Part shown: positions 1 through 64,000 of the stretch, piece after piece
How positions within the stretch are numbered: the first letter of the stretch is position 1
How the letters are laid out: each line of letters starts with the position of its first letter
Source of the DNA: Candidatus Latescibacterota bacterium
GTDB taxonomy: Bacteria; Latescibacterota; UBA2968; UBA8231
Reading direction: 5' to 3'
DNA: 64,000 bases
Assembly (NCBI GenBank): GCA_965217585.1
Contig: OZ244561.1
Coordinates: 1,088,001 to 1,152,000 of the forward strand
The notes under the pieces: model-generated
Seen by the model: the letters and a program-made list of their open reading frames with translations, nothing else
Databases searched by the model: none
Told to the model about the DNA's origin: nothing
Translations under genes and position numbers: made by a program

Positions 1-1479
1 ATCGTCGTGAGCACCCGGCAACGCGCCGACGAGGTCGTGGCGGCCCTGCGAGTCGGACGGTCCTTTGATGCGGTGGCGCGCCAGTTCTCGGAGTATCCGC
101 CCAGTGCGAAGCGCGGTGGCGAATTGCTCCATTACTACAGTCCCGACGGCGCTACTCAGGTAGTGCGCGATGCGCTGTTCCACCTGCGGGTGGGCGAAAT
201 CTCGGAGGTAGTTCCCAACCCCAAAGGGTACGAGCTTTTCAAAGTCTTGGACGAGCAGCAGGTAGCCTACGAAGAGGTCCGAGACCGGATCCGCAAGGGA
301 ATCGTCCGGCAGCAGTTGGACGCGGTGCGCCGGTCCTACATCGATTCGCTGGCGCAGCGGTTCGGGCTGGAGCCAGATTCCGCCGGCCTCGGCACTCTGA
401 TGGGGCTATTGCGCCGGGTCCAGGAAGAAGGCGTGGGGCGTCTATCCGTGGCCACTTCCGCAATGCCGCTTTTCAAGTACGAGAACGGATATATTCCCCT
501 CGGAGAGGCCATAGAGCAATCGCCATTTATTCGCCACGGCAAAGGCGTCGACGACAGTCTGAAGGTAATCCACTTTCTAGAGCGCGATGTGGTCGTGCCA
601 CAGCTCTTGCTGCTCTGGGCGTATGAGTTGGGAATTGATCGGGAGCCCGAAATCAAAGCCTGGAGCAAGCACAGAGAGGAGGAGACCCTGATTCGGGAGA
701 TACGCCGGCTCAAAGCGACGCAGAAAGTGGTCGTGACCGACCGGGAAGTGTCGAGATTCTACGAGGAGAACAAAGACACGTACCGAACTCCTTCGGAAGT
801 CGAGGTCGTAGAGATTCTGGTCGGGGACGAAACCGAGGCCCGGAAACTGCTCGAGCAGATGGGGTCGGACCTGCACCGGGCGACACCACTGATCGCCCTT
901 TGCAAGCGGTTCAGACAGAAACTGGCGAGTGGGCGGGCCACCGGGGAGGAGGTAAAAGCCCTGCGGGAACTGGGCGGCGACCCGCCGGTCTTCGCTTGGC
1001 TGAGCCGGCGGCTGGACGACGAAGAGCAAATGGCGCAGGTGCTCGCAGAGATCGCCAGTGCCCCGAGCCCCGAGGACTTGGTGGAGCAGTACATCGCGCG
1101 GCAGTTGGCGGTTGCCCAAAGTGTGCGCCCAGGCAGTGCCCAGACAGAGGGCCATTACCACCTCCACTGGTACGACGAGGCGCGTTTCGGCCCCTTGGTC
1201 AGGGAGGCGATGGAAGCCGAGATCGGCGCTCTCATCGGCCCTTTGGCGATCGACTCTCTCTATTCGGTCGCCAAAGTGATCAGTCGCCGGGAATCGGCGA
1301 TACAGCCCTTTGCGGAAGTAGAGGAGCGGATTACCGCCAGACTGCGCCGAGAAAAAGAGCACGTATTATTCGGCCGCTGGCTGGAAGAATTGCGTGCCAC
1401 CTACAAAGACGAGGTGATCTTCTTCGATGAAAACATCGAAACGCTCGGACGAAAATTCCCGGCGGCAGTTGGGGATTGA
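1..1479 (+). CDS. PpiC/SurA-type peptidyl-prolyl isomerase (foldase), 5'-partial
   Basis: Rotamase motifs FDAVARQFSEYPPSAKRGGEL, GEISEVVPNPKGYELFKV and second domain VEILV..ETEA; frame is open to the window edge. Confidence 0.8.
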   Translation: MVVSTRQRADEVVAALRVGRSFDAVARQFSEYPPSAKRGGELLHYYSPDGATQVVRDALFHLRVGEISEVVPNPKGYELFKVLDEQQVAYEEVRDRIRKGIVRQQLDAVRRSYIDSLAQRFGLEPDSAGLGTLMGLLRRVQEEGVGRLSVATSAMPLFKYENGYIPLGEAIEQSPFIRHGKGVDDSLKVIHFLERDVVVPQLLLLWAYELGIDREPEIKAWSKHREEETLIREIRRLKATQKVVVTDREVSRFYEENKDTYRTPSEVEVVEILVGDETEARKLLEQMGSDLHRATPLIALCKRFRQKLASGRATGEEVKALRELGGDPPVFAWLSRRLDDEEQMAQVLAEIASAPSPEDLVEQYIARQLAVAQSVRPGSAQTEGHYHLHWYDEARFGPLVREAMEAEIGALIGPLAIDSLYSVAKVISRRESAIQPFAEVEERITARLRREKEHVLFGRWLEELRATYKDEVIFFDENIETLGRKFPAAVGD

Positions 1480-1506
1480 ACAGGCCTTCCGGCAGGTGGA
1501 CAGCCG

Positions 1507-2385
1507 ATGATCCAGCGCGAACTCCGCAAGTTGATCCCAGCCCTGCTCGGCCCCGGTCTCCTGCTGCACGTCCTGTTCTTCGTGGTGCCGGCACTCAACG
1601 CCTTTTATTACTCGCTGACCTCCTGGTCGGGCATAACCCCGTACAAGCATTTCATCGGACTGGCCAATTTCGTCCGGGCTTTCTCCGACCGCACCTTTCT
1701 CCTCGCGTTGGAGAACGTCGTCCTCTTCGGGATTCTCGGATTCCTGGTAGTCTTTCCGCTCAGTCTGCTCTTCGCCGTAGTGCTAGCCAGCAAACCACCT
1801 TTTGAACGTTTCCTCAAGTTCATCATCTTCGCCCCTGCGCTCCTGTCCGTGGTCGTCACCGCGGTGCTTTGGGGCAGTATCTATAACCCGGTCATCGGTC
1901 TGCTCAACGAGACGCTGCGGGCGCTCGATCTGGGAGCCTATTCCCAGCCTTGGCTTGGACGCCACAGTACCGCACTGCCGGCCATTACTGCGGCCATGGT
2001 CTGGCAGGGTCTAGGGACCTATGTCATTCTCTTCCTAGCCGGCCTGCAGAAGATTCCCCGCAGTTTCTACGAATCGGCCGAACTGGACGGAGCCAGCGCC
2101 TGGCAACAATTCTGGCATGTGACCCTGCCCCTGCTCTGGGATGTCGTCCAGATTCTGGTCGTTCTCTGGATCATTAACGCGGTTCAGGCCTTCGCGTTGA
2201 TTTTCGTCATCACCCGCGGCTATCCCAACGTCATCGAGGTGCTGGGAACCTATATCTATTGGGCCGGATTTCAGGGACAGAGTGTCGGTTACGGCACGGC
2301 CATGGGCGTAGTCATGTTCCTCATAGTGCTGACCATCAGCCTGCTGGTCAGCCGCCTGATGCGCCGCGAGGCCGTAGAATATTGA
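1507..2385 (+). CDS. Carbohydrate ABC transporter permease (MalF/UgpA type)
   Basis: Multiple TM segments, FIGLANF, EAA loop YESAELDGASAWQQFWHVTLP. Confidence 0.92.
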   Translation: MIQRELRKLIPALLGPGLLLHVLFFVVPALNAFYYSLTSWSGITPYKHFIGLANFVRAFSDRTFLLALENVVLFGILGFLVVFPLSLLFAVVLASKPPFERFLKFIIFAPALLSVVVTAVLWGSIYNPVIGLLNETLRALDLGAYSQPWLGRHSTALPAITAAMVWQGLGTYVILFLAGLQKIPRSFYESAELDGASAWQQFWHVTLPLLWDVVQILVVLWIINAVQAFALIFVITRGYPNVIEVLGTYIYWAGFQGQSVGYGTAMGVVMFLIVLTISLLVSRLMRREAVEY

Positions 2386-2397
2386 GGAAGGGAAGAG

Positions 2398-3243
2398 ATG
2401 AATAATAGACAATACGGACCGGCCCTGCTGAAGCTCGTCACCATTCTGTTGATGGGCTTCTACTGCCTGAGTTCGCTGGGAGCGATCTGCTGGGTGGTCT
2501 ACACTTCCTTCAAGTCCAATGCGGAATTCTTTTCCAGCACCTGGTCCCTGCCCGCAACGCTGCGTCTAGACAATTATACCTACGCTTGGAAGAACGCCGA
2601 AATTGGCCTCTACTTTTTCAACACTGCCTATATCAGCGCGCTGGCCACCTGCGGGTCCGTGGTGCTATCCGCTATGGTGGCTTACATCCTGGCGCGGGTG
2701 GTCTTTCCCTTCAGGCAGTTAGCCTTCTTTCTATTCTTGGCAGCCTTGATGGTGCCGACCATGCTGTACATCTTCCCGCTCTTCGTGCAGATGCGGCAAA
2801 TGCACCTGACCAACAATCATCTGGGTCTGCTGCTCCTCTACATAGCCATGGGCCTGCCGTTTTCCGTCTTCGTACTCACCGGTTTTTTCAGAACTTTGCC
2901 CAGTCAAATGGAAGAGGCGGCCATGATTGATGGGGCCTCGCCGTGGAAGACCTTCTGGTCGATCATGCTTCCCTTGGCCAAGCCCGGATTGATCACGGTC
3001 TCCATTTTCAACTTCATCAATGTCTGGAACGAATTCTTCTGGTCGCTGGTCCTCCTGCGCAGCGGCCGGCTCTACACCATGGCCCGCGGATTGCAGACCC
3101 TGTTTTGGAATATGTCGACGGAATCGCGCTGGACAGAGCTATTCGCCGGGCTAGTGATCGTCATGCTCCCCTTGGTCATCGTATTTATCTTTCTCCAAGA
3201 CCGCATCACCGAGGGCCTGACCGTCGGTGCCCTGAAGGGATAG
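2398..3243 (+). CDS. Carbohydrate ABC transporter permease (MalG/UgpE type)
   Basis: EEAAMIDGASPWKTFWSIMLP, WNEFFW, C-terminal GLTVGALKG. Confidence 0.93.
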   Translation: MNNRQYGPALLKLVTILLMGFYCLSSLGAICWVVYTSFKSNAEFFSSTWSLPATLRLDNYTYAWKNAEIGLYFFNTAYISALATCGSVVLSAMVAYILARVVFPFRQLAFFLFLAALMVPTMLYIFPLFVQMRQMHLTNNHLGLLLLYIAMGLPFSVFVLTGFFRTLPSQMEEAAMIDGASPWKTFWSIMLPLAKPGLITVSIFNFINVWNEFFWSLVLLRSGRLYTMARGLQTLFWNMSTESRWTELFAGLVIVMLPLVIVFIFLQDRITEGLTVGALKG

Positions 3244-3246
3244 GTC

Positions 3247-4578
3247 GTGAAACGCAGAGATTTTCTCAAATGCATGGCAGCCGGCACCCTAGGAGGAGGC
3301 TGCGGCAACTACCTGCCCGACGAGGAGCTGATGGAAATCTCGATCCCCGGTTTCCAGCGGCGGGTTTCCCAAGTGCGGATCAATCAACTGCTGTGGAAGG
3401 TGGTGGATCGCTTTGGGGAACAATACCCCCATCTGCGCGTCGAGCCGGCCAGCGGCGGCGGCGGCGGCTATCAGGAGTTGATGATCCGCGTGATGGAGGG
3501 CAACCCCCCCGATATCATGTCCTTTGCTGGAGCCGATACCGGCCTCATCTTCTCTTATGTCAAACAGGGGCACGTCCTCGACATAACCGACTACCTTCAG
3601 ACCCCGGCTTACGACAGCGAGGGAGCGACTTGGCTGGAGACGATCGACCCGCTCTACCACGAAAGCCTGATGTACGAGGGCCGTTTCTACGCCATCCCCC
3701 AGAATGTCTACTCCCTCCAGCTCTACTGCAACGCAGACCTCTACCGGCGCGCCGGAGCCAATCTCAATCCGCAGACCTGGGAACAGTTCCTCGACAACTG
3801 CGAACGCCTCAAACGCAGCGGCGTGGTGCCGATCACCCAGGACGGCATCCATTGGTACACGGTTTGGTGGCTGGAGCACCTGGCCCTGCGCCTGCTCGGT
3901 GCCGAGAAGCTGCGTCAGGCCCTGCGGGATCCACAGCGGCGGACCCCGTGGACTGAAGCGGGTTTTCTCCGGGCCGCCCGCATGGTGGAAAATATGCTAG
4001 ACAGGGGCTACTTCGTCGAAGGTTTTTCCGGGCTCAACCACATAGAGTCCGAATTCCTGTTCTGGCGGGGCCAGGCCGCCACCGTCTTTGTGGGCAATTG
4101 GCTGACCAGTGCGCGGCGGGATATCATGGGGGATTTTCCCCTCTATACCTATGCCTTTCCCGCCGTCGAGGGGGGTGAGGGCAGTCTGCGCGAATTGATG
4201 GGCTATGCCAGAGCCCTCAGTATCCCCTCCCTAGCGCGCCATCCCGAACCAGCCGCCCATTTACTGCGCCTGATAAACAGCCGCTGGCACCAGCAGCAGA
4301 TGGTGGAAGAGGTTCTCAGAATCAGCTCAATCATTGGCGTGTCTATCCCGACTACTCACCAGGGCCTGGACGTCGTCTTGGGAGAGAAAACGAGTTTCTA
4401 CCCCTTTTCATTCGATCTCGAAGGCGAGCACCCCTTTCTATACCGGCAGTACTGGGACGAGTGGAACCGCTTCATGGTAGCCCGCGAAATCTCGGCAGTC
4501 CAATTGCTGGAGAACCTCGAACAGATATTCACCCGCTACTTCCAGAACGCGGCGATCGCCTTCCCCGATCCGCTCTGA
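3247..4578 (+). CDS. ABC sugar-binding lipoprotein (SBP family 1), Tat-type signal
   Basis: N-terminus KRRDFLK...GGGC; GNPPDI, GRFYAIP, LYCNADLY, PQTWEQFL motifs; follows two permeases. Confidence 0.88.
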   Translation: MKRRDFLKCMAAGTLGGGCGNYLPDEELMEISIPGFQRRVSQVRINQLLWKVVDRFGEQYPHLRVEPASGGGGGYQELMIRVMEGNPPDIMSFAGADTGLIFSYVKQGHVLDITDYLQTPAYDSEGATWLETIDPLYHESLMYEGRFYAIPQNVYSLQLYCNADLYRRAGANLNPQTWEQFLDNCERLKRSGVVPITQDGIHWYTVWWLEHLALRLLGAEKLRQALRDPQRRTPWTEAGFLRAARMVENMLDRGYFVEGFSGLNHIESEFLFWRGQAATVFVGNWLTSARRDIMGDFPLYTYAFPAVEGGEGSLRELMGYARALSIPSLARHPEPAAHLLRLINSRWHQQQMVEEVLRISSIIGVSIPTTHQGLDVVLGEKTSFYPFSFDLEGEHPFLYRQYWDEWNRFMVAREISAVQLLENLEQIFTRYFQNAAIAFPDPL

Positions 4579-4616
4579 CCCCCGCCATGATCCAACCAGC
4601 ATGAGGTCTCAAAGCC

Positions 4617-6713
4617 ATGACCGCAGAGCTTGTTTCGCCGTATCGGCACCCCCTGACCATCGACCACACCCGAGTGCGCAACACCGACCAGCAGGACTTT
4701 CCGCTGCTGGTCCGCCTCTGCGACCCGACCCTGCGCAACACCGCCGCCGGCGGCCACGTCGCCCATTCCCACGGCGCCGATCTCTTCTTCACCCAGGCCG
4801 ATGGCCGCACCCGGCTGCCCCACGAATTGGCCGCCTACGACCCCGAGCAGGGCCAGCTAGAGGCCTGGGTCCAAGTGCCGATCCTATCGTGTCGCCAAGA
4901 CGAGGTCCTGTATCTGTATTACGGCGATCCGGTCATTGCCGCGACGGCTCCGGCCCAGGGCGTTTGGGAGGACTCGTATGGTCTGGTGCAACACGGGGAG
5001 CGGGTGGTGGCCGGCTCGAGCGCGATGGAGTTGGCCGAGGAGCTGACCGTGGAGGCGTGGGTGCGGGGGACGGGATCGGGGGCCGAGATCCTGCAGCCGC
5101 TGGTGTCCAAGTGGGCGGTGCGGGAATCCTTCGATGCCTTCAGTGCCTACGACGCCGGACGCACCGACGGCCTAGACAGCATCGGCTATCTGGGGGGCAC
5201 TTTCGACGGCCGCTATGTGTACTGGCCGCCCAATCGCCGCACCAACGAGCGGGAGTCGGTGCACGGCGTGGTGCTGCGCTGCGATACCCAAGGCGATTTC
5301 CACGATCCTCAGAGCTGGGAAGCGCACGATGTCGAAAACATAACGTCACTGAGGACAGTAAATTACTACGGCGCTGTCTTCGACGGCCGCTATGTGTATT
5401 TCGTCCCCCAGGACGAAGGTACGGCATACCACAGCCGAGTGTTGCGCTACGACACCCGGCGGGACTTCAAGAGCATTGCCAGTTGGGAGGTATTCGATGT
5501 GGGTTTGGCCCACTCGTACCAGGGCGCGGCCTTTGACGGCCGCTATATCTACTTCTGCCCCGGGTACGAAGGAACACCGGGCGTCTCGCTAATTGCCGAA
5601 GACAAATACAGTGGGAGCGTCGTCCGCCTGGATACTAGAGGCGAATTCAAAGACGCCGCGAGCTGGAAAATCTTCGACGCGAAAAGCGTTGCCCCAAACG
5701 CCACGTGTTTTGACGGCGGAGCCTTTGACGGCCGCTATATCTACTTTGTACCGCTGACTAACGGCGTGGTCGTGCAATGCGATACTAAAGGCGATTTCAC
5801 CGACCCGGATAGCTGGCGCACATACGATATCGGGTCGTTCAGCGGCAGCGGTTGGTGCGTCGGCGCAGTTTTCGACGGGCGCTATATCTACCTCGTGCCC
5901 TACATGCACGGCGTGGTCGTGCGCTGCGACACACACGGTGACTTCACCGCCGACAGCAGCTGGGAGTCCTACGATTCCAACGATACGGGGGGGCTAGATA
6001 CCAGCGGCGCGGACGGCGGTTTTTTCGACGGCCGCTACGTCTACTTCATCCCCTGGGCTGGCCGCTTGAAAGGGCCGCAAGGCTCTGGGCATCACGCCAA
6101 CTTTCTGCGCTACGATACCCGGGGGGCCTTCGGCGATCCCCAAAGCTGGTCGGCACACGACGCCAGCGCCACCGATGGTCTGCAGACCATCGGGTACAAC
6201 GGGGGAGTTTTCGACGGCCGCTTTATCTATACTTCGCCGCTGTGCGACGACGAGCTTTTCCACGGCCGGGTGTTGCGCTACGACACAGCAGGGTCTAACG
6301 CCTCGTTCAGCCTGCGCTATGGCGACTACGGACACAACGGCGGGCTGTGCGCCGCCGTGCCCGGTCCCAGCTTTTCGATCAACACCGCTAAAGGAGCGCG
6401 GAGCGTGGCCGCCCATCAGGCCCTGACCCCGGGCTGGCACCACCTAGCCGGCGTGTACAACGGCCACACCCTCAAGCTGTGGGTCGACGGCCGCCTGGTG
6501 GCCGAGCGCTCTGGTACTGGGTCCCTGCAGGTCAATCAGGTCCCGGTGACCATCGGCGGGTTGGCCAACGGTACGGCGCAATTTCGCGGTCAGATCGGGG
6601 AGGTGCGGGTAGCCACGGTAGCCCGCAGCGACGATTGGCTCAAGACCGCCTACCAGAATCTGGTCGATCCCCAGGGCTTTATCCGCCCTGGAGAAGAGGA
6701 AAAAGTGAAGTAA
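4617..6713 (+). CDS. DUF2341-like N-terminus + 7 FDGRY-repeat beta-propeller + LamG/ConA-like domain protein (paralog 1)
   Basis: Seven (F)DGR(Y/F)(V/I)Y repeats; LTVEAWV and GWHHLAGVYNGHTLKLWVDG LamG motifs; N-terminal DFPLLVRL...LPHEL...AWVQVP...LYLYYG. Confidence 0.7.
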   Translation: MTAELVSPYRHPLTIDHTRVRNTDQQDFPLLVRLCDPTLRNTAAGGHVAHSHGADLFFTQADGRTRLPHELAAYDPEQGQLEAWVQVPILSCRQDEVLYLYYGDPVIAATAPAQGVWEDSYGLVQHGERVVAGSSAMELAEELTVEAWVRGTGSGAEILQPLVSKWAVRESFDAFSAYDAGRTDGLDSIGYLGGTFDGRYVYWPPNRRTNERESVHGVVLRCDTQGDFHDPQSWEAHDVENITSLRTVNYYGAVFDGRYVYFVPQDEGTAYHSRVLRYDTRRDFKSIASWEVFDVGLAHSYQGAAFDGRYIYFCPGYEGTPGVSLIAEDKYSGSVVRLDTRGEFKDAASWKIFDAKSVAPNATCFDGGAFDGRYIYFVPLTNGVVVQCDTKGDFTDPDSWRTYDIGSFSGSGWCVGAVFDGRYIYLVPYMHGVVVRCDTHGDFTADSSWESYDSNDTGGLDTSGADGGFFDGRYVYFIPWAGRLKGPQGSGHHANFLRYDTRGAFGDPQSWSAHDASATDGLQTIGYNGGVFDGRFIYTSPLCDDELFHGRVLRYDTAGSNASFSLRYGDYGHNGGLCAAVPGPSFSINTAKGARSVAAHQALTPGWHHLAGVYNGHTLKLWVDGRLVAERSGTGSLQVNQVPVTIGGLANGTAQFRGQIGEVRVATVARSDDWLKTAYQNLVDPQGFIRPGEEEKVK

Positions 6714-6747
6714 ATCGGCAAGAAACAACAGATTGGAGGATATCCCT

Positions 6748-8850
6748 ATGACCACAGAGCCTTTTTCGCCGTATCGGCGTTCCCTGACCATCGACCACAC
6801 CCGAGTGCGCAACACCAACCAGCGGGATTTTCCGCTGCTGGTCCGCCTCTGCGACCCAACGCTGCGCAGCACTGCTAGCGGCGGCCACGTCGCCCACCTC
6901 CACGGTGCCGACTTCTTCTTCACCCAAGCCGATGGCCGCACCCGGCTGCCCCACGAATTGGTCGCCTACGACCCCGAGCAGGGCCAGCTAGAGGCGTGGG
7001 TCCAAGTGCCGGTCCTATCGTGTCGTCAGGACGAGGTCCTGTATCTGTATTACGGCGATCCGGTCGTTGCAGGGACGGCACCGGCCCGGGGCGTTTGGGA
7101 GGACTCGTATGGTCTGGTGCAACACGGGGAGCGGGTGGTGGCCGGCTCGAGCGCGATGGAGTTAGCCGAGGAGCTGACCGTGGAGGCGTGGGTGCGGGGG
7201 ACGGGATCGGGGGCCGAGGTTCTGCAACCCCTGGTGTCCAAGTGGGCGGTGCGGGAATCCTTCGATGCCTTTAGTGCTTACGACGCCGGACGCACCGACG
7301 GCCTAGCGTGCGTCGGGTTCTACGGTGCCGTCTTCGACGGCCGCTACGTGTACTGGTGCCCGATCCGCTCCCACCGGGAACGCAGTACAGTGCACGCCAA
7401 CATATTGCGCTGCGATACCCAAGGCGATTTCCACGATCCTCAGAGCTGGGAAGCGCACGATGCTCGCGGCACGGACGGGTTGAATACCGTGTGCTACTAC
7501 GGGGCGGCCTTTGACGGGCGCTATGTCATCTTCACACCGCGCGACGACAGCGAGGGCTACCACAGCCGGGTGTTGCGCTACGACACGCATCGTCCCTTCA
7601 AAAACGCCGCGAGTTGGGAAGCGCACGATGCGGACCTGCCGCATTCGCACCAGGGGGTCGCCTGCGACGGCCGCTACCTCTACTTCTGCCCGGGATACGA
7701 CGGGGCGTCGGAGGGCTCCTTGACCGAGAGTAAACTCAGCGGCAAGGTGCTGCGCATGGATACGCAGGCCGACTTCAAAGATCCAGCCACCTACCGGGTC
7801 TTCGACACCAAGGGGCTCGCGGAGGAGACTGTGTGTTTCGACGGGGGGGCCTTTGACGGGCGCTATATCTACTTTGTACCGCTGACCAACGGCGTGGTCG
7901 TGCAATGCGATACTAAAGGCGATTTCGCCGACCCGGATAGCTGGCGCACATACGATGCCCGGCCATTGAACATGCAGATGAACGTCGGTGCCGTCTTCGA
8001 CGGCCGCTACCTCTACTTCTGCGCCTACAGTCACAGCCATATGATCCGCTACGACACGCAGAGTGATTTTACCGACGACGCCAGTTGGGCAACCTTTGAC
8101 GCCGCCAATACCTCGGGTTTGGATACCGGCGGTTTCGACGGCGGTTTTTTCGACGGTCGCTACGTCTATTTCATCCCCTGGACGCGGACAGTACCCGCGG
8201 AGGAAGACAAAAGCACGTACCACGCCAATTTTCTGCGCTACGATATCCGGGGGGCCTTTGACGCCCCTCAGAGCTGGGAGGCGTGCGACGCCAGCAGCAC
8301 CGACGGCTTGAAAACAGTGGGCTATAACGCCGGAGCCTTTGACGGGCGCTATTTTTATGGAGCGCCGCTGTACGACGGAGAGGGAGATGCCTTCCACGGC
8401 CGGGTGTTGCGCTACGACACAGCAGGATCCAACGCCTCGTTCAGCCTGCGCTATAGCGACTACGGACACAACGGCGGGCTGTGCGCCGCCGTGCCCGGGC
8501 CCAGCTTTTTGATCAATACCGCTAAAGGACCGCGGAGCATAGCCGCCCACCAGGCCCTGACCCCAGGCTGGCACCACCTAGCCGGCGTGTACAACGGCCG
8601 CACCCTCAAGCTGTGGGTCGATGGCCGCTTGGTGGCGGAGCGCTCTGGCACTGGGTCCCTGCAGGTCAATCAGGTACCGGTGACCATCGGCGGGTTCGCC
8701 GACGGTTCAGCCCCGTTCCGCGGCCAAGTCGGAGAGGTGCGGGTGACCACGGTGGCTCGCAGCGACGACTGGCTCAAGACCACCTACCATAACCTGGTCG
8801 ATCCCCAAGGCTTTGTCCGCGTTGGAGAAGAGGAAATAGTGGCAACATGA
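6748..8850 (+). CDS. DUF2341-like N-terminus + 7 FDGRY-repeat beta-propeller + LamG/ConA-like domain protein (paralog 2)
   Basis: Same architecture as 4617-6713 with near-identical ends; GGAGG RBS before ATG 6748. Confidence 0.7.
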   Translation: MTTEPFSPYRRSLTIDHTRVRNTNQRDFPLLVRLCDPTLRSTASGGHVAHLHGADFFFTQADGRTRLPHELVAYDPEQGQLEAWVQVPVLSCRQDEVLYLYYGDPVVAGTAPARGVWEDSYGLVQHGERVVAGSSAMELAEELTVEAWVRGTGSGAEVLQPLVSKWAVRESFDAFSAYDAGRTDGLACVGFYGAVFDGRYVYWCPIRSHRERSTVHANILRCDTQGDFHDPQSWEAHDARGTDGLNTVCYYGAAFDGRYVIFTPRDDSEGYHSRVLRYDTHRPFKNAASWEAHDADLPHSHQGVACDGRYLYFCPGYDGASEGSLTESKLSGKVLRMDTQADFKDPATYRVFDTKGLAEETVCFDGGAFDGRYIYFVPLTNGVVVQCDTKGDFADPDSWRTYDARPLNMQMNVGAVFDGRYLYFCAYSHSHMIRYDTQSDFTDDASWATFDAANTSGLDTGGFDGGFFDGRYVYFIPWTRTVPAEEDKSTYHANFLRYDIRGAFDAPQSWEACDASSTDGLKTVGYNAGAFDGRYFYGAPLYDGEGDAFHGRVLRYDTAGSNASFSLRYSDYGHNGGLCAAVPGPSFLINTAKGPRSIAAHQALTPGWHHLAGVYNGRTLKLWVDGRLVAERSGTGSLQVNQVPVTIGGFADGSAPFRGQVGEVRVTTVARSDDWLKTTYHNLVDPQGFVRVGEEEIVAT

Positions 8851-8894
8851 AGGGGGCGGTTTTCGGCGCGGTTGGCACTAGAGGAGGACGAGCA

Positions 8895-10073
8895 ATGACG
8901 GCAGAGCACCTCGAATACGCCTTGTTTTCCCGGCAGGAGATGGAGAGGCGCTATTCCCGGGCCCGAGCTATGATGGCCCATCGGGGGATCGACGCCCTCT
9001 TAGTGTCCGGCGAGGAAAATTTCCAATATCTGGCAGGCACGGCCGCCAGCATTGCGCTGCACTACTCCCTCACCCGGCCATCTCTCTTTATCCTGCCGCT
9101 GGAGAAAGAGCCCATCATCGTCACCCAGGGCAGAGCCAACCTCGCGCTGGGTTCCTATGTAGCCGATCTGCGGGACTATACCAACATTCTCGACTTTCCC
9201 CACCAGATCGTCCTACAAGCGCTGCAGGACGCTGGTCTTAAAAACAAGCGCCTAGGGGCGGAACTGGGCCAGGAGCAGCGGATGGGCATACCCGTGAGTA
9301 CCTATAACGCCCTAGTGGAGGCCCTTCCCGACGTTGAATTCGTCGATTGCGCCGACATCCTGATCGGACTCAGGATGGTAAAATCCAGCGAGGAACTGGC
9401 CTACATGCGCCAAGCCGCTGCCATTACCGGCCGGGCTCGACAACGGCTCTTCGACCAAGTGGAACCCGGCATGACGGAACGGCAGGTGGCCCGTCTCACC
9501 CGGCGATTGATCCTAGAGGAGGGCGGCGACCGGACGGCTTACGTCATTTTGCAACTCGGCATCCCCGGGTCCGGCAACCCGTTCCACTACGACCGCCCCC
9601 TCGAAAAAGGCATGGTCCTGGCCGTGGACACCGGGGCTTATGTCGGGATGTACACCATCGACTATCCCCGCATGGCCACCTTGGGACCGGCCACGTCCGA
9701 GCAACGGCGCGTCTACCAAGCCGCCTTGCGCGTGGACGAAAAGATGGCGCAGGCACTCAGACCCGGAGTTCGGTGTTCCGAGTTATACCAGATAGGCGTC
9801 GAGGCCATCGCTGAAATCCGAGCTGAACTCGGCGCCTTGGAACAACTGCCGAGCGCCCGCATGGGGCACGGCCAAGGCCTACTGGTGACGGAGCCGCCGA
9901 GCATATGCCCAGAGGATCACACGGTGCTAAAAGAGGGCATGGTGATCAGCACCGAACCGGGGGTACAGTGGGGTACTGTGCAGTATCTGTGGGAAAACGT
10001 CCACGTCATCACCGCAGACGGCCACGAGCAGCTCACGCTGGAAACCGACGCCTTGAGAGAGCTGCCCTGGTGA
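8895..10073 (+). CDS. Xaa-Pro peptidase family (M24) protein
   Basis: Creatinase-like N domain, RMVKSSEE, metal ligands D(TG)..D..H(GQG)..E(PG)..E; GAGGAG RBS before ATG 8895. Confidence 0.88.
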   Translation: MTAEHLEYALFSRQEMERRYSRARAMMAHRGIDALLVSGEENFQYLAGTAASIALHYSLTRPSLFILPLEKEPIIVTQGRANLALGSYVADLRDYTNILDFPHQIVLQALQDAGLKNKRLGAELGQEQRMGIPVSTYNALVEALPDVEFVDCADILIGLRMVKSSEELAYMRQAAAITGRARQRLFDQVEPGMTERQVARLTRRLILEEGGDRTAYVILQLGIPGSGNPFHYDRPLEKGMVLAVDTGAYVGMYTIDYPRMATLGPATSEQRRVYQAALRVDEKMAQALRPGVRCSELYQIGVEAIAEIRAELGALEQLPSARMGHGQGLLVTEPPSICPEDHTVLKEGMVISTEPGVQWGTVQYLWENVHVITADGHEQLTLETDALRELPW

Positions 10074-10110
10074 CCGTCTCAAACCCGTCCCAAGCTGTCG
10101 CGTACTTAGC

Positions 10111-11559
10111 TCATAGATAGGGATAGGTCGCTTCTGGGTCGTAGTCTGGCAAGAGTGCGTCATGGGGTTGGCCGGGAATTAAGCGCGTGCCATCCACAAA
10201 ACCTTCTGGTCGGTCTTTGAGGAATTCACTGAGGCGATTTCGCCAAGGCTGCATCCTAGTTTCAGCAGCGGGATCGCGAGACAGATCGCGCATTTCCTGC
10301 GGGTCTTCGTCCAAGTCGAAAAGATGTTCTTGGCCCGTTTGCGAATACCAGATGTACTTGCAGCGCCCATCGGTGACATAGTGATTGCCGTGGTCGCGGG
10401 CGTAACAGCCAGCGTGTTCTCCGTGCAGAAATTCTCTGACGCCGTCGGCATCGCCCTGCATGACGGGCAGGAGGCTTTTGCCCGTGCAGGTATCGGGGAT
10501 GTCGATGCCGGCTGCATTGAGGATGGTGGGCATGATGTCCTGGATGCCGACGGGACTTTTGCCAATGACTTCTGCGGGATAGTCCCAATTTTTGGGAGCG
10601 CGCATGAAAAATGGGACTCGCGCCGAAGCTTCATAGGGCCAGGTTTTGCGAAAGAGGTTGTGGTCGCCCAGCATTTCGCCGTGGTCGGAGGTGAAGATGA
10701 CTAAGCAGTTGTTGAGACCCCCAGTAAACTGGATGAGGCGGCCGATCTGATCGTCTATAAAATTGACCATGCCGTAATAGGCCGCGCGACAACAGCGCAT
10801 ATCGTGTTCGTTGAGACGAATTTCCCACCCATTGGGATTGAGACCTTTTTCGGGGCCATCGAATGCGGGCGCCCAGTCGCCGACGAGTGGATCGGGCAGA
10901 CTGCGGTGGATATAGCGGTCGTAATAAGGAGCGGGTGGAACAAGCGGGGGATGAGGATCGATAAAGGAAAGATTGAGAAAAAACGGCGCTGAAGGATCGC
11001 GTTTGCGCAGAAAGTCCATCGCCCGATCAACGCACCAGAAGGTATGCATCTGTTCTGCGGGCAAATGATGCGGGCGACCGATCCAGCCATTGGCGGAAAT
11101 GCCGTGGGCCATGCCGGGATCTACTTCGTTGCGGCCGTGGTACTGCCGCAGCCATTCGACATAGTCGTTGTCGGCACCCCGGGTGCCATCGGCTAGCTGC
11201 ATGTGGTCAAAGCCGTAGCGCTTGCGATGGGGGGTTAAGTGGAGTTTGCCGATCATCTCCGTCTGATAACCAGCCTTGGACAGCTCGCCGGCTAGGGTGT
11301 GCGGCGGCTGCCACGGAGCGCTTTTGAAGCCAACGGCCCCATTGGCCGCGGGCGCCGTGCCGGTCATCAAGCTGCGGCGCGCGGGAATGCAACTGGGGCA
11401 TTCGGAGTAGCCGTGGTGAAAGTGCGTGCCGGTGCGGGCAAGCCAGTCTAAGTTGGGCGTTTGCAGACACGAGGGACTGTGGGGATCGAGCCCCATGCAG
11501 TCGCCGCGCTGCTGATCGGTCATGATGAGCAGGATATTGGGGCGAGCGTCTGACATCAT
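10111..11559 (-). CDS. Sulfatase (formylglycine-dependent, arylsulfatase-like)
   Basis: RPNILLIMTDQQR, CIPARRSLMTG (CxPxR), GKLH, DPHPP, FTSDHG. Confidence 0.95.
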   Translation of the reverse strand: MMSDARPNILLIMTDQQRGDCMGLDPHSPSCLQTPNLDWLARTGTHFHHGYSECPSCIPARRSLMTGTAPAANGAVGFKSAPWQPPHTLAGELSKAGYQTEMIGKLHLTPHRKRYGFDHMQLADGTRGADNDYVEWLRQYHGRNEVDPGMAHGISANGWIGRPHHLPAEQMHTFWCVDRAMDFLRKRDPSAPFFLNLSFIDPHPPLVPPAPYYDRYIHRSLPDPLVGDWAPAFDGPEKGLNPNGWEIRLNEHDMRCCRAAYYGMVNFIDDQIGRLIQFTGGLNNCLVIFTSDHGEMLGDHNLFRKTWPYEASARVPFFMRAPKNWDYPAEVIGKSPVGIQDIMPTILNAAGIDIPDTCTGKSLLPVMQGDADGVREFLHGEHAGCYARDHGNHYVTDGRCKYIWYSQTGQEHLFDLDEDPQEMRDLSRDPAAETRMQPWRNRLSEFLKDRPEGFVDGTRLIPGQPHDALLPDYDPEATYPYL

Positions 11560-11583
11560 ATCATTCTCCGCTTAAGGGGTCTG

Positions 11584-13701
11584 TCAATCGGGTAGATGCA
11601 GCGTCACCGACTGGACGTGGTCGTATCCACCCGGCGCGCGAATCGGCTGCCGCTGGCTTTCGACGTCCACGCTGGTGCCCTGACAGGTGAAGCGGTACGC
11701 ACCCGCTTCGGGCAACACGAACCACGAGGTGCCCGCCAGATCGGCCCGCACAGCATAGGGCAGGACCGTTTGCTCGGCCAGCGGGGTCACGAGCACGCAG
11801 GCCCGGGCGACCGGTCGCCCGTCGCGCATCACTCGCACCAGCACTTCCGGCAATCGCTCGTGCGCCAGCGGCCCCACATCCCGCCCGGCGAGCCGGCGGA
11901 ACAACTCCTGTGACCAAGCCGTCGTCGCCGTCGGACGAGAAACCGGCTGCTGTGGGTCGCACCAGTTGAGACACAGCCGATGCTTGCCCCGCGCCGCCAG
12001 CGTCCCCACACCGAAAGGGTCAATGCGGGCATCCGCCCCCGACTGCGACGGCCACGTGACCTCCATGTCGAGCGGTCCAGCCAACATCCCCGGCACGTGG
12101 TCGGTAAAGCCTCGGTAGTCCATGTCGGCAAAGAAAAACGTCTGTAGCCCGTGTACATTGCGCTCCGGCATTGAGGTCAGAAATTCCCACCAGCCTTCCG
12201 ACAGTGGCGGCTCCTCCTGCTCTCCCCAAGAGGCTTCCGCGAAGATGCCCGCCTCACCGACCCGGATCGGTTTTACCGGGAGCCTACTGCGGATCACGTC
12301 GATGCTCTCCTCAATGTTCTCCAAGCCGCTAAACAGCCGATAGCAATCAATCAACTCTATCAGTTCGTCCGTGGCCACCGACGGATCAAAGGTGACTTCG
12401 GCGATGCGGCTGTCGTCGAGTTCCTTCACCTTGCGCAGCAGAGGCACGCAGTATTCGGGTTCCCTTGCGTCGGTAATGTCCCAAAACAGTATCGACGGGT
12501 GGTTGCGGGCCGAGCGGATCCAGCGATCAGCCACTGCTAGCTGGTACTCCCTTACCAGCGCCTGCTCCCGCACGTCCAGCCCTGGCGTATACACCTGTCC
12601 CGTACCAACGCAAAAGTTGGCACCTACCACGAACACGCCAAGCTCGTCGGCCACGTCGTAAAACACCGGCGGCGGGTCGTAGCGGTGGTGCTCGACAATG
12701 CTGACATTGGCGTCGGCCAGATCGACGAACTTCCGCGTCAACCACTGACGCTCGTACACGTACGGCACCGTGTGATCTCCCCAAGGCATTAGCTGAGTGC
12801 CGTTGAGCAACAATCGATCCCCCTCGCTCCAGATCTCGCGGAAGCCGAAACGCGTCACGGCGGTATGCACGGCACGACCTGCTGAGAGCAGCGAGCTTTC
12901 AAGGAAGTACAACACCGGCTCGCCATACGGCGGACGGCCCCAGAGCACGGCGTCGCGCCAGGACGCTGCGGTCTCCAAGCGACGACTCTCCCCCGGTGCC
13001 AGATCGAGATCGCAGCCTGCGAGTTCCAACTCAGTCTCGCCCGCGCGGCGCACCCGGAGACGAACGTCGCCGTGAAACCCTTCATCGCCGTCGTTGCGGA
13101 CGGTCAACCCAACGCGGATTTCGCGCTCCCGCACCGACGTGCCGATCTGCACGTCTTCGACCCGCACCCGCGACTCCCAACTCAGCCACACATCCGACTC
13201 CATGCCAACGGTGGCGGCGCTCGTGAACCAGAAGCGAGTGTCGAGGGCCTTTTCCGCCTCTTCGCTCAGCCGTGGGGCGTCGGGATGAGCATAGCGGCCG
13301 CTACAGTTGTGGGTGAACACATCCAGTCGGTGATCCTGACCCGGACGAATGCTAGCGGTCAGATCAATGCGCCAAGGCAAGCGCATACCATAGTGCTCGC
13401 CGAGCACTTCACCGTCGAGATAAGCTCGCCCAAAGTGGCGGACCCTCCCTAAGTCGAGGACGATGCGCCCGCCTGCATCCCAGCCTTCGGGCAGGCGCAG
13501 ATCTGTTCGGTACCAGCCGGACTCGGGCGGCTCGTCTTCAAATTCGCGCGAGCGATGAGGCACGCGCACGCGCTCCCAGCCGTCGGTTGGCGGGTCGCCA
13601 TCGGGGCCTTCAGCAAACTCCCACTCGCCGTTCAGCAGCAGGCGAACATCGCCGCCCTCGATCGCGTCCCGAAGTACCTTAGTATGAGTACTCGAGTCCA
13701 T
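11584..13701 (-). CDS. Glycoside hydrolase family 2-like protein
   Basis: LNGEWEF, GWYR sugar-binding domain, FGFREI..EGDRLLLNG, FYDVADELG, RNHPSILFW. Confidence 0.78.
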   Translation of the reverse strand: MDSSTHTKVLRDAIEGGDVRLLLNGEWEFAEGPDGDPPTDGWERVRVPHRSREFEDEPPESGWYRTDLRLPEGWDAGGRIVLDLGRVRHFGRAYLDGEVLGEHYGMRLPWRIDLTASIRPGQDHRLDVFTHNCSGRYAHPDAPRLSEEAEKALDTRFWFTSAATVGMESDVWLSWESRVRVEDVQIGTSVREREIRVGLTVRNDGDEGFHGDVRLRVRRAGETELELAGCDLDLAPGESRRLETAASWRDAVLWGRPPYGEPVLYFLESSLLSAGRAVHTAVTRFGFREIWSEGDRLLLNGTQLMPWGDHTVPYVYERQWLTRKFVDLADANVSIVEHHRYDPPPVFYDVADELGVFVVGANFCVGTGQVYTPGLDVREQALVREYQLAVADRWIRSARNHPSILFWDITDAREPEYCVPLLRKVKELDDSRIAEVTFDPSVATDELIELIDCYRLFSGLENIEESIDVIRSRLPVKPIRVGEAGIFAEASWGEQEEPPLSEGWWEFLTSMPERNVHGLQTFFFADMDYRGFTDHVPGMLAGPLDMEVTWPSQSGADARIDPFGVGTLAARGKHRLCLNWCDPQQPVSRPTATTAWSQELFRRLAGRDVGPLAHERLPEVLVRVMRDGRPVARACVLVTPLAEQTVLPYAVRADLAGTSWFVLPEAGAYRFTCQGTSVDVESQRQPIRAPGGYDHVQSVTLHLPD

Positions 13702-13704
13702 AGC

Positions 13705-15519
13705 TTACCCCTCGTTGCGAGCCATTGCCCCGTTCGGCTCCAGCCGGATAAAGGTCTTCAACAGCTCCCACTGCCAAGAATGCGGGAAGCCGTAGGGATC
13801 TTGCTGACTCGGCCAGCCAGTCCAGCGGGTGGTGTTGCAGGGGTAGCGGATAATTAGCTGCGCTAGGAAGATGTCGGGCAACTCCCGCACCCAGATTTCC
13901 ATCGCCTTGACGAACAGCTCCATGAGTTCCTCGTCGCCGACCTGTAGGGGGGCGATGCGCTCGACAATGCGGTCAAATTCCTCGTCGCGCCAGCGCGAGG
14001 TGGCCGACCACAGCGGTACCGGCTGCCCCGTGGGCCGGAAGTACTGCGAGGTGTAGTAAGACAGCATCAGATAGGGGTCCATGCCGCGCACGCCGCTGGG
14101 TCCCTTGCAGCCGAGAGAAACCTTCTGCTCTCCCGTCTGCACGAGAGAGGTCAAGCCGGGTGAGGTGTCAAAGTTCGCATCAAAGCCGGCGTCGCGTAGT
14201 TGCTGGGTCAGCGGCGGACCGTAGGCCCGCAACCACTGCGGCACGTACATGGCGATTTCGAGGCGCTCGTCCTCTGAACTGACCCACAAGCCCTCGTCGT
14301 CCTTGCGATAGCCTTTCCCCTCCATGATCCGGTCCACCTCTTGCAGGTGTGGCTGGCTGTCGTACCCGTGCTGCGCGAGGATCTCCTGCAGGGCCTCGTC
14401 AAAGGGCGCAAACCATTCGTAGGGCGTGAAGGGATGCAGCGCGACCACGCCCGCCCCCGACTCGGCTAGCTGGACGAGTTTCTCCCGATCAATGGCCATG
14501 CTGATCGCCCGGCGAATCTGCGGATCGTCAAAGGGCGGCTCCGAGCAGTTCATGTTGAGGTCGATGGGGCACCAGTCCAAGTAGCCGTAGGGCGGCTGCC
14601 GATCAGCGAAGGTCACGACCCGCGCATTGCGTTCTAATACGCTTTCGAGGGTGAGCACCTGCATGATGGGGGCCATGTCGAGCTGATCGGTCAGCAGCAG
14701 TTGCGCGGCCTGACTCTCCTCCTGCTGCGGCACATAGATAATTCGCTCAATCCTCGGCAGGCGCTTGAACCCCGTCTTGGCCGCCCACCAGTCCTGGCGC
14801 AGATCGTAGATTTTCTGGTGCGGTGAAGCATGGACCAGGCGGTAGGGACCCGTGCCGAGGGGCAGGCCGCCGTCGATGTCGTGGAAGGTGAACTCTAGGG
14901 GGTCCTGGCCTTTCCAGATGTGCTCGGGCAAGACGAAGATGCCGTGGTTGCTGCTCAGCGTGGTCGCCCAAAACGCCGGCCCCGCCTTTTTCAGCACCAG
15001 CCGCACGGTGTGGTCGTCAACGACCTCGGTAGAGTCGAAGAACTCGGGCAGATCGGCCAGATGCACCATGGACTCGGCGTGATCGCGCAGCAGACCGAAG
15101 GTGAAGGCCACATCGCGCGCCGTGAAAGGGACGCCGTCCGCCCATTCGATGCCCTCGCGGATCTTCACGGTCAGCACGGTAAAGCTGTCGTTGTACTCCC
15201 AGCTTTCGGCCAGCCAGTTCTCGTGTTCCCCGGTTAGCACGTTGTACATAATCAGCGGCTCGAACACCGCCGGCAGCGTGCCCATGTGGTATCCTTGGTC
15301 GGAGCCGGGAATGTAGGGGTTCTGATTGTCGAACAGGGAATACTGATTCGGACCGCCATTCATCAAAATCATGGTGCGGTCCCGGGGGACCTCGTCCAGC
15401 ACCACAGCCGGCCCGCAGCTAGCCAAAATTGCACACGCCGCGAAGATGGCATGTAGGGGCGACCGGCCGGTCGCCCCTACGGACGAAATCAAATGCCTCC
15501 AGCCCATTCGCCTCATCAT
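13705..15519 (-). CDS. ABC transporter substrate-binding lipoprotein (family 5, Opp/Dpp type)
   Basis: Lipobox LASC; WLAESWE, IREGIEWADGVPFTARDVAFTF, GTGPY, RRAISMAIDRE. Confidence 0.92.
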   Translation of the reverse strand: MMRRMGWRHLISSVGATGRSPLHAIFAACAILASCGPAVVLDEVPRDRTMILMNGGPNQYSLFDNQNPYIPGSDQGYHMGTLPAVFEPLIMYNVLTGEHENWLAESWEYNDSFTVLTVKIREGIEWADGVPFTARDVAFTFGLLRDHAESMVHLADLPEFFDSTEVVDDHTVRLVLKKAGPAFWATTLSSNHGIFVLPEHIWKGQDPLEFTFHDIDGGLPLGTGPYRLVHASPHQKIYDLRQDWWAAKTGFKRLPRIERIIYVPQQEESQAAQLLLTDQLDMAPIMQVLTLESVLERNARVVTFADRQPPYGYLDWCPIDLNMNCSEPPFDDPQIRRAISMAIDREKLVQLAESGAGVVALHPFTPYEWFAPFDEALQEILAQHGYDSQPHLQEVDRIMEGKGYRKDDEGLWVSSEDERLEIAMYVPQWLRAYGPPLTQQLRDAGFDANFDTSPGLTSLVQTGEQKVSLGCKGPSGVRGMDPYLMLSYYTSQYFRPTGQPVPLWSATSRWRDEEFDRIVERIAPLQVGDEELMELFVKAMEIWVRELPDIFLAQLIIRYPCNTTRWTGWPSQQDPYGFPHSWQWELLKTFIRLEPNGAMARNEG

Positions 15520-16578
15520 TCACCTACCTCCGTAGGACAGGCCGGCAACCTGTTCTTCCGACAGCACGGTGGCCTCCTCGTAGAGATAGCAGGCAGCAGC
15601 GCGGCCAGCATCGGTCTGCACCAGCGGCGGACGCTGTTGCCGACAGCGGGGCATGACGTGGGGACAGCGTTCGGCAAAGGCGCAGCCGCCGGTGATGCTC
15701 GGGGTCGGTGAGTCCTCTTCCACAGTCGGCGACTTCACCGCGCCGCTAGGCGTGCCATCGATGGCCCCTTCTCCCCAGCGGCGTTTTGCGTCCGGCAGCG
15801 GGATGGAACTCACGAGTAGCTGCGTGTAGGGGTGTTTCGGTGCCTTGATGACCTGCTCCACGCCGCCCACCTCGACTACCGCACCTTGGTACATGACGAG
15901 AATGGTGTGACTCAGTTGGTACGCCGTAGTCAGGTCATGCGTGATGTACACCAGACTGATGCCGCGCTCTCGGTGGATGCGAGACAAGGTCTCCAGAATG
16001 GTAGCACGCAACGAGGCGTCCACCATGGACACTGGCTCGTCGGCCACGATCACGCGCGGATCGAGCAGCAGCGCCCGCGCCACCATGATGCGCTGGCGCT
16101 GACCGCCGCTTAGCTGATGGGGATAACGTCCAAGGGTCTCCTCCGGGCGCAGACCGACCGCTTGCAGCCCCTCCTCAATCCGCTGCCACCGCTCGTTGCG
16201 CGACAGCTCTGGAAAGAACTTGGCGACCGGCACCGTCAGAGTGTGGTCCACCCGGTAGAACGGGTTGAACACCTCAAAGGGATCCTGAAATACAGCCTGC
16301 ACCTGCCGGCGGAAAGTCTGGCGCGCCTTAGCGTCGAGCGCGTGCAGTTCCACACCCCGGTAGCGCACCGATCCATCGGTGGGAGGCAAAATACCCAGCA
16401 GCAAACGCGCCAAAGTGGTCTTGCCGCTGCCGCTCTCGCCGGCAATGGCCACCACCACAGGCTCGTCCTCCGGGATTACCAGCGAGGCGTCGGCGACCGC
16501 GACGAACTGCTGTCGATCGAACACGCCGCCGCCAAAGGCTCGGCTGGCTCCCCGCGCTTCGAGCAGTGGCGTACTCAC
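15520..16578 (-). CDS. Oligopeptide-type ABC ATP-binding protein (OppF-like)
   Basis: GESGSGKTT, LSGGQRQR, ADEP, HPYTQLL, C-terminal Cys cluster. Confidence 0.93.
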   Translation of the reverse strand: MSTPLLEARGASRAFGGGVFDRQQFVAVADASLVIPEDEPVVVAIAGESGSGKTTLARLLLGILPPTDGSVRYRGVELHALDAKARQTFRRQVQAVFQDPFEVFNPFYRVDHTLTVPVAKFFPELSRNERWQRIEEGLQAVGLRPEETLGRYPHQLSGGQRQRIMVARALLLDPRVIVADEPVSMVDASLRATILETLSRIHRERGISLVYITHDLTTAYQLSHTILVMYQGAVVEVGGVEQVIKAPKHPYTQLLVSSIPLPDAKRRWGEGAIDGTPSGAVKSPTVEEDSPTPSITGGCAFAERCPHVMPRCRQQRPPLVQTDAGRAAACYLYEEATVLSEEQVAGLSYGGR

Positions 16579-17558
16579 GAGACCTCAGTGTGCAGGTGAC
16601 AGGCCGCCCGGCGCTCGGCAGCCACCAATTCTAACTCTGGCACGCGATCCGAACAGCGATCCATCACCTGCGGACAGCGCGGGTGGAAGGGACATCCCGG
16701 CGGCGGCTCCAGTAGCGAGGGCGGCAGTCCAGGAATGCCGCGAAATACGCCTTTGCGCTCCAGCGACGGCAGGCTTTCTACCAGCATGCGCGTGTACGGA
16801 TGCAGCGGCTCTTCGAGCAGGCTTTGCACCGGCCCCAGTTCGGCCAGCCGACCGGCGTACATCACGCCGATGCGGTCCACGCACTGGGCCATCAAACCCA
16901 TGTCGTGGCCCACCAAAATCACCGCGGCGTCGAGTTCCTCCTGCACGCGAAACAAGGTGTCCATCACCCGCTTTTGCACCACCACATCCAGAGCGCTGGT
17001 TGGCTCGTCGGCGACGATCACCTGGGGGCGCAAGGCCACGGCAATGGCCATGCCCACGCGCTGTTTCATGCCGCCGCTGAGTTCGTGGGGGTACATGCGC
17101 GCCGTCGCCGGGTCCAGCTCGACCAGCGCCAGCAGGTTCCGCACCCGCTCCTGCAGGGCCTCGCGGTCCGGCCGCTCCTCGTGCGCCTCAATCGTGTCAG
17201 CGATCTGTGCGCCCACTCTCATCACCGGATTGAGCGAGTTCATCACGCCCTGGGGGATCAGGGAAATGCGCGAAAAGCGCACAGCCCGCATCTCCTCCTC
17301 GGACAGTGCCAACAACTCCAGTTCGTCGAGATCGACCCGGCCCGCTTCGATCCGCCCGGGCGGCCGGATCAGTCGCAGCAGAGCCATGGCCGTCGTCGAT
17401 TTGCCCGAGCCAGACTCGCCCACCAAACCCAACCGCTCTCCCGCCCGCAACTCAAAGCCGACGCCCTCCACGGCGCGCACCGGTCCCCTCGGAGTGTGGT
17501 AGTGGACGCGCAGGTCCTGCACCCGCAGCACGACGCGGCTCTTGCTCTCGGCGTTCAC
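16575..17558 (-). CDS. Oligopeptide-type ABC ATP-binding protein (OppD-like)
   Basis: GESGSGKST, LSGGMKQR, DEPTSALD, GCPFHPRC; GTG start at 17558 overlaps the upstream stop. Confidence 0.93.
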   Translation of the reverse strand: MNAESKSRVVLRVQDLRVHYHTPRGPVRAVEGVGFELRAGERLGLVGESGSGKSTTAMALLRLIRPPGRIEAGRVDLDELELLALSEEEMRAVRFSRISLIPQGVMNSLNPVMRVGAQIADTIEAHEERPDREALQERVRNLLALVELDPATARMYPHELSGGMKQRVGMAIAVALRPQVIVADEPTSALDVVVQKRVMDTLFRVQEELDAAVILVGHDMGLMAQCVDRIGVMYAGRLAELGPVQSLLEEPLHPYTRMLVESLPSLERKGVFRGIPGLPPSLLEPPPGCPFHPRCPQVMDRCSDRVPELELVAAERRAACHLHTEVS

Positions 17559-18412
17559 GACGAGACCTTCCATATGCGCGGATTGGCGATGCGATCCAAT
17601 CCCATGGAGACGAGGAACAAGCCGATGAAAATCAGTACGATCATCACTATCGGCGGCGCCCACCACCACCACATTCCCCGCAGCAGCGAGGTGTAGTACA
17701 AAGCCCAGTAAATGGTCATCCCAAGGGTAGGCTCGTTCTGCGGCCCCAAGCCCAGCGCTTCCAGTCCAATCGACGCCAGCACCGCGGCACCCACGGCGCT
17801 GACAAAGCTGGCCGCCAGATAGGGCAGCAGGTTCGGCAGCAGCTCACGGGCGATGATCTCCAAGTCCCTCATGCCGGAGAGCCGCGCCACCTGCACGTAG
17901 GCGCGCTCGCGCATCGACAGCACCTGCGCGCGGATCGTGCGCGTCGGCAGCATCCACGCCAGCGAGGCCACCACCAAGGCCATCATATCGACGGTGACGG
18001 CCGTGCGCAGAGAGGTCGCCAACACCACGAGAAACAGCAGTCCGGGCACAGTCAGCAGCACGTCAGCGGCACCCCGAATCAAGGTATCTACCAAACCGCC
18101 AAAGTACCCAGCGAGAAAGCCGAGGATAATACCGATGCCAAGCCCCACAGCACCAGCGAGAAAGCCGACCCTGAGCGTGAGCGGCGTACCCGCCACCATC
18201 ACCGCGAGCAGGTCCCTCCCGGCTGCATCAGTACCGAGAAGGTGCTCCAGCGACGGCGATAGATTGGGTTCTGCCGAGCCGACGCGGGCCAGATTCGTAT
18301 CGACGAACAGGGTCCCCACAGGACCAAAGGCGAGCACGACAAAGACGATGATTAAGCCGGCTGTTAGCTGGGGATGGCGGCGCGCCGCTGTGGAGAGCGA
18401 AGAGAGCGTCAT
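17555..18412 (-). CDS. ABC transporter permease (OppC-like)
   Basis: HLLGTDAAGRD, RAQVLSMRERAYVQVARLSG, LLPN. Confidence 0.92.
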   Translation of the reverse strand: MTLSSLSTAARRHPQLTAGLIIVFVVLAFGPVGTLFVDTNLARVGSAEPNLSPSLEHLLGTDAAGRDLLAVMVAGTPLTLRVGFLAGAVGLGIGIILGFLAGYFGGLVDTLIRGAADVLLTVPGLLFLVVLATSLRTAVTVDMMALVVASLAWMLPTRTIRAQVLSMRERAYVQVARLSGMRDLEIIARELLPNLLPYLAASFVSAVGAAVLASIGLEALGLGPQNEPTLGMTIYWALYYTSLLRGMWWWWAPPIVMIVLIFIGLFLVSMGLDRIANPRIWKVSS

Positions 18413-19410
18413 CGGCGGTAGGCAATGCGCGGATCGAGGAGCGGATAAACCAAGTCGAGGATCAGAGTCACCAAGGCGATAGCCAAGATAACCATGAGCA
18501 CGACGCCGTAGATGACGAAGTAGTCAAAAGTCTGCACGGCGCGGTACAGCACCGTACCCACACCCGGATACGCGAACACCACCTCCACCAGCACGGCCCC
18601 AGACACCACGTAGCCCATAGCCAGCGCCAAAGCCGTAGTCTGCGGCAACAGAGCGTTGCGCAAGGCGTAGCGGAAGAAAATCTCGCGGCTCTTCAGCCCT
18701 CGGGCCTCGGCGTAGTTCACGTAGTCCTCGCCCTGAACGGTGACCATCATGCCGCGCATCGACAAAGCCCAAAACCCCACCGACGACAGCACAATCGACA
18801 GGGCGGGAACGATGGAGTGATAGATCACGTCAATGGCAAAGGCCAAGGTCGGCCCAGGCAGCGTTCCCAAGGTAAAACCACCGCCGAGGGGAAAGGCGCC
18901 CAGAGTGAAACCCAGCAAGAACACAAGAACCAAGCCAAGCAAGTAATAGGGAATCGCCGACAGCGCCAAGAAAGGCGCGGCAAAGTAGTGCAGGGCACCG
19001 GGTGATCGCGGCCAAGCCAGCAAAGCGCCGAGCACCGTGCCGAGGGCAAAGGCGATCAGCGTCGCCGTCGTCAGCAGACCGAGCGTCCACGGCAGGGCGC
19101 GCATGATGATGTCGGAAGCGCGGCTCGGAAAATTGGCGATAGAAACCCCAAAGTCGAGGCGCGCCACATCCCCGAGGTAGCGCAGGTACTGCTTCCACAG
19201 GGGTTGATCGAGACCGAAGCGAGCCTCATACGTGGCCACCACCGCCTCCATGTCGGTCTTGCCCGCGCCGCCGAAGGACACCGCCTGCAACAAGCGTTCG
19301 CGGATGGGATTCACCGGAGCCAGCCGGGGCATCAAGAAGTTGATGGTGGCCCCTGCCCACACGATGAGCAGGAACACCCCGAAGCGGCGAAAGACGTAGT
19401 TGAGTGACAA
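18409..19410 (-). CDS. ABC transporter permease (OppB-like)
   Basis: FGLDQPLWKQYLRYL, EDYVNYAEARGL, RNALLP, LDPRI; probable TTG start just after the enolase-family stop. Confidence 0.9.
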   Translation of the reverse strand: MSLNYVFRRFGVFLLIVWAGATINFLMPRLAPVNPIRERLLQAVSFGGAGKTDMEAVVATYEARFGLDQPLWKQYLRYLGDVARLDFGVSIANFPSRASDIIMRALPWTLGLLTTATLIAFALGTVLGALLAWPRSPGALHYFAAPFLALSAIPYYLLGLVLVFLLGFTLGAFPLGGGFTLGTLPGPTLAFAIDVIYHSIVPALSIVLSSVGFWALSMRGMMVTVQGEDYVNYAEARGLKSREIFFRYALRNALLPQTTALALAMGYVVSGAVLVEVVFAYPGVGTVLYRAVQTFDYFVIYGVVLMVILAIALVTLILDLVYPLLDPRIAYRR

Positions 19411-19411
19411 G

Positions 19412-20554
19412 TTAGCTCGACTCCGCGTCGAAGAAGCCGAGGTCCTCGCGCGCCGCGCTGCGCGCCACTTCCTCGTCGAGTGTGACTCCAAGACCAGGAG
19501 CCTGCGGCAAGGGGATCCGCCCGTTGACGATCAGATCGCGTTCTACCGTGAGGCTGTTCCACAGCTCGTTGTCGAGGTGGTGGAACTCCAACACTTGAAA
19601 GTTGGGCGAAGCAGCGCACGTGTGGCACATGGCCACCGTGCCGATTGGGCTACAAATGTTGTGCGGTGAAATTGGGATGTAATAAATGTCGGCCAGATCG
19701 GCGATGAGCCGTCCCTCGGACAGGCCGCCGGCCTTAGCCAGATCGGGTGAGATGATATCCGTCGCCTGCGTCTCGACCAGCTCGCGGAACCCGTGGCGCG
19801 TGTACAGGTTTTCGCCGGTGCAGATCGGCGTGCGCGTCGCGTTCTTCACTTCCTTGAGCGCGACGACGTTTTCGGCCGGAATTGGATCTTCCAACCACAT
19901 CAAATCCAGCGCTTCAAAGGCATAGGCAACCTTGAGAATGTCGTGGGGAGCGTACGCCCAGTGGGCGTCGATGAGCAAATCCGTGTTGGGATGCAGCGCC
20001 TCGCGGAGCGCTGTGACCACTTCGATGTGGAAGGCGATGTCGCTGTTGCTCATGGTGCGATTGTAGTGGTCGCGCCGGTCGGGACGCGGGTCGATGTCGA
20101 ACTTGATGGCGTCGAAGCCGCGCGCTTCCACTTCCTTGGCCTTGGCCACCCAAGATTCGGGATTATCGTCCTCGTCGCCAGCGTGACAGTCGTTGTACAT
20201 GCGAATTGAGTCGCGGTACGCGCCGCCCAGCAATTGCCAGATCGGCACGCCAATCGCCTGCCCGGTGATATCCCACAGCGCCATCTCAATGCCGCTGATC
20301 GCGCTCATCACCGCGCCTTGGTAGTACCCCGACGCCGACATCGAACTTTTCATGTCGCGGAAGAGCTTGTCAACGTTGCGCGGGTCTTGGCCGATGAGAG
20401 CGCGTTGGGTGAGGCGTTCGTCCACGGCAATGTGGTGGACGCCGGCCCCGTGATAGGCCTCGCCAATGCCGGTAATCCCCTCGTCGGTGCGCACCTTCAC
20501 CAGCACCCACGGCATGGGTTGCAACAGCACAGCACCCACGTCAACAATTTTCAT
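19412..20554 (-). CDS. Mandelate racemase/muconate lactonizing enzyme family (galactonate dehydratase-like)
   Basis: VKVRTDEGITGIGE, SGIEMALWDI, KFD, D-x-H, WLEDP, TGEN, PHN, PGLGV. Confidence 0.9.
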   Translation of the reverse strand: MKIVDVGAVLLQPMPWVLVKVRTDEGITGIGEAYHGAGVHHIAVDERLTQRALIGQDPRNVDKLFRDMKSSMSASGYYQGAVMSAISGIEMALWDITGQAIGVPIWQLLGGAYRDSIRMYNDCHAGDEDDNPESWVAKAKEVEARGFDAIKFDIDPRPDRRDHYNRTMSNSDIAFHIEVVTALREALHPNTDLLIDAHWAYAPHDILKVAYAFEALDLMWLEDPIPAENVVALKEVKNATRTPICTGENLYTRHGFRELVETQATDIISPDLAKAGGLSEGRLIADLADIYYIPISPHNICSPIGTVAMCHTCAASPNFQVLEFHHLDNELWNSLTVERDLIVNGRIPLPQAPGLGVTLDEEVARSAAREDLGFFDAESS

Positions 20555-20710
20555 CGCTACCCTCCACGTCTGTTAGTATCCTCAATCAGCGAGAGGCATT
20601 TATACAGCCATTGAGTAAGGACAGGCACCTTATTAGATTGAACATGGCGGCCAAAGCGCCGCCAATGTATCGCCTCCCCCACCCTCCGTCAAGCTCTGCG
20701 GAAGAAACGA

Positions 20711-20757
20711 CGACGCTCGCGATGCTTTGACGTTTTAACGCTATGAGGTTATCACCT
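20711..20757 (+). promoter_or_regulatory. Putative toxin-antitoxin promoter with 8-bp periodic operator repeats
   Basis: CGATGCTT-TGACGTTT-TAACGCTA-TGAGGTTA in 8-bp phase; TTGACG-17-TATCAC just upstream of the antitoxin ATG (possibly leaderless). Confidence 0.45.
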
Positions 20758-20759
20758 TT

Positions 20760-20993
20760 ATGACTAATGCGACCAAACGAATCACCATCGACTTTGATCC
20801 TGCGATTCACCGTGCCCTTCAGCGACAGGCCGCTGAAGCGAACCGGTCCATCTCCGCCTTGGTCAATGATGCCGTGAGGCGCACCCTAACCGAGGATGTC
20901 GAGGATTTGAGTGCCTTCGACGAGCGGGACGCCGAACCCAATTTGCCGTTTGAGGATGTCGTCAAAGATCTCAAGCGCAGTGGCAAGCTATAA
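20760..20993 (+). CDS. CopG/ribbon-helix-helix antitoxin
   Basis: KRITIDFD..IHRAL..QAAE.NRSISALVNDAVR; acidic tail EDVEDLSAFDER..EP. Confidence 0.82.
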   Translation: MTNATKRITIDFDPAIHRALQRQAAEANRSISALVNDAVRRTLTEDVEDLSAFDERDAEPNLPFEDVVKDLKRSGKL

Positions 20994-21040
20994 AATTCAG
21001 ATCAAGCCCTCTGCCGTCCGGGAAATCGAGGCGATTCCTC
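20980..21040 (+). pseudogene. RelE/ParE toxin, N-terminal ~20 codons only
   Basis: GTG overlapping the antitoxin end gives MASYKIQIKPSAVREIEAIP, then similarity stops at a T/C-rich tract before the MITE. Confidence 0.7.
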
Positions 21041-21060
21041 TTTCTTTTCTTAGTTACGTC

Positions 21061-21264
21061 CTGATGTTACGCAGCCTCTGTCTTCTTAGGGCAGCCTCTT
21101 CCGCCCGCTTGGTGCCTGTGCGGTCCCGGTGTCATGCCTGCGAAAGCAGGCATCCAGAAAGGCCGTTTGAGGCTAAGGCGCTGGGCTGGATTCCCGCTTT
21201 CGCGGGAATGACGACAGGCAGGGCAGCAAGGCGGCAGACACTACATAAGTCTTCGTAACGTCAG
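21061..21264. mobile_element. 204-bp non-autonomous MITE
   Basis: Terminal inverted repeats CTGATGTTACGCAGCCT / CTGACGTTACGAAGACT (14/17); flanking 7-bp direct repeat TTACGTC at 21054-21060 and 21265-21271; no transposase. Confidence 0.72.
21131..21212. repeat. Inverted pair of REP/dRS3-like palindromes inside the MITE
   Basis: GTCATGCCTGCGAAAGCAGGCATCCAG (21131-21157) and CTGGATTCCCGCTTTCGCGGGAATGAC (21186-21212); each forms a hairpin and they are inverse complements with compensatory changes. Confidence 0.85.
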
Positions 21265-21310
21265 TTACGTCTTTAACTCACCCTCTGTCGAGCGCTCCGG
21301 GAGAAACCAC

Positions 21311-22144
21311 ATGATCCGTCTCAACCAACAGCAACTCAACTTTTTCGACACCTTCGGCTACCTCGGGCTGCCGGGGTTGATGGCCGACTGCATCGACGAA
21401 ATCATCGACGCCTTTGAGCAGGTCTGGGCCGAGCGCGGCGGAGGCCACGACGGCCAACCGCACGACGACCAACGACGTTCCTGCATCGTGCCTTTCATCG
21501 ATCAACACGAGCGCCTGTGCGCCCTGCTCGACGATCCGCGCATCGAGGGATTACTCGCCAGTCTGCTCGGCGACAACTTCAACTACAGCAGTTCCGACGG
21601 CAACTACTACGCCGGCGACACGCAGTGGCACTCCGACGGCTACCAGAAGGAAGTGCGCCACGTCAAGATCGCCTTCTACCTCGACCACTTAACCCGCGAC
21701 ACCGGCTGCCTGCGCGTGATCCCAGGCAGCCACCGGCTCCGCGATCAGTACGCCGATGCACTCGAAGCAAACGCGCGCCAATCGCAGGAGCAGTGGGGCA
21801 TCTCCGGCGACCAGGTACCCGCCGTCGCGCTGGAGATCGTCCCAGGAGACGTCGTCGTCTTCCAACACAACCTCAAACACGCGGCCTTCGGGGGCGGTGG
21901 CCGCCGCCGCATGTTCACCATCAACTGCATGGTGCGCGTGCCCGACGATCAGCTCGACACCGTCAAACAAGACATCGCCGGGCTGGCCCGCTTCTGGGCG
22001 GAGCGCGCGTACGGCGAGAAGATGATCGCCACGGCGAGTGCCCGTCGCATGGTGCATCTCAAGCAACGCATGGCCAATGACGGCCACCTCAAAGAACTAG
22101 CGGCGAAGGCGCGGGCCGAGATGGCCGAGCCGTCGCGGGGATAG
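21311..22144 (+). CDS. Phytanoyl-CoA dioxygenase (PhyH) family Fe(II)/2-OG dioxygenase
   Basis: FFDTFGYL, WHSDG (HxD), GCLRVIPGSH, PGDVVVF..NLKH, RRM. Confidence 0.9.
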   Translation: MIRLNQQQLNFFDTFGYLGLPGLMADCIDEIIDAFEQVWAERGGGHDGQPHDDQRRSCIVPFIDQHERLCALLDDPRIEGLLASLLGDNFNYSSSDGNYYAGDTQWHSDGYQKEVRHVKIAFYLDHLTRDTGCLRVIPGSHRLRDQYADALEANARQSQEQWGISGDQVPAVALEIVPGDVVVFQHNLKHAAFGGGGRRRMFTINCMVRVPDDQLDTVKQDIAGLARFWAERAYGEKMIATASARRMVHLKQRMANDGHLKELAAKARAEMAEPSRG

Positions 22145-23078
22145 GGCAATCAGGAGCGACCACTACGAATTCAAAATGGGGATCTACCTCGGAGAGCTGC
22201 AGCAGCCATTCGAGCAATCGCTGGCCACGGCGCGCGACCTCGGCGCGCACTACATCTGGTGCGGCATCCACTCCAACAATCGCAGCTTCTACGAGCTTTC
22301 CGACGCCGAGATAGACCAAGCCGCCGAGCAAGTTGCCGCGCACGGTCTCGAGTTTTTCCTGCTCGACGGCGCTGGGTTGTTCAAGACAGTACACCTCGCC
22401 GAGCTTGAGCCGGGCAAGATGCTCGAACACGCCCAATTCAAGGATCATTTCACCAAGCTGGAACGGTCGATGGAGGTTTCAGCCCGCTTGGGAATCGCCG
22501 CGGTCGGCTGCAGCAGCTTCGCTTGGCCGGCCGAGTATACCGGCGGCAAGCCCACTTGGCCGATGCGCTGGGCAACGCGCGGCGGCATCATCTCCGACGG
22601 CGACATGGCAAAGCTCGTCGAAGCATTCTCCATGTTCGCCGATATCGCCGAAAAATACGACGTCGATATCGCCTTCCTGATGATGCAGTGGAATTACGGC
22701 AACACCAGTCGCAACTTCCGCCGCATCGTCGAAGCAGTCGGCTCGCGGCGGTTCAAGGTGCTCTGGTGTCCGGCGGACAACTACAACTGTGGCGAAGTTG
22801 ACAATGCCACCGCCGGATTCGAAAACCTCCGCCCCTACCTGCACGGCGTCCACGCCAAGGACCTGCGCACCATAAACGGCTCAAAGCTCGAATTTGAGTA
22901 CACGCCCATCGGCGAGGGCGACGTCGATTACCCGACGATCCTGCGCAACCTGCGCGACAACCGCTGCGACGTCGTCCTGTCGATTGCCACCCACTTCCTA
23001 CCGGCAAGCGGCTCGCGGCTCGAAGCCATGCAGACGAACTACACCAACATCCGCAGGCTGATTGGCGAGTTGGCGTAG
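22064..23078 (+). repeat. Direct repeat copy 1 (phyH 3' end + epimerase); copy 2 at 28181-29195; partial copy 3 at 31482-31711
   Basis: 1015-bp collinear, gap-free match to 28181-29195 with scattered substitutions; last 230 bp also match 31482-31711. Confidence 0.95.
22176..23078 (+). CDS. Sugar phosphate isomerase/epimerase (xylose isomerase-like TIM barrel), copy 1
   Basis: HGVHAKD, PIGEGDVDYPTIL, VLSIATH; the first ATG of copy 2 reads AGG here. Confidence 0.82.
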   Translation: MGIYLGELQQPFEQSLATARDLGAHYIWCGIHSNNRSFYELSDAEIDQAAEQVAAHGLEFFLLDGAGLFKTVHLAELEPGKMLEHAQFKDHFTKLERSMEVSARLGIAAVGCSSFAWPAEYTGGKPTWPMRWATRGGIISDGDMAKLVEAFSMFADIAEKYDVDIAFLMMQWNYGNTSRNFRRIVEAVGSRRFKVLWCPADNYNCGEVDNATAGFENLRPYLHGVHAKDLRTINGSKLEFEYTPIGEGDVDYPTILRNLRDNRCDVVLSIATHFLPASGSRLEAMQTNYTNIRRLIGELA

Positions 23079-23135
23079 CTTTTATCGCTTCACTTGATAG
23101 GAATGGATTTGACAATACTGTGGAAAGTTTATTTT

Positions 23136-23164
23136 TTGCAAACGGTTGCTTGACCGCTTATATT
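23136..23164 (+). promoter_or_regulatory. Putative sigma70 promoter for the WD40 gene
   Basis: TTGCAA-17bp-TATATT in an AT-rich spacer. Confidence 0.45.
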
Positions 23165-23307
23165 ATAGCTGCAAGGCAACTCGAAGCGGGTGCCCGCCGA
23201 GCTGTCCCAGACGCGTCCGTGCGGACGGGTTCGAGTACTAGCGTCCCAAGCCCGACAGTGCGGAACAGCCGCGCAACAGTCAATCTCCGGCCAAGGAAGG
23301 ATTTCAG

Positions 23308-26300
23308 ATGAAAAAGTCTCGATTGTTCAACCTCATCCTCTTGTTAGTCGCGCTCCTGTTCGTGCAGGACAGCCACGCCCAGACCATCCTCGAAGGGCAT
23401 AGACGAGATGTCACTTCCGTAGCGTTTTCACCCGATGGCACAACCCTCGCTTCCGGGTCAAAGGACAACACGGTCAAGCTGTGGGATGTAGAAACCAGAG
23501 AAATTATCGCCACCCTTGAGGGGCATACGAGTGATGTGACTTCCGTGGCGTTTTCTCCCGATGGGACACTGCTTGCTTCTGGATCAGAGGATGAAACAAT
23601 CAAGCTGTGGGACGTGGCGACGAAAACAAATATTGCCACCCTCGAAGGGCATAGACGAGATGTCACTTCCGTAGCGTTTTCACCCGATGGCACAACCCTC
23701 GCTTCCGCATCGTGGGATGACACAATCAAGCTGTGGGATGTAGAAACCAGAGAAATTATCGCTACCCTTGAGGGGCATACGAGGGATGTGACTTCCGTGG
23801 CGTTTTCTCCCGATGGGACACTGCTTGCTTCCGGGTCAGAGGACAACACGGTCAAGCTGTGGGATGTGGCGACGCATACAAATATTGCCACCCTTGAAGG
23901 GCATACGAGTTATGTGACTTCTGTGGCATTTTCACACGACGGAACCACCCTCGCTTCCGGGTCAAAGGACAACACGGTCAAGCTGTGGGATGTGGCGACG
24001 AAAACAAATACCGCCACTCTTGCTGGACATACGGGTGACGTCCATTCCGTAGCGTTTTCACCCGATGGGACCACCCTCGCTTCCGCAGGGGGAACGTTTG
24101 ATGAAAAGGTCAAGCTGTGGGATGTGGCTGGACAATATTCTTTCGCCACCTTCGAGCATACGGGTGACGTCCATTCCGTGACATTTTCACCCGACGGGAC
24201 CCTGCTCGCTTCCGGGTCAGAGGACAAGACGGTCAAGCTGTGGGATGTCTCAGAATGGCTGGTTCCCCGTCCTTTTAGGTTAGTGATAATCTCTGGTGAT
24301 GACCAGCAAGGTACGCCCGGTGCTGCATTGCCCCACCCTCTAATCGTTGAAGTCAGAGACAAGGACAATAATCCCCTACCAGATGTACAGGTCACCTTTA
24401 CGGTCACTGCTGGTGCAGGAGAGCTCAGCGGGCAGTTCGCGGTTGAGCACGTAACGACCGATGCCAATGGCCGCGCACAACGGACGCTTACGCTTGGTCC
24501 CGGTCCGGGAACACACACCTTTGTTGGGGTATCTGTCCTTGGGGGTGCGTTGCTGGTGACGTTTAATGCGGTAGGCACTGGAACGCCTGATGTCCTGTTT
24601 TTGCGGGACGGCCTTACCGAGGACACCCTTGAAGGGCATACGAGTGATGTGACTTCAGTGGCGTTTTCGCCCTATGGGACACTGCTCGCTTCCGGGTCAG
24701 ATTATGGCACAGTTGTGCTGTGGGACGTGGCGACGAGCACAAACACGGCCACATTTGAAGATAATGTTTATGGCGTCTATTCTATAGCATTTTCACCCAA
24801 TGGTACAACCCTCGCTACCGCGTCTTTATATCGCATCAAGCTGTGGGACGTGGCGACGGGCACAAATATCGCCATCCTTGCAGGAAAATTTTTCGAATCT
24901 GTGGCGTTCTCACCCGATGGGAAGACTCTTGCTTCCGCATCTTGGGATGGGCTCAAGCTGTGGGATGTGGCGACGCGTAAGAGTACCGCCATACTTGAAG
25001 AGACGCCTTATGGTCGTGTCTATTCTATGGCGTTTTCACCCGATGGCACACTCGCCACCGCGTCAGATGAAGGCACGATCAAGCTATGGGACATAGCGAC
25101 TGGAAATTCCGCCACCCTTAAAGGGCATACGGATAATGTCTATTCTGTGGCGTTTTCATCCGATGGCACGCTGCTTGCCTCTGGATCAGAGGATGGCACG
25201 GTCAAGCTGTGGGATGTGGTGAGGCGTACAGATACCGCCACCCTTAAAGGGCATACGCTGGCAGTCACTTCTGTGGCATTTTCACCCAATAGCGCAACCA
25301 TCATATCCGGGTCAGAGGATGGCACGGTCAAGCTGTGGGATGTGGCGACGGGCACAAATACCGCCATACTTGATGGGCATACAGATGAGGTTCTTTCGGT
25401 GGCATTCTCGCCCCATGGGACGATTGTCGCGTCTGGATCAAAGGATAATACGGTCAAACTGTGGGATGTGGCTGAGGCGGTTCAGCCACAGTCTTTCGGG
25501 TTGGTGAAAATCTCAGGCGATGACCAGCAAGGCATACCTGGTGCCACGTTGCCCAACCCCCTAATCGTTGAAGTGAAAGATCAGTACGGTAATCCCTTAC
25601 CAAGTGCTCAAGTCACTTTTACGGTCACCGCCGGTGAGGGGAAGCTCAGTGGTCAGTTCACAGTTGAGCAGGCAACAACCGATGCCAATGGCCGCGCAGA
25701 ACGGACGCTTACGCTTGGTCCCGGTCCGGGAACATACACTCTTGTTAGGGTATCTGATGGGCGCAGGCTGGTGATATTTACTGTTGGGACGCCTGACGTG
25801 CCACGTAGCAGGGACGGTGATTATTGGACATGGCATTTACCCGATGGCGTAATCGCACGTTTGGGTAAAGGTTTGATATTGGATATAGCGTACTCAGCCG
25901 ATGGTACGCGGTTGGCAGTGGGCAGTGGCATCGGTGTTTGGGTCTATAATGCACTCACCGGCGACGAGATCGACTTCCTAACGGAGCATACATCTGCAGT
26001 CCGCAGCGTCGCGTTCAACCCAGATGGCAGCACACTCGCCAGTGGCGAGTGGGACGGTACAATCCATCTGTGGGATGCGGACACAGGACAGCACTTGAAA
26101 ACGATCACAGGGCATACATCTGCAGTCCGCAGCGTCGCGTTCAACCCAGATGGTAGCACACTCGCTAGTGGCAGTCAGGGCGGTACAATCCGTCTGTGGG
26201 ATGCGGACACAGGACAGCACTTGAGAGGGCTCACTACGCAGGATGTATTTGGAAATGCGGAGATCGTCAATAGTATCGCGTTCAGGCCGGATGGCAGCAC

Positions 26301-28119
26301 ACTCGCTAGCGCTGGAAAATCTTTCCTTAGTAGTGTAATCCATCTGTGGGATGCGGACACAGGACGGCATTTGGAAACGATTACAGCGCCTGGGGCAGGC
26401 GGATTCTGGAGTGTCGCATTCAGCCCGGAGGGTAGCAGGCTCGTCAGTCCCAGTCAGGTTCTCCCGGGATTTCGCCGAGGCGACCTCTATCTGTGGGATG
26501 CGGATACAGGACGGCGTTTGGAAAGGTTGGAGCATAGGGATAATTTTTCTGAGCCTACCTATTATTATAGCGCCGCGTTCAGCCCGGAGGGCAACACACT
26601 CGTCAGTGGAGGCGGAAAGTTTTTTGGAGGAGGTAATATTGATCTGTGGGATGCGGACACATGGCAGCACCAGCAGAGGCTCTCAGGACATTCGTGGCCT
26701 GTGCGGAGTGTCGCGTTCAGCCCGGAGGGGAAGAGGTTCGCCAGTGGAGGTGGGGAGGAACTCCTTCTGTGGGATGCTACGGGACTGCCCTTGAACACGG
26801 TCCTTGGGCATAACTGGTTGGGTCGAAGCGTCGCACTTAGCGCGGATGGCACACTCGCCAGTGGCGGTTGGGGCGGCACAATTGATCTGTGGGATGTGGA
26901 TACAGGACAGCCCTTGAAAACGATCACAGGGCATACATCTACAGTCCGCAGCGTCGCGTTCAACCCAGATGGCAGCACACTCGCTAGTGCGGTTGGCCCA
27001 AATCTTCGGCTATGGGATGTGGTCACAGGACAGCATAAAAAGAATCTGATCGAGAATAGATCCTATGGACAAGGCTCCGGCATCGGCATTGGTATTGGTG
27101 GCTTCGGATTCGGTGACACCAGCGGCGGTCTCACTGGTATTAGAGTTGGAGGCATTACCCTCGGTTTTAGTGTCGGCGGTGGTAGTACCTATAGACCTCC
27201 TGATATTTTGTCGGTCGTATTCTCAAGGGATGGCAGTATGCTCGCGGTTGGGGATGAGGCAAATAGAATTAAATTGATAGATGTTGACACGGAACGGGTA
27301 CTGAACACGCTCGAAGGCCATACAGATGATGTCTGGGGCGTCGCATTCAGCCTGGATGGCACGCTGGCTAGTGGGAGCGCAGACGGCACCATTCGTCTGT
27401 GGGATATCACCACCGGACAGTCCCTGAACACGCTCGAAGGCCATATAGATGATGTCTGGGGCGTCGCATTCAGCCTGGATGGCACGCTGGCTAGTGGGAG
27501 CGCAGACGGCACCATTCGTCTGTGGGATGTTATCACTGGACAACTCAAGCAGACGCTTGAAGGGCATACGGATGATGTCCGGAGCGTCGCATTCAGCCCG
27601 GATGGCCACTCGCTCGCCAGTGGAAGTCTGGACCGTACCATTCGTCTGTGGGATGTCTCCACAGGACAGCTCAAGGAGACGCTCGAAGGGCATATGTCTG
27701 AAGTCTGGAGCGTTGCGTTTAGTCGGGATGGCAGCATACTCGCCAGTGGAAGTTTGGACGGCACGATTTTGCTGTGGGACGTGGCCGAATGGACAAATTC
27801 GGGAACTACCGTCGCGGCGAATAAGTTGATCGGCCTGCCGGATGAACTCCAGTTGCAGCAGAACGCGCCCAACCCGTTCAACAGCCAGACGGTCATCTCC
27901 TACTTCCTGCCAAAATCGGGCCCGACGCGCCTAGAAGTGTTTTCAGTGACCGGTCAGCGGGTGGCGGTCTTGCGCCAAGGGCACCAGCAGGCTGGCTACC
28001 ACCAGCTCCACTGGAATGCCCGCGACAGCGCAGGCCGTCCCCTAGCCAGCGGCATTTACCTGTACAGGCTGGTGACAGACGAGGGTATCTTGACGCGCAA
28101 ACTCACCCTGCTACGTTAA
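23308..28119 (+). CDS. Secreted WD40 protein (28 repeats) with two Big_1/invasin-like Ig domains and a C-terminal FlgD/T9SS-CTD-like domain
   Basis: Signal peptide; GH...WD repeats in blocks of 7+7+14; two ISGDDQQG...TTDANGRA domains; QNAPNPFN...SGIYLYRL...TRKLTLLR. Confidence 0.92.
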   Translation: MKKSRLFNLILLLVALLFVQDSHAQTILEGHRRDVTSVAFSPDGTTLASGSKDNTVKLWDVETREIIATLEGHTSDVTSVAFSPDGTLLASGSEDETIKLWDVATKTNIATLEGHRRDVTSVAFSPDGTTLASASWDDTIKLWDVETREIIATLEGHTRDVTSVAFSPDGTLLASGSEDNTVKLWDVATHTNIATLEGHTSYVTSVAFSHDGTTLASGSKDNTVKLWDVATKTNTATLAGHTGDVHSVAFSPDGTTLASAGGTFDEKVKLWDVAGQYSFATFEHTGDVHSVTFSPDGTLLASGSEDKTVKLWDVSEWLVPRPFRLVIISGDDQQGTPGAALPHPLIVEVRDKDNNPLPDVQVTFTVTAGAGELSGQFAVEHVTTDANGRAQRTLTLGPGPGTHTFVGVSVLGGALLVTFNAVGTGTPDVLFLRDGLTEDTLEGHTSDVTSVAFSPYGTLLASGSDYGTVVLWDVATSTNTATFEDNVYGVYSIAFSPNGTTLATASLYRIKLWDVATGTNIAILAGKFFESVAFSPDGKTLASASWDGLKLWDVATRKSTAILEETPYGRVYSMAFSPDGTLATASDEGTIKLWDIATGNSATLKGHTDNVYSVAFSSDGTLLASGSEDGTVKLWDVVRRTDTATLKGHTLAVTSVAFSPNSATIISGSEDGTVKLWDVATGTNTAILDGHTDEVLSVAFSPHGTIVASGSKDNTVKLWDVAEAVQPQSFGLVKISGDDQQGIPGATLPNPLIVEVKDQYGNPLPSAQVTFTVTAGEGKLSGQFTVEQATTDANGRAERTLTLGPGPGTYTLVRVSDGRRLVIFTVGTPDVPRSRDGDYWTWHLPDGVIARLGKGLILDIAYSADGTRLAVGSGIGVWVYNALTGDEIDFLTEHTSAVRSVAFNPDGSTLASGEWDGTIHLWDADTGQHLKTITGHTSAVRSVAFNPDGSTLASGSQGGTIRLWDADTGQHLRGLTTQDVFGNAEIVNSIAFRPDGSTLASAGKSFLSSVIHLWDADTGRHLETITAPGAGGFWSVAFSPEGSRLVSPSQVLPGFRRGDLYLWDADTGRRLERLEHRDNFSEPTYYYSAAFSPEGNTLVSGGGKFFGGGNIDLWDADTWQHQQRLSGHSWPVRSVAFSPEGKRFASGGGEELLLWDATGLPLNTVLGHNWLGRSVALSADGTLASGGWGGTIDLWDVDTGQPLKTITGHTSTVRSVAFNPDGSTLASAVGPNLRLWDVVTGQHKKNLIENRSYGQGSGIGIGIGGFGFGDTSGGLTGIRVGGITLGFSVGGGSTYRPPDILSVVFSRDGSMLAVGDEANRIKLIDVDTERVLNTLEGHTDDVWGVAFSLDGTLASGSADGTIRLWDITTGQSLNTLEGHIDDVWGVAFSLDGTLASGSADGTIRLWDVITGQLKQTLEGHTDDVRSVAFSPDGHSLASGSLDRTIRLWDVSTGQLKETLEGHMSEVWSVAFSRDGSILASGSLDGTILLWDVAEWTNSGTTVAANKLIGLPDELQLQQNAPNPFNSQTVISYFLPKSGPTRLEVFSVTGQRVAVLRQGHQQAGYHQLHWNARDSAGRPLASGIYLYRLVTDEGILTRKLTLLR

Positions 28120-28180
28120 GCGTACCGTGCGCCAAGGTTCAAGTGCTAGCGGCCCGATATAGGCTCGAAAGTACATGGAA

Positions 28181-28261
28181 CAGCGCATGGCCAACGACGG
28201 CCACCTCAAAAAACTAGCGGCAAAGGCGCGGGCCGAGATGCCCGAGCCGTCGCGGGGATAG
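28181..28261 (+). pseudogene. Duplicated 3' end of the phyH gene
   Basis: Encodes QRMANDGHLKKLAAKARAEMPEPSRG*, matching 22064-22144. Confidence 0.9.
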
Positions 28262-28268
28262 GGAAATC

Positions 28269-29195
28269 ATGAGCGACCACTACGAATTCAAGATGGGGAT
28301 CTACCTCGGAGAGCTGCAGCAGCCATTCGAGCAATCGCTGGCCACAGCGCGCGACCTCGGCGCGCACTACATCTGGTGCGGCACCCACTCCGACAATCGC
28401 AGCTTCTACGAGCTTTCCGACGGCGAGATAGACCAAGCCGCCGCGCAGGTCGCTGCACACGGTCTCGAGTTTTTCCTGCTCGACGGCGCGGGGTTGTTCA
28501 AGACAGTGCATCTCGCCGAGCTTGAGCCGGGCAAAATGCTCAAACACGCCCAGTTCAAGGATCATTTCACCAAGCTGGAACGGTCGATGGAGGTTTCGGC
28601 CCGCTTGGGGATCGGCGTGGTCGGCTGCAGCAGCTTCGCCTGGCCGGCCGAGTACACCGGCAGCAAGCCAACCTGGCCGATGCGCTGGGCGACCCGTGGC
28701 GGCATCATCTCCGACGGCGACATGGAAAAGCTCGTCGAGGCGTTCTCCATGTTCGCCGACCTCGCTGAGAAATACGATGTCGATATCGCCTTCCTGATGA
28801 TGCAGTGGAACTACGGCAACACCAGCCGCAACTTCCGCCGCATCGTCGAAGCCGTAGGCTCGCGGCGCTTCAAGGTGCTCTGGTGTCCAGCGGACAACTA
28901 CAACTGCGGCGAAATCGACAACGCCACCGCCGGCTTCGAAAACCTGCGCCCCTACCTGCACGGCGTCCACGCCAAGGACCTGCGCACCCTAAACGGCGCA
29001 AAGCTCGAATTCGAGTACGCGCCCATCGGCGAGGGCCACGTCGATTACCCGACGATCCTGCGCAACCTGCGCGACAACCGCTGTGACGTCGTCCTGTCGA
29101 TCGCCACCCACTTCCTGCCGGCCAGCGGCTCACGGCTCGAAGCCATGCAGACGAACTACGCTAATATCCGCAGGCTGATCGGCGAGTTGGCGTAG
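28269..29195 (+). CDS. Sugar phosphate isomerase/epimerase, copy 2
   Basis: About 16 amino-acid differences from copy 1 by hand count; intact MSDHYEFK start. Confidence 0.85.
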   Translation: MSDHYEFKMGIYLGELQQPFEQSLATARDLGAHYIWCGTHSDNRSFYELSDGEIDQAAAQVAAHGLEFFLLDGAGLFKTVHLAELEPGKMLKHAQFKDHFTKLERSMEVSARLGIGVVGCSSFAWPAEYTGSKPTWPMRWATRGGIISDGDMEKLVEAFSMFADLAEKYDVDIAFLMMQWNYGNTSRNFRRIVEAVGSRRFKVLWCPADNYNCGEIDNATAGFENLRPYLHGVHAKDLRTLNGAKLEFEYAPIGEGHVDYPTILRNLRDNRCDVVLSIATHFLPASGSRLEAMQTNYANIRRLIGELA

Positions 29196-29201
29196 CCTTC
29201 C

Positions 29202-29229
29202 TATCTCGGCGACTCAAGACACCGAGATA
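29202..29229. other. Hairpin between epimerase copy 2 and the next gene
   Basis: TATCTCGG-N12-CCGAGATA. Confidence 0.4.
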
Positions 29230-29244
29230 TAAGGAGTATGACCT

Positions 29245-31437
29245 GTGAAGTATTTGATCGGCTGTTTCATCGGATTGGTGCTGAGCGTGAGCGTCGGCGC
29301 AGAATCTCTCCTTGAAGGCCGGGTGCGGCTGTCGTCTGGGCAGCCAGCCATTGGCGCACAGGTGCGGCTGTTTGACTTGACCGATCTGCGTCGGTTTGTC
29401 GGCACGACCACGGACGAGACTGGGCGTTTCGCACTGCCGCTGCGAGCACTCTCTACGGCAAGGGGCACGGCTCTGCCGACCGACTTTGCGCTGGGGCAGA
29501 ATTACCCCAATCCGTTCAATCCTTCGACTGTCATTCCCTATCAATTGCCGACGGCTGCTCATGTGCGGCTGGAGGTGTTCAATCTGCTGGGGCAGCGTTT
29601 GGCGACGTTAGTGGATGGGGTGCGGTCGGCAGGGGTGCATATGGTGCAATGGGATGCTACGGATGCAGCGGGGCGAGCCGTGGGCGCAGGGGTGTATATC
29701 TACCGGCTGAGCAGCGATGATCAGACGGAGAGTCGGCGGATGGTGTTGGTGGATGGGCAGGCCGGGATTCCAGCGGCTCAGGGGCCGGTGCGGTCGGCGG
29801 TCGAGGATTTAGTGGCAGCGGATGGCTCGGTCTATGGGCTGACTATCTCGGGCGAAGGATTGGTTGCGTATGTGAACCCGGCTTTTCGGATGGGGATTGA
29901 CGGGGCGGACATTGTGATCGAAGAGCACGGCGGCATCCCACGAATGAAGGTGGCCGCGGGCGGGTTATTAGGGGATGTGAACAACGATGGGCAAGTCGAT
30001 ATCTCGGATGTGCTGTACATACTATTATATATTATGGCAGACTCCTCCATTATTCTTCCCAACAACGGCGACATTTCCCTCGGCGATATAAACAACGATG
30101 GCACGGTCGATTTGGCCGACCTCTTGCTCCTCGTCCGCTACACCGACAATCCGTCCGATCCGACGTTGCCGCTGATCGGCGATGATCATGGCGACGCGCT
30201 CTCTGAGGCGACGGAGGTGCCTTTGGGGAGTTCGACTGTTGGCTCGATATCGGAGGGTGATGTGGATTATTTTCGCCTTGAGATGAGCACTGCGGGCGTC
30301 TTGTCGGCTTCTGTGACGAGCAGCATGGGTGCCTACACCTTCATTTTGGATAGCTCTGGCAACATCTTGGCTAGGGATGGCGATTCCGATGCGGGTTTCA
30401 ATTTCCAAATTCTTGTTCCCGTCAGTTCAGGTACTTACTACATCCATGTAGAGGCGTACAGATCGACGACAGACTATACGCTTGATGTGCGGAGTCTCAG
30501 CAGCGCTAGCAACATCGCAACGAACCTCACCCAGAACGCCAGTGACGACTGGGCTCCTGTTTGGTCTCCCGACGGCCAACGCCTCGCCTTCGCGTCCAAT
30601 CGCGATGGCAACACAGAGGTCTATGTCATGGCCGCCGACGGCACCAACCCCACCAACCTCACACAGAACGCCGACACCGACGGGTGGAATCTCGTTTGGT
30701 CCCCCAACGGCCAACGCCTCGCCTTCACGTCTGAGCGCGACGGCAACACGGAGGTCTATGTGATGGCCGCCGACGGTACCGATCCCACCAACCTGACCCA
30801 AAACGCTGGCGACGACTGGGCTCCTGTATGGTCTCCCGACGGCCAGCGCCTCGCCTTCGCGTCCAATCGCGATGGCAACACAGAGGTCTATGTCATGGCT
30901 GCCGACGGCACCGACCCCACCAACCTCACGCAGAACGTCGGTGACGACTGGGCTCCTGTTTGGTCTCCCGACGGCCAACGCCTCGCCTTCGCGTCCAATC
31001 GCGACGGCAACACAGAGGTCTATGTCATGGCTGCCGACGGTACCGACCCCACCAACCTGACCCAAAACGCTGGCGACGACTGGGCTCCTGTTTGGTCTCC
31101 CGACGGCCAGCGCCTCGCCTTCGCGTCCAATCGCGATGGCAACATAGAGGTCTATGTCATGGCTGCCGACGGCACCGACCCCACTAGCCTCACATACCAC
31201 TTCAGCGGTGAGTGGGCTCCTGTATGGTCTCCGGATGGCCAACGCCTCGCCTTCTTGTCCGATCGCGATGGCAACACGGAGGTCTATGTGATGTCCGCCG
31301 ACGGCAGCAACCCAACCAACCTCACGCAGAACGTCGGTGACGACTGGTCTCCTGTATGGTCTCCGGATGGCCAACGCCTCGCCTTCTTGTCCAATCGCGA
31401 CGGCAACACAGAGGTTTATGTCGTAGACGTCGACTAG
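29245..31437 (+). CDS. Secreted protein: carboxypeptidase-regulatory-like + FlgD-like + dockerin/EF-hand + PPC-like + 7 PD40 (TolB-like) repeats
   Basis: Signal peptide, QNYPNPFN, GDVNNDGQVDISD and GDINNDGTVDLAD, DDHGD..GDVDYFR, 7x WSP(D/N)GQRLAF in ~132-bp DNA repeats. Confidence 0.88.
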   Translation: MKYLIGCFIGLVLSVSVGAESLLEGRVRLSSGQPAIGAQVRLFDLTDLRRFVGTTTDETGRFALPLRALSTARGTALPTDFALGQNYPNPFNPSTVIPYQLPTAAHVRLEVFNLLGQRLATLVDGVRSAGVHMVQWDATDAAGRAVGAGVYIYRLSSDDQTESRRMVLVDGQAGIPAAQGPVRSAVEDLVAADGSVYGLTISGEGLVAYVNPAFRMGIDGADIVIEEHGGIPRMKVAAGGLLGDVNNDGQVDISDVLYILLYIMADSSIILPNNGDISLGDINNDGTVDLADLLLLVRYTDNPSDPTLPLIGDDHGDALSEATEVPLGSSTVGSISEGDVDYFRLEMSTAGVLSASVTSSMGAYTFILDSSGNILARDGDSDAGFNFQILVPVSSGTYYIHVEAYRSTTDYTLDVRSLSSASNIATNLTQNASDDWAPVWSPDGQRLAFASNRDGNTEVYVMAADGTNPTNLTQNADTDGWNLVWSPNGQRLAFTSERDGNTEVYVMAADGTDPTNLTQNAGDDWAPVWSPDGQRLAFASNRDGNTEVYVMAADGTDPTNLTQNVGDDWAPVWSPDGQRLAFASNRDGNTEVYVMAADGTDPTNLTQNAGDDWAPVWSPDGQRLAFASNRDGNIEVYVMAADGTDPTSLTYHFSGEWAPVWSPDGQRLAFLSDRDGNTEVYVMSADGSNPTNLTQNVGDDWSPVWSPDGQRLAFLSNRDGNTEVYVVDVD

Positions 31438-31481
31438 CTCAGTCTTCGGGGGCGAGATACGCTTCGGTGCCCTGAATTGCT

Positions 31482-31711
31482 TCCACGCCAAGGACCTGCG
31501 CACCATAAACGGCCCAAAGCTCGAATTCGAGTACGCGCCAATCGGCGAGGGAGACGTGGACTACCCGACGATCCTGCGCAACCTGCGCGACAACCGCTGC
31601 GACGTCGTCCTGTTGATCGCCACTCACTTTCTACCGGCAAGCGGCTCGCGGCTCGAAGCCATGCAGACGGACTACGCCAACATCCGCAGGCTAATCGACG
31701 AGTTGTCGTAG
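31482..31711 (+). pseudogene. Third, 5'-truncated copy of the epimerase gene (last 230 bp)
   Basis: Encodes HAKDLRTINGPKLEFEYAPIGEGDVDYPTILRNL...IRRLIDELS*; downstream TATCGCTTCACT shared with copy 1. Confidence 0.92.
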
Positions 31712-31840
31712 ATTCTATCGCTTCACTCGAAACGCACTTCCGGGCCGACGGATCGCTTCACTGACAACCTATAAGCGCGTTTGGAGTTCGACCAAGCGAC
31801 GGATGCAATCCGGTGCTTATCGCCGTAGCGAAAAAATTTC

Positions 31841-31869
31841 TTGACATCTTGTCTTACATTGAATAGGCT
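31841..31869 (+). promoter_or_regulatory. Putative sigma70 promoter for the downstream island
   Basis: A-tract followed by TTGACA-17bp-TAGGCT; AAGGAGG RBS before 31950. Confidence 0.55.
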
Positions 31870-31949
31870 GTCTATTTTTCATCGTCCTGTAGGATACCCT
31901 ATCCCGGCTGGAGACGGCCTGTTTCCACTCAATCTAAGGAGGAAGAATC

Positions 31950-32471
31950 ATGCTTCGTGTTGTCCTAACTTCGTTCACGGCGATTGCCCTTATGGGAATG
32001 GCCGGATGCGCGACCCTCTTGAAAGGAAATTCTGCCCCGGTAAGCGTAAACTCAGTTCCGGGAGGAGCTAAGGTCGAGTTTCGATTAACGAGTGGCCGCG
32101 TGCTTGATGGCAATGTAGCTACTCTGCCTGTCGTACAGGCAGGCTTAACCCCGATGAGTGTCAAACTGGCCAAAGGCAAGGAATACGCCGTTACCATCAG
32201 CCTTGAAGGCTATCAGACCGTTACGCGCCTAGTTGCAAAGGGTAGCGTGGAAACGGTGGCATTCTGCAATGGGCTCAATATGGGAGGTTGGGCCATCGAC
32301 TACGTAACCGGTTCGCTGTTCAAACTCGAACCGAATACGATCAACGTATCGCTGCAGAAAGTCACCGCCACGAGTGGAGACGATGAGGTTATCTATGCCT
32401 TCTTGACGATTGTCGACGAGGACGGCAAGCAATCGCATACCGCTGTTGAGATGACGCCCCTAGCTAACTAA
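31950..32471 (+). CDS. PEGA-domain lipoprotein
   Basis: Lipobox MAGC-ATL; VNSVPGGAKV...GLTP...Y.VTISLEGY; AIDYVTG. Confidence 0.75.
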   Translation: MLRVVLTSFTAIALMGMAGCATLLKGNSAPVSVNSVPGGAKVEFRLTSGRVLDGNVATLPVVQAGLTPMSVKLAKGKEYAVTISLEGYQTVTRLVAKGSVETVAFCNGLNMGGWAIDYVTGSLFKLEPNTINVSLQKVTATSGDDEVIYAFLTIVDEDGKQSHTAVEMTPLAN

Positions 32472-32483
32472 AACCCCTTACAA

Positions 32484-32515
32484 GCAAGCAAAGACGCCAA
32501 TGCGTCTTTGCTTGC
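32484..32515. terminator. Perfect 14-bp stem hairpin (terminator-like, no U-tract)
   Basis: GCAAGCAAAGACGC-CAAT-GCGTCTTTGCTTGC directly after the PEGA gene. Confidence 0.55.
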
Positions 32516-32553
32516 CTACAGGAAGGTATTCAGAAGACAGAAAGGCACGACCT

Positions 32554-33372
32554 ATGCTTAGCCGCTCGAAACAAGGAAAGACTACTATCATTCTACGTCT
32601 TATCTTGATTATGTGTCTAACTGCTTCTGTGGCGGTCTCGCAAGTTTTCGCCCAGCAAATGGAAGATGTCGTTTACTTGAAGAATGGAGGGGTCGTTCGC
32701 GGAACTATCGTTGAGCAGATTCCGGGCGAATCGCTAAAGATACAGACGCGAGATGGAAACGTGCTCGTCTTCACGATGGATGAGATTGACAAATTGTCTA
32801 AGGATATACCCAAGGTGCCCAAGGAACCAGTGATGGGGGTTTTTGGTGTCGACATCCCCTCCTCGGCAAGTGCAGATCCTAAAAAAAGTACCGGAATCGG
32901 TTTGAGTCTAGGTGTTATAGTTCAATCAGATGAGAATGTCTTCTTTGGCACTAGAACAGACCTCTATCCCGAAATGACAATCTACCATGAGAACTCCAAC
33001 TTGAGGGTTGGAGGTACTGTAGGTTTTATCTGGCGCTATAGGTTTGGATATAAGACTGACACTTACTGGAATGATGATGTTATCGGGTGGGATGTCGAGT
33101 ATGTTGAGGCGACCATAACAATTATTCCAATCATGACACGTTTGGATGTTCTCATATCTCCAATTTTTTTAGGTATTGGTGTGGGATATTACGCTTCATT
33201 AGAAGATGGCCCACCCTCCCAACCAGCGGTGGCATTACGTTTTGGGGCGGATATTATATCAAATTCAAACATTACAATTATACTTGATGTTCGATACGAG
33301 CATACGTTTGATGAGCCACAGTTGGGGGGGATTATAGCGACTGTCGGCGGAAATCTTAAAATTTTGGATTAG
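32554..33372 (+). CDS. Secreted protein: conserved N-module (EDVVYLKNG..RGTI.EQIPGE) + outer-membrane beta-barrel-like C-terminus; start uncertain (32554 ATG or 32590 ATT)
   Basis: Signal ending SQVFAQQ; alternating amphipathic strands in the C-half. Confidence 0.62.
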   Translation: MLSRSKQGKTTIILRLILIMCLTASVAVSQVFAQQMEDVVYLKNGGVVRGTIVEQIPGESLKIQTRDGNVLVFTMDEIDKLSKDIPKVPKEPVMGVFGVDIPSSASADPKKSTGIGLSLGVIVQSDENVFFGTRTDLYPEMTIYHENSNLRVGGTVGFIWRYRFGYKTDTYWNDDVIGWDVEYVEATITIIPIMTRLDVLISPIFLGIGVGYYASLEDGPPSQPAVALRFGADIISNSNITIILDVRYEHTFDEPQLGGIIATVGGNLKILD

Positions 33373-33393
33373 GTCTTTAACAGGAGTCTATAT

Positions 33394-34785
33394 ATGAAAA
33401 AACTCGCCGCTCTCCTTTTTTGCCTGATAGTCCCACCAGCACTAGCGGACGACAATACTAGCGCCAATAGTCTGTTGGTAGAAGCTGTCCAGCTCATTCA
33501 GGCCGCTGAAGACGAGACAGCGGCGCAGAAAAAACTCAACCTGCTGAAGCAGGCGCACGGCAATCTCCAGACGATTATGGACGACTATCCCTCTACCGAT
33601 CTGGCCGTCAGGCTGATTACGGGACAGCAGATCGGAGATCTTTCGCTGGCGGGTGTCGTCGAGGCGGTTGAGGCGGCGAAAGAGGTGGTTGAGGAGCCGA
33701 AAGAGGCGGTTGAGGAGCCGAAAAGGGAGATATGTTGGGAGTCCCCGACGTACGCATGTGTCATGTCGTTCGCTCTCGTCACGGCAGATTCGATTAAATA
33801 TGCCAGTTTCCGTGCATTGGCGCTTAACGTGATAGCAGTGGCTCAGGCGGAAGCCGGGCAGGTCGATCAAGCTCAGCAGACTTGGAAGCAAGCCAAAGCT
33901 TCGGCAGAGTCGATAGACAATGCTGTTCGTTCTGCGTCGGTGCTCCGTGCGATAGCATCAGCGCAGGCAGAAGCCGGGCAGATCGATCAAGCTCTTTCCC
34001 GGCAGATCGATCAAGCTTCGGCGAAGTCGATTAGCAGGCTCGAAGATCGTGCTGTGGCACTCAGCGCGATAGCAGTGGCTCAGGCGCAAGCTGGGCAGAT
34101 CGATCAAGCCCAGCAGACTTGGAAACAAGCCAAAGCTTCGGCGAAGTCGATTAGCAGGCTCGAAGATCGTGCTGTGGCACTCAGCGCGATAGCAGTGGCT
34201 CAGGCGCAAGCCGGGCAGATCGATCAAGCCCAGCAGACTTGGAAGCAAGCCAAAACTTCGGTGAGGAGGTCGATTCTTCCGCACCCACTCGGCCCACATA
34301 GCAGAATCGAAGATTATGTGGCGGCACTCAACGCAATAGCAGTGTCGCAGGCGCAAGCCGGGCAGATCGATCAAGCTCAGCAGACTTGGAAGCAAGCCAA
34401 AGTTTGGGCGAAGCCGAGAAGGATCAAAGATCCTGTGGCGGCACTCAGCGCGATAGCAGTAGCGCAGGCGCAAGCCGGGCAGATCGATCAAGCTCTTGGC
34501 ACAGTAAAGTCGATTAGCAGGCTCGAAGATCGTGATGTAACACTCAGCGCGATAGCAGTAGCGCAGGCGGAGGCCGGGCAGATTGATCAAGCTCTTGGCA
34601 CGGCAAGGTCGATTAGTAGGCTTGAAGATCGTGCTGCGGTGTTCCGCGCGATAGCAGTAGCGCAGGCGCAAGCCGGGCAATTCAAGCAGGCTCTTGTCAC
34701 AGCAAGGTCGATTGAATTTGTCGATGATCGTGCAATGGCACTTGGCGCAATTGCCGGTGCTCTGGCCCAAGCAGAAGGTCAGTAA
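33394..34785 (+). CDS. Secreted TPR-like alpha-helical repeat protein
   Basis: Signal peptide; about 8 repeats ALSAIAVAQAQAGQIDQA; near-perfect 120-bp tandem at 34015-34254. Confidence 0.8.
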   Translation: MKKLAALLFCLIVPPALADDNTSANSLLVEAVQLIQAAEDETAAQKKLNLLKQAHGNLQTIMDDYPSTDLAVRLITGQQIGDLSLAGVVEAVEAAKEVVEEPKEAVEEPKREICWESPTYACVMSFALVTADSIKYASFRALALNVIAVAQAEAGQVDQAQQTWKQAKASAESIDNAVRSASVLRAIASAQAEAGQIDQALSRQIDQASAKSISRLEDRAVALSAIAVAQAQAGQIDQAQQTWKQAKASAKSISRLEDRAVALSAIAVAQAQAGQIDQAQQTWKQAKTSVRRSILPHPLGPHSRIEDYVAALNAIAVSQAQAGQIDQAQQTWKQAKVWAKPRRIKDPVAALSAIAVAQAQAGQIDQALGTVKSISRLEDRDVTLSAIAVAQAEAGQIDQALGTARSISRLEDRAAVFRAIAVAQAQAGQFKQALVTARSIEFVDDRAMALGAIAGALAQAEGQ

Positions 34786-34797
34786 CCAAAGGTAGCT

Positions 34798-35313
34798 ATG
34801 CAACGCAAGACATTACTTCTTGCAACTTCTGCTCGAAGATTGAATACTTCGCAGCTTTCTCGCGAGCAGGTGTTCGGCATCGTCATTCTGCTCCTAGTCT
34901 TTCTGCCCCGCACTTGTTTATCTAGTGAACATAGCTCCACGCTCGATGCGCCGTGGGAGCCCGAGGATCTGCCAGTAGCTGAATCGGTTAGCTCGACCGA
35001 ACCTCCCCAAGAACCAGCTTTACTTAAACCCCTCGCTCAATCAGCCATTCAGTTCTACCGACAGCGCATAGCGATTGAATCGACCGACCGCTGTCCATTC
35101 CACATTTCGTGTTCGCGCTTCGCCGAAAAGGCCGTTCAGCGGTTCGGCTTTGTCCGCGGAATCGCCCTGTTCATTGACCGACACTTCTTTCGCGAGCACG
35201 TGGGTGCCCGGCAATACTATTCGCTGCGCGAGACTTTGGTGAATAACCGCATTAAGCTGAAGCTAGACGATTCGTTCTATTTAGCTGACAAGCGAGGCGA
35301 AATTGCAGATTAA
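34798..35313 (+). CDS. YidD-like (membrane protein insertion efficiency factor/haemolytic domain) protein with N-terminal extension
   Basis: IQFYRQRI...CPFHISCSRFAEKAVQRFG..RG motif. Confidence 0.68.
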   Translation: MQRKTLLLATSARRLNTSQLSREQVFGIVILLLVFLPRTCLSSEHSSTLDAPWEPEDLPVAESVSSTEPPQEPALLKPLAQSAIQFYRQRIAIESTDRCPFHISCSRFAEKAVQRFGFVRGIALFIDRHFFREHVGARQYYSLRETLVNNRIKLKLDDSFYLADKRGEIAD

Positions 35314-36211
35314 GTTGATCGTCTCGTGCGCGGTGCTGTTGTTCGTGCCTCATGCGTTGCTAGGATACAACACAGCATCCTCCGAAGAGTTGCTTGGTTA
35401 TGCCAATAGTCTCGTAGAACAGCGGGACTATTATCGAGGTATTTCCGTGCTCAAGTACGTCGCCTATTTTGCCGAAGATCAGCAGACGAAGGCCGTGTGT
35501 CTCTTCAAAATCGGCGAGGCATACCAGAAGAGTCGGAAATACAAATCTTCGGTGGAGTATCTAGAGCGATACCTCGATGGCGCGGCGGAGGATACACTCC
35601 GCTATAGGGCCTATATGTATCTCGGCACGAACTATCTGCAACTCAGCCGCTACCATGAAGCGTTAGCGAATTTTTCTCGGGCCGAAGAGATGAAGAATGA
35701 TGGGGCGGGGTTGATGTGGGCGGCTTATGGCACGGTTCAACAGGGAAAATTCGATGCGGCATCTGACGTACTCAGATCAATCATGAGAGATCATACAGGA
35801 GAAGACATTGCGGCCAGTTCACAGGAAATTTTGCAAGAGATCGCAAACTACCAAGCCTCGCGTCGGAGTGCCCGCACTGCGTCAGTACTCTCCGCGTTGT
35901 GTCCAGGCCTCGGTCAACTATATGCCCGCCACTACTACGATGCGGCACAGGCTTTTGTACTGGTCAACAGCTTCGCCTATATGACGTACGCTAGCTTTCG
36001 GCTCGGCGCATTAAACGAACAGAGCCACCTCGTCACCGGCCTCAGCGCCGCGGTGACCGGAATTTTCCACTATGCCAACATACTCGGGGCTGGCCGCACA
36101 GCAGCCTACAGAAACAAGCGCAACCTCGACCGCTCCTTGAAACGGATACGATTTCTGATTCGCAGCAACTCTGGTCTCGCGCCGGGCTTGGGGTTCTCGT
36201 TTTCGCTATGA
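35303..36211 (+). CDS. TPR-repeat protein with C-terminal membrane domain
   Basis: Signal peptide, TPR helices (FKIGEAYQK, YLGTNYLQL), ASVLSALCPGLGQLY + TM segments. Confidence 0.72.
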   Translation: MQIKLIVSCAVLLFVPHALLGYNTASSEELLGYANSLVEQRDYYRGISVLKYVAYFAEDQQTKAVCLFKIGEAYQKSRKYKSSVEYLERYLDGAAEDTLRYRAYMYLGTNYLQLSRYHEALANFSRAEEMKNDGAGLMWAAYGTVQQGKFDAASDVLRSIMRDHTGEDIAASSQEILQEIANYQASRRSARTASVLSALCPGLGQLYARHYYDAAQAFVLVNSFAYMTYASFRLGALNEQSHLVTGLSAAVTGIFHYANILGAGRTAAYRNKRNLDRSLKRIRFLIRSNSGLAPGLGFSFSL

Positions 36212-36333
36212 ATCCTATCTACAAATATCCGTACTGCATGGATTGATATCGTAGCCAAGACCTACGAGCCGATCTGTTCTTTTTTTACATTTGAGGGCTT
36301 GAGGTGCTGCCCTCACCCACAGGAGGAGATGTA

Positions 36334-36849
36334 ATGCTACGTTTTACTTTGTTCACATGCCTGATAGCTTTTGCAGCGACTTCGCAAGTTTTCGCCCAGC
36401 AATCAGCTGAAATCGGAACGCTGCTTTCCCTAAGTCATTTAAGGGCTTCATCATACTGGGGAGAGACAGAGACAAACACAATCATTGGTGTGCCAAGCGT
36501 GTTAAGCATTTGGTTGATTCCGAGTGAGTACGTGGCGATTGGTTCAGAAATCAGCTTTGCATCAGTCGATACCGACTTTTTTTCTCTCTTGCTAGGAGGA
36601 CAGGCCGCATTCTTTCCGATAAGTAATCAGCATTCTGGTATCTACGCACTTGGGACAGGCTCTCTAGCTACAGTTAGAAATTTCGGATCAACCGACACCG
36701 ACATCATTGCCGGCATCGGTATGGGTTTACGCGCACGTATAGGGTCTGCTCTTGTCCTGCGGACGGAAGGACGGTATGAACGCTGGTTTGAGCAAAAAGT
36801 TAATCAATTCTCGTTATTATTCGGACTTGGCACCAGACTGGGTGGATAA
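36334..36849 (+). CDS. Small outer-membrane beta-barrel-like protein
   Basis: AGGAGG RBS, signal ending SQVFAQQ, amphipathic strands, terminal FGLGTRL. Confidence 0.62.
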   Translation: MLRFTLFTCLIAFAATSQVFAQQSAEIGTLLSLSHLRASSYWGETETNTIIGVPSVLSIWLIPSEYVAIGSEISFASVDTDFFSLLLGGQAAFFPISNQHSGIYALGTGSLATVRNFGSTDTDIIAGIGMGLRARIGSALVLRTEGRYERWFEQKVNQFSLLFGLGTRLGG

Positions 36850-36878
36850 TCCTTTCATTGGCTTAAGAGGCTGTAACT

Positions 36879-38810
36879 ATGAAGTCTCTAATGGTATACC
36901 TGATGAGCTTGCTGGTTTTCGTCGAAGCGGGTGCGGCACAGCAAGCCGGCCAAGTGCGGCTGTCTGGCGGGCTGCCGGTGGCCGGGGCGCAGGTGATGCT
37001 ATTTGACCTAGCTAATTTGCGGTGGGGTGCGGTGGCGCAGGCGACGACGGATGAGGACGGGCAGTTTACGCTGCCGCCGCCGGCGTTGGGAGGGGCATTC
37101 GCACGGCCGGAAGGCTTTGTGCTGGGACCGAACTATCCCAATCCGTTCAATCCGTCCACGATCATTCCCTACGAATTGGCGGAGGTGGCGCACGTGCGGT
37201 TGGAGGTGTTCAACACTCTGGGGCAGCGGATTGCGAAGTTAGTGGATGGGGAGCAAGGGGCGGGAGCGTACCGAGTTCGCTGGAATGGCGCGGATGCTTC
37301 GGGCCGCGCGGCAGCGGCGGGAGTGTACATCTATCGTCTAATGGTTGGTAGAATGTATCAAGCTGGTCGGATGGTGCTGGTGGATGGGCAGGCGGGTGTC
37401 CTGGGAGGTGGGGCACAGTTGGAGGCGTTGTCAATGGCAAAGGCCCGGAGTTCCGCGTATGGGTTAGTGGTTTCGGGACAAGGGTTGACTACTCATGTGG
37501 ACTCAGATTTTGGCCTTGAGATGGGGATGGGGCCAGTGGAAGTCGAAATCGAAGCCCACGATAGTGTCCGGATGAAGGTGGTGCAGACGCAGGGCGGGAT
37601 TCTAGGTGATGTGGACAACAATGGCCGCGTCGATATAGCCGACGCCCTTTTGGTGGTAGCGTACAGCGTCAATGCCTCAACTGTGATTCCCAACAACGGC
37701 GATATTTCCCTCGGCGACGTGAACGAAGATGGTCGTATCGATTTTGCTGACGCTTGGCTGATTGCAATTTACAGCACCAATCCATCCGATCCAATGCTGC
37801 CACCGGGAATAGGACAACCTACCGATCCAGATGTAGAACCGCCCACTACTCAGTATGAACCAGACTTCAATATCGAACTCGTCTTCCTCAATTCCGTCCT
37901 CACTTCATCTCAGCCGGATTCTGTGAAAAAAATCGTCCGACAAGCGGCTGCACGCTGGGAGTCAGTCATTACAGGAGATCTCCCGGAGGTTGATCACTCA
38001 TCTAATCCGTGTGATATAACAATAGAAACAAAAAAATATACCAACCCCCCTATTCGCGTCGACGATGTCGTGGATGACCTGCGGATATTTGTTCATGTCG
38101 ATAGCATTGATGGGTCAAGAGGAACTTTAGCACAGGCAGGCCCGCTAGAGCTAAGGGATTCCCTCCTGCTGCCAGTTGTCTCAGTGATAATACTCGATGA
38201 AAGGGATATATCTAGTTCGTCTAGTTCGTCATATTTTCTTCAACGAATTATCCTCCACGAGATGGGGCACGCTTTAGGGTTTACCAGCAATGTTTGGAAT
38301 GAGAGAAATTTATTGCAGGGCCTTGGATGGGATGTGTTTTTCAGTTTTTTCTCCATAGATTGGGATGTGCGCTTCATTGGTCGGCGGGCAATTGAGGCGT
38401 TCAACAACGCGGGAGGCCGTAAGTACGCCGAGAATGATAAGGTGCCCGTGGAGAATAATATAACCTTATTGCAAGACTGGGAACCGGATTGGGGTAGGGA
38501 GTATTCTCATTGGCGGGAGTCCGTGTTCAGGAAAGGGAACGAGAGCGAGCTTATGGTCGGGAGGGTGGATACATCTCATAGACTTCCACTAAGCGCGATC
38601 ACGATCCAGTCCTTTGCCGATCTCGGCTACCAAGTTGATGTAAATCAGGCCGATTCGTACACCCTTCTACAGCTAAGTCCGAAGCCCGTTGCGAACCATA
38701 GCTTGGAACTCAACTGTAGCTTGGGCACGAGGAATATTCGCGTGGTTGATGAGAACGGACGCATCGTCCGCACCATCATACCATTAGCATTGAGACCATT
38801 AAGGGAGTGA
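36879..38810 (+). CDS. Secreted protein: carboxypeptidase-regulatory-like + FlgD-like + dockerin + leishmanolysin (M8)-like zinc metalloprotease
   Basis: N-terminal ~300 aa homologous to the 29245 gene; GTLAQAGP, HEMGHALGF, SHWRESVF, ELM, SAITIQSFADLGY. Confidence 0.82.
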   Translation: MKSLMVYLMSLLVFVEAGAAQQAGQVRLSGGLPVAGAQVMLFDLANLRWGAVAQATTDEDGQFTLPPPALGGAFARPEGFVLGPNYPNPFNPSTIIPYELAEVAHVRLEVFNTLGQRIAKLVDGEQGAGAYRVRWNGADASGRAAAAGVYIYRLMVGRMYQAGRMVLVDGQAGVLGGGAQLEALSMAKARSSAYGLVVSGQGLTTHVDSDFGLEMGMGPVEVEIEAHDSVRMKVVQTQGGILGDVDNNGRVDIADALLVVAYSVNASTVIPNNGDISLGDVNEDGRIDFADAWLIAIYSTNPSDPMLPPGIGQPTDPDVEPPTTQYEPDFNIELVFLNSVLTSSQPDSVKKIVRQAAARWESVITGDLPEVDHSSNPCDITIETKKYTNPPIRVDDVVDDLRIFVHVDSIDGSRGTLAQAGPLELRDSLLLPVVSVIILDERDISSSSSSSYFLQRIILHEMGHALGFTSNVWNERNLLQGLGWDVFFSFFSIDWDVRFIGRRAIEAFNNAGGRKYAENDKVPVENNITLLQDWEPDWGREYSHWRESVFRKGNESELMVGRVDTSHRLPLSAITIQSFADLGYQVDVNQADSYTLLQLSPKPVANHSLELNCSLGTRNIRVVDENGRIVRTIIPLALRPLRE

Positions 38811-38863
38811 TTCGTTAGCTCTCCTATCTTATTGCACGACAGTAATAAAGGATGGAGGAACGC

Positions 38864-39520
38864 ATGCTACGCTTTGTCTTGGTTCTGTGCCTGATAGCTT
38901 TGGCAATCTCGTCACTTTTCGCTCAGAAAATGGAAGATGTCATTTACTTGAGGAATGGAGAAATCGTTCGCGGCACCATCATTGAGCAGATTCCAGGCGA
39001 ATCGCTGAAAATACAAACTGCAGACGGCAGCGTATTCGACTATACTATATACGAGATCGCCGAAATCGGCAGGGAACCTATGATGAAGATAGAAGAAGGG
39101 TACATTAAGGCGAAAAAGAAAAATCCTTGGCTGGCTTTCAGCCTGTCGTTACTGATTCCTGGAACCGGACAATTCTATAATGACCAATACAAAAAGGGAC
39201 TACCCCAACTTGGTGTTGCAATAGCAGGTGCAGGGCTTGTGTTCGAGGGTTTGAGGGATAATTATCAAAGACACCCTGACAGTAAATGGGTCGATGAGGA
39301 TGGAGACGATCGGATAATCTTCTTCGGGGCTCCTCTTTGGTTGGGCAGCCTACTGTGGTCAGTGATTGACGCCCCCATCTCTGCCAACCGAGTCAATCAG
39401 CAAGGTCAGCAACCTGATTACGGGCATCTGCTGGAGTTTGATGGCGACCAAGCCACGCTCGGTGTCGATCCTATTATTTGGCGCAATGGATCAGGTGTCA
39501 GACTGATGCTTCATTTTTAG
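38864..39520 (+). CDS. Secreted/membrane protein: conserved N-module (EDVIYLRNG..RGTIIEQIPGE) + TM2-like domain
   Basis: GGAGG RBS; KKNPWLAFSLSLLIPGTGQFY; LWSVIDA. Confidence 0.68.
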   Translation: MLRFVLVLCLIALAISSLFAQKMEDVIYLRNGEIVRGTIIEQIPGESLKIQTADGSVFDYTIYEIAEIGREPMMKIEEGYIKAKKKNPWLAFSLSLLIPGTGQFYNDQYKKGLPQLGVAIAGAGLVFEGLRDNYQRHPDSKWVDEDGDDRIIFFGAPLWLGSLLWSVIDAPISANRVNQQGQQPDYGHLLEFDGDQATLGVDPIIWRNGSGVRLMLHF

Positions 39521-39678
39521 TCGTCCACGTAAGCGGCAAACCCTTTCTATCCTAGCAATGGGGTTCAAGACAGCCTTGGAGCCTGCGCTCGGTCAGACGA
39601 GCCTCAGGAGGCAACTAAATAATGACTAACGACCTCTTCAAAACCCACTATTCCCAGCCACCCCGAAAGGAGCAGGCA

Positions 39679-42459
39679 ATGAAGTACTTTGCATTTTTAT
39701 CGTTATTAGCTTTCGGCCTCGCCACATGCACAGGGCCTCAGGGTCCTGAGGGGCCGATGGGGCCTCCAGGACCCTCGGGCGAACAAGGGCTTGAAGGTGA
39801 ACAAGGGCCTGGAGGGCCTGAAGGTGAACAAGGTGAACAAGGTGAACAAGGGCCTGGAGGGCCTGAAGGTGAACAAGGTGAACAAGGTGAACAAGGGCCT
39901 GGAGGGCCTGAAGGTGAACAAGGTGAACAAGGTGAACAAGGGCCTGGAGGGCCTGAAGGTGAACAAGGTGAACAAGGTGAACAAGGGCCTGGAGGGCCTG
40001 AAGGTGAACAAGGTGAACAAGGTGAACAAGGGCTTGGAGGGCCTGAAGGACCCCAAGGACCTCAAGGTGAACAAGGTGAACAAGGGCCTGGAGGGCCTGA
40101 AGGACCCCAAGGACCTCAAGGTGAACAAGGGCCTGGAGGGCCTGGAGGGCCTGGAGGGCCTGAAGGACCCCAAGGACCTCAAGGTGAACAAGGCGAACAA
40201 GGGCCTCTAGGGCCTGAAGGTGAACAAGGCGAACAAGGGCCTGGAGGGCCTGAAGGACCCCAAGGACCTCAAGGTGAACAAGGGCCTGGAGGGCCTGGAG
40301 GGCCTGAAGGACCCCAAGGACCTCAAGGTGAACAAGGCGAACAAGGGCCTCTAGGGCCTGAAGGTGAACAAGGCGAACAAGGGCCTGGAGGGCCTGAAGG
40401 ACCCCAAGGACCTCAAGGTGAACAAGGGCCTGGAGGGCCTGGAGGGCCTGAAGGACCCCAAGGACCTCAAGGTGAACAAGGGCCTGGAGGGCCTGGAGGG
40501 CCTGAAGGACCCCAAGGACCTCAAGGTGAACAAGGCGAACAAGGGCCTCTAGGGCCTGAAGGTGAACAAGGCGAACAAGGGCCTGGAGGGCCTGAAGGTG
40601 AACAAGGACCTCAAGGTGAACAAGGTGAACAAGGGCCTGGAGGGCCTGAAGGACCCCAAGGACCTCAAGGTGAACAAGGCGAACAAGGGCCTGGAGGGCC
40701 TGAAGGACCCCAAGGACCTCAAGGTGAACAAGGCGAACAAGGGCCTGGAGGGCCTGAAGGTGAACAAGGCGAACAAGGGCCTGGAGGGCCTGAAGGACCC
40801 CAAGGACCTCAAGGTGAACAAGGGCCTGGAGGGCCTGGAGGGCCTGGAGGGCCTGAAGGACCCCAAGGACCTCAAGGTGAACAAGGCGAACAAGGGCCTC
40901 TAGGGCCTGAAGGTGAACAAGGCGAACAAGGGCCTGGAGGGCCTGAAGGACCCCAAGGACCTCAAGGCGAAGGTGAACAAGGGCCTGGAGGGCCTGAAGG
41001 ACCCCAAGGACCTCAAGGTGAACAAGGCGAACAAGGGCCTGGAGGGCCTGAAGGACCCCAAGGACCTCAAGGTGAACAAGGCGAACAAGGGCCTGGAGGG
41101 CCTGAAGGACCCCAAGGACCTCAAGGCGAAGGTGAAGGCGTACAAGGGCCTCCAGGACCCCAAGGACCTCAAGGACCTGAAGGACCCCAAGGACCCCAAG
41201 GGCCTCCAGGCGAAGGCGAACAAGGACCTGAAGGACCCCAAGGGCCTCCAGGCGAAGGCGAACAAGGGCCTGAAGGACCTCAAGGTGAACAAGGTGATCA
41301 AGGACCTCCAGGCGAAGGTGAAGGCGTACAAGGACCTGAAGGACCTCAAGGACCTCAAGGACCTCAAGGACCTCAAGGACCCCAAGGGCCTCCAGGCGAA
41401 GGCGAACAAGGGCCTGAAGGACCTCAAGGACCTCAAGGACCTCCAGGTGAACAAGGGCCTCCAGGTGAACAAGCGCCTCCAAGCGAAGGCGAACAAGCGC
41501 CTGAAGAGTCCGATTCGTCTGCGCTCGATCCGTCTGCCCCTGTCAACCTCTCCAATCACTTCCGCGACGACTGGGATCCGGCTTGGTCCCCCGACGGCAG
41601 CCGGATCGCCTTCGTTTCCAAGCGCGACGGCAATGCGGAGATTTATGTTATGGATGCGGATGGTGGCAACCCGACCCGCCTCACCAACAACAATGCCAAC
41701 GACGAATCTCCGGTTTGGTCCCCCGACGGCACCCACATCGCTTTCCTTTCCGATCGCGACGGTAGTAGGGAGATCTATGTTATGGGCGAGAATGGCGGAA
41801 CCCCGACCCGCCTCACCACTGGAACTTACGACGACTGGGCTCTGGATTGGTCGCCCGATAGTCGCCGTATCGTCTTCGTTGATGGCCGCGAGAGCAACGG
41901 CTACGGGAGCATCTGGGTGAAAAATGCAAATGGCGGCGGTGATTTCCGAATCGCATCTGGCACCAACTGGGATCCGGCTTGGTCGCCCGACGGTCGCTAT
42001 ATCGCCTACGTCAACAATTGCGACATCTATGTAGAGACTGAAGATGCTCGCAACGTGACCCGCATCTTCAACTCCTCCGGCTGTAGTATTCAATACACTA
42101 AATCTCCGGTTTGGTCGCCCAACGGTCGTCATATCGCCTTTTATTTTCATGGTCCCGGTCCCAATTTTGATATTTATGTGATGGATGCGGATGGCCAAAA
42201 TCTGACCCGTCTCACCGACAACGCGGCCGACGACGAGGCGCCGATTTGGTCACCTAACGGCCTCCACCTCGCCTTCATTTCCGACCGCGAGGGCAATTTT
42301 GATATTTATGTGATGGATGCGGATGGCGGCAACGTGACCCGTCTCACCGAACACGCAGCCGACGACGAGGCGCCGGTTTGGTCGCCCGACGGCAGCCAAA
42401 TCGCCTTCGTTTCCTTCCGCCTCGGCAATAGGGAGATCTATGTGGTAGATGTTGACTGA
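39679..42459 (+). CDS. Collagen-like lipoprotein with C-terminal 7 PD40 (TolB-like) repeats
   Basis: AAGGAG RBS, lipobox GLATC, ~590 aa Gly-X-Y tract, 7x WSP(D/N) repeats, terminal EIYVVDVD. Confidence 0.9.
39733..41500 (+). repeat. Coding minisatellite of 9-bp units (GGTGAACAA, GGGCCTGGA, GGGCCTGAA, GGACCCCAA, GGACCTCAA)
   Basis: Directly visible ~1.8 kb tandem array with higher-order repeats of 45 bp and longer. Confidence 0.95.
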
Positions 42460-42756
42460 GGGAGCCTAACACAGGCACCGGCCACCAAGCATCCTGTATC
42501 TTCGGAGTTAGGGCTTTACCCTCTGCTTTGAGTGCTTGGCTCAAAGCACTTTGGAGAAGACGAACGCATCGGATCCACTTCAGGTGTCACCACAACCCTG
42601 AAACCGATGCGTTCGCCTTTCCCTACCCAACCGCTCGGATCGACGAAGCCGCGCGCCAAAGTACCCGAAAGGCTATGAACAACAATACCTCGTGCATCTC
42701 GCAGCGGTTTGGTTGCTTTCGCTCACAGCGAAAAGGAGCCGTTCAGGAGTGAATAG

Positions 42757-43707
42757 ATGAAAAAACGCAGCCGAGAGCTCAGCATCTTTGGCATGTCCGC
42801 GCTCGATCTGTTCGCATCGGCGCTCGGTGCCTTCGTACTCATCACCATAGTGCTGATGCCCCTTTTTCCGAATCTGGACATGTTGGGACAGACAACGGCT
42901 GAGTTAGAACAGGCAAAGACTGAGTTGGAGCAGACAACGGCTGAGTTAGAGCAGGCAAAGGCTAAACTAGAACAGGAAAAAGCCCAATCAGAGCGGGCAA
43001 AGGCCCAATCAGAGCGGGCAAAGGCTAAACTGGAACAGGAAAAAGCCACGCTGAAACAAGAAGAGGCCGAGCTGGAGCGGGAAAAGGCCAAAGCTCCAAA
43101 AACAAAAAGTCCGCTTGAAAAACGAGTGGAGGCTTTGCAACGGGAGATAGACGACACAGCCGTTTTATTGGGCATTAAGACGAAGGCAAAGAAGTTCGTG
43201 TTCGTCATAGATATGTCGGGCAGTATTTATCATCCCGGACAGCACGATTATCGCCAGTTCATAACATTGTCCATACAAGACATGCTCGCTGCTTTTAAGT
43301 CGGAAATAGAGGTCTGTCTCATTGGTTTTCATGCCCCAAATCGGAGACCGGTGTTGCACTATTGGCCTAGAGACAAAGGTTATTTTCAAGTAAAAAAGAA
43401 CGTACAAGATCGCGTTGTAGGACAGGTAAACGACTGGATGAAATTGGTGGATGGCGTCACGCCTACACTCACCGCCTTGCTAGCGGCGATTGCACTGCAC
43501 CCCGAAGAAATCATCCTGCTAAGCGATGGTGCGCCCTCAGAAGATTGGCGCATGGTCGTGCGGACGGTAACTGCTGAAAATAAGCGTAAAATACCCATAC
43601 ATGCCGTAGCCGTTGGCAATTACACGGCGGACCGGAAGTTTATTGATTTTCTAGTGCAGTTGACAAAGCAGAATAATGGGTACGTCGTAGGAGCCAAACC
43701 GGGTTGA
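42757..43707 (+). CDS. Membrane-anchored coiled-coil + vWA domain protein
   Basis: N-terminal TM SALDLFASALGAF; ELEQAK heptads; MIDAS DMSGS...TP...LSDG; IHAVAVG. Confidence 0.82.
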   Translation: MKKRSRELSIFGMSALDLFASALGAFVLITIVLMPLFPNLDMLGQTTAELEQAKTELEQTTAELEQAKAKLEQEKAQSERAKAQSERAKAKLEQEKATLKQEEAELEREKAKAPKTKSPLEKRVEALQREIDDTAVLLGIKTKAKKFVFVIDMSGSIYHPGQHDYRQFITLSIQDMLAAFKSEIEVCLIGFHAPNRRPVLHYWPRDKGYFQVKKNVQDRVVGQVNDWMKLVDGVTPTLTALLAAIALHPEEIILLSDGAPSEDWRMVVRTVTAENKRKIPIHAVAVGNYTADRKFIDFLVQLTKQNNGYVVGAKPG

Positions 43708-43752
43708 TACCGAGTTAATATGAACAAAATGTAATTGGCGAGGAGGAGTGAC

Positions 43753-44562
43753 ATGGTAAAGGTAATGCAAGAGCAACGCCTCAAAGTAAGCGTCGTCAGC
43801 CTGCTAGGAGGCATCATATCCATAGCGATTATGAGCTTTATTTTCGATCATCCCGATTCTGCGGCAGGTGCTTTCCTGTTAGATCGCCACACGGAAAATT
43901 TTCTCTACCCGTTTACGATCCAAAACGTCATGTGGCTTATGTTTTGGGTCAGCTGCGGTGAACTCTGGGTGCGGTTTAGCCAAGCCAAGCTGGAATTGGA
44001 GCAGATATCAAAACGCTATCTGCCAGAGGACGATGAGGTTGTGTTGCAGGCGCAGGATTTAGGTCCCTTTTACCAAAAGGTGCGACCCATAGAAAAGGAG
44101 CGCGCCTTCTATTTACAGCGTCTGATAGTGCGCTGTATTCTACAATTTCAGGGAAGCCGCTCCGTGAACCAAGCCAACTCGCTATTGAATTCTTCCCTCG
44201 AATTATTTCAGCACGAACTCGATCTCAAATACGCGATGTTGCGCTATCTCGTATGGCTGATACCAACGTTGGGATTTATTGGCACCATGGTGGGCATTGC
44301 GTTTGCGTTGGATTATGCGGCCACCCTTGAAGACCCACGGAGCCCGACCTTGCTGGCCGAGATCACGGGTCGGCTAGGTGTCGCGTTTTATACAACCTTG
44401 CTCTCGTTGGTCCAGTCAGTACTGTTGGTGTTTGCGCTGCACATTGTGCAAAGCCGAGAAGAGATGGCCCTAAACCAATCCGGCCAATACTGCTTGGACA
44501 ACCTAATCAACCGGCTTTACGAAAAACAAGTCGGGGGCGAGATGCCTGCACTGACGGAATAA
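43753..44562 (+). CDS. MotA/TolQ/ExbB proton channel family protein
   Basis: WLIPTLGFIGTMVGI and LGVAFYTTL signature helices; AGGAGG RBS. Confidence 0.85.
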   Translation: MVKVMQEQRLKVSVVSLLGGIISIAIMSFIFDHPDSAAGAFLLDRHTENFLYPFTIQNVMWLMFWVSCGELWVRFSQAKLELEQISKRYLPEDDEVVLQAQDLGPFYQKVRPIEKERAFYLQRLIVRCILQFQGSRSVNQANSLLNSSLELFQHELDLKYAMLRYLVWLIPTLGFIGTMVGIAFALDYAATLEDPRSPTLLAEITGRLGVAFYTTLLSLVQSVLLVFALHIVQSREEMALNQSGQYCLDNLINRLYEKQVGGEMPALTE

Positions 44563-44582
44563 CCCAAAGATAGGAGGGCACC

Positions 44583-45143
44583 ATGCCTGTTTATCGCGGA
44601 CCCGATGGCAAAATCATTGAAGAAAAAACCGTTAGGCGGAAAGAGGATACCAAACCAACGGAGGAGGCCAACAGGCCATTGCCACCGGCACCACAGGACG
44701 ACGAGGAGGAGAAGACGCGTTTGGTCGGTGGGCGGCGGCGATCAGACGAGAAGCGCACCGAAGCGGATCGCGGCATGGATGATCCGGTTGTGGGGTGGCT
44801 AGTGGTTGTCGAGGGGCCGGGCAAAGGGCGAGCCATGCAATTGGGTTATGGTTCCAATTCGCTTGGGCGCGGTGCAACCGACCGCCTCAAGCTGGATTTC
44901 GGCGACGATCAGATTTCGCGCAATGGCCATGCCGTTGTTACGTACGATCCGCGCGGCCGGAAGTTTTACGTCCAGCACGGCGGCGGCACCAACCTGACGT
45001 ATCTCGGCAATCAGCCCGTGCTCGCACCGGCTGAGTTGCCGGCGCTGAGCCACATCACTATCGGCAATACGGTTCTCCGTTTCGTTCCCCTGTGCGGTGC
45101 CGAGTTTGATTGGCAGGATACAGAAGGAAGCGAAGCGCGATGA
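44583..45143 (+). CDS. FHA domain protein
   Basis: VGWLVVVEGPGKG, LGRG, ISRNGHA, GTNLT. Confidence 0.85.
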   Translation: MPVYRGPDGKIIEEKTVRRKEDTKPTEEANRPLPPAPQDDEEEKTRLVGGRRRSDEKRTEADRGMDDPVVGWLVVVEGPGKGRAMQLGYGSNSLGRGATDRLKLDFGDDQISRNGHAVVTYDPRGRKFYVQHGGGTNLTYLGNQPVLAPAELPALSHITIGNTVLRFVPLCGAEFDWQDTEGSEAR

Positions 45144-46048
45144 ACGAATTAGACGGGCGCTTTGCCGCGAGGCAAATCCCCGGCAAACGAGAGTATCAAG
45201 AGGATGATTACGGCCTGCTGGATGGGCGCGACCTCGGAATAGACGGTAGCGAGCACTCCATGTTGTTGGTCGCCGATGGCATGGGCGGTCATGTTGCCGG
45301 CGCGACTGCCAGTGGTCTTTTGAGCAAGACCTTTGTCGAGGCGTATCCGCAGGCTTCTGGACCCATCGTTGATCGGCTCCAGGACTGCCTCGAAGCGGCG
45401 AATAAAGCCATTGCCGATGCCATTGCCGAAAACCCTAACCTCGACAGTATGGGTTCGACCGTGGTCACGGCTGTTGTTTCAAGCGAAGGGCTGAACTGGA
45501 TTAGCGTGGGCGATTCTCCGTTGTGGTTGTTCCGCAAGGGCACATTGGAGCGTTTGAATGCAGACCACTCTATGGCTCCGATTCTTGCGGATCTCGTGGC
45601 AAAGGGGGGTATGACCGCAGAGGAAGCGGCTCAGGATCCAAGGCGGCATGCACTGCGGTCGGCGGTCATGGGCGATGACATACATCTGATTGACGTGTCG
45701 TCACATCCGGTGGCGGTCGAGAAGGGCGACCGGCTGCTATTGGCGAGCGATGGTTTGCTGACTCTCCGCAATCAGGAGATTGCGGATATCCTCAAGAAAA
45801 CGCAAGACGCGCCATTGGAGGATAGCGCCGCAGCCCTTATCCAAGCCGTGGAAGCAGCCGAATATCCCCATCAGGACAACACGACCCTCTTGTTGTACGC
45901 ACCGGTCGAGGGCATAGAATTGACTGCGGCTGCTATTGGCGAGGGGAGAGGTGCTCAGGGTAGGCCGCGATTAAAACGCTGGGGCGGACTGTTGGGGACA
46001 TTGCTATGCGTTCTCGTTTTATTGGGAGTGCTTTATTGGCTTGGGTGA
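45140..46048 (+). CDS. PP2C-family Ser/Thr protein phosphatase with C-terminal TM helix
   Basis: REYQED, VADGMGG, VGDS, LASDGL, DNTT. Confidence 0.92.
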   Translation: MNELDGRFAARQIPGKREYQEDDYGLLDGRDLGIDGSEHSMLLVADGMGGHVAGATASGLLSKTFVEAYPQASGPIVDRLQDCLEAANKAIADAIAENPNLDSMGSTVVTAVVSSEGLNWISVGDSPLWLFRKGTLERLNADHSMAPILADLVAKGGMTAEEAAQDPRRHALRSAVMGDDIHLIDVSSHPVAVEKGDRLLLASDGLLTLRNQEIADILKKTQDAPLEDSAAALIQAVEAAEYPHQDNTTLLLYAPVEGIELTAAAIGEGRGAQGRPRLKRWGGLLGTLLCVLVLLGVLYWLG

Positions 46049-46104
46049 GGCAAAGATGCGCTGCTGAGACGATAGCACCCGTATGGGGATAGAGAAAGCC
46101 GAGT

Positions 46105-48012
46105 ATGAGTGAGGAACAACAGCATCGCTTGGCGTTGCCCCAAGGGACGCGCATACGGGAATTTGAGTTTCGCCGCGTCCTCGGCCACGGCGGATTCGGT
46201 ATGACCTACCTCGGCTGGAACGTGGCGTTGGATATTCCGGTGGCGATCAAGGAGTATCTACCCTCGGACTTGGCTACCCGTGAACAGGACCTGTCCGTCG
46301 TGCCGCAGGCACCGCGTGCGGCGTCGGATTTCCAATGGGGCTTGGAACGCTTCTTGGATGAAGCCCGAATTCTGGCGCGCTTGCAGCACCCTAACATCGT
46401 CCGCGTCCACCACTTCTTTGAAGCTCATAGTACGGCCTATATCGCGATGGACTATGTGGAGGGAGAAGACCTGTCGGCGTATCTGACGCGCAAGGGAACG
46501 CTGAGCGAAGACGAGCTTAAAGGTATTCTGTATCCGTTGCTGAGTGCCTTAGAAGTGGTGCATGAAGCAGACTTTTTGCATCGGGATATTAAGCCAAGCA
46601 ATATTATCCTGCGCGCTGAGGATGGTTCGCCGGTGTTGTTGGACTTTGGCGCGGCGCGTCAGGCGATGGGGGCCAAAAGTCGTTCGGTTACGTCGATCGT
46701 AACACCGGGGTATGCGCCGATCGAGCAGTATTCGAGCCGGGGGCGTCAAGGAGCGTGGACCGACATTTATGCGTTGGGCGGGGTGTGCTATCGGGCGTTG
46801 ACCGAGCAGACACCCGACGATGCGACCGACCGGATGCGGGATGACCCGCTGATTCCGGTATCTCAGCGGTGTGCAGGTCGGGTAAGTGGTGCGTTTTTGT
46901 CGGCGATCGATGCGGCGTTGGCGGTGAATGAGGGGGATCGTCCGCAGAGTGTTGAGGCTTGGCAGGCTGCGATGGCGGCGGACGCCAAGGAAGGGCTAGG
47001 GCGGGAGACGAGAAATGCATCATCGAATAAAAAGGAAAAAGGAAAAGGCAAGCCTAAATCGAGATCAAAGCGGTTTGCTGTGATTTTGGGTGTAGTCGCT
47101 CTCCTGATTGTGGGCGGTATAGCAATTCAGGAACAAGCCGAGTTAGAAAAACAACGGCAGGAACAAGCCGAGTTAGAACAGCAGGCCGAGTTGGAAACGC
47201 AACAGCAGGAACAAGCCGAGTTAGAACAGCAGGCCGAGTTGGAAACGCAACAGCAGGAACAAGCCGAGTTGGAAAAGGAGCGTCGAGAGCAGGCCGCGTT
47301 GGAAAAACAACGGCAAGAGCAAGCCGAGTTAGAACAGCAGGCCGAGTTGGAAAAGGAGCGTCGAGAGCAGGCCGCGTTGGAAAAACAACGGCAAGAGCAA
47401 GCCGAGTTAGAACAGCAGGCCGAGTTGGAAAAGGAGCGTCGAGAGCAGGTCGCGTTGGAAAAACAACAGCAAGAACAAACATTTGTCGCAGAAGTGGGAC
47501 GTATGCCAAATCCAGAGGGGATGAACAAAGGTGAGACCGACCTGCACATTGTAGCGAGACTGAACCTGCCCGTGCTGACTATATCCCTGCTCAACCGAGG
47601 AGCCGACATCCACGCTAAAGACAAAGATGGCTGGACGCCGCTGCATTCGGCGGCAAAGGAGAATGCTTCTGCAACAGCCGAGGTCTTGCTCAACCAAGGA
47701 GCCGACATCCACGCCAAAGACAAATTTGGCTGGACGCCCCTGCACTTGGCGGCGGCAAAGGAGAATGCTTCTGCAACAGCCGAGGTCTTGCTTAAGCATG
47801 GAGCCGACATCCACGCCAAAGACAAATTTGGCTGGACGCCCTTGCACTCGGCGGCTTCTAACAATACTTATGAGACAGCCGAGATCTTGTTGAACAAGGG
47901 GGCTAATGTCAACGCGAAGGACAATCATGGCTGGACACCGCTTTACTGGGCGGCACGTAAAAATGCTTATGAGACAGCCGAGATCTTGCGCCGTTACGGT
48001 GGTCGAGAGTGA
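46105..48012 (+). CDS. Hanks-type Ser/Thr kinase + TM + coiled coil + 5 ankyrin repeats
   Basis: LGHGGFG, VAIKE, HRDIKPSN, DFG, GYAPIEQ; EQAELE repeats; GWTPLH..A repeats. Confidence 0.93.
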   Translation: MSEEQQHRLALPQGTRIREFEFRRVLGHGGFGMTYLGWNVALDIPVAIKEYLPSDLATREQDLSVVPQAPRAASDFQWGLERFLDEARILARLQHPNIVRVHHFFEAHSTAYIAMDYVEGEDLSAYLTRKGTLSEDELKGILYPLLSALEVVHEADFLHRDIKPSNIILRAEDGSPVLLDFGAARQAMGAKSRSVTSIVTPGYAPIEQYSSRGRQGAWTDIYALGGVCYRALTEQTPDDATDRMRDDPLIPVSQRCAGRVSGAFLSAIDAALAVNEGDRPQSVEAWQAAMAADAKEGLGRETRNASSNKKEKGKGKPKSRSKRFAVILGVVALLIVGGIAIQEQAELEKQRQEQAELEQQAELETQQQEQAELEQQAELETQQQEQAELEKERREQAALEKQRQEQAELEQQAELEKERREQAALEKQRQEQAELEQQAELEKERREQVALEKQQQEQTFVAEVGRMPNPEGMNKGETDLHIVARLNLPVLTISLLNRGADIHAKDKDGWTPLHSAAKENASATAEVLLNQGADIHAKDKFGWTPLHLAAAKENASATAEVLLKHGADIHAKDKFGWTPLHSAASNNTYETAEILLNKGANVNAKDNHGWTPLYWAARKNAYETAEILRRYGGRE

Positions 48013-48071
48013 AATAAGCTGATGCGAGCTCAGAAGATGGCTCGTCCCATCCGACCAACAGGAGGACACGC

Positions 48072-48815
48072 ATGACAGGCTCAGCGCGGGGCGACAGCGT
48101 CGTCATTCTGTTCCGGGGTGGACGCTTGCCTGGGTGGCATCAGCTCGACGAGGCGCAGCGGCGCGACTACGAGCGCCAACACGTGGACCTGATGCTGTCC
48201 GTCTCCGAACGCCACGGCCTGATCGGCATACACGGGTACCGCCTGCTGGCACCCCGCAATAGTTGGGAGCGGTTCTGGACCATCGAATTCCCGGACCTAG
48301 CCGGTGCCGAGGCTTGGATGTCGGCTGAGACGGAGCCTCCATACGGAAGCTACGGCTTCTACGACTACTCCCTCGCCCGCCGCTGGCAACCAGAAAGCCT
48401 AACCTGGCTACCCCGCAAACCCGAACCCCACGTAGCCTCCGACGCCGATCCGCACGTAATCCCACCCCTGACCGTCGATCCCTCCTCGATCGTCGTGCTC
48501 GCCTTCGGCGGCTGGCGTCGCGGCTTCGACCAAGTTGATCCCCGGACGCGCGGCGACGAGGAACGCCAGCAGCGACTGCGGGAGGTGGCCCGAGAACACG
48601 ACCTCATCCACGGAGAGGTCTTCCGACTACTCGGGACCAACACCGAAGGCGAGTTCCTCTGGATCCTAGAATTCCCCCAGCTAGCCGGTGCCGAAGCCTG
48701 GATCGAAGCCGAAAAGGCACCGCCCGCCGGGTCCTATCAGAAACGCAACTACCACCTCGCCAGATGCTGGGCACCCGAGTACTTCGCCACTTGGCCGCCG
48801 AGGACGGGCGACTGA
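48072..48815 (+). CDS. Hypothetical protein with two homologous halves (dimeric alpha/beta barrel-like)
   Basis: Internal repeat W.IEFPDLAGAEAW..AE..P..SY...Y.LAR.W occurs twice; AGGAGG RBS. Confidence 0.6.
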   Translation: MTGSARGDSVVILFRGGRLPGWHQLDEAQRRDYERQHVDLMLSVSERHGLIGIHGYRLLAPRNSWERFWTIEFPDLAGAEAWMSAETEPPYGSYGFYDYSLARRWQPESLTWLPRKPEPHVASDADPHVIPPLTVDPSSIVVLAFGGWRRGFDQVDPRTRGDEERQQRLREVAREHDLIHGEVFRLLGTNTEGEFLWILEFPQLAGAEAWIEAEKAPPAGSYQKRNYHLARCWAPEYFATWPPRTGD

Positions 48816-48823
48816 GGAGAGTG

Positions 48824-49711
48824 ATGATGCGACTCCAACTCCTCTGCACCGGCACGCCCGCCCCGCTAGCCCACCGCGGCGGCTCCAGCTATCTCGTCCA
48901 GACGGGGGACGAGACCCTAATCTTCGACTGCGGCCCGGGATCGGTGCGACGCATGCTCGAAGCCGGCCTCGCCTTGCCCTCGATTGACCACCTGTTCCTG
49001 ACCCACCTGCACTACGACCACTGCGTTGACTTCGCCTACTTGGTGCTGACGCGTTGGGACCAAGGCGTCGGCCAGATCCCGGAACTGCGGGTGTACGGCC
49101 CGGCACCGACGGCGCACATGTCGCACCAGTTGTTCTCCGCCGATGGCGTCTTCGGCCCGGACCTAGCGGCCCGTACCGAGCACCCGGGCAGCCACTTCGT
49201 GTACGAGGCGCGCGGCGGCGTGATGCCACGGGAGAGACCCAACCCCCAAGTGCGCGAGGTCGGGCACGGAGACCGAATCGAGACCCGCGGCTGGCAGGTC
49301 GATGTGGCCGAGGTGGTGCATGTGCAGCCGCAGCTCACCTGCCTGGCCTACCGCCTGACCACACCCGGCGGCACCATCGCGTTCGGCGGCGACACGGCAC
49401 CAGTGGATCGTCTCACCGAACTGGCGAGAGGCGCGGACGTGCTGCTGCACATGTGCCACTTCATCAACGGCGTAGTCACCGACGAACGCCTGACCAATTG
49501 CTGCTCCGGCCACCTCGATGCAGCGGCCACGGCGCGGGACGCCGGCGTGAAGACGTTGGTCCTCGTTCATCTGACCGAGCAGCTGGAGACGCCCGGCGTG
49601 CGGGAGCGCGTGCTGCACGAGGTGGGAGAGGTATTCGACGGGCAGGTGATCCTCGGGCAGGACCTGCTCGAGGTGCCCCTCGGGACCATCGACACGGAGC
49701 CGGTGCGATGA
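48824..49711 (+). CDS. MBL-fold hydrolase (RNase Z/AtsA-like)
   Basis: TGTPAP, FDCGPG, THLHYDH, GDT, LVH. Confidence 0.88.
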   Translation: MMRLQLLCTGTPAPLAHRGGSSYLVQTGDETLIFDCGPGSVRRMLEAGLALPSIDHLFLTHLHYDHCVDFAYLVLTRWDQGVGQIPELRVYGPAPTAHMSHQLFSADGVFGPDLAARTEHPGSHFVYEARGGVMPRERPNPQVREVGHGDRIETRGWQVDVAEVVHVQPQLTCLAYRLTTPGGTIAFGGDTAPVDRLTELARGADVLLHMCHFINGVVTDERLTNCCSGHLDAAATARDAGVKTLVLVHLTEQLETPGVRERVLHEVGEVFDGQVILGQDLLEVPLGTIDTEPVR

Positions 49712-51363
49712 GCACCGAGAGGGCGGGTCGCTATACACCCCGAGCGGCTGAGAGCCTGCGCCCGCCAGCGCCCGACTACGGGATCATCCTGAACAACGAC
49801 GGCGGCTACCTGAAACACGCCGAGTTCCCGATGTCCGTCGAGGATCTGCTGGAGCGGATCTACGGGCCCCTAACAGGGACCCAGGTCGGCGCCCTGTCGT
49901 GGTGTGTGGGGGTCGAGGAGGCACACTGGCCCTCGGACCGGCTGCCGATGATCGGCGAGGCGGAGGGCCGCCGGTACCTCTCCGTCCGCGACATGCGCCG
50001 GGCGGAGAGCCTGCGGGCGATGTTCGATGGCCGCGTCGACCTGTACGGCCAGCTCGTACGCCGCGGCCACCAGATGGGGCTCGGCGTGTACGCCTCGGTG
50101 CGCATGAACGACAACCACTTCTGGTCCGATGCCGAGCGCCGGGCCAAGCCGCTGCGGCCGGAGGAGATGGCAGCGACGGAGCGACCCCATCTCACGGCGT
50201 TCCGCAAGAGCCACCCGGAGTGGGTGCTCGGCGCAGCCAAGGCACCGGCTTGGGCGGCCACGTCGTGGAACATGGCGGTGCCGGAGATCCGCGAGTACAC
50301 CCTGCAACGCATCGCCGAGGCCTGCGAGCTGGCGGACTGGGACGGCGTCGAGCTCGACTGGCAGCGCCATGCCTTCCACCTGCCCGAAGAGGACGCCTAC
50401 CGTCTGCGCTACACCCTCACCGATCTGCAGCGCGCCGTGCGCCGCCTCACCGACGCGATTGCCCAGCGGCGCGGACGGCCCTTCCACGTGATCGTGCGCG
50501 TCGGCGCCTCCCGGGAGACGAACCGGCGCGTCGGCTACGACCTAAAGGCCTGGATCGAGGAGGGCCTGTGCGACATCGTCGTCACGGGGGCGAACTCGGG
50601 GACCGATCCGGACGTGGAGGTGGAGGCCTACGTGGAGATGATGCGAGGCAGCGAGGTGCGGCTGTATCCCGGGTTCGACAGCCACGGCGAGTGGGGGCGC
50701 GGACACCTGCTGCCCGCCGAGCAGTGGCGAGAGGCCTGGTTCCGCGGCCTAGCCACCGGCTTCTACGAGCGCGGTGCCACGGGCGTGCATCTATTCAACT
50801 GGCACAACCACGTGCACGCGGCCCGGCCGCTGCTGCAGAGCCTCGGCGCACCCGACAGCCTGCGGCGCACGGCCAAGGTGTACACCGCGGTCAAGCGCCA
50901 CATCCGCGACCGGAGCGAGCTGCGCTACGGCGCCGAGCGGGACGATCGGCTGCACGGCGAGGTGCCCGTCGATCTGCTGCGCACCCTAATGGGGGGCGGT
51001 CCGCGGTTCCACATCGGCGTGTACGAAGAGGTGTCGGAGGACGCGGCGCTGGAGCTGCAGGTCGATCTCGACCACCTGTCGCCCCGGGACCGGGTCGCCG
51101 TGGAGCTCGACGGGCAGCGGCTGGGGGACCCGGTGCGTCGCAGCCCGGCGGCCGAGGAGGCGGCGAATCCGGCGGACGTGTCCGAGAACACGTGGTTTGT
51201 CTGGCCGCTGGTGCCGGCACAGGTCGGCAAGGGCGTCCACGTCGTCGGCATCGACCTGCGCGAACGCGACCCGCGTCTGCGACCGCCGGTCGTGGTGCGG
51301 AACGTGGAGCTCCACGTCAGCTACCGCCGCGGCGGGAACACGAGCGCCGAAGGGATTGACTGA
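49708..51363 (+). CDS. Glycoside hydrolase-like TIM barrel (GHL10/DUF187-like)
   Basis: NNDGG, SVRMNDNH, WNMAVPEIRE, DGVELDW, GVHLFN; ATG overlaps the MBL stop. Confidence 0.62.
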   Translation: MSTERAGRYTPRAAESLRPPAPDYGIILNNDGGYLKHAEFPMSVEDLLERIYGPLTGTQVGALSWCVGVEEAHWPSDRLPMIGEAEGRRYLSVRDMRRAESLRAMFDGRVDLYGQLVRRGHQMGLGVYASVRMNDNHFWSDAERRAKPLRPEEMAATERPHLTAFRKSHPEWVLGAAKAPAWAATSWNMAVPEIREYTLQRIAEACELADWDGVELDWQRHAFHLPEEDAYRLRYTLTDLQRAVRRLTDAIAQRRGRPFHVIVRVGASRETNRRVGYDLKAWIEEGLCDIVVTGANSGTDPDVEVEAYVEMMRGSEVRLYPGFDSHGEWGRGHLLPAEQWREAWFRGLATGFYERGATGVHLFNWHNHVHAARPLLQSLGAPDSLRRTAKVYTAVKRHIRDRSELRYGAERDDRLHGEVPVDLLRTLMGGGPRFHIGVYEEVSEDAALELQVDLDHLSPRDRVAVELDGQRLGDPVRRSPAAEEAANPADVSENTWFVWPLVPAQVGKGVHVVGIDLRERDPRLRPPVVVRNVELHVSYRRGGNTSAEGID

Positions 51364-51482
51364 GGAACTGGCGGGCGAGCTACTGCACGCAACTCGGCAC
51401 CTCCGGCTACAGCCGAGTTCCCCTCGTCGCGGTAGTGATTGATTTCGGGTGCCTCGCCCATGCTGTGCCAAGCATCGCAGAG

Positions 51483-52355
51483 TTACCGGACGGGCTCCCT
51501 AGCCCCACTTTGGACAATGGCGTTCCTCACGATCCTGAATCCCTGGAGGATGTTGTATCTCATACTCGGTACAGAGGCCGACCTCGCTGCGGAACGGGCG
51601 AACAGAGATGAGCTGTTCCTGCTGCCTCCCCGGACGGCTCGGAATTCACCCCGCCAAGGCCGGGCAGGACCGACGAAACCGTTGTGCACATATTCGCTTG
51701 GTCTGTTCGAGCACCACTCGCGGGCGTTCCCATACATGTCGAACAACCCCCAAGGGTTCGGTCTTTTCTGGCCGACCGGATGTGGGGCAGCGGCCGAATT
51801 CGCGAAAACCCAGGCGTGCTCTCCAAGCTCGTCGTCCGAGTCCCCGAAGTACCAGATCGTATCCGTACCTGCGCGGCAGGCATACTCCCACTCCTCCTCT
51901 GTGGGGAGCCGGTACAGATCGGCACCGAGGGCCCGATTCAGTGCCGCGACAAACCCGACCGCTCGGTCCCAAGAGATGCACACCGCCGGCGCATCTGGAT
52001 CGTACGGGAGGTAGTGGCCCCAAGGTGCGGTGCCCATCACCGAGACCCACTGTTTCTGGGTTATCTCGTACTGGCCCATATAGAAGCCTCTCGTCTGGAA
52101 GAGATGCGCGGGTTGCTCTCCTTCGACCTCTGTTTTGTGGGCACCAAGGACGAGCAGCCGCTTCGCCCTCTCCGGCGTCGTGCCGATCGCGTCACTGCCA
52201 GATGGAATCCAGCGAAGGGTCATGAGCTCGCCGCCCGGGAGATAGGCAACCTCCTCCTCGCCGGGCGACGGCTGGGCGACGGTTTGCGCCTGCACCGGCA
52301 GGATCGCGGAGATTGCGGCGATCAGCGTTGACCGGGGATATGCCAATACTCGCAT
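51483..52355 (-). CDS. Formylglycine-generating enzyme (FGE-sulfatase/SUMF1) domain protein
   Basis: YEITQKQW, RLPTEEEWEYACRAG, PNPWGLFDMYGNAREWC, RGGS, GFRIV. Confidence 0.9.
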   Translation of the reverse strand: MRVLAYPRSTLIAAISAILPVQAQTVAQPSPGEEEVAYLPGGELMTLRWIPSGSDAIGTTPERAKRLLVLGAHKTEVEGEQPAHLFQTRGFYMGQYEITQKQWVSVMGTAPWGHYLPYDPDAPAVCISWDRAVGFVAALNRALGADLYRLPTEEEWEYACRAGTDTIWYFGDSDDELGEHAWVFANSAAAPHPVGQKRPNPWGLFDMYGNAREWCSNRPSEYVHNGFVGPARPWRGEFRAVRGGSRNSSSLFARSAARSASVPSMRYNILQGFRIVRNAIVQSGAREPVR

Positions 52356-52361
52356 AGGGCT

Positions 52362-54776
52362 TCATCGCGTCGTAATGACGAAATAGGGCGTCTGGGTGCG
52401 CCAGTCCGGCCAGCGGGTGGCCCGGCCATCGTCGAAGAGAAACTCGAAGAACACCATCAGATCCCAAGCGGGATCAATGGAATCGCCGGGGATCACCGCT
52501 CGATACCCATCGCCCTCGGAGCGCATATCGACGCGGTCGAAGTCAAGAGCCTGATGGGCGATTCGGTGATAGCAGCGGACGGTGGACGGGGTGGGAGATT
52601 CGCACCGGATGCAAATCACTAAGTCGCGTCCCGCCGTAACGCAAGTCGGAGGAACGAAGGTCACCTCCGGCGGATCGAGATGGACGTCGCCGCCGGGAAA
52701 CGGTCCGAAGTCGGCAGACGGAATCTCCGGCTGTTCCACAATGAGTGCATCGATGGCAACCAAGTCGCGCTCGATCACAACCAAGTCGTCCTTCCAGTGG
52801 CCCGCGTGGCCTTTCTCGCGGAACCCGAAGACCAAATCGTCGCAATAGGAACCCTCAGCCGCCGAAGACAGCGCCGACCAGTGGTCCCGTGCCTGGAGCA
52901 GGTGTTGTCGAACGGCGGACAGGCGACGGACCTCGCCAGCCTTGCGATGAAAGGCGAGATGGACGGCTGCCAGTTGGCGGCAGGCATGATACTCGGCCAG
53001 ATGGGCGAGCAAGGTGAAGTCGAGGAGAGTATGGCGCAACTCCGGCTCCGTCGAATCTCCACCGAGGCCGGTTAGAATGCCGCGCACCTGAGCGGCTAGC
53101 TGGCGCAGGTGATGAGCCACTTGGGGCGGCGTCCATTTGCCGCAGAGTCGATTGCCCAAGGCGTCTTCCACGTACTCGTCGATGCCATAAAACCGAGTTG
53201 GATCGCTGGGCTCGACCTGCGTGTCCTCCGCCAAACTGCGGCCGGCGAAGCGCTCGGGCCAAAAGGTCCAGAGGCTGGCTGAATGCTGCAACACCACGGT
53301 GAGCAGAGGCAGGATCTGACCGCCGATGCGGTAGAGTTCTTCCACTGAGGCCGCGACGGCACCAAAGCGATGACGCAACTCCCGCTGCCAGACTTCGGAG
53401 GAAGCGTCCGGGTCATAGCCCAAGCGGCCAAATAGCATATAGAACAACCAGTGACGCCGATGCTCCTCAGCGTGACACCGAAATGCAGGATCGGTGCTAG
53501 CTGACCACGGCTGCTGCTCGTCGCGGACGCCTTTGTTCGTCAGCGGTGCCATCACCTCAAAGCCATCGCCGCCAAAGGTGCAGGAGCCAGCGAAGCGCCG
53601 CACCCATTCGGGATCGGCCCAGAGCAGCACGCGCTGGCTCCCCGCGCTCCACAGGCGGTGAATCAGCGCAAAGGAGCGAGGCTTGCGCAGCAAATCCCAG
53701 GTACCGTAGCGGCGGTAATTTTTCTGGTCGAACTGCTGAATGGCCGGCATAGGATAGGGCATGCCTAAATGCTCGCACCAGTGCTTGGTGGAGATCACCG
53801 TGTCGGGGACGAGCTCTTGGGCGAGTTCGATAGTGTCGTCGGTAAGCCCCTTGGCGCGCAGGTCCAGGCGGATGGGGCGACCGCACTCGGCAATGGCGCG
53901 AAACTGCGGCGCGTAGTACTCGGCCTGGCGATCCTCGGCAACGCCGGATTCGTAGTTCATGCGGAACTGAACCCCATCGATCCCTAGGCAAACGGCCAGC
54001 AGGCGCGCAAGCCCAGCGGCATTGTATTGTGCCAGCATCTCAGATGTAAGACCCTCCACCATAGAGTCCCCGTAGTCCTGGGCGTGCTGAGACCAGACGC
54101 CGAAAGTGAAGTGCAGGCCGCGCTGACGAGTCCACTCAGCAATGCGAATCAGCATTTCCAGATGCCGCGCACACTGCTCTGCGGTAAAACCGATGGGACG
54201 GACCTGGGGGAATTCGGGGACTTCCAACAGAAAGGGATAGGGTGGCGACAGGTAGGCAATCTGGTGGCCGAAGGTGAGACTCAGATTGTTGTAGCGGCAG
54301 CGCGCCAGCCGCTCCAAGTACTCGTCCCAGAACTTCTCGTCGTAGAACCAAGCCTCTTCGAGCCGACGGTTGCAGAGGAACAGTTGCATACTGCGCCAAG
54401 CCAAGTGCGGCGATTGGATCGCGGGAGCGATTGCCGCGAAAACGTCAACGTCCGGCGCGGCTAGCTCGACAACGCGTGCCGCTTCAAGCAAAGCGTACAT
54501 CAGGCCGCGCTCGTCCCTACCGCAGATGAGGAATCCGCCAGCAGAAAGAGGATGGAGGACCAGAGATTCGGGTGCGTCGGGACAGTGCACGCCAGCGCGA
54601 GTAAGGGCCTCCTCCACGGCCGGCGATTGGCCGGCTAGGCCAATGATGAGACCGGGATCTGGCCTGGGCGCGGCAACGATCTCGACGGATTCTCCGCGCA
54701 TGCCGAGGGCGTGTATTAACTCGTCTAATGCCCAGCGAGCGGCGCGGGATAGCTCTGTATCGACAACGATATTCAT
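52362..54776 (-). CDS. Hypothetical glycoside hydrolase-like protein (GH67/GH115-type N-terminal domain + TIM barrel)
   Basis: ICGRDERGLMYALLE, WDEYLERLARCRYN; long GC-biased ORF. Confidence 0.55.
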   Translation of the reverse strand: MNIVVDTELSRAARWALDELIHALGMRGESVEIVAAPRPDPGLIIGLAGQSPAVEEALTRAGVHCPDAPESLVLHPLSAGGFLICGRDERGLMYALLEAARVVELAAPDVDVFAAIAPAIQSPHLAWRSMQLFLCNRRLEEAWFYDEKFWDEYLERLARCRYNNLSLTFGHQIAYLSPPYPFLLEVPEFPQVRPIGFTAEQCARHLEMLIRIAEWTRQRGLHFTFGVWSQHAQDYGDSMVEGLTSEMLAQYNAAGLARLLAVCLGIDGVQFRMNYESGVAEDRQAEYYAPQFRAIAECGRPIRLDLRAKGLTDDTIELAQELVPDTVISTKHWCEHLGMPYPMPAIQQFDQKNYRRYGTWDLLRKPRSFALIHRLWSAGSQRVLLWADPEWVRRFAGSCTFGGDGFEVMAPLTNKGVRDEQQPWSASTDPAFRCHAEEHRRHWLFYMLFGRLGYDPDASSEVWQRELRHRFGAVAASVEELYRIGGQILPLLTVVLQHSASLWTFWPERFAGRSLAEDTQVEPSDPTRFYGIDEYVEDALGNRLCGKWTPPQVAHHLRQLAAQVRGILTGLGGDSTEPELRHTLLDFTLLAHLAEYHACRQLAAVHLAFHRKAGEVRRLSAVRQHLLQARDHWSALSSAAEGSYCDDLVFGFREKGHAGHWKDDLVVIERDLVAIDALIVEQPEIPSADFGPFPGGDVHLDPPEVTFVPPTCVTAGRDLVICIRCESPTPSTVRCYHRIAHQALDFDRVDMRSEGDGYRAVIPGDSIDPAWDLMVFFEFLFDDGRATRWPDWRTQTPYFVITTR

Positions 54777-54858
54777 ACGGCGATCATTTCCCTTTGTGTG
54801 TCTATATTAAAAAAAGATACTTTACCCTTTTAAATTATCGAATATTAGATTGCTCGTC

Positions 54859-56439
54859 ATGGCGGACTCCACGTACGACGGCATCATCCTTGGAACCGGC
54901 CACAACAGCCTGATCCTGCAGGCCTACCTCTGCCGGGCCGGTCTACACGTCGTGAGCCTAGAGCGAAACATCGTAGTCGGCGGCGGACTGCGCACCGAAG
55001 AGTGGCCGGTCGGCTCCGGATTCCTGCACAACACCCACTCGTTCTACCACCGAGGTGTAACCCGGATGCCGTGGTACGCCGAACTCGAACTCGAGCGGCA
55101 CGGTGCCCACTACCTCGAGCCCGAGTTGAACGTGGCCATGCTGCTCCCAGACGGGCGCTCCCTAACTTGGTGGACGGGTTTCGAGCGCACCGCCGACTCC
55201 TTTGCTCAATTCAGCCGCCGAGACGCCGCTAGCCTGCGCCGCTGGCGCGAGGCATTCCTGCCGATCGTGACGCAAATTCTGGAGCCCGAAGCGCAGACAC
55301 CCCCGCTGTCGCCCCCAGAGCGCCAGCGCCGCTTGGAAGCCACGGCCGAAGGCCGCCTGCTCCTAAAAACGAGCGCCTACTCGCCACGCGAATTCGTGCT
55401 GCGCGAGTTCGAGAGCCCAGCAGTGCAGGCCGGCCTCCTGTTCTTCAACGGCCTGCGCGAAGTCGACCCGCGCGCGCCCGGCTTCGGCCACCACATCCCG
55501 GCTCTGTTGGCCGCCCGCGGTAAGGCGCAAATGTGCGTCGGCGGCTCGGCCCGGCTGGCCGAAGCCCTCGTCGCCGCCGTCGCCGAGGCCGGGGGCGAAG
55601 TGCGCACCAACGTTGAGCTGACGCAGATCGCGGTGCAGCCTGTCGCCGGCGAGCCGGGACGAGCCGCCGGGGTCGTCACAGCCGGGGGAGAGCGGATTGA
55701 CGCCCGCCACTTTATCGCCTCGGGCCTCAACCCTCAGCAGACCTTCCTCGACCTAATCGACCCCGCGCACTTGCCAGCTTCCTGGCGCGACCAAGCCGCT
55801 GCATTCCGCTACAACCTGCTGGCACCCCTGTTCGGCCTCTACCTCAACCTCGACGAGGCCCCAGCCTACTCGGCGGCCGAGGTCAGCCCCGAGCTGGACG
55901 ACGCTTTCATGGTCCTCCTCGGCCTGCAGTCGGTGACCGACTTCGACGACATGGTACGGGCTCACGAGCAGGGCCAATTGCCGCCGACGGTGATGTGGGG
56001 ATCCTGTCCCAGCCGCTTCGACGCCACTCAGGCACCCAGCAATGCACACACCGCCTTCATGTGGGAGAAGGTCCCCTTCCGTCTGCGTGGTCACGCCGAC
56101 AACTGGGACGCAGAGGCCACAGCCCACGGCCATCGCATGTTCGACGCCTGGGCCGATTATGCACCGAACCTACGGGATGTCGTGCGCCAGTACCTGATCC
56201 GCCCGGTCCACCACATCCCCAAGCTGCTGCCGAACATGCGCGACGGCGACCTGCTGGTGGGCTCCCTCGGCCACGGTCAGGTCGGCTACAACCGGCCCTT
56301 TTCGGGCGCTGGTCACTACCGGGGCTATCTGGCAGGTTTATACCTGTGCGGTTCGTGCTGCCATCCGTCGGGGAACATCACCGGGCTGCCAGGCTACAAC
56401 GCGTGGCAGGTGATCGCCGCGGACCTGGGGTTGGATTGA
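54859..56439 (+). CDS. Phytoene dehydrogenase-like FAD-dependent oxidoreductase
   Basis: GIILGTGHNSL, LERN.VVGGG, GLYLCGSCCHPSGNITGLPGYNA. Confidence 0.88.
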   Translation: MADSTYDGIILGTGHNSLILQAYLCRAGLHVVSLERNIVVGGGLRTEEWPVGSGFLHNTHSFYHRGVTRMPWYAELELERHGAHYLEPELNVAMLLPDGRSLTWWTGFERTADSFAQFSRRDAASLRRWREAFLPIVTQILEPEAQTPPLSPPERQRRLEATAEGRLLLKTSAYSPREFVLREFESPAVQAGLLFFNGLREVDPRAPGFGHHIPALLAARGKAQMCVGGSARLAEALVAAVAEAGGEVRTNVELTQIAVQPVAGEPGRAAGVVTAGGERIDARHFIASGLNPQQTFLDLIDPAHLPASWRDQAAAFRYNLLAPLFGLYLNLDEAPAYSAAEVSPELDDAFMVLLGLQSVTDFDDMVRAHEQGQLPPTVMWGSCPSRFDATQAPSNAHTAFMWEKVPFRLRGHADNWDAEATAHGHRMFDAWADYAPNLRDVVRQYLIRPVHHIPKLLPNMRDGDLLVGSLGHGQVGYNRPFSGAGHYRGYLAGLYLCGSCCHPSGNITGLPGYNAWQVIAADLGLD

Positions 56440-56459
56440 CCGGGCGGACGCTCGCCTTG

Positions 56460-57014
56460 CTAAAAACCGCAGGCCTTTAAAACCGGATGTTCCAAAACGG
56501 ACGCGACTTCCGCCCAAGCCCGTTGGCTATTCTCTTGCTCAAGGTCTGGGTAAAATCCGAAATCGAGATATACTTTGACGGCGGGAATCCGCCCGCTTGA
56601 GGTGCCGAGAAAACTGCGCTCATGGAATCGCTTGAGGCATGCCATCGCCACAGACATCATCGGCTTGGCAAGCCCGCGTCCCTGATAGTCCGGGAGAATC
56701 GCGACCCAATGAATCTGGCCCCACTCCTTGCCGTTTAAATCGGGCTGCCACCACGCTGTGATGGTCCCGATCTCTTCGCCAGCGTTGGTGGTCAAGTAAA
56801 AACTTCGGTCCTCCAGCGCCCCAAAATCGCGGTTGAATTCGCGCTCAAAAAGCTGGTCGTCAACGTCGAAGTGCAGTTCTGCCGCTCGCTGAATCCGCGT
56901 CCAGATAGCCCCTTCATGCGGACGGTAATTCCGCATGGCAAACCCTTTGGGAATGGGAAATTGTGGAATATCTTCCATATGCTCGCGGATCATTCTGACA
57001 CTGTAGTTTTTCAT
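56460..57014 (-). CDS. GNAT family N-acetyltransferase
   Basis: VAILPDYQGRGLAK, AVKVYLDFGF. Confidence 0.88.
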   Translation of the reverse strand: MKNYSVRMIREHMEDIPQFPIPKGFAMRNYRPHEGAIWTRIQRAAELHFDVDDQLFEREFNRDFGALEDRSFYLTTNAGEEIGTITAWWQPDLNGKEWGQIHWVAILPDYQGRGLAKPMMSVAMACLKRFHERSFLGTSSGRIPAVKVYLDFGFYPDLEQENSQRAWAEVASVLEHPVLKACGF

Positions 57015-57094
57015 CGGTGCCTGCTACTTTTTGTTCCATATTATAATGAGATCCTATCGCTAGCCTATATTTTTCCATTTCGAGGGAGGTGACC

Positions 57095-57742
57095 ATGCAA
57101 GCGAATCTTGTGACGTTGATCCGAATATTCTTGGTGTTCTTGGTAATTGGACTGTACAAAGTCAACACCATCGCCTGCGGGGTGGCGGTTTTGCTGACGA
57201 TCGCCACCCTTTACATGGACGCGCTCGACGGTATCATTGCCCGCCGCCTCGGCATCGAATCCGATCTGGGCGCGATGTTCGACATCGCCGGAGATCGCAT
57301 CGTAGAGAACGTCTTCTGGGTTTATTTTGCGTCGATCGGCATGGCCAGCTTCTGGGCGGCGGCCATCGTCGTCGCCCGGAGTTTCCTCATCGACTGGCTG
57401 CGGACGCTCGCCTTTGTGGACGCGGGCAAGACCGCATTCGGCAGTAAGACCATGATGCAGAGCCGGTGGGCGAAAGCGCTCGTGAGCTCTCGCTTCAGTC
57501 GGGCGCTCTACGGCTTTACCAAGGCGGTCGTGTTTGTCTATCTGGGCGCGGTGCTGCTGATTCAGTCCGGGCAAGCCGAGTATGGTTGGTCAATCGGAGT
57601 GTCCACGGAGTTGCTGCTGCTAATCGGGCAGGCAATCGTCTGGTTGACGGTGGTGATGTGCCTAGTGCGGGGTATCCCGGTAATATGGGACAGTCAGGAC
57701 GTTCTATTTCGCAAAATGTTTCCCGGCTTATTGCGAGATTAG
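57095..57742 (+). CDS. CDP-alcohol phosphatidyltransferase
   Basis: ANLVTLIR, DALDGIIARRLG.ESDLGAMFDIAGD; GGAGG RBS. Confidence 0.92.
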   Translation: MQANLVTLIRIFLVFLVIGLYKVNTIACGVAVLLTIATLYMDALDGIIARRLGIESDLGAMFDIAGDRIVENVFWVYFASIGMASFWAAAIVVARSFLIDWLRTLAFVDAGKTAFGSKTMMQSRWAKALVSSRFSRALYGFTKAVVFVYLGAVLLIQSGQAEYGWSIGVSTELLLLIGQAIVWLTVVMCLVRGIPVIWDSQDVLFRKMFPGLLRD

Positions 57743-57750
57743 CCAGTACC

Positions 57751-58389
57751 GTGAAAGCCGCGATATTCGATCTAGACGGGACGCTGCTACCCGGTACCAG
57801 CGCCGAAAGGGAGTTCATCCGCTTCGCGCTGACGACCGGCCAGCAGACCGCCCCAAAGGCGGTTCGCGCGTTCCTATCTTGGGTCGTCCGCATCCCTACC
57901 CACGGCATCCAGTCCAACAAAACTTACTTCGGCGGCGTCGAGATGAACCTGCTCGCAGAGACGGCAGAGACCTTCTGTCGCCAGCAACTAACTCGCCGCA
58001 TCCCAGATCAGGCCCAGCGTCTGATCGCCGCCCATCGCGCCGCTGGAGATTGTCTCGGCATTGTGTCGGGGGCACCGCAACTCCTGATCGCACCCCTGAA
58101 GGCCCTCCTCGATCTGGATTTCGTCGTTGGGACCAAGCTGGTCTGCAAGCAGGGACGCTTGACGGGCGACTTGGACGGCCTTCGCGTATCCGGGCCTGAG
58201 AAGATCCGCCAATCGGAAGAAGTGGCGCGCACCTACGGATTCGATCTGCGCGAATCCGCGGGCTACGGAAACGCCTTCGACGACCGCTTCTTGCTGGCGG
58301 CAGTCGCTCGTCCCGTCGTGGTCAATCCAGACCGCCAGCTAGCGCGTCTGGCTCGCAAGAAGGGCTGGCCGATCTGTATCTTCTTTTGA
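57751..58389 (+). CDS. HAD-IB family phosphatase
   Basis: FDLDGTL, IVSGA, GPEK, GYGN..DD, VNPD; GTG start. Confidence 0.85.
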   Translation: MKAAIFDLDGTLLPGTSAEREFIRFALTTGQQTAPKAVRAFLSWVVRIPTHGIQSNKTYFGGVEMNLLAETAETFCRQQLTRRIPDQAQRLIAAHRAAGDCLGIVSGAPQLLIAPLKALLDLDFVVGTKLVCKQGRLTGDLDGLRVSGPEKIRQSEEVARTYGFDLRESAGYGNAFDDRFLLAAVARPVVVNPDRQLARLARKKGWPICIFF

Positions 58390-58424
58390 AGGACAATCTA
58401 GAACCTTGATTCCGAAGGAATATT

Positions 58425-59312
58425 ATGGCAAACGCAAAAAGCCGATACGTCAACCCCTCCAGAGTCATGCTAGGGGAATGCACCCGCAAGGAAATTCGCG
58501 AAGCGCTGCAGAGCGGCAACCTGAAAGCCGCCATCATCCCCATCGGCGCAACCGAGCAGCACAACGAACACCTGAGCTTGGATCTGGATATTGTCCTGTC
58601 CACGTTTATCTCCCAGCAGGCCGCCTTGCAACTCTACCCACAGGTCACGGTCGCTCCATCTTGTCCGGTGGGCTACTCTCCGTACCACATGGCGCGCAAG
58701 GGTACGCTGACGTTGCGCAAGGAAACGTTGCAAGCCTACATCTTCGACGTCGCAGAAAGCCTGAAAACCCACGGCATTCGCACGATTCTGGTCGTCAACG
58801 GTCACGGCGGCAATCATGGCTTGCTGCGGGACGTGCTGCCGGCGTGGCGACGAGACTTGGGTATCACGCTGGATGAGAATTCGTACTGGATGGGACTTAC
58901 GGACGAGGACCGGGAAACCATCCTCCAAGGCTATCGAGATCTGCAAGCGGGCAAGCTGGACACGGTGGCGCGACAAACGGCGCTAAACCATGCCTCAGAG
59001 GATGAGACGTCCGTGATGCTGGCGGCTTGTCCGCAACGGGTCCGCGCTTTCACCATGGAAGCGTATGACGCCGCTGGCTTGGATTACGCCCACAATCTAT
59101 CGCCTGAAGTCGAGGCGTATCTCGAACCCTTTTCCAAAGAGGGTTGGCCGCAGGGCGGACCAAACCCGGAAAACCCGCGCGACCGCGCCCGCCAAGAAAA
59201 CGCCTTGCTTGCCAGCGTAGAAAAAGGGGAAGCACTCATCTCCATCCACACCCAATTCATCGCCGACAAGTTGCAGCAAATGATCGCTGCAACAGAAAAG
59301 GGGCACCCCTAG
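58425..59312 (+). CDS. Creatininase/amidohydrolase family protein
   Basis: PIGATEQHNEHL..D, NGHGGN, HASEDETS. Confidence 0.9.
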   Translation: MANAKSRYVNPSRVMLGECTRKEIREALQSGNLKAAIIPIGATEQHNEHLSLDLDIVLSTFISQQAALQLYPQVTVAPSCPVGYSPYHMARKGTLTLRKETLQAYIFDVAESLKTHGIRTILVVNGHGGNHGLLRDVLPAWRRDLGITLDENSYWMGLTDEDRETILQGYRDLQAGKLDTVARQTALNHASEDETSVMLAACPQRVRAFTMEAYDAAGLDYAHNLSPEVEAYLEPFSKEGWPQGGPNPENPRDRARQENALLASVEKGEALISIHTQFIADKLQQMIAATEKGHP

Positions 59313-59331
59313 CCTGCGCCTGAATGAAAAC

Positions 59332-60156
59332 TTACGCTGGATTCGAGACGGGTCCACCCGGCGGCACGCGGGAAAATTCCATTTCAAGATGAGTCTTGGG
59401 CACGTGCATGTTGCTTTCGCTTAGGGGCTGCCAAGTCCACGAGACCTGCCGCCGACTGGCGCGCTGATCGATGATCTGGCGTCGCACCAGCCCAATCCGC
59501 CATATATCGCCAGCGGCCGGGGGCAGACTTTGCGCGTCCGCCAGCCTTTTCAACCCCGCCCAAGGAAAGGCCAGTTCCACGCTCCAGCCTTGGTCGATAT
59601 CATCCCGTTTGTTCAGGGTGCCTTCGACCTGCACCCCGACCTGCAACCCCGGAAAGCGCCAGTGCGAAAAAGCCCAGCGCATGGCGCGATAGTCGGAATT
59701 CGATCCCCCGCCCAAGACTTCGGGCCGCTGTACCGCCAGATCGAACTCCGGCACGTCGTAGCGACCGCCGCGCTGATAAGCCTCCTTCCAGATGTAGAAC
59801 ATTTCCGAGATCGCGCCCAGCGGATTGACGGCTAGTTCGTAATATGCTCTCCGACCGACGAGGAGCACCCCCGCGTTATTGTCCTGCCGGACTAACGGCG
59901 AAGCCTCTTCCTCCGTACCCCACACATCGCGATCTTCCAGCCAGAAGCCCACGTATAGGTTCTGGTCGTCCCACAGCATGGCCGCCCGGGTATCGAAAAG
60001 CGATCGCTGTCCGGTGTGATCCCCAAAGCGCGGGGAGTGCTGCGCCCGAGTCCAAACTTCCTCCTGCAGATGACCGTCCACATCAATGGCATCCTCGGTC
60101 TTATGGCAGATGTAGCGCACGGTCTTCGCTGTCGAGAACGCTGTCTTATCACTCAT
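59332..60156 (-). CDS. Carbohydrate-binding family 9-like protein (paralog 2)
   Basis: IDVDGHL.E.VW, LWDDQNLY, YYELAVNPLG, WSVELAFPW. Confidence 0.75.
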   Translation of the reverse strand: MSDKTAFSTAKTVRYICHKTEDAIDVDGHLQEEVWTRAQHSPRFGDHTGQRSLFDTRAAMLWDDQNLYVGFWLEDRDVWGTEEEASPLVRQDNNAGVLLVGRRAYYELAVNPLGAISEMFYIWKEAYQRGGRYDVPEFDLAVQRPEVLGGGSNSDYRAMRWAFSHWRFPGLQVGVQVEGTLNKRDDIDQGWSVELAFPWAGLKRLADAQSLPPAAGDIWRIGLVRRQIIDQRASRRQVSWTWQPLSESNMHVPKTHLEMEFSRVPPGGPVSNPA

Positions 60157-60977
60157 TCCTCACCCACCACCCTTTCGGAAAAGTGTATCACACTGAAGCG
60201 ATCCGGGATGTGCGAATCATAGGTCCCGTGGCTGGTCCAAGCCCACCCCGGACACACCCGCGCGTCGCCCTCCTCGATCCACTGGAAACGCGAAAAGTCC
60301 ATGCGCCATATATCCCCTTCCCGAGCCGGCAGCGAGCGCCCGTCCGCCAAGTGCTGCAAGCCCTGCCAAGGAAAGGCGATTTCCGCGGTCCAGCCCCGGT
60401 CGGTGTCGCTGGAATCATTGATGGTGCCGTCCACCTGCACCGCCCATTGCAAACCCGGCATATCCCATTCGCGGAAGGCCCAGCGCCGCCCGCGCGGATG
60501 CCGGTGTCCCGACTGCGATCCTCCGAGGGTATCCACCAGCCGAGTACCCAGTAGGTCGAATTCGGGCAGCTTGGCGTACCCAGCCTCGATGTAGGCGTCC
60601 TGCCAGATGTAGAACCGCTCCATGATGGTGCCCAAGGCATTCAGCTCGAATTCGTAATAGCCATTCTCACCGGCAATGAAGACCTCCACATCGTTTTCCT
60701 CGCAGATCATGGAATCGCGCGTGGTATAGGTCGCCCGCACATCCGGTTCTTCCAGCCAGAATCCCACGTAGAGGTACTCATCGTCCCACAGCACCGCGGC
60801 CCGGGTGTCGAAAAGGGCTGGCCGGCCCGGTTCCTCCAAGTCCTCGAAACGCGGCGATTTGGGCACCAGTTGCCACGACTCCTCGTCGAGATGGCCGTCC
60901 ACCACGATCGAGCCTTTTGCTCGGTAGCTGGTATAGTGCTTCAAACCCTCTTCCGAATAGCCGTATGTACTCGTCAT
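60153..60977 (-). CDS. Carbohydrate-binding family 9-like protein (paralog 1)
   Basis: VDGHLDEESW, LWDDEYLY, DVEVFI, YYEFELNALG, WTAEIAFPW. Confidence 0.78.
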   Translation of the reverse strand: MTSTYGYSEEGLKHYTSYRAKGSIVVDGHLDEESWQLVPKSPRFEDLEEPGRPALFDTRAAVLWDDEYLYVGFWLEEPDVRATYTTRDSMICEENDVEVFIAGENGYYEFELNALGTIMERFYIWQDAYIEAGYAKLPEFDLLGTRLVDTLGGSQSGHRHPRGRRWAFREWDMPGLQWAVQVDGTINDSSDTDRGWTAEIAFPWQGLQHLADGRSLPAREGDIWRMDFSRFQWIEEGDARVCPGWAWTSHGTYDSHIPDRFSVIHFSERVVGEE

Positions 60978-61032
60978 ATGCTATGCCTCCACTTTAACTT
61001 TAACTAAGAAATCCCTATCGACAACTTCTAAC

Positions 61033-61257
61033 TTGCACATTGATGCGACGCCGTATCTGCTGGCGATTTTGCCGTCATCTAGCAGTCGGCTACTGGACGT
61101 GCCGCCGCTCGAGTTTGACACTGCTGAGAACCCGTTGCGTGATGATTCCATTCTATTGAAACTGATCCGACTGGAGACAGATGGCACAGTTGTGATCCCG
61201 GATGGCCCCGGCTTGGGTGTCGAGGTTGACGAAGAAAAACTATTCAGGTATGCTTAG
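61033..61257 (+). pseudogene. C-terminal remnant of a mandelate racemase/enolase-superfamily gene
   Basis: LEFD..ENPLRD...DGTV.IPDGPGLGVEVDEEKL with no N-terminal part. Confidence 0.7.
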
Positions 61258-61387
61258 CACGCGATTCCGCTGTTGGAATATATTCTACTAGCTAGTAGTC
61301 ATGTGTCGGCAATTATAACACACCTCTCGAAAAGAGCAACCCATTTGAAATCACTGGTTTACAGAACAATTCTTAACGAGGGCTGAT

Positions 61388-61654
61388 ATGACCAACAAAC
61401 TCAAAAATGCTTTCGACAAAATCTCAACTCTGAGCGAAAAAGAGCAGGACGCTATCGCGGAAGCTCTCCTAGCAGTAGTAGATGATACTTGGGGGCCAGA
61501 GGACGATAAGGACGAAGCCGAATGGGACGCCCTAGTGGGATCAAAAAAATCTCACGCTTGGTTGGACAAAATGGTAAAGCAAGTTCGGCAGGATATACAG
61601 GAAGGGAAGGTCTATGATTTTGATCCCAGCGACTTGAACCCATCAAGTCCATGA
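61388..61654 (+). CDS. Putative type II antitoxin
   Basis: Small acidic protein (L..AF.K...L.E.EQDAIA..LL...EAEWD) overlapping the toxin ATG; low GC. Confidence 0.65.
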   Translation: MTNKLKNAFDKISTLSEKEQDAIAEALLAVVDDTWGPEDDKDEAEWDALVGSKKSHAWLDKMVKQVRQDIQEGKVYDFDPSDLNPSSP

Positions 61655-61914
61655 GATCAAAGACTCACCCCGGTTTCTGGGATGCTTATTATCAACTCCC
61701 CAAGACCATTCAAATCAAGGCGGCAGTTACCTATAAGAGATGGCGAAAAAATCCGTATCAACCGGGGCTTTCCTTTAAACCAGTAAAAGGAAAGCCCTCT
61801 GTCTATTCAGTGCGTATCGGGCGGCAGTGGAGAGCATTAGGACTCAAAGAGGGGGATACTATCACTTGGTTTTGGATCGGCCCACATTCTGAGTATGACC
61901 GACTCCTCTCTTAG
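61651..61914 (+). CDS. ParE/RelE-like type II toxin
   Basis: FWDAY.QLP..IQ.KA...W..NP..PGL.FK...YSVRIG..WRALG..WFWIG.H.EYD. Confidence 0.75.
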   Translation: MRSKTHPGFWDAYYQLPKTIQIKAAVTYKRWRKNPYQPGLSFKPVKGKPSVYSVRIGRQWRALGLKEGDTITWFWIGPHSEYDRLLS

Positions 61915-61986
61915 CCAATCGCCAAAAAAAATACATCCATACGACACGTTACAGCTTTATTGGCGTCGTGTAGTTAGGCGCGTAGA

Positions 61987-62064
61987 GTCCTCGTCGAATT
62001 CGCGGCGATCGAAGTCGGCGACCGAGAAACCGCGCTCGAAAAGCTGCGGCAGAACATCCAGTAA
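61987..62064 (+). pseudogene. Possible 3' remnant of the gene formerly preceding the enoyl-CoA hydratase
   Basis: Abrupt switch to GC-rich codons VLVEFAAIEVGDRETALEKLRQNIQ*, stop overlapping the next RBS. Confidence 0.4.
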
Positions 62065-62073
62065 GGAGAACAC

Positions 62074-62865
62074 ATGGCCCCACCACCATTCGAACATATC
62101 CTCTACGAAAAAAAGGGCCGCATCGCCTATGTGACGGTGAATCGCCCGCAGGTGATGAACGCCCTGCATCCCCCGGCCCACGCCGAGCTGACCAGGGCCT
62201 GGGACGACTTCATCGCCGACGACCAGGTCTGGGTCGCCATTCTCACCGGCGCTGGCGAGCGCGCCTTCTCGGCCGGCTCGGACCTGAAATACCGCGTCGA
62301 ACAAACAGACGACGATCAGCTACGCAACCCGGTCCACTCCCCGGCCCACATCCTCGATCGCTGCTACAAGCCGATCATCGCCGCGGTCAACGGTTATGCC
62401 GTCGGCGGCGGTCTCGAACTGGCGCTGCGCTGCGACTTGATCGTGGCGGCCGCAAGTGCCCGCTTCGGTTTGCCCGAGGCCCGACGCGGTCTGCTGGCCG
62501 ATGCCGGCGGCGTGCTCAAACTGCCGCGCCGCATCCCCTACCACCTGGCCATGGGCATGATCCTGACCGGCAAGCTGTTCTCGGCGCGGGAAGCCCTAGC
62601 CATGGGCCTAGTCAACGAAGTAGCCGATGACGAACCGGTAATGGCCACGGCCGAACGCTGGGCCGCCGAGATCCTGGAGTGTGGTCCCCTCGCCGTCCAA
62701 GCCGCCAAGCAGGTAGCGCTGCACACCATCGAGACCCCCATTTCTCAGGCGCAGTGCCAGCTAGAGGATCTGACGGCAGTGCGCCGCCTGCGGCTGTCGG
62801 AGGACTACGCCGAGGGGCCGCGGGCATTCGCCGAAAAACGCAAACCACAATGGAAGGCCAGATGA
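62074..62865 (+). CDS. Enoyl-CoA hydratase/isomerase (crotonase) family, CaiD-like
   Basis: NRPQVMNAL, AFSAGSDL, KPIIAAVNGYAVGGGLE, FGLPE, EGPRAFAEKRKP. Confidence 0.93.
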   Translation: MAPPPFEHILYEKKGRIAYVTVNRPQVMNALHPPAHAELTRAWDDFIADDQVWVAILTGAGERAFSAGSDLKYRVEQTDDDQLRNPVHSPAHILDRCYKPIIAAVNGYAVGGGLELALRCDLIVAAASARFGLPEARRGLLADAGGVLKLPRRIPYHLAMGMILTGKLFSAREALAMGLVNEVADDEPVMATAERWAAEILECGPLAVQAAKQVALHTIETPISQAQCQLEDLTAVRRLRLSEDYAEGPRAFAEKRKPQWKAR

Positions 62866-62929
62866 GCAACCAGGCCAAAAGCGACGCGGGCGCGGAGATC
62901 AAGGCGTGCGAGCGGGCTGGCCGTGCCGG

Positions 62930-64000
62930 TCAGGAAGCCATCCGCATCGGCATGAGCACGGCAGCGTGCTTGTCCTCCCCTGCCTCAAAGTGAAGAGGTG
63001 CCTCACTATGGTCAAGATATATCCGCATCTCCTCCCCCCCGTCTTTCAGCGCCTCCACAATAGTTGTGAGGGAGTCGTGATTGAGGCCGGCGCGGAATAA
63101 TCCTCCATCCTCGATATTTGTCACATCGGCAGGGCAGCTCACGGAATGCTCCCAGTCCGGGAGGTCGTCGCCGTGCAGGCCGTCCGCATTTTCTCCGTTC
63201 TGGCTGAAGAACCCCTGATCCCGCGTCGTTCGCAGCACCAGTTTCCCCTCCACACCCGATACCCGCATCTCTACGCTGGGCACGTACTCCCAGCCACTTT
63301 TCACCAGTTCGTGGCGGTCTCTGAGGAACGGCTCGATCTCCTCCACGCAGGCCATTAGGTGCTCGCTGCGCACGACCGCCAGGATCGGACCGTGGGAGCC
63401 GACGGCCTCTTGGTATTTGAGGTACGGTCCGGGAGTCGATGGAAATGTCACCCTGCAGCCGTCCGGAGTCCGCAACGTGGCAGATTCCTCCTCGATAATC
63501 AGCGTTGCCGAGTCCGTCTCCGGGACCATTTCAGCTTGCAGCGAATCGAGGATCACCGGGGCCGGCAGCGACGCCAAGCCCCTGCTCGACCAGTTGAGCA
63601 GCCGCGAGCCATCGGTCGCGACAATCCTACCACCGGCGTCGAGACAGACGCAGTGCATAATGGGCCGCTTGGGATCGTCGCTTATGAAGCGAGCTACGTG
63701 ACGCAATCCGGCCAGATCGGCCGGTCCAAGCTCGAATGTCTGTGCAGTGCTGGATTCCGCCATCGCCATGATCTCCTTTTGTAGGCGTTTCCGGGCCTTT
63801 TGCAGACGGCTCTTTACCACTCCGGTTTGGAGGTGCAGCAAGGTTGCTGTCTGCTGATAGGAATAGCCCTTGAGGTAGTGGTGGACGATCACGTCTCGGT
63901 GGGGGGCACTCAACCGTCCGATCGCCTTCCGCACCAGCGCCCTGATCTCCTGCTTCTCCTGCTCGGGCGGTGCCGCGAGGTCGAGCTGATCCAGAAGATT
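62930..64000 (-). CDS. ECF sigma factor (region 4) fused to a DNA polymerase III beta-clamp-like region, 5'-partial
   Basis: AIGRLSAPHRDVIVHHYLKGYSYQQTATLL..GVVKSRLQKAR; then SDDPKRPIMHCV, VATDGSRL, GLN..SL...VEAL, VLMPMR; frame open to the window edge. Confidence 0.78.
   Translation of the reverse strand, partial: NLLDQLDLAAPPEQEKQEIRALVRKAIGRLSAPHRDVIVHHYLKGYSYQQTATLLHLQTGVVKSRLQKARKRLQKEIMAMAESSTAQTFELGPADLAGLRHVARFISDDPKRPIMHCVCLDAGGRIVATDGSRLLNWSSRGLASLPAPVILDSLQAEMVPETDSATLIIEEESATLRTPDGCRVTFPSTPGPYLKYQEAVGSHGPILAVVRSEHLMACVEEIEPFLRDRHELVKSGWEYVPSVEMRVSGVEGKLVLRTTRDQGFFSQNGENADGLHGDDLPDWEHSVSCPADVTNIEDGGLFRAGLNHDSLTTIVEALKDGGEEMRIYLDHSEAPLHFEAGEDKHAAVLMPMRMAS

Follow-up and report, generated by a model that had tools for sequence, protein, structure and literature searches.

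The locus described here raises the question of how three different sets of cargo genes came to be stacked beside one metabolic gene, each behind a copy of that gene or of its 3' end. The locus is in the genome of a Candidatus Latescibacterota bacterium (G000), a single-contig chromosome of 7.32 Mb; other codes of the form G0xx are relatives from the same genus. We analyzed a window of 64,000 nucleotides (contig OZ244561.1, positions 1,088,001 to 1,152,000). Positions are those of the window, and all features described are on the + strand.

Diverged copies of an epimerase gene separate three sets of cargo genes

Using a repeat search and a three-way alignment, we found direct repeats (copies 1, 2 and 3) at 22064-23097, 28181-29199 and 31471-31730. 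By BLAST of the whole genome against itself, copies 1 and 2 were 93.2% identical over 1016 nt, copies 1 and 3 were 92.0% identical over 249 nt, and copies 2 and 3 were 91.0% identical over 233 nt. Beyond these three pairwise matches, there were none for the epimerase repeat across the 7.32 Mb. The coordinates and the 91-93% identity agree with the original prediction of collinear, diverged copies that split a WD40 gene, a PD40 gene and a 16-kb island.

The conserved left neighbor of the repeats is a gene for a phyH-family dioxygenase (21311..22144; Pfam PF05721, E 2.7e-17), with orthologs of 89-96% nucleotide identity in 20 relatives. Copy 1 (22064..23097) contains the final 81 nt of phyH, an intergenic stretch, a full epimerase gene, and ~19 nt past the stop. 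The epimerase gene (22176..23078; PF01261, E 1.5e-22) encodes a xylose-isomerase-like TIM barrel (AP_endonuc_2) of 300 aa. Alignment and ORF lengths indicate that an upstream ATG is mutated in this gene and that copy 2 and the relatives use that ATG (308 aa). Copy 2 (28181..29199) starts 81 nt ahead of the phyH stop (equivalent to 22064-22144 in copy 1) and contains this phyH tail followed by a second epimerase gene that is intact (ORF 28269..29195; 308 aa; AP_endonuc_2 by Pfam). Copy 3 (31471..31730) is truncated at its 5' end. It contains the last 241 nt of the epimerase gene, in frame and including the stop, and the ~19-nt post-stop motif.

The window contains an 11-nt part of the post-stop motif exactly three times, each shortly after an epimerase copy (shuffle p ~0.017). 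Two are directly after a stop, and the third, an extra copy at 31752..31762, is 41 nt after the stop of copy 3. It is possibly a trace of a further eroded epimerase copy. We looked for further eroded copies in 31731-31829 and rejected them: the 11-nt motif alone recurs there, and an 8-nt likeness to the end of the gene in G019 was not significant (p 0.32).

Copy 1 is joined to the first cargo gene at J1, the region upstream of the WD40 gene (23098..23307). There was no BLAST match to 23098-23380 in the relatives. A promoter-like site is present at 23136-23164; such sites in this region are not above the number expected by chance, and scans for promoters and terminators gave counts not above those of shuffled sequences. 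The first cargo gene (23308..28119) encodes a WD40 protein of 1603 aa whose C-terminal tail is FlgD_ig / T9SS-like by Pfam; its match to Por_Secre_tail was below threshold. Its GC content is 0.54-0.57, compared to ~0.61 in the flanks. At J2 (28120..28180), the 3' flank of the WD40 gene runs into the inside of phyH. The initial ~30 nt of J2 are shared with the WD40 flank of G003, and, apart from indels, G002 has the whole of J2.

Copy 2 is joined (at J3) to a gene for a 730-aa PD40 beta-propeller with CarboxypepD_reg, FlgD_ig, dockerin and PPC matches in Pfam (29245..31437). In G021 and G002, the ortholog directly follows a single epimerase gene; in G001, it comes after a WD40-type gene. At J4 (31438..31470), the 3' flank of the PD40 gene runs into the inside of the epimerase gene; G001 has this flank too, and G021 has part of it. 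Copy 3 is followed by a 16-kb island of lower GC content (31950..48012). Pfam matches of its proteins include PEGA, TPR, YidD-like, DUF5683-like, M8 peptidase-dockerin, collagen-PD40, MotA/ExbB-like, FHA, PP2C and Ser/Thr kinase-ankyrin. Rfam gave no matches in the whole window.

The cargo genes had been predicted to encode secreted repeat proteins. The WD40 and PD40 domains are present and, as read by eye, both proteins have a hydrophobic, signal-like N-terminus, consistent with their being secreted.

The DNA beyond the epimerase gene varies among relatives

We scanned 31 genomes of the genus (including G000) and read the downstream context in 18 relatives with the epimerase gene. We found that the DNA beyond the epimerase stop is hypervariable among these 18. 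Nine (G011, G022, G012, G007, G013, G005, G044, G043 and G041) are empty; that is, the gene found at 48055..48815 in the window is directly after the epimerase gene, no more than 70 nt from its stop. The remaining nine each have different content. As had been proposed, the site is variable with differing cargo, and the architecture is not fixed: there are empty sites and there are single units.

Each type of unit stacked in G000 was found singly in some relative. The epimerase gene is followed by the WD40 type in G003 and G001, by the PD40 gene in G021 and G002, and by the island in G019. Some of these relatives also have second pieces of the repeat. There is a 177-179-nt piece of the epimerase 3' end 14.5 kb downstream in G001, a 176-189-nt piece 9.4 kb downstream in G019, and ~22 nt of the epimerase end immediately after the PD40 stop in G021. 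G002 has a duplicated phyH tail (~85-102 nt).

The variable zone extends from the epimerase stop to the equivalent of window position 71611, ~48 kb in G000. In G046, the epimerase gene is followed by 97 nt and then by the right-hand block that begins there. The zone has the character of a hotspot: its flanks are conserved, and what lies between them, from 97 nt in G046 to ~48 kb in G000, lacks mobility genes. The epimerase gene had been called a landing pad. It is not a special one; the gene is the last conserved one ahead of the ~48-kb variable zone.

The joints are shared to different extents. The joint of copy 1 to the WD40 gene is in none of 20 relatives, the joints of copy 2 are in one (G002), and the island is at the same site in three (G002, G021 and, in part, G019). 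This pattern fits an arrangement in which the newest unit would be the proximal one. Because the copy 2 joints are also in G002, and a PD40-epimerase joint is found in G021, not all of the events took place within G000. The shared joints indicate that blocks were inherited or passed on whole. The original interpretation, repeated homology-driven capture from related strains, is partly supported.

In G002, the first cargo is lodged between phyH and the epimerase gene, indicating that the phyH tail can also serve as an anchor. This cargo gene had only paralog-level matches (~70%) in 18 of the 31 genomes, and the region upstream of it had no second home among them. A 19-nt element that recurs upstream in relatives is absent from the window and is therefore not a shared junction site.

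Origin of the stacked copies

Between copies 1 and 2, there are 61 differences in 900 nt, spread evenly, and 16 in 300 residues, the number (~16) given in the original prediction. The dS is 0.26 and dN/dS is 0.09; purifying selection acts on both full copies, which are intact. In the last 241 nt, there are 14 sites at which copies 1 and 2 differ. Copy 3 matches copy 1 at eight of these, copy 2 at five, and neither at one, a mixture that had also been predicted, and it has six private changes. It differs from copy 1 at 21/241 positions and from copy 2 at 24/241; the nearest full gene is that of G001 (17/241). In a tree of 15 rows, copy 2 grouped with the genes of G001, G019, G005 and G007 (support 98/96), and copy 1 was outside. 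A clade of copies 1 and 2 was rejected in a tree of 20 rows (AU p 0.0255); this rejection is moderate only, and the resolution of gene trees here is low, with 9 of 17 inner branches open. In a phyH tree, G001 was the sister of G000 (99/98). The 61 differences, the dS and the AU test support the earlier claim that the copies are distinct alleles and not fresh duplicates, and the tree of copies and orthologs, proposed then as a check, places copy 2 apart from copy 1.

In our view, it is unlikely that the copies arose by tandem duplication in place. This would require that an ancestor had the duplication, that the copies diverged over a long time, that the duplication was lost from most species, and that other genes took the place of those between the copies. 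G000 has 305 local direct-repeat pairs, diverged local paralogs of 80-93% identity, and diverged tandem copies are therefore not rare in this genome. The intact state of both full copies under purifying selection and the lack of significant breakpoints (see below) are also as expected for such a duplication. However, no second epimerase piece was detectable by BLAST in 19 of 21 gene-bearing relatives, and many independent, precise losses would be required. In addition, the grouping of copy 2 with genes of other species and the rejection of a clade of copies 1 and 2 argue against it, as do the differences in cargo, each type being found behind a single epimerase gene in other species.

There was no integrase in view, as originally claimed, and no transposase; Pfam scans of the locus and profile counts in the genome agree on this. 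We scanned 29 ORFs or parts of ORFs from 18409 to 56439 and found no match to recombinase families among them. PF00589 has five matches in G000; the one closest to the locus, at C1:1232595, is ~97 kb away. Three of these tyrosine recombinases are common to all five genomes searched (G000, G001, G002, G019 and G021), none of which has PF00589 at the locus, and two are additional in G000. The genome has no match to PF00239 (serine recombinase). It has four matches to rve and 62 to DDE_Tnp_1, none within the window, and the window has no tRNA. Of the features of an integron, there was no integrase, and no inverted repeat of at least 40 nt in 18000-52000. A nearby integrase with a short att core, which had been named as one of the observations that would speak against the proposal, was not found at the locus.

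Integration at the 3' end of a gene is known from phage 21 and e14 in icd and from tandem accretion at tRNA genes, and cis-mobilizable elements that lack an integrase are a known kind of insertion at gene 3' ends. The locus is like these in its order of gene, cargo and displaced 3' fragment, and in having repeated units in the same orientation. It is unlike them in having no recombinase, no constant core or boundary, and one repeat that consists of a gene plus part of its neighbor. The islands could be decayed site-specific elements (integrative islands, or islands without an integrase that moved in trans) that targeted the epimerase 3' end and carried their own copy of that end, with later loss of the integrase genes and erosion of the fragments. 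The order of gene, cargo and 3' fragment would be expected in that case. All of the insertions begin ~17-25 nt past the epimerase stop, the fragments in G001 and G019 start no more than ~6 nt apart, which could hint at a preferred site, and G000 has its two extra tyrosine recombinases. We think that this origin is quite unlikely. The 5' ends of the pieces are widely different (22064 and 22838 in G000; equivalent to ~22907, ~22913 and ~23057 in relatives), and we saw no common core at the cargo ends by eye. Copy 2, a whole gene plus 81 nt of its neighbor, is far longer than any attachment site. PF00589 is absent from the locus in all five cargo-bearing genomes, serine recombinases are absent from G000, and the cargo genes are members of large chromosomal paralog families, not of mobile-element gene sets.

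We used Logan short-read contigs (X9, X10, X11 and X13, from 14 public runs listed) as read support. Contigs with no differences bridge 23007-23417, from copy 1 to the region upstream of the WD40 gene (X9, X10 and X11), 29093-29405, from copy 2 to the PD40 gene (X9), and 31640-33500, from copy 3 to the island (X9 and X10). Among the joints listed in these short-read contigs, there were no skips of 6117, 2516 or 8633 nt, as would result from loop-out, and no circle or deletion joints. The joints that are listed lie within the WD40 repeats and look like repeat artefacts or artefacts from other organisms. Eight runs hold 0.05-0.12 of the words, and four are labelled as sponge metagenome.

An assembly artefact, in which three strain variants were strung together by the assembler, is highly improbable: the bridged joints (J1, J3 and J5) would exist in separate strains too, no bridging piece was among those listed for J2 (28120-28180) or J4 (31438-31470), and marker-gene contamination is 6.89%, but J2 and J3 are collinear in the separate closed genome of another species (G002), a PD40-to-epimerase-end joint is present in G021, J2 and J4 are at internal, non-homologous points where strain collapse makes no such joints, contamination is 5-13% by the same measure in the relatives and is thus a trait of the lineage, and the chromosome is a single 7.32-Mb contig.

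Taking these results together, we consider it fairly likely that alternative alleles of the locus were stacked by homology-anchored recombination, in which illegitimate joints formed and older copies and their cargo were shunted distally. The phyH-epimerase pair would form the conserved border, on the left, of a recombination hotspot in this genus, at which species carry alternative alleles: an epimerase gene with nothing, with a WD40 gene, with a PD40 gene, or with the island. In the lineage of G000, incoming DNA from a related species would pair by homology in or upstream of phyH-epimerase, and its far end would join illegitimately inside the resident phyH or epimerase gene. Every event would add a unit of epimerase plus cargo beside phyH, and the older copy, its 5' end cut at an arbitrary place, would be shoved downstream with its own cargo. 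We infer that copy 3 and the island would be oldest, followed by copy 2 and the PD40 gene, with copy 1 and the WD40 gene the newest. After that, ordinary homologous recombination could carry finished blocks from one species to another, and no dedicated recombinase would be needed.

The same outcome could be reached by a circle that enters by one homologous crossover, as in the original prediction. We scanned copies 1 and 2 for crossovers against G001, G011, G013, G003 and G019, and the maximal chi-square was not significant (p 0.21-0.55, 500 permutations). The single-crossover circle is one of two homology-driven routes to this topology, and the scan favors neither it nor the linear route. A site-by-site comparison with 18 relatives gave an apparent switch near 22510, which was not significant. 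The DNA uptake families ComEC and DprA are present in G000; they are also in 10 and 11 of 14 control genomes and so say little.

Related systems and other islands

Two other islands in G000 have the same scar. A Druantia-like island (DruA and a DEAD/MZB helicase) is between two full copies of an NAD-epimerase gene that are 92.6% identical. Among the rows listed, this gene is single in most relatives, and among the matches listed, none extends over the Druantia-like cargo in any relative. In addition, an island with type I R-M, Piwi, SIR2 and AIPR genes is between the 3' end of a protease gene and a 94.3% identical copy of the last 245 nt of that gene. G002 is empty at this site.

In the minimal mobile elements of Neisseria, content flanked by core genes is exchanged by homologous recombination. 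The hotspot concept is reportedly that of Oliveira et al. 2017. The locus shares with such hotspots its conserved flanks, lineage-specific content, lack of mobility genes and patchy distribution across the tree. Models for these hotspots have double crossovers in both flanks, which leave no duplicated flank. In contrast, the left flank here is duplicated at illegitimate joints.

Published models for displacement arrays give the same topology. For rhs loci, Jackson 2009 (PMC2935791) proposes that C-terminal displacement occurs by homologous recombination via a circular intermediate, with the old tip shunted downstream and kept. In both cases, there is an intact gene followed by 5'-truncated pieces of varying length with different DNA after each, and arrays are shared by related strains (PMC2935791), as some of the joints here are shared by relatives. 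The variable part of rhs, as described there, is a C-terminal toxin tip and its immunity gene, whereas here a complete metabolic gene is the anchor and the cargo consists of separate, unrelated genes of up to 16 kb; and core fragments within an rhs locus are reported there to be identical, whereas the copies here are 7-9% different. The locus has the intact gene and truncated copies of a displacement array, and its downstream units are on the intact gene in other species. It does not have a toxic C-terminal tip with immunity: the anchor gene encodes a whole TIM-barrel enzyme and ends in its own stop, and the WD40, PD40 and other cargo genes are separate from it.

The effector-immunity arrays of the Vibrio cholerae T6SS are described by Kirchberger 2017 (PMC5361080) as arising by homology-facilitated illegitimate recombination followed by homologous spread. 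There, as proposed here, new modules from other strains are set beside a conserved upstream anchor with old genes pushed 3'; as here, alleles in the same array do not cluster in trees, and no integrase is involved. In that account, only the immunity genes accumulate and the old effector disappears, an outcome with a clear selective explanation. The organism is also cultured and naturally transformable (PMC5361080), whereas the lineage here is uncultured. Unlike the V. cholerae arrays, the locus here has retained its cargo genes whole, and the anchor is present in a second intact copy.

Accounts of genomic islands mostly rest on integrases or transposases. At this well-preserved locus, in closed genomes from a lineage that is uncultured, additions of 2 to 16 kb were made with no such enzyme in view. 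The diverged copy of the border gene left by each addition can be used for ordering events and seeking donors, and the ~20 closed genomes of the genus are well suited to estimates of how frequent such events are.

Because two defense islands in G000 have the same scar, the process may explain a real share of accessory-gene gain. It is a tentative suggestion that integrase-free, homology-anchored stacking is a general means of acquiring accessory genes in this genus, in which alternative alleles of a border gene, with their cargo, would each be added in front of the last, like an integron without an integrase. If so, the diverged border copies would be a datable record of donors, recombination between copies could release circles of cargo to sister species, and the process would load the genome with genes for surface repeat proteins and with defense islands (Druantia-like; R-M with Piwi/SIR2). 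WD40, PD40, TPR, ankyrin and collagen-like repeat proteins are often discussed as host-interaction factors, and the accessory gain explained in this way may include such proteins.

Three copies of an epimerase segment and their cargo

We found three direct copies of one segment in the window (C1:1088001-1152000 of the source genome, G000, which is 7.32 Mb on a single contig). The copies were defined by a repeat search and a three-way alignment. Copy 1 (22064-23097) contains the 3'-terminal 81 nt of a PhyH-family gene (phyH), an intergenic stretch, a 300-aa gene that is xylose-isomerase-like with a TIM barrel (Pfam AP_endonuc_2; here called the epimerase gene), and ~19 nt past its stop. Copy 2 (28181-29199) has the same span with the gene intact. 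Copy 3 (31471-31730) contains only the last 241 nt of the epimerase gene and the post-stop motif. In a genome self-comparison, copies 1 and 2 were 93.2% identical, copies 1 and 3 92.0%, and copies 2 and 3 91.0%, and there was no fourth copy of the segment in the rest of the G000 genome. Copies 1 and 2 flank a gene for a 1603-aa WD40 protein with a FlgD_ig/secretion-tail-like C-terminus; copies 2 and 3 flank a gene for a 730-aa PD40-dockerin protein. Copy 3 is followed by a 16-kb island of lower GC that encodes PEGA, TPR, DUF5683-like, M8 peptidase-dockerin, collagen-PD40, MotA/ExbB-like, FHA, PP2C and kinase-ankyrin proteins. The sequence details of the original prediction were all correct: copies 1 and 2 differ at 16 amino acids, for example, and copy 3 agrees with copy 1 at some sites and with copy 2 at others.

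The upstream ATG used by copy 2 and by relatives (308-aa form) is lost in copy 1 (22150-22178 compared to 28267-28295), and the start of the first epimerase gene would fall 8 codons later, giving 300 aa. Within the island, 39622-42459 encodes a 945-aa protein that joins collagen-like Gly-X-Y repeats (~1.7 kb, with a period of 9 nt) to a PD40 propeller; long ORFs on the other strand of this gene are artefacts of the repeats. At its distal end (43735-48012), the island encodes MotA/ExbB-like, FHA, PP2C phosphatase and Ser/Thr kinase proteins, the last with C-terminal ankyrin repeats. The fucosyltransferase-like and MotA/ExbB-like genes of this region have counterparts in G021 that match G000 better at ~C1:5065231-5070566 than in the island. 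An insert 5' of phyH (20712-21278) contains a ribbon-helix-helix antitoxin-like ORF and, judged by eye, the apparent start of a broken toxin gene. It carries a 207-nt hairpin-rich repeat (21061-21267) that recurs at three further sites of the genome (98.5-99% identity). Word depths across this insert were 7,600-15,200 in each of four public runs.

Copies 1 and 2 show evenly distributed differences (7-16 per 150 nt). With dS of 0.26 and dN/dS of 0.09, both copies diverged while they were working genes. Trees were weakly resolved apart from the following groupings. With 15 rows, copy 2 grouped with the genes of G001, G019, G005 and G007 (98/96 support) and copy 1 fell outside; with 20 rows, constraining copies 1 and 2 to a clade cost 15.8 log-likelihood units (AU p 0.0255). 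In the phyH tree, G001 was sister to G000 (99/98 support). Copy 3 differs from copy 1 at 21 of 241 positions and from copy 2 at 24 of 241. It is nearest to the G001 gene (17/241 differences), has 6 private changes, and its constraint is relaxed (dN/dS 0.20-0.27). The even spread, the low dN/dS and the cost of the joint clade agree with the original prediction, and constitute moderate evidence, not proof, that the copies are distinct alleles and not fresh duplicates.

A variable zone in related genomes

We scanned 31 genomes of the genus, including G000, and found the epimerase gene in 21 relatives at 89% nucleotide identity or higher. Its downstream context was read in 18 of these, and that of phyH in two relatives without the epimerase gene (G042 and G004); G008, G014 and G020 were excluded, being on short contigs. 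Nine of the 18 (G011, G022, G012, G007, G013, G005, G044, G043 and G041) had an "empty" state, with the gene at window ~48055-48072 at most 70 nt past the epimerase stop. Each of the other nine had a different arrangement. G010 has a 1.9-kb insert, G009 skips to window-equivalent 57070, G046 has 97 nt and then window-equivalent 71611, and G045 has DNA with matches elsewhere in G000. In G003, a WD40-type gene precedes window gene ~48054. PD40, further genes and the distal half of the island follow in G021, part of the island in G019, and a WD40-type gene, PD40 and more in G001. In G002 the order is phyH, a different gene for a secreted protein that shares the C-terminal tail, a repeated phyH tail, the epimerase gene, PD40 and the island.

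Based on these arrangements, the variable zone begins at the epimerase stop and ends at window-equivalent 71611, where there is a conserved gene in convergent orientation, and the locus falls within the definition of a hotspot flanked by core genes. The epimerase gene had been called a "landing pad". Cargo does border it, but the contexts in relatives indicate that it is the left border of the variable zone and not a special target.

Additional pieces of border genes were present in four relatives: epimerase 3' ends of 177-179 nt (G001, 14.5 kb downstream), 176-189 nt (G019, 9.4 kb downstream) and ~22 nt (G021), and a phyH tail of ~85-102 nt (G002). The 5' ends of such pieces are not constant (22064, 22838, ~22907, ~22913 and ~23057).

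In G042 and G004 (loci L047 and L048), phyH is kept, the epimerase gene is absent, and homologs of window 56455 onward lie ~0.8-0.9 kb past phyH. In G001 and G021 (loci L027 and L036), several cargo genes of the locus are preceded by a conserved element (at least 19 nt) that runs on into a conserved leader. Allowing up to one mismatch, the element had 12 matches in G001 (4 at the locus), 6 in G021 (5 at the locus) and 2 in G000 (C1:4753350 and 4605413), with none in the window. One possibility is a promoter or leader that serves a regulon of secreted proteins.

Possible origin of the locus

The anatomy is of the displacement-array type: an intact gene, then copies truncated at the 5' end to different lengths, each leading into DNA of its own. 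Among the proposals of Jackson et al. for rhs are circles that are excised and inserted by homologous recombination (PMC2935791). Those of Kirchberger et al. for Vibrio T6SS arrays include homology-facilitated illegitimate recombination, with a homologous anchor at one end and an illegitimate joint at the other, and the spread of finished arrays by homologous recombination (PMC5361080).

We lean toward homology-driven, enzyme-free stacking at this locus. An ancestor with the epimerase gene and the island would have gained an epimerase-PD40 unit, its far end joined within the resident gene at 22838 to give copy 3. Later, an epimerase-WD40 unit would have arrived and been joined within the resident phyH at 22064, leaving copy 2 whole. 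None of the 20 relatives has the joint between copy 1 and WD40, one (G002) has the joints around copy 2, and three have the island. This pattern fits the newest unit being proximal. Because joints are common to relatives, blocks were inherited or moved as wholes. The repeated capture originally predicted is favored as homology-driven stacking, but not with every step in G000. A breakpoint scan of copies 1 and 2 was not significant (p 0.21-0.55) and favored neither a circular nor a linear intermediate.

An old duplication in place is an unlikely source of the copies: it agrees with a paralog-rich genome, but would take a large number of precise losses and is at odds with the trees.

We found no match to recombinase families (Pfam) among the ORFs scanned at window positions 18409-56439, and no tRNA in the window. 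PF00589 is present at five places in G000, the nearest ~97 kb from the locus, and is absent from the locus in G001, G002, G019 and G021; PF00239 had no match anywhere in the G000 genome. None of the 4 rve and 62 DDE_Tnp_1 matches in G000 is within the window. There were no inverted repeats of at least 40 nt in 18000-52000, and by eye no common core was seen at the cargo ends. The empty ORF scans and the distance to PF00589 uphold the earlier statement that no integrase is in view. Islands once carried by an integrase that has decayed would have the same order of parts. We doubt this explanation, since boundaries vary, the 1-kb repeat takes in the tail of the neighboring gene, and recombinases are absent from the locus in five genomes.

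Short-read contigs assembled from public runs (Logan) bridged the joints of copy 1 to the region upstream of WD40 (23007-23417), copy 2 to PD40 (29093-29405) and copy 3 to the island (31640-33500), with 0 differences in runs X9, X10 and X11 and 8 in X13 across the first joint. These three would exist in separate strains too; the telling joints are those from the WD40 end to the phyH tail and from the PD40 end into the epimerase gene, and neither had a bridge among the read pieces listed. That the order is an assembly artefact would be compatible with this pattern but is very unlikely: the closed genome G002, which is independent and from another species, is collinear across the joints on both sides of copy 2, and the ~22-nt epimerase end in G021 is immediately 3' of its PD40 gene.

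Similar loci in G000 and known systems

We compared the G000 genome to itself for low-copy direct repeats (86-98.5% identity, 150-1200 nt, 1.5-40 kb spacing). Nineteen pairs passed. By our own reading of the pair table, in at least 10 of the 19 one copy ends within ~50 nt of the stop of a long ORF and the other is downstream. Five pairs were inspected more closely, and two of these (L138 and L135) were compared with relatives.

In L138 (C1:4036000-4055900), a gene for a 232-aa NAD-dependent epimerase is present in two full copies (92.6% identity) that bracket ~12 kb. The cargo ORFs span 10.8 kb (DruA, a 1884-aa DEAD/MZB helicase and two ORFs without a family) and are a Druantia-like defence island; no recombinase was found in the four scanned. 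Among the matches listed for 30 relatives, the gene is single copy in most and the cargo is not covered by any match. G013 has its own 160-nt fragment of this gene, 99% identical to the G000 copy. L135 (C1:5729000-5748000) has a 10.9-kb block between the 3' end of a gene for a 1132-aa M6-peptidase/beta-helix protease and a 94.3% identical copy of the final 245 nt of that gene. The block encodes type I R-M (HsdM/S/R), a Piwi-domain protein adjoining a SIR2-like one, and AIPR, with no recombinase in the six ORFs scanned. The site is empty in G002 and rearranged in other relatives. Another locus, L137, contains a transposase and could be of a different kind than L138 and L135.

In how it works, the locus resembles displacement arrays of the Rhs and T6SS types, but it does not belong to either family. 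Here a whole metabolic gene serves as the anchor, the cargo consists of independent genes, and the copies differ by 7-9%, whereas identical core fragments are reported for rhs. A limited search (Latescibacter* with sponge or eukaryotic-like proteins; homology-facilitated illegitimate recombination with genomic islands) found no published description of the locus or of such stacking in the phylum. The mechanism has precedents, and the locus is a clear, well-preserved natural example that provides good comparative material.
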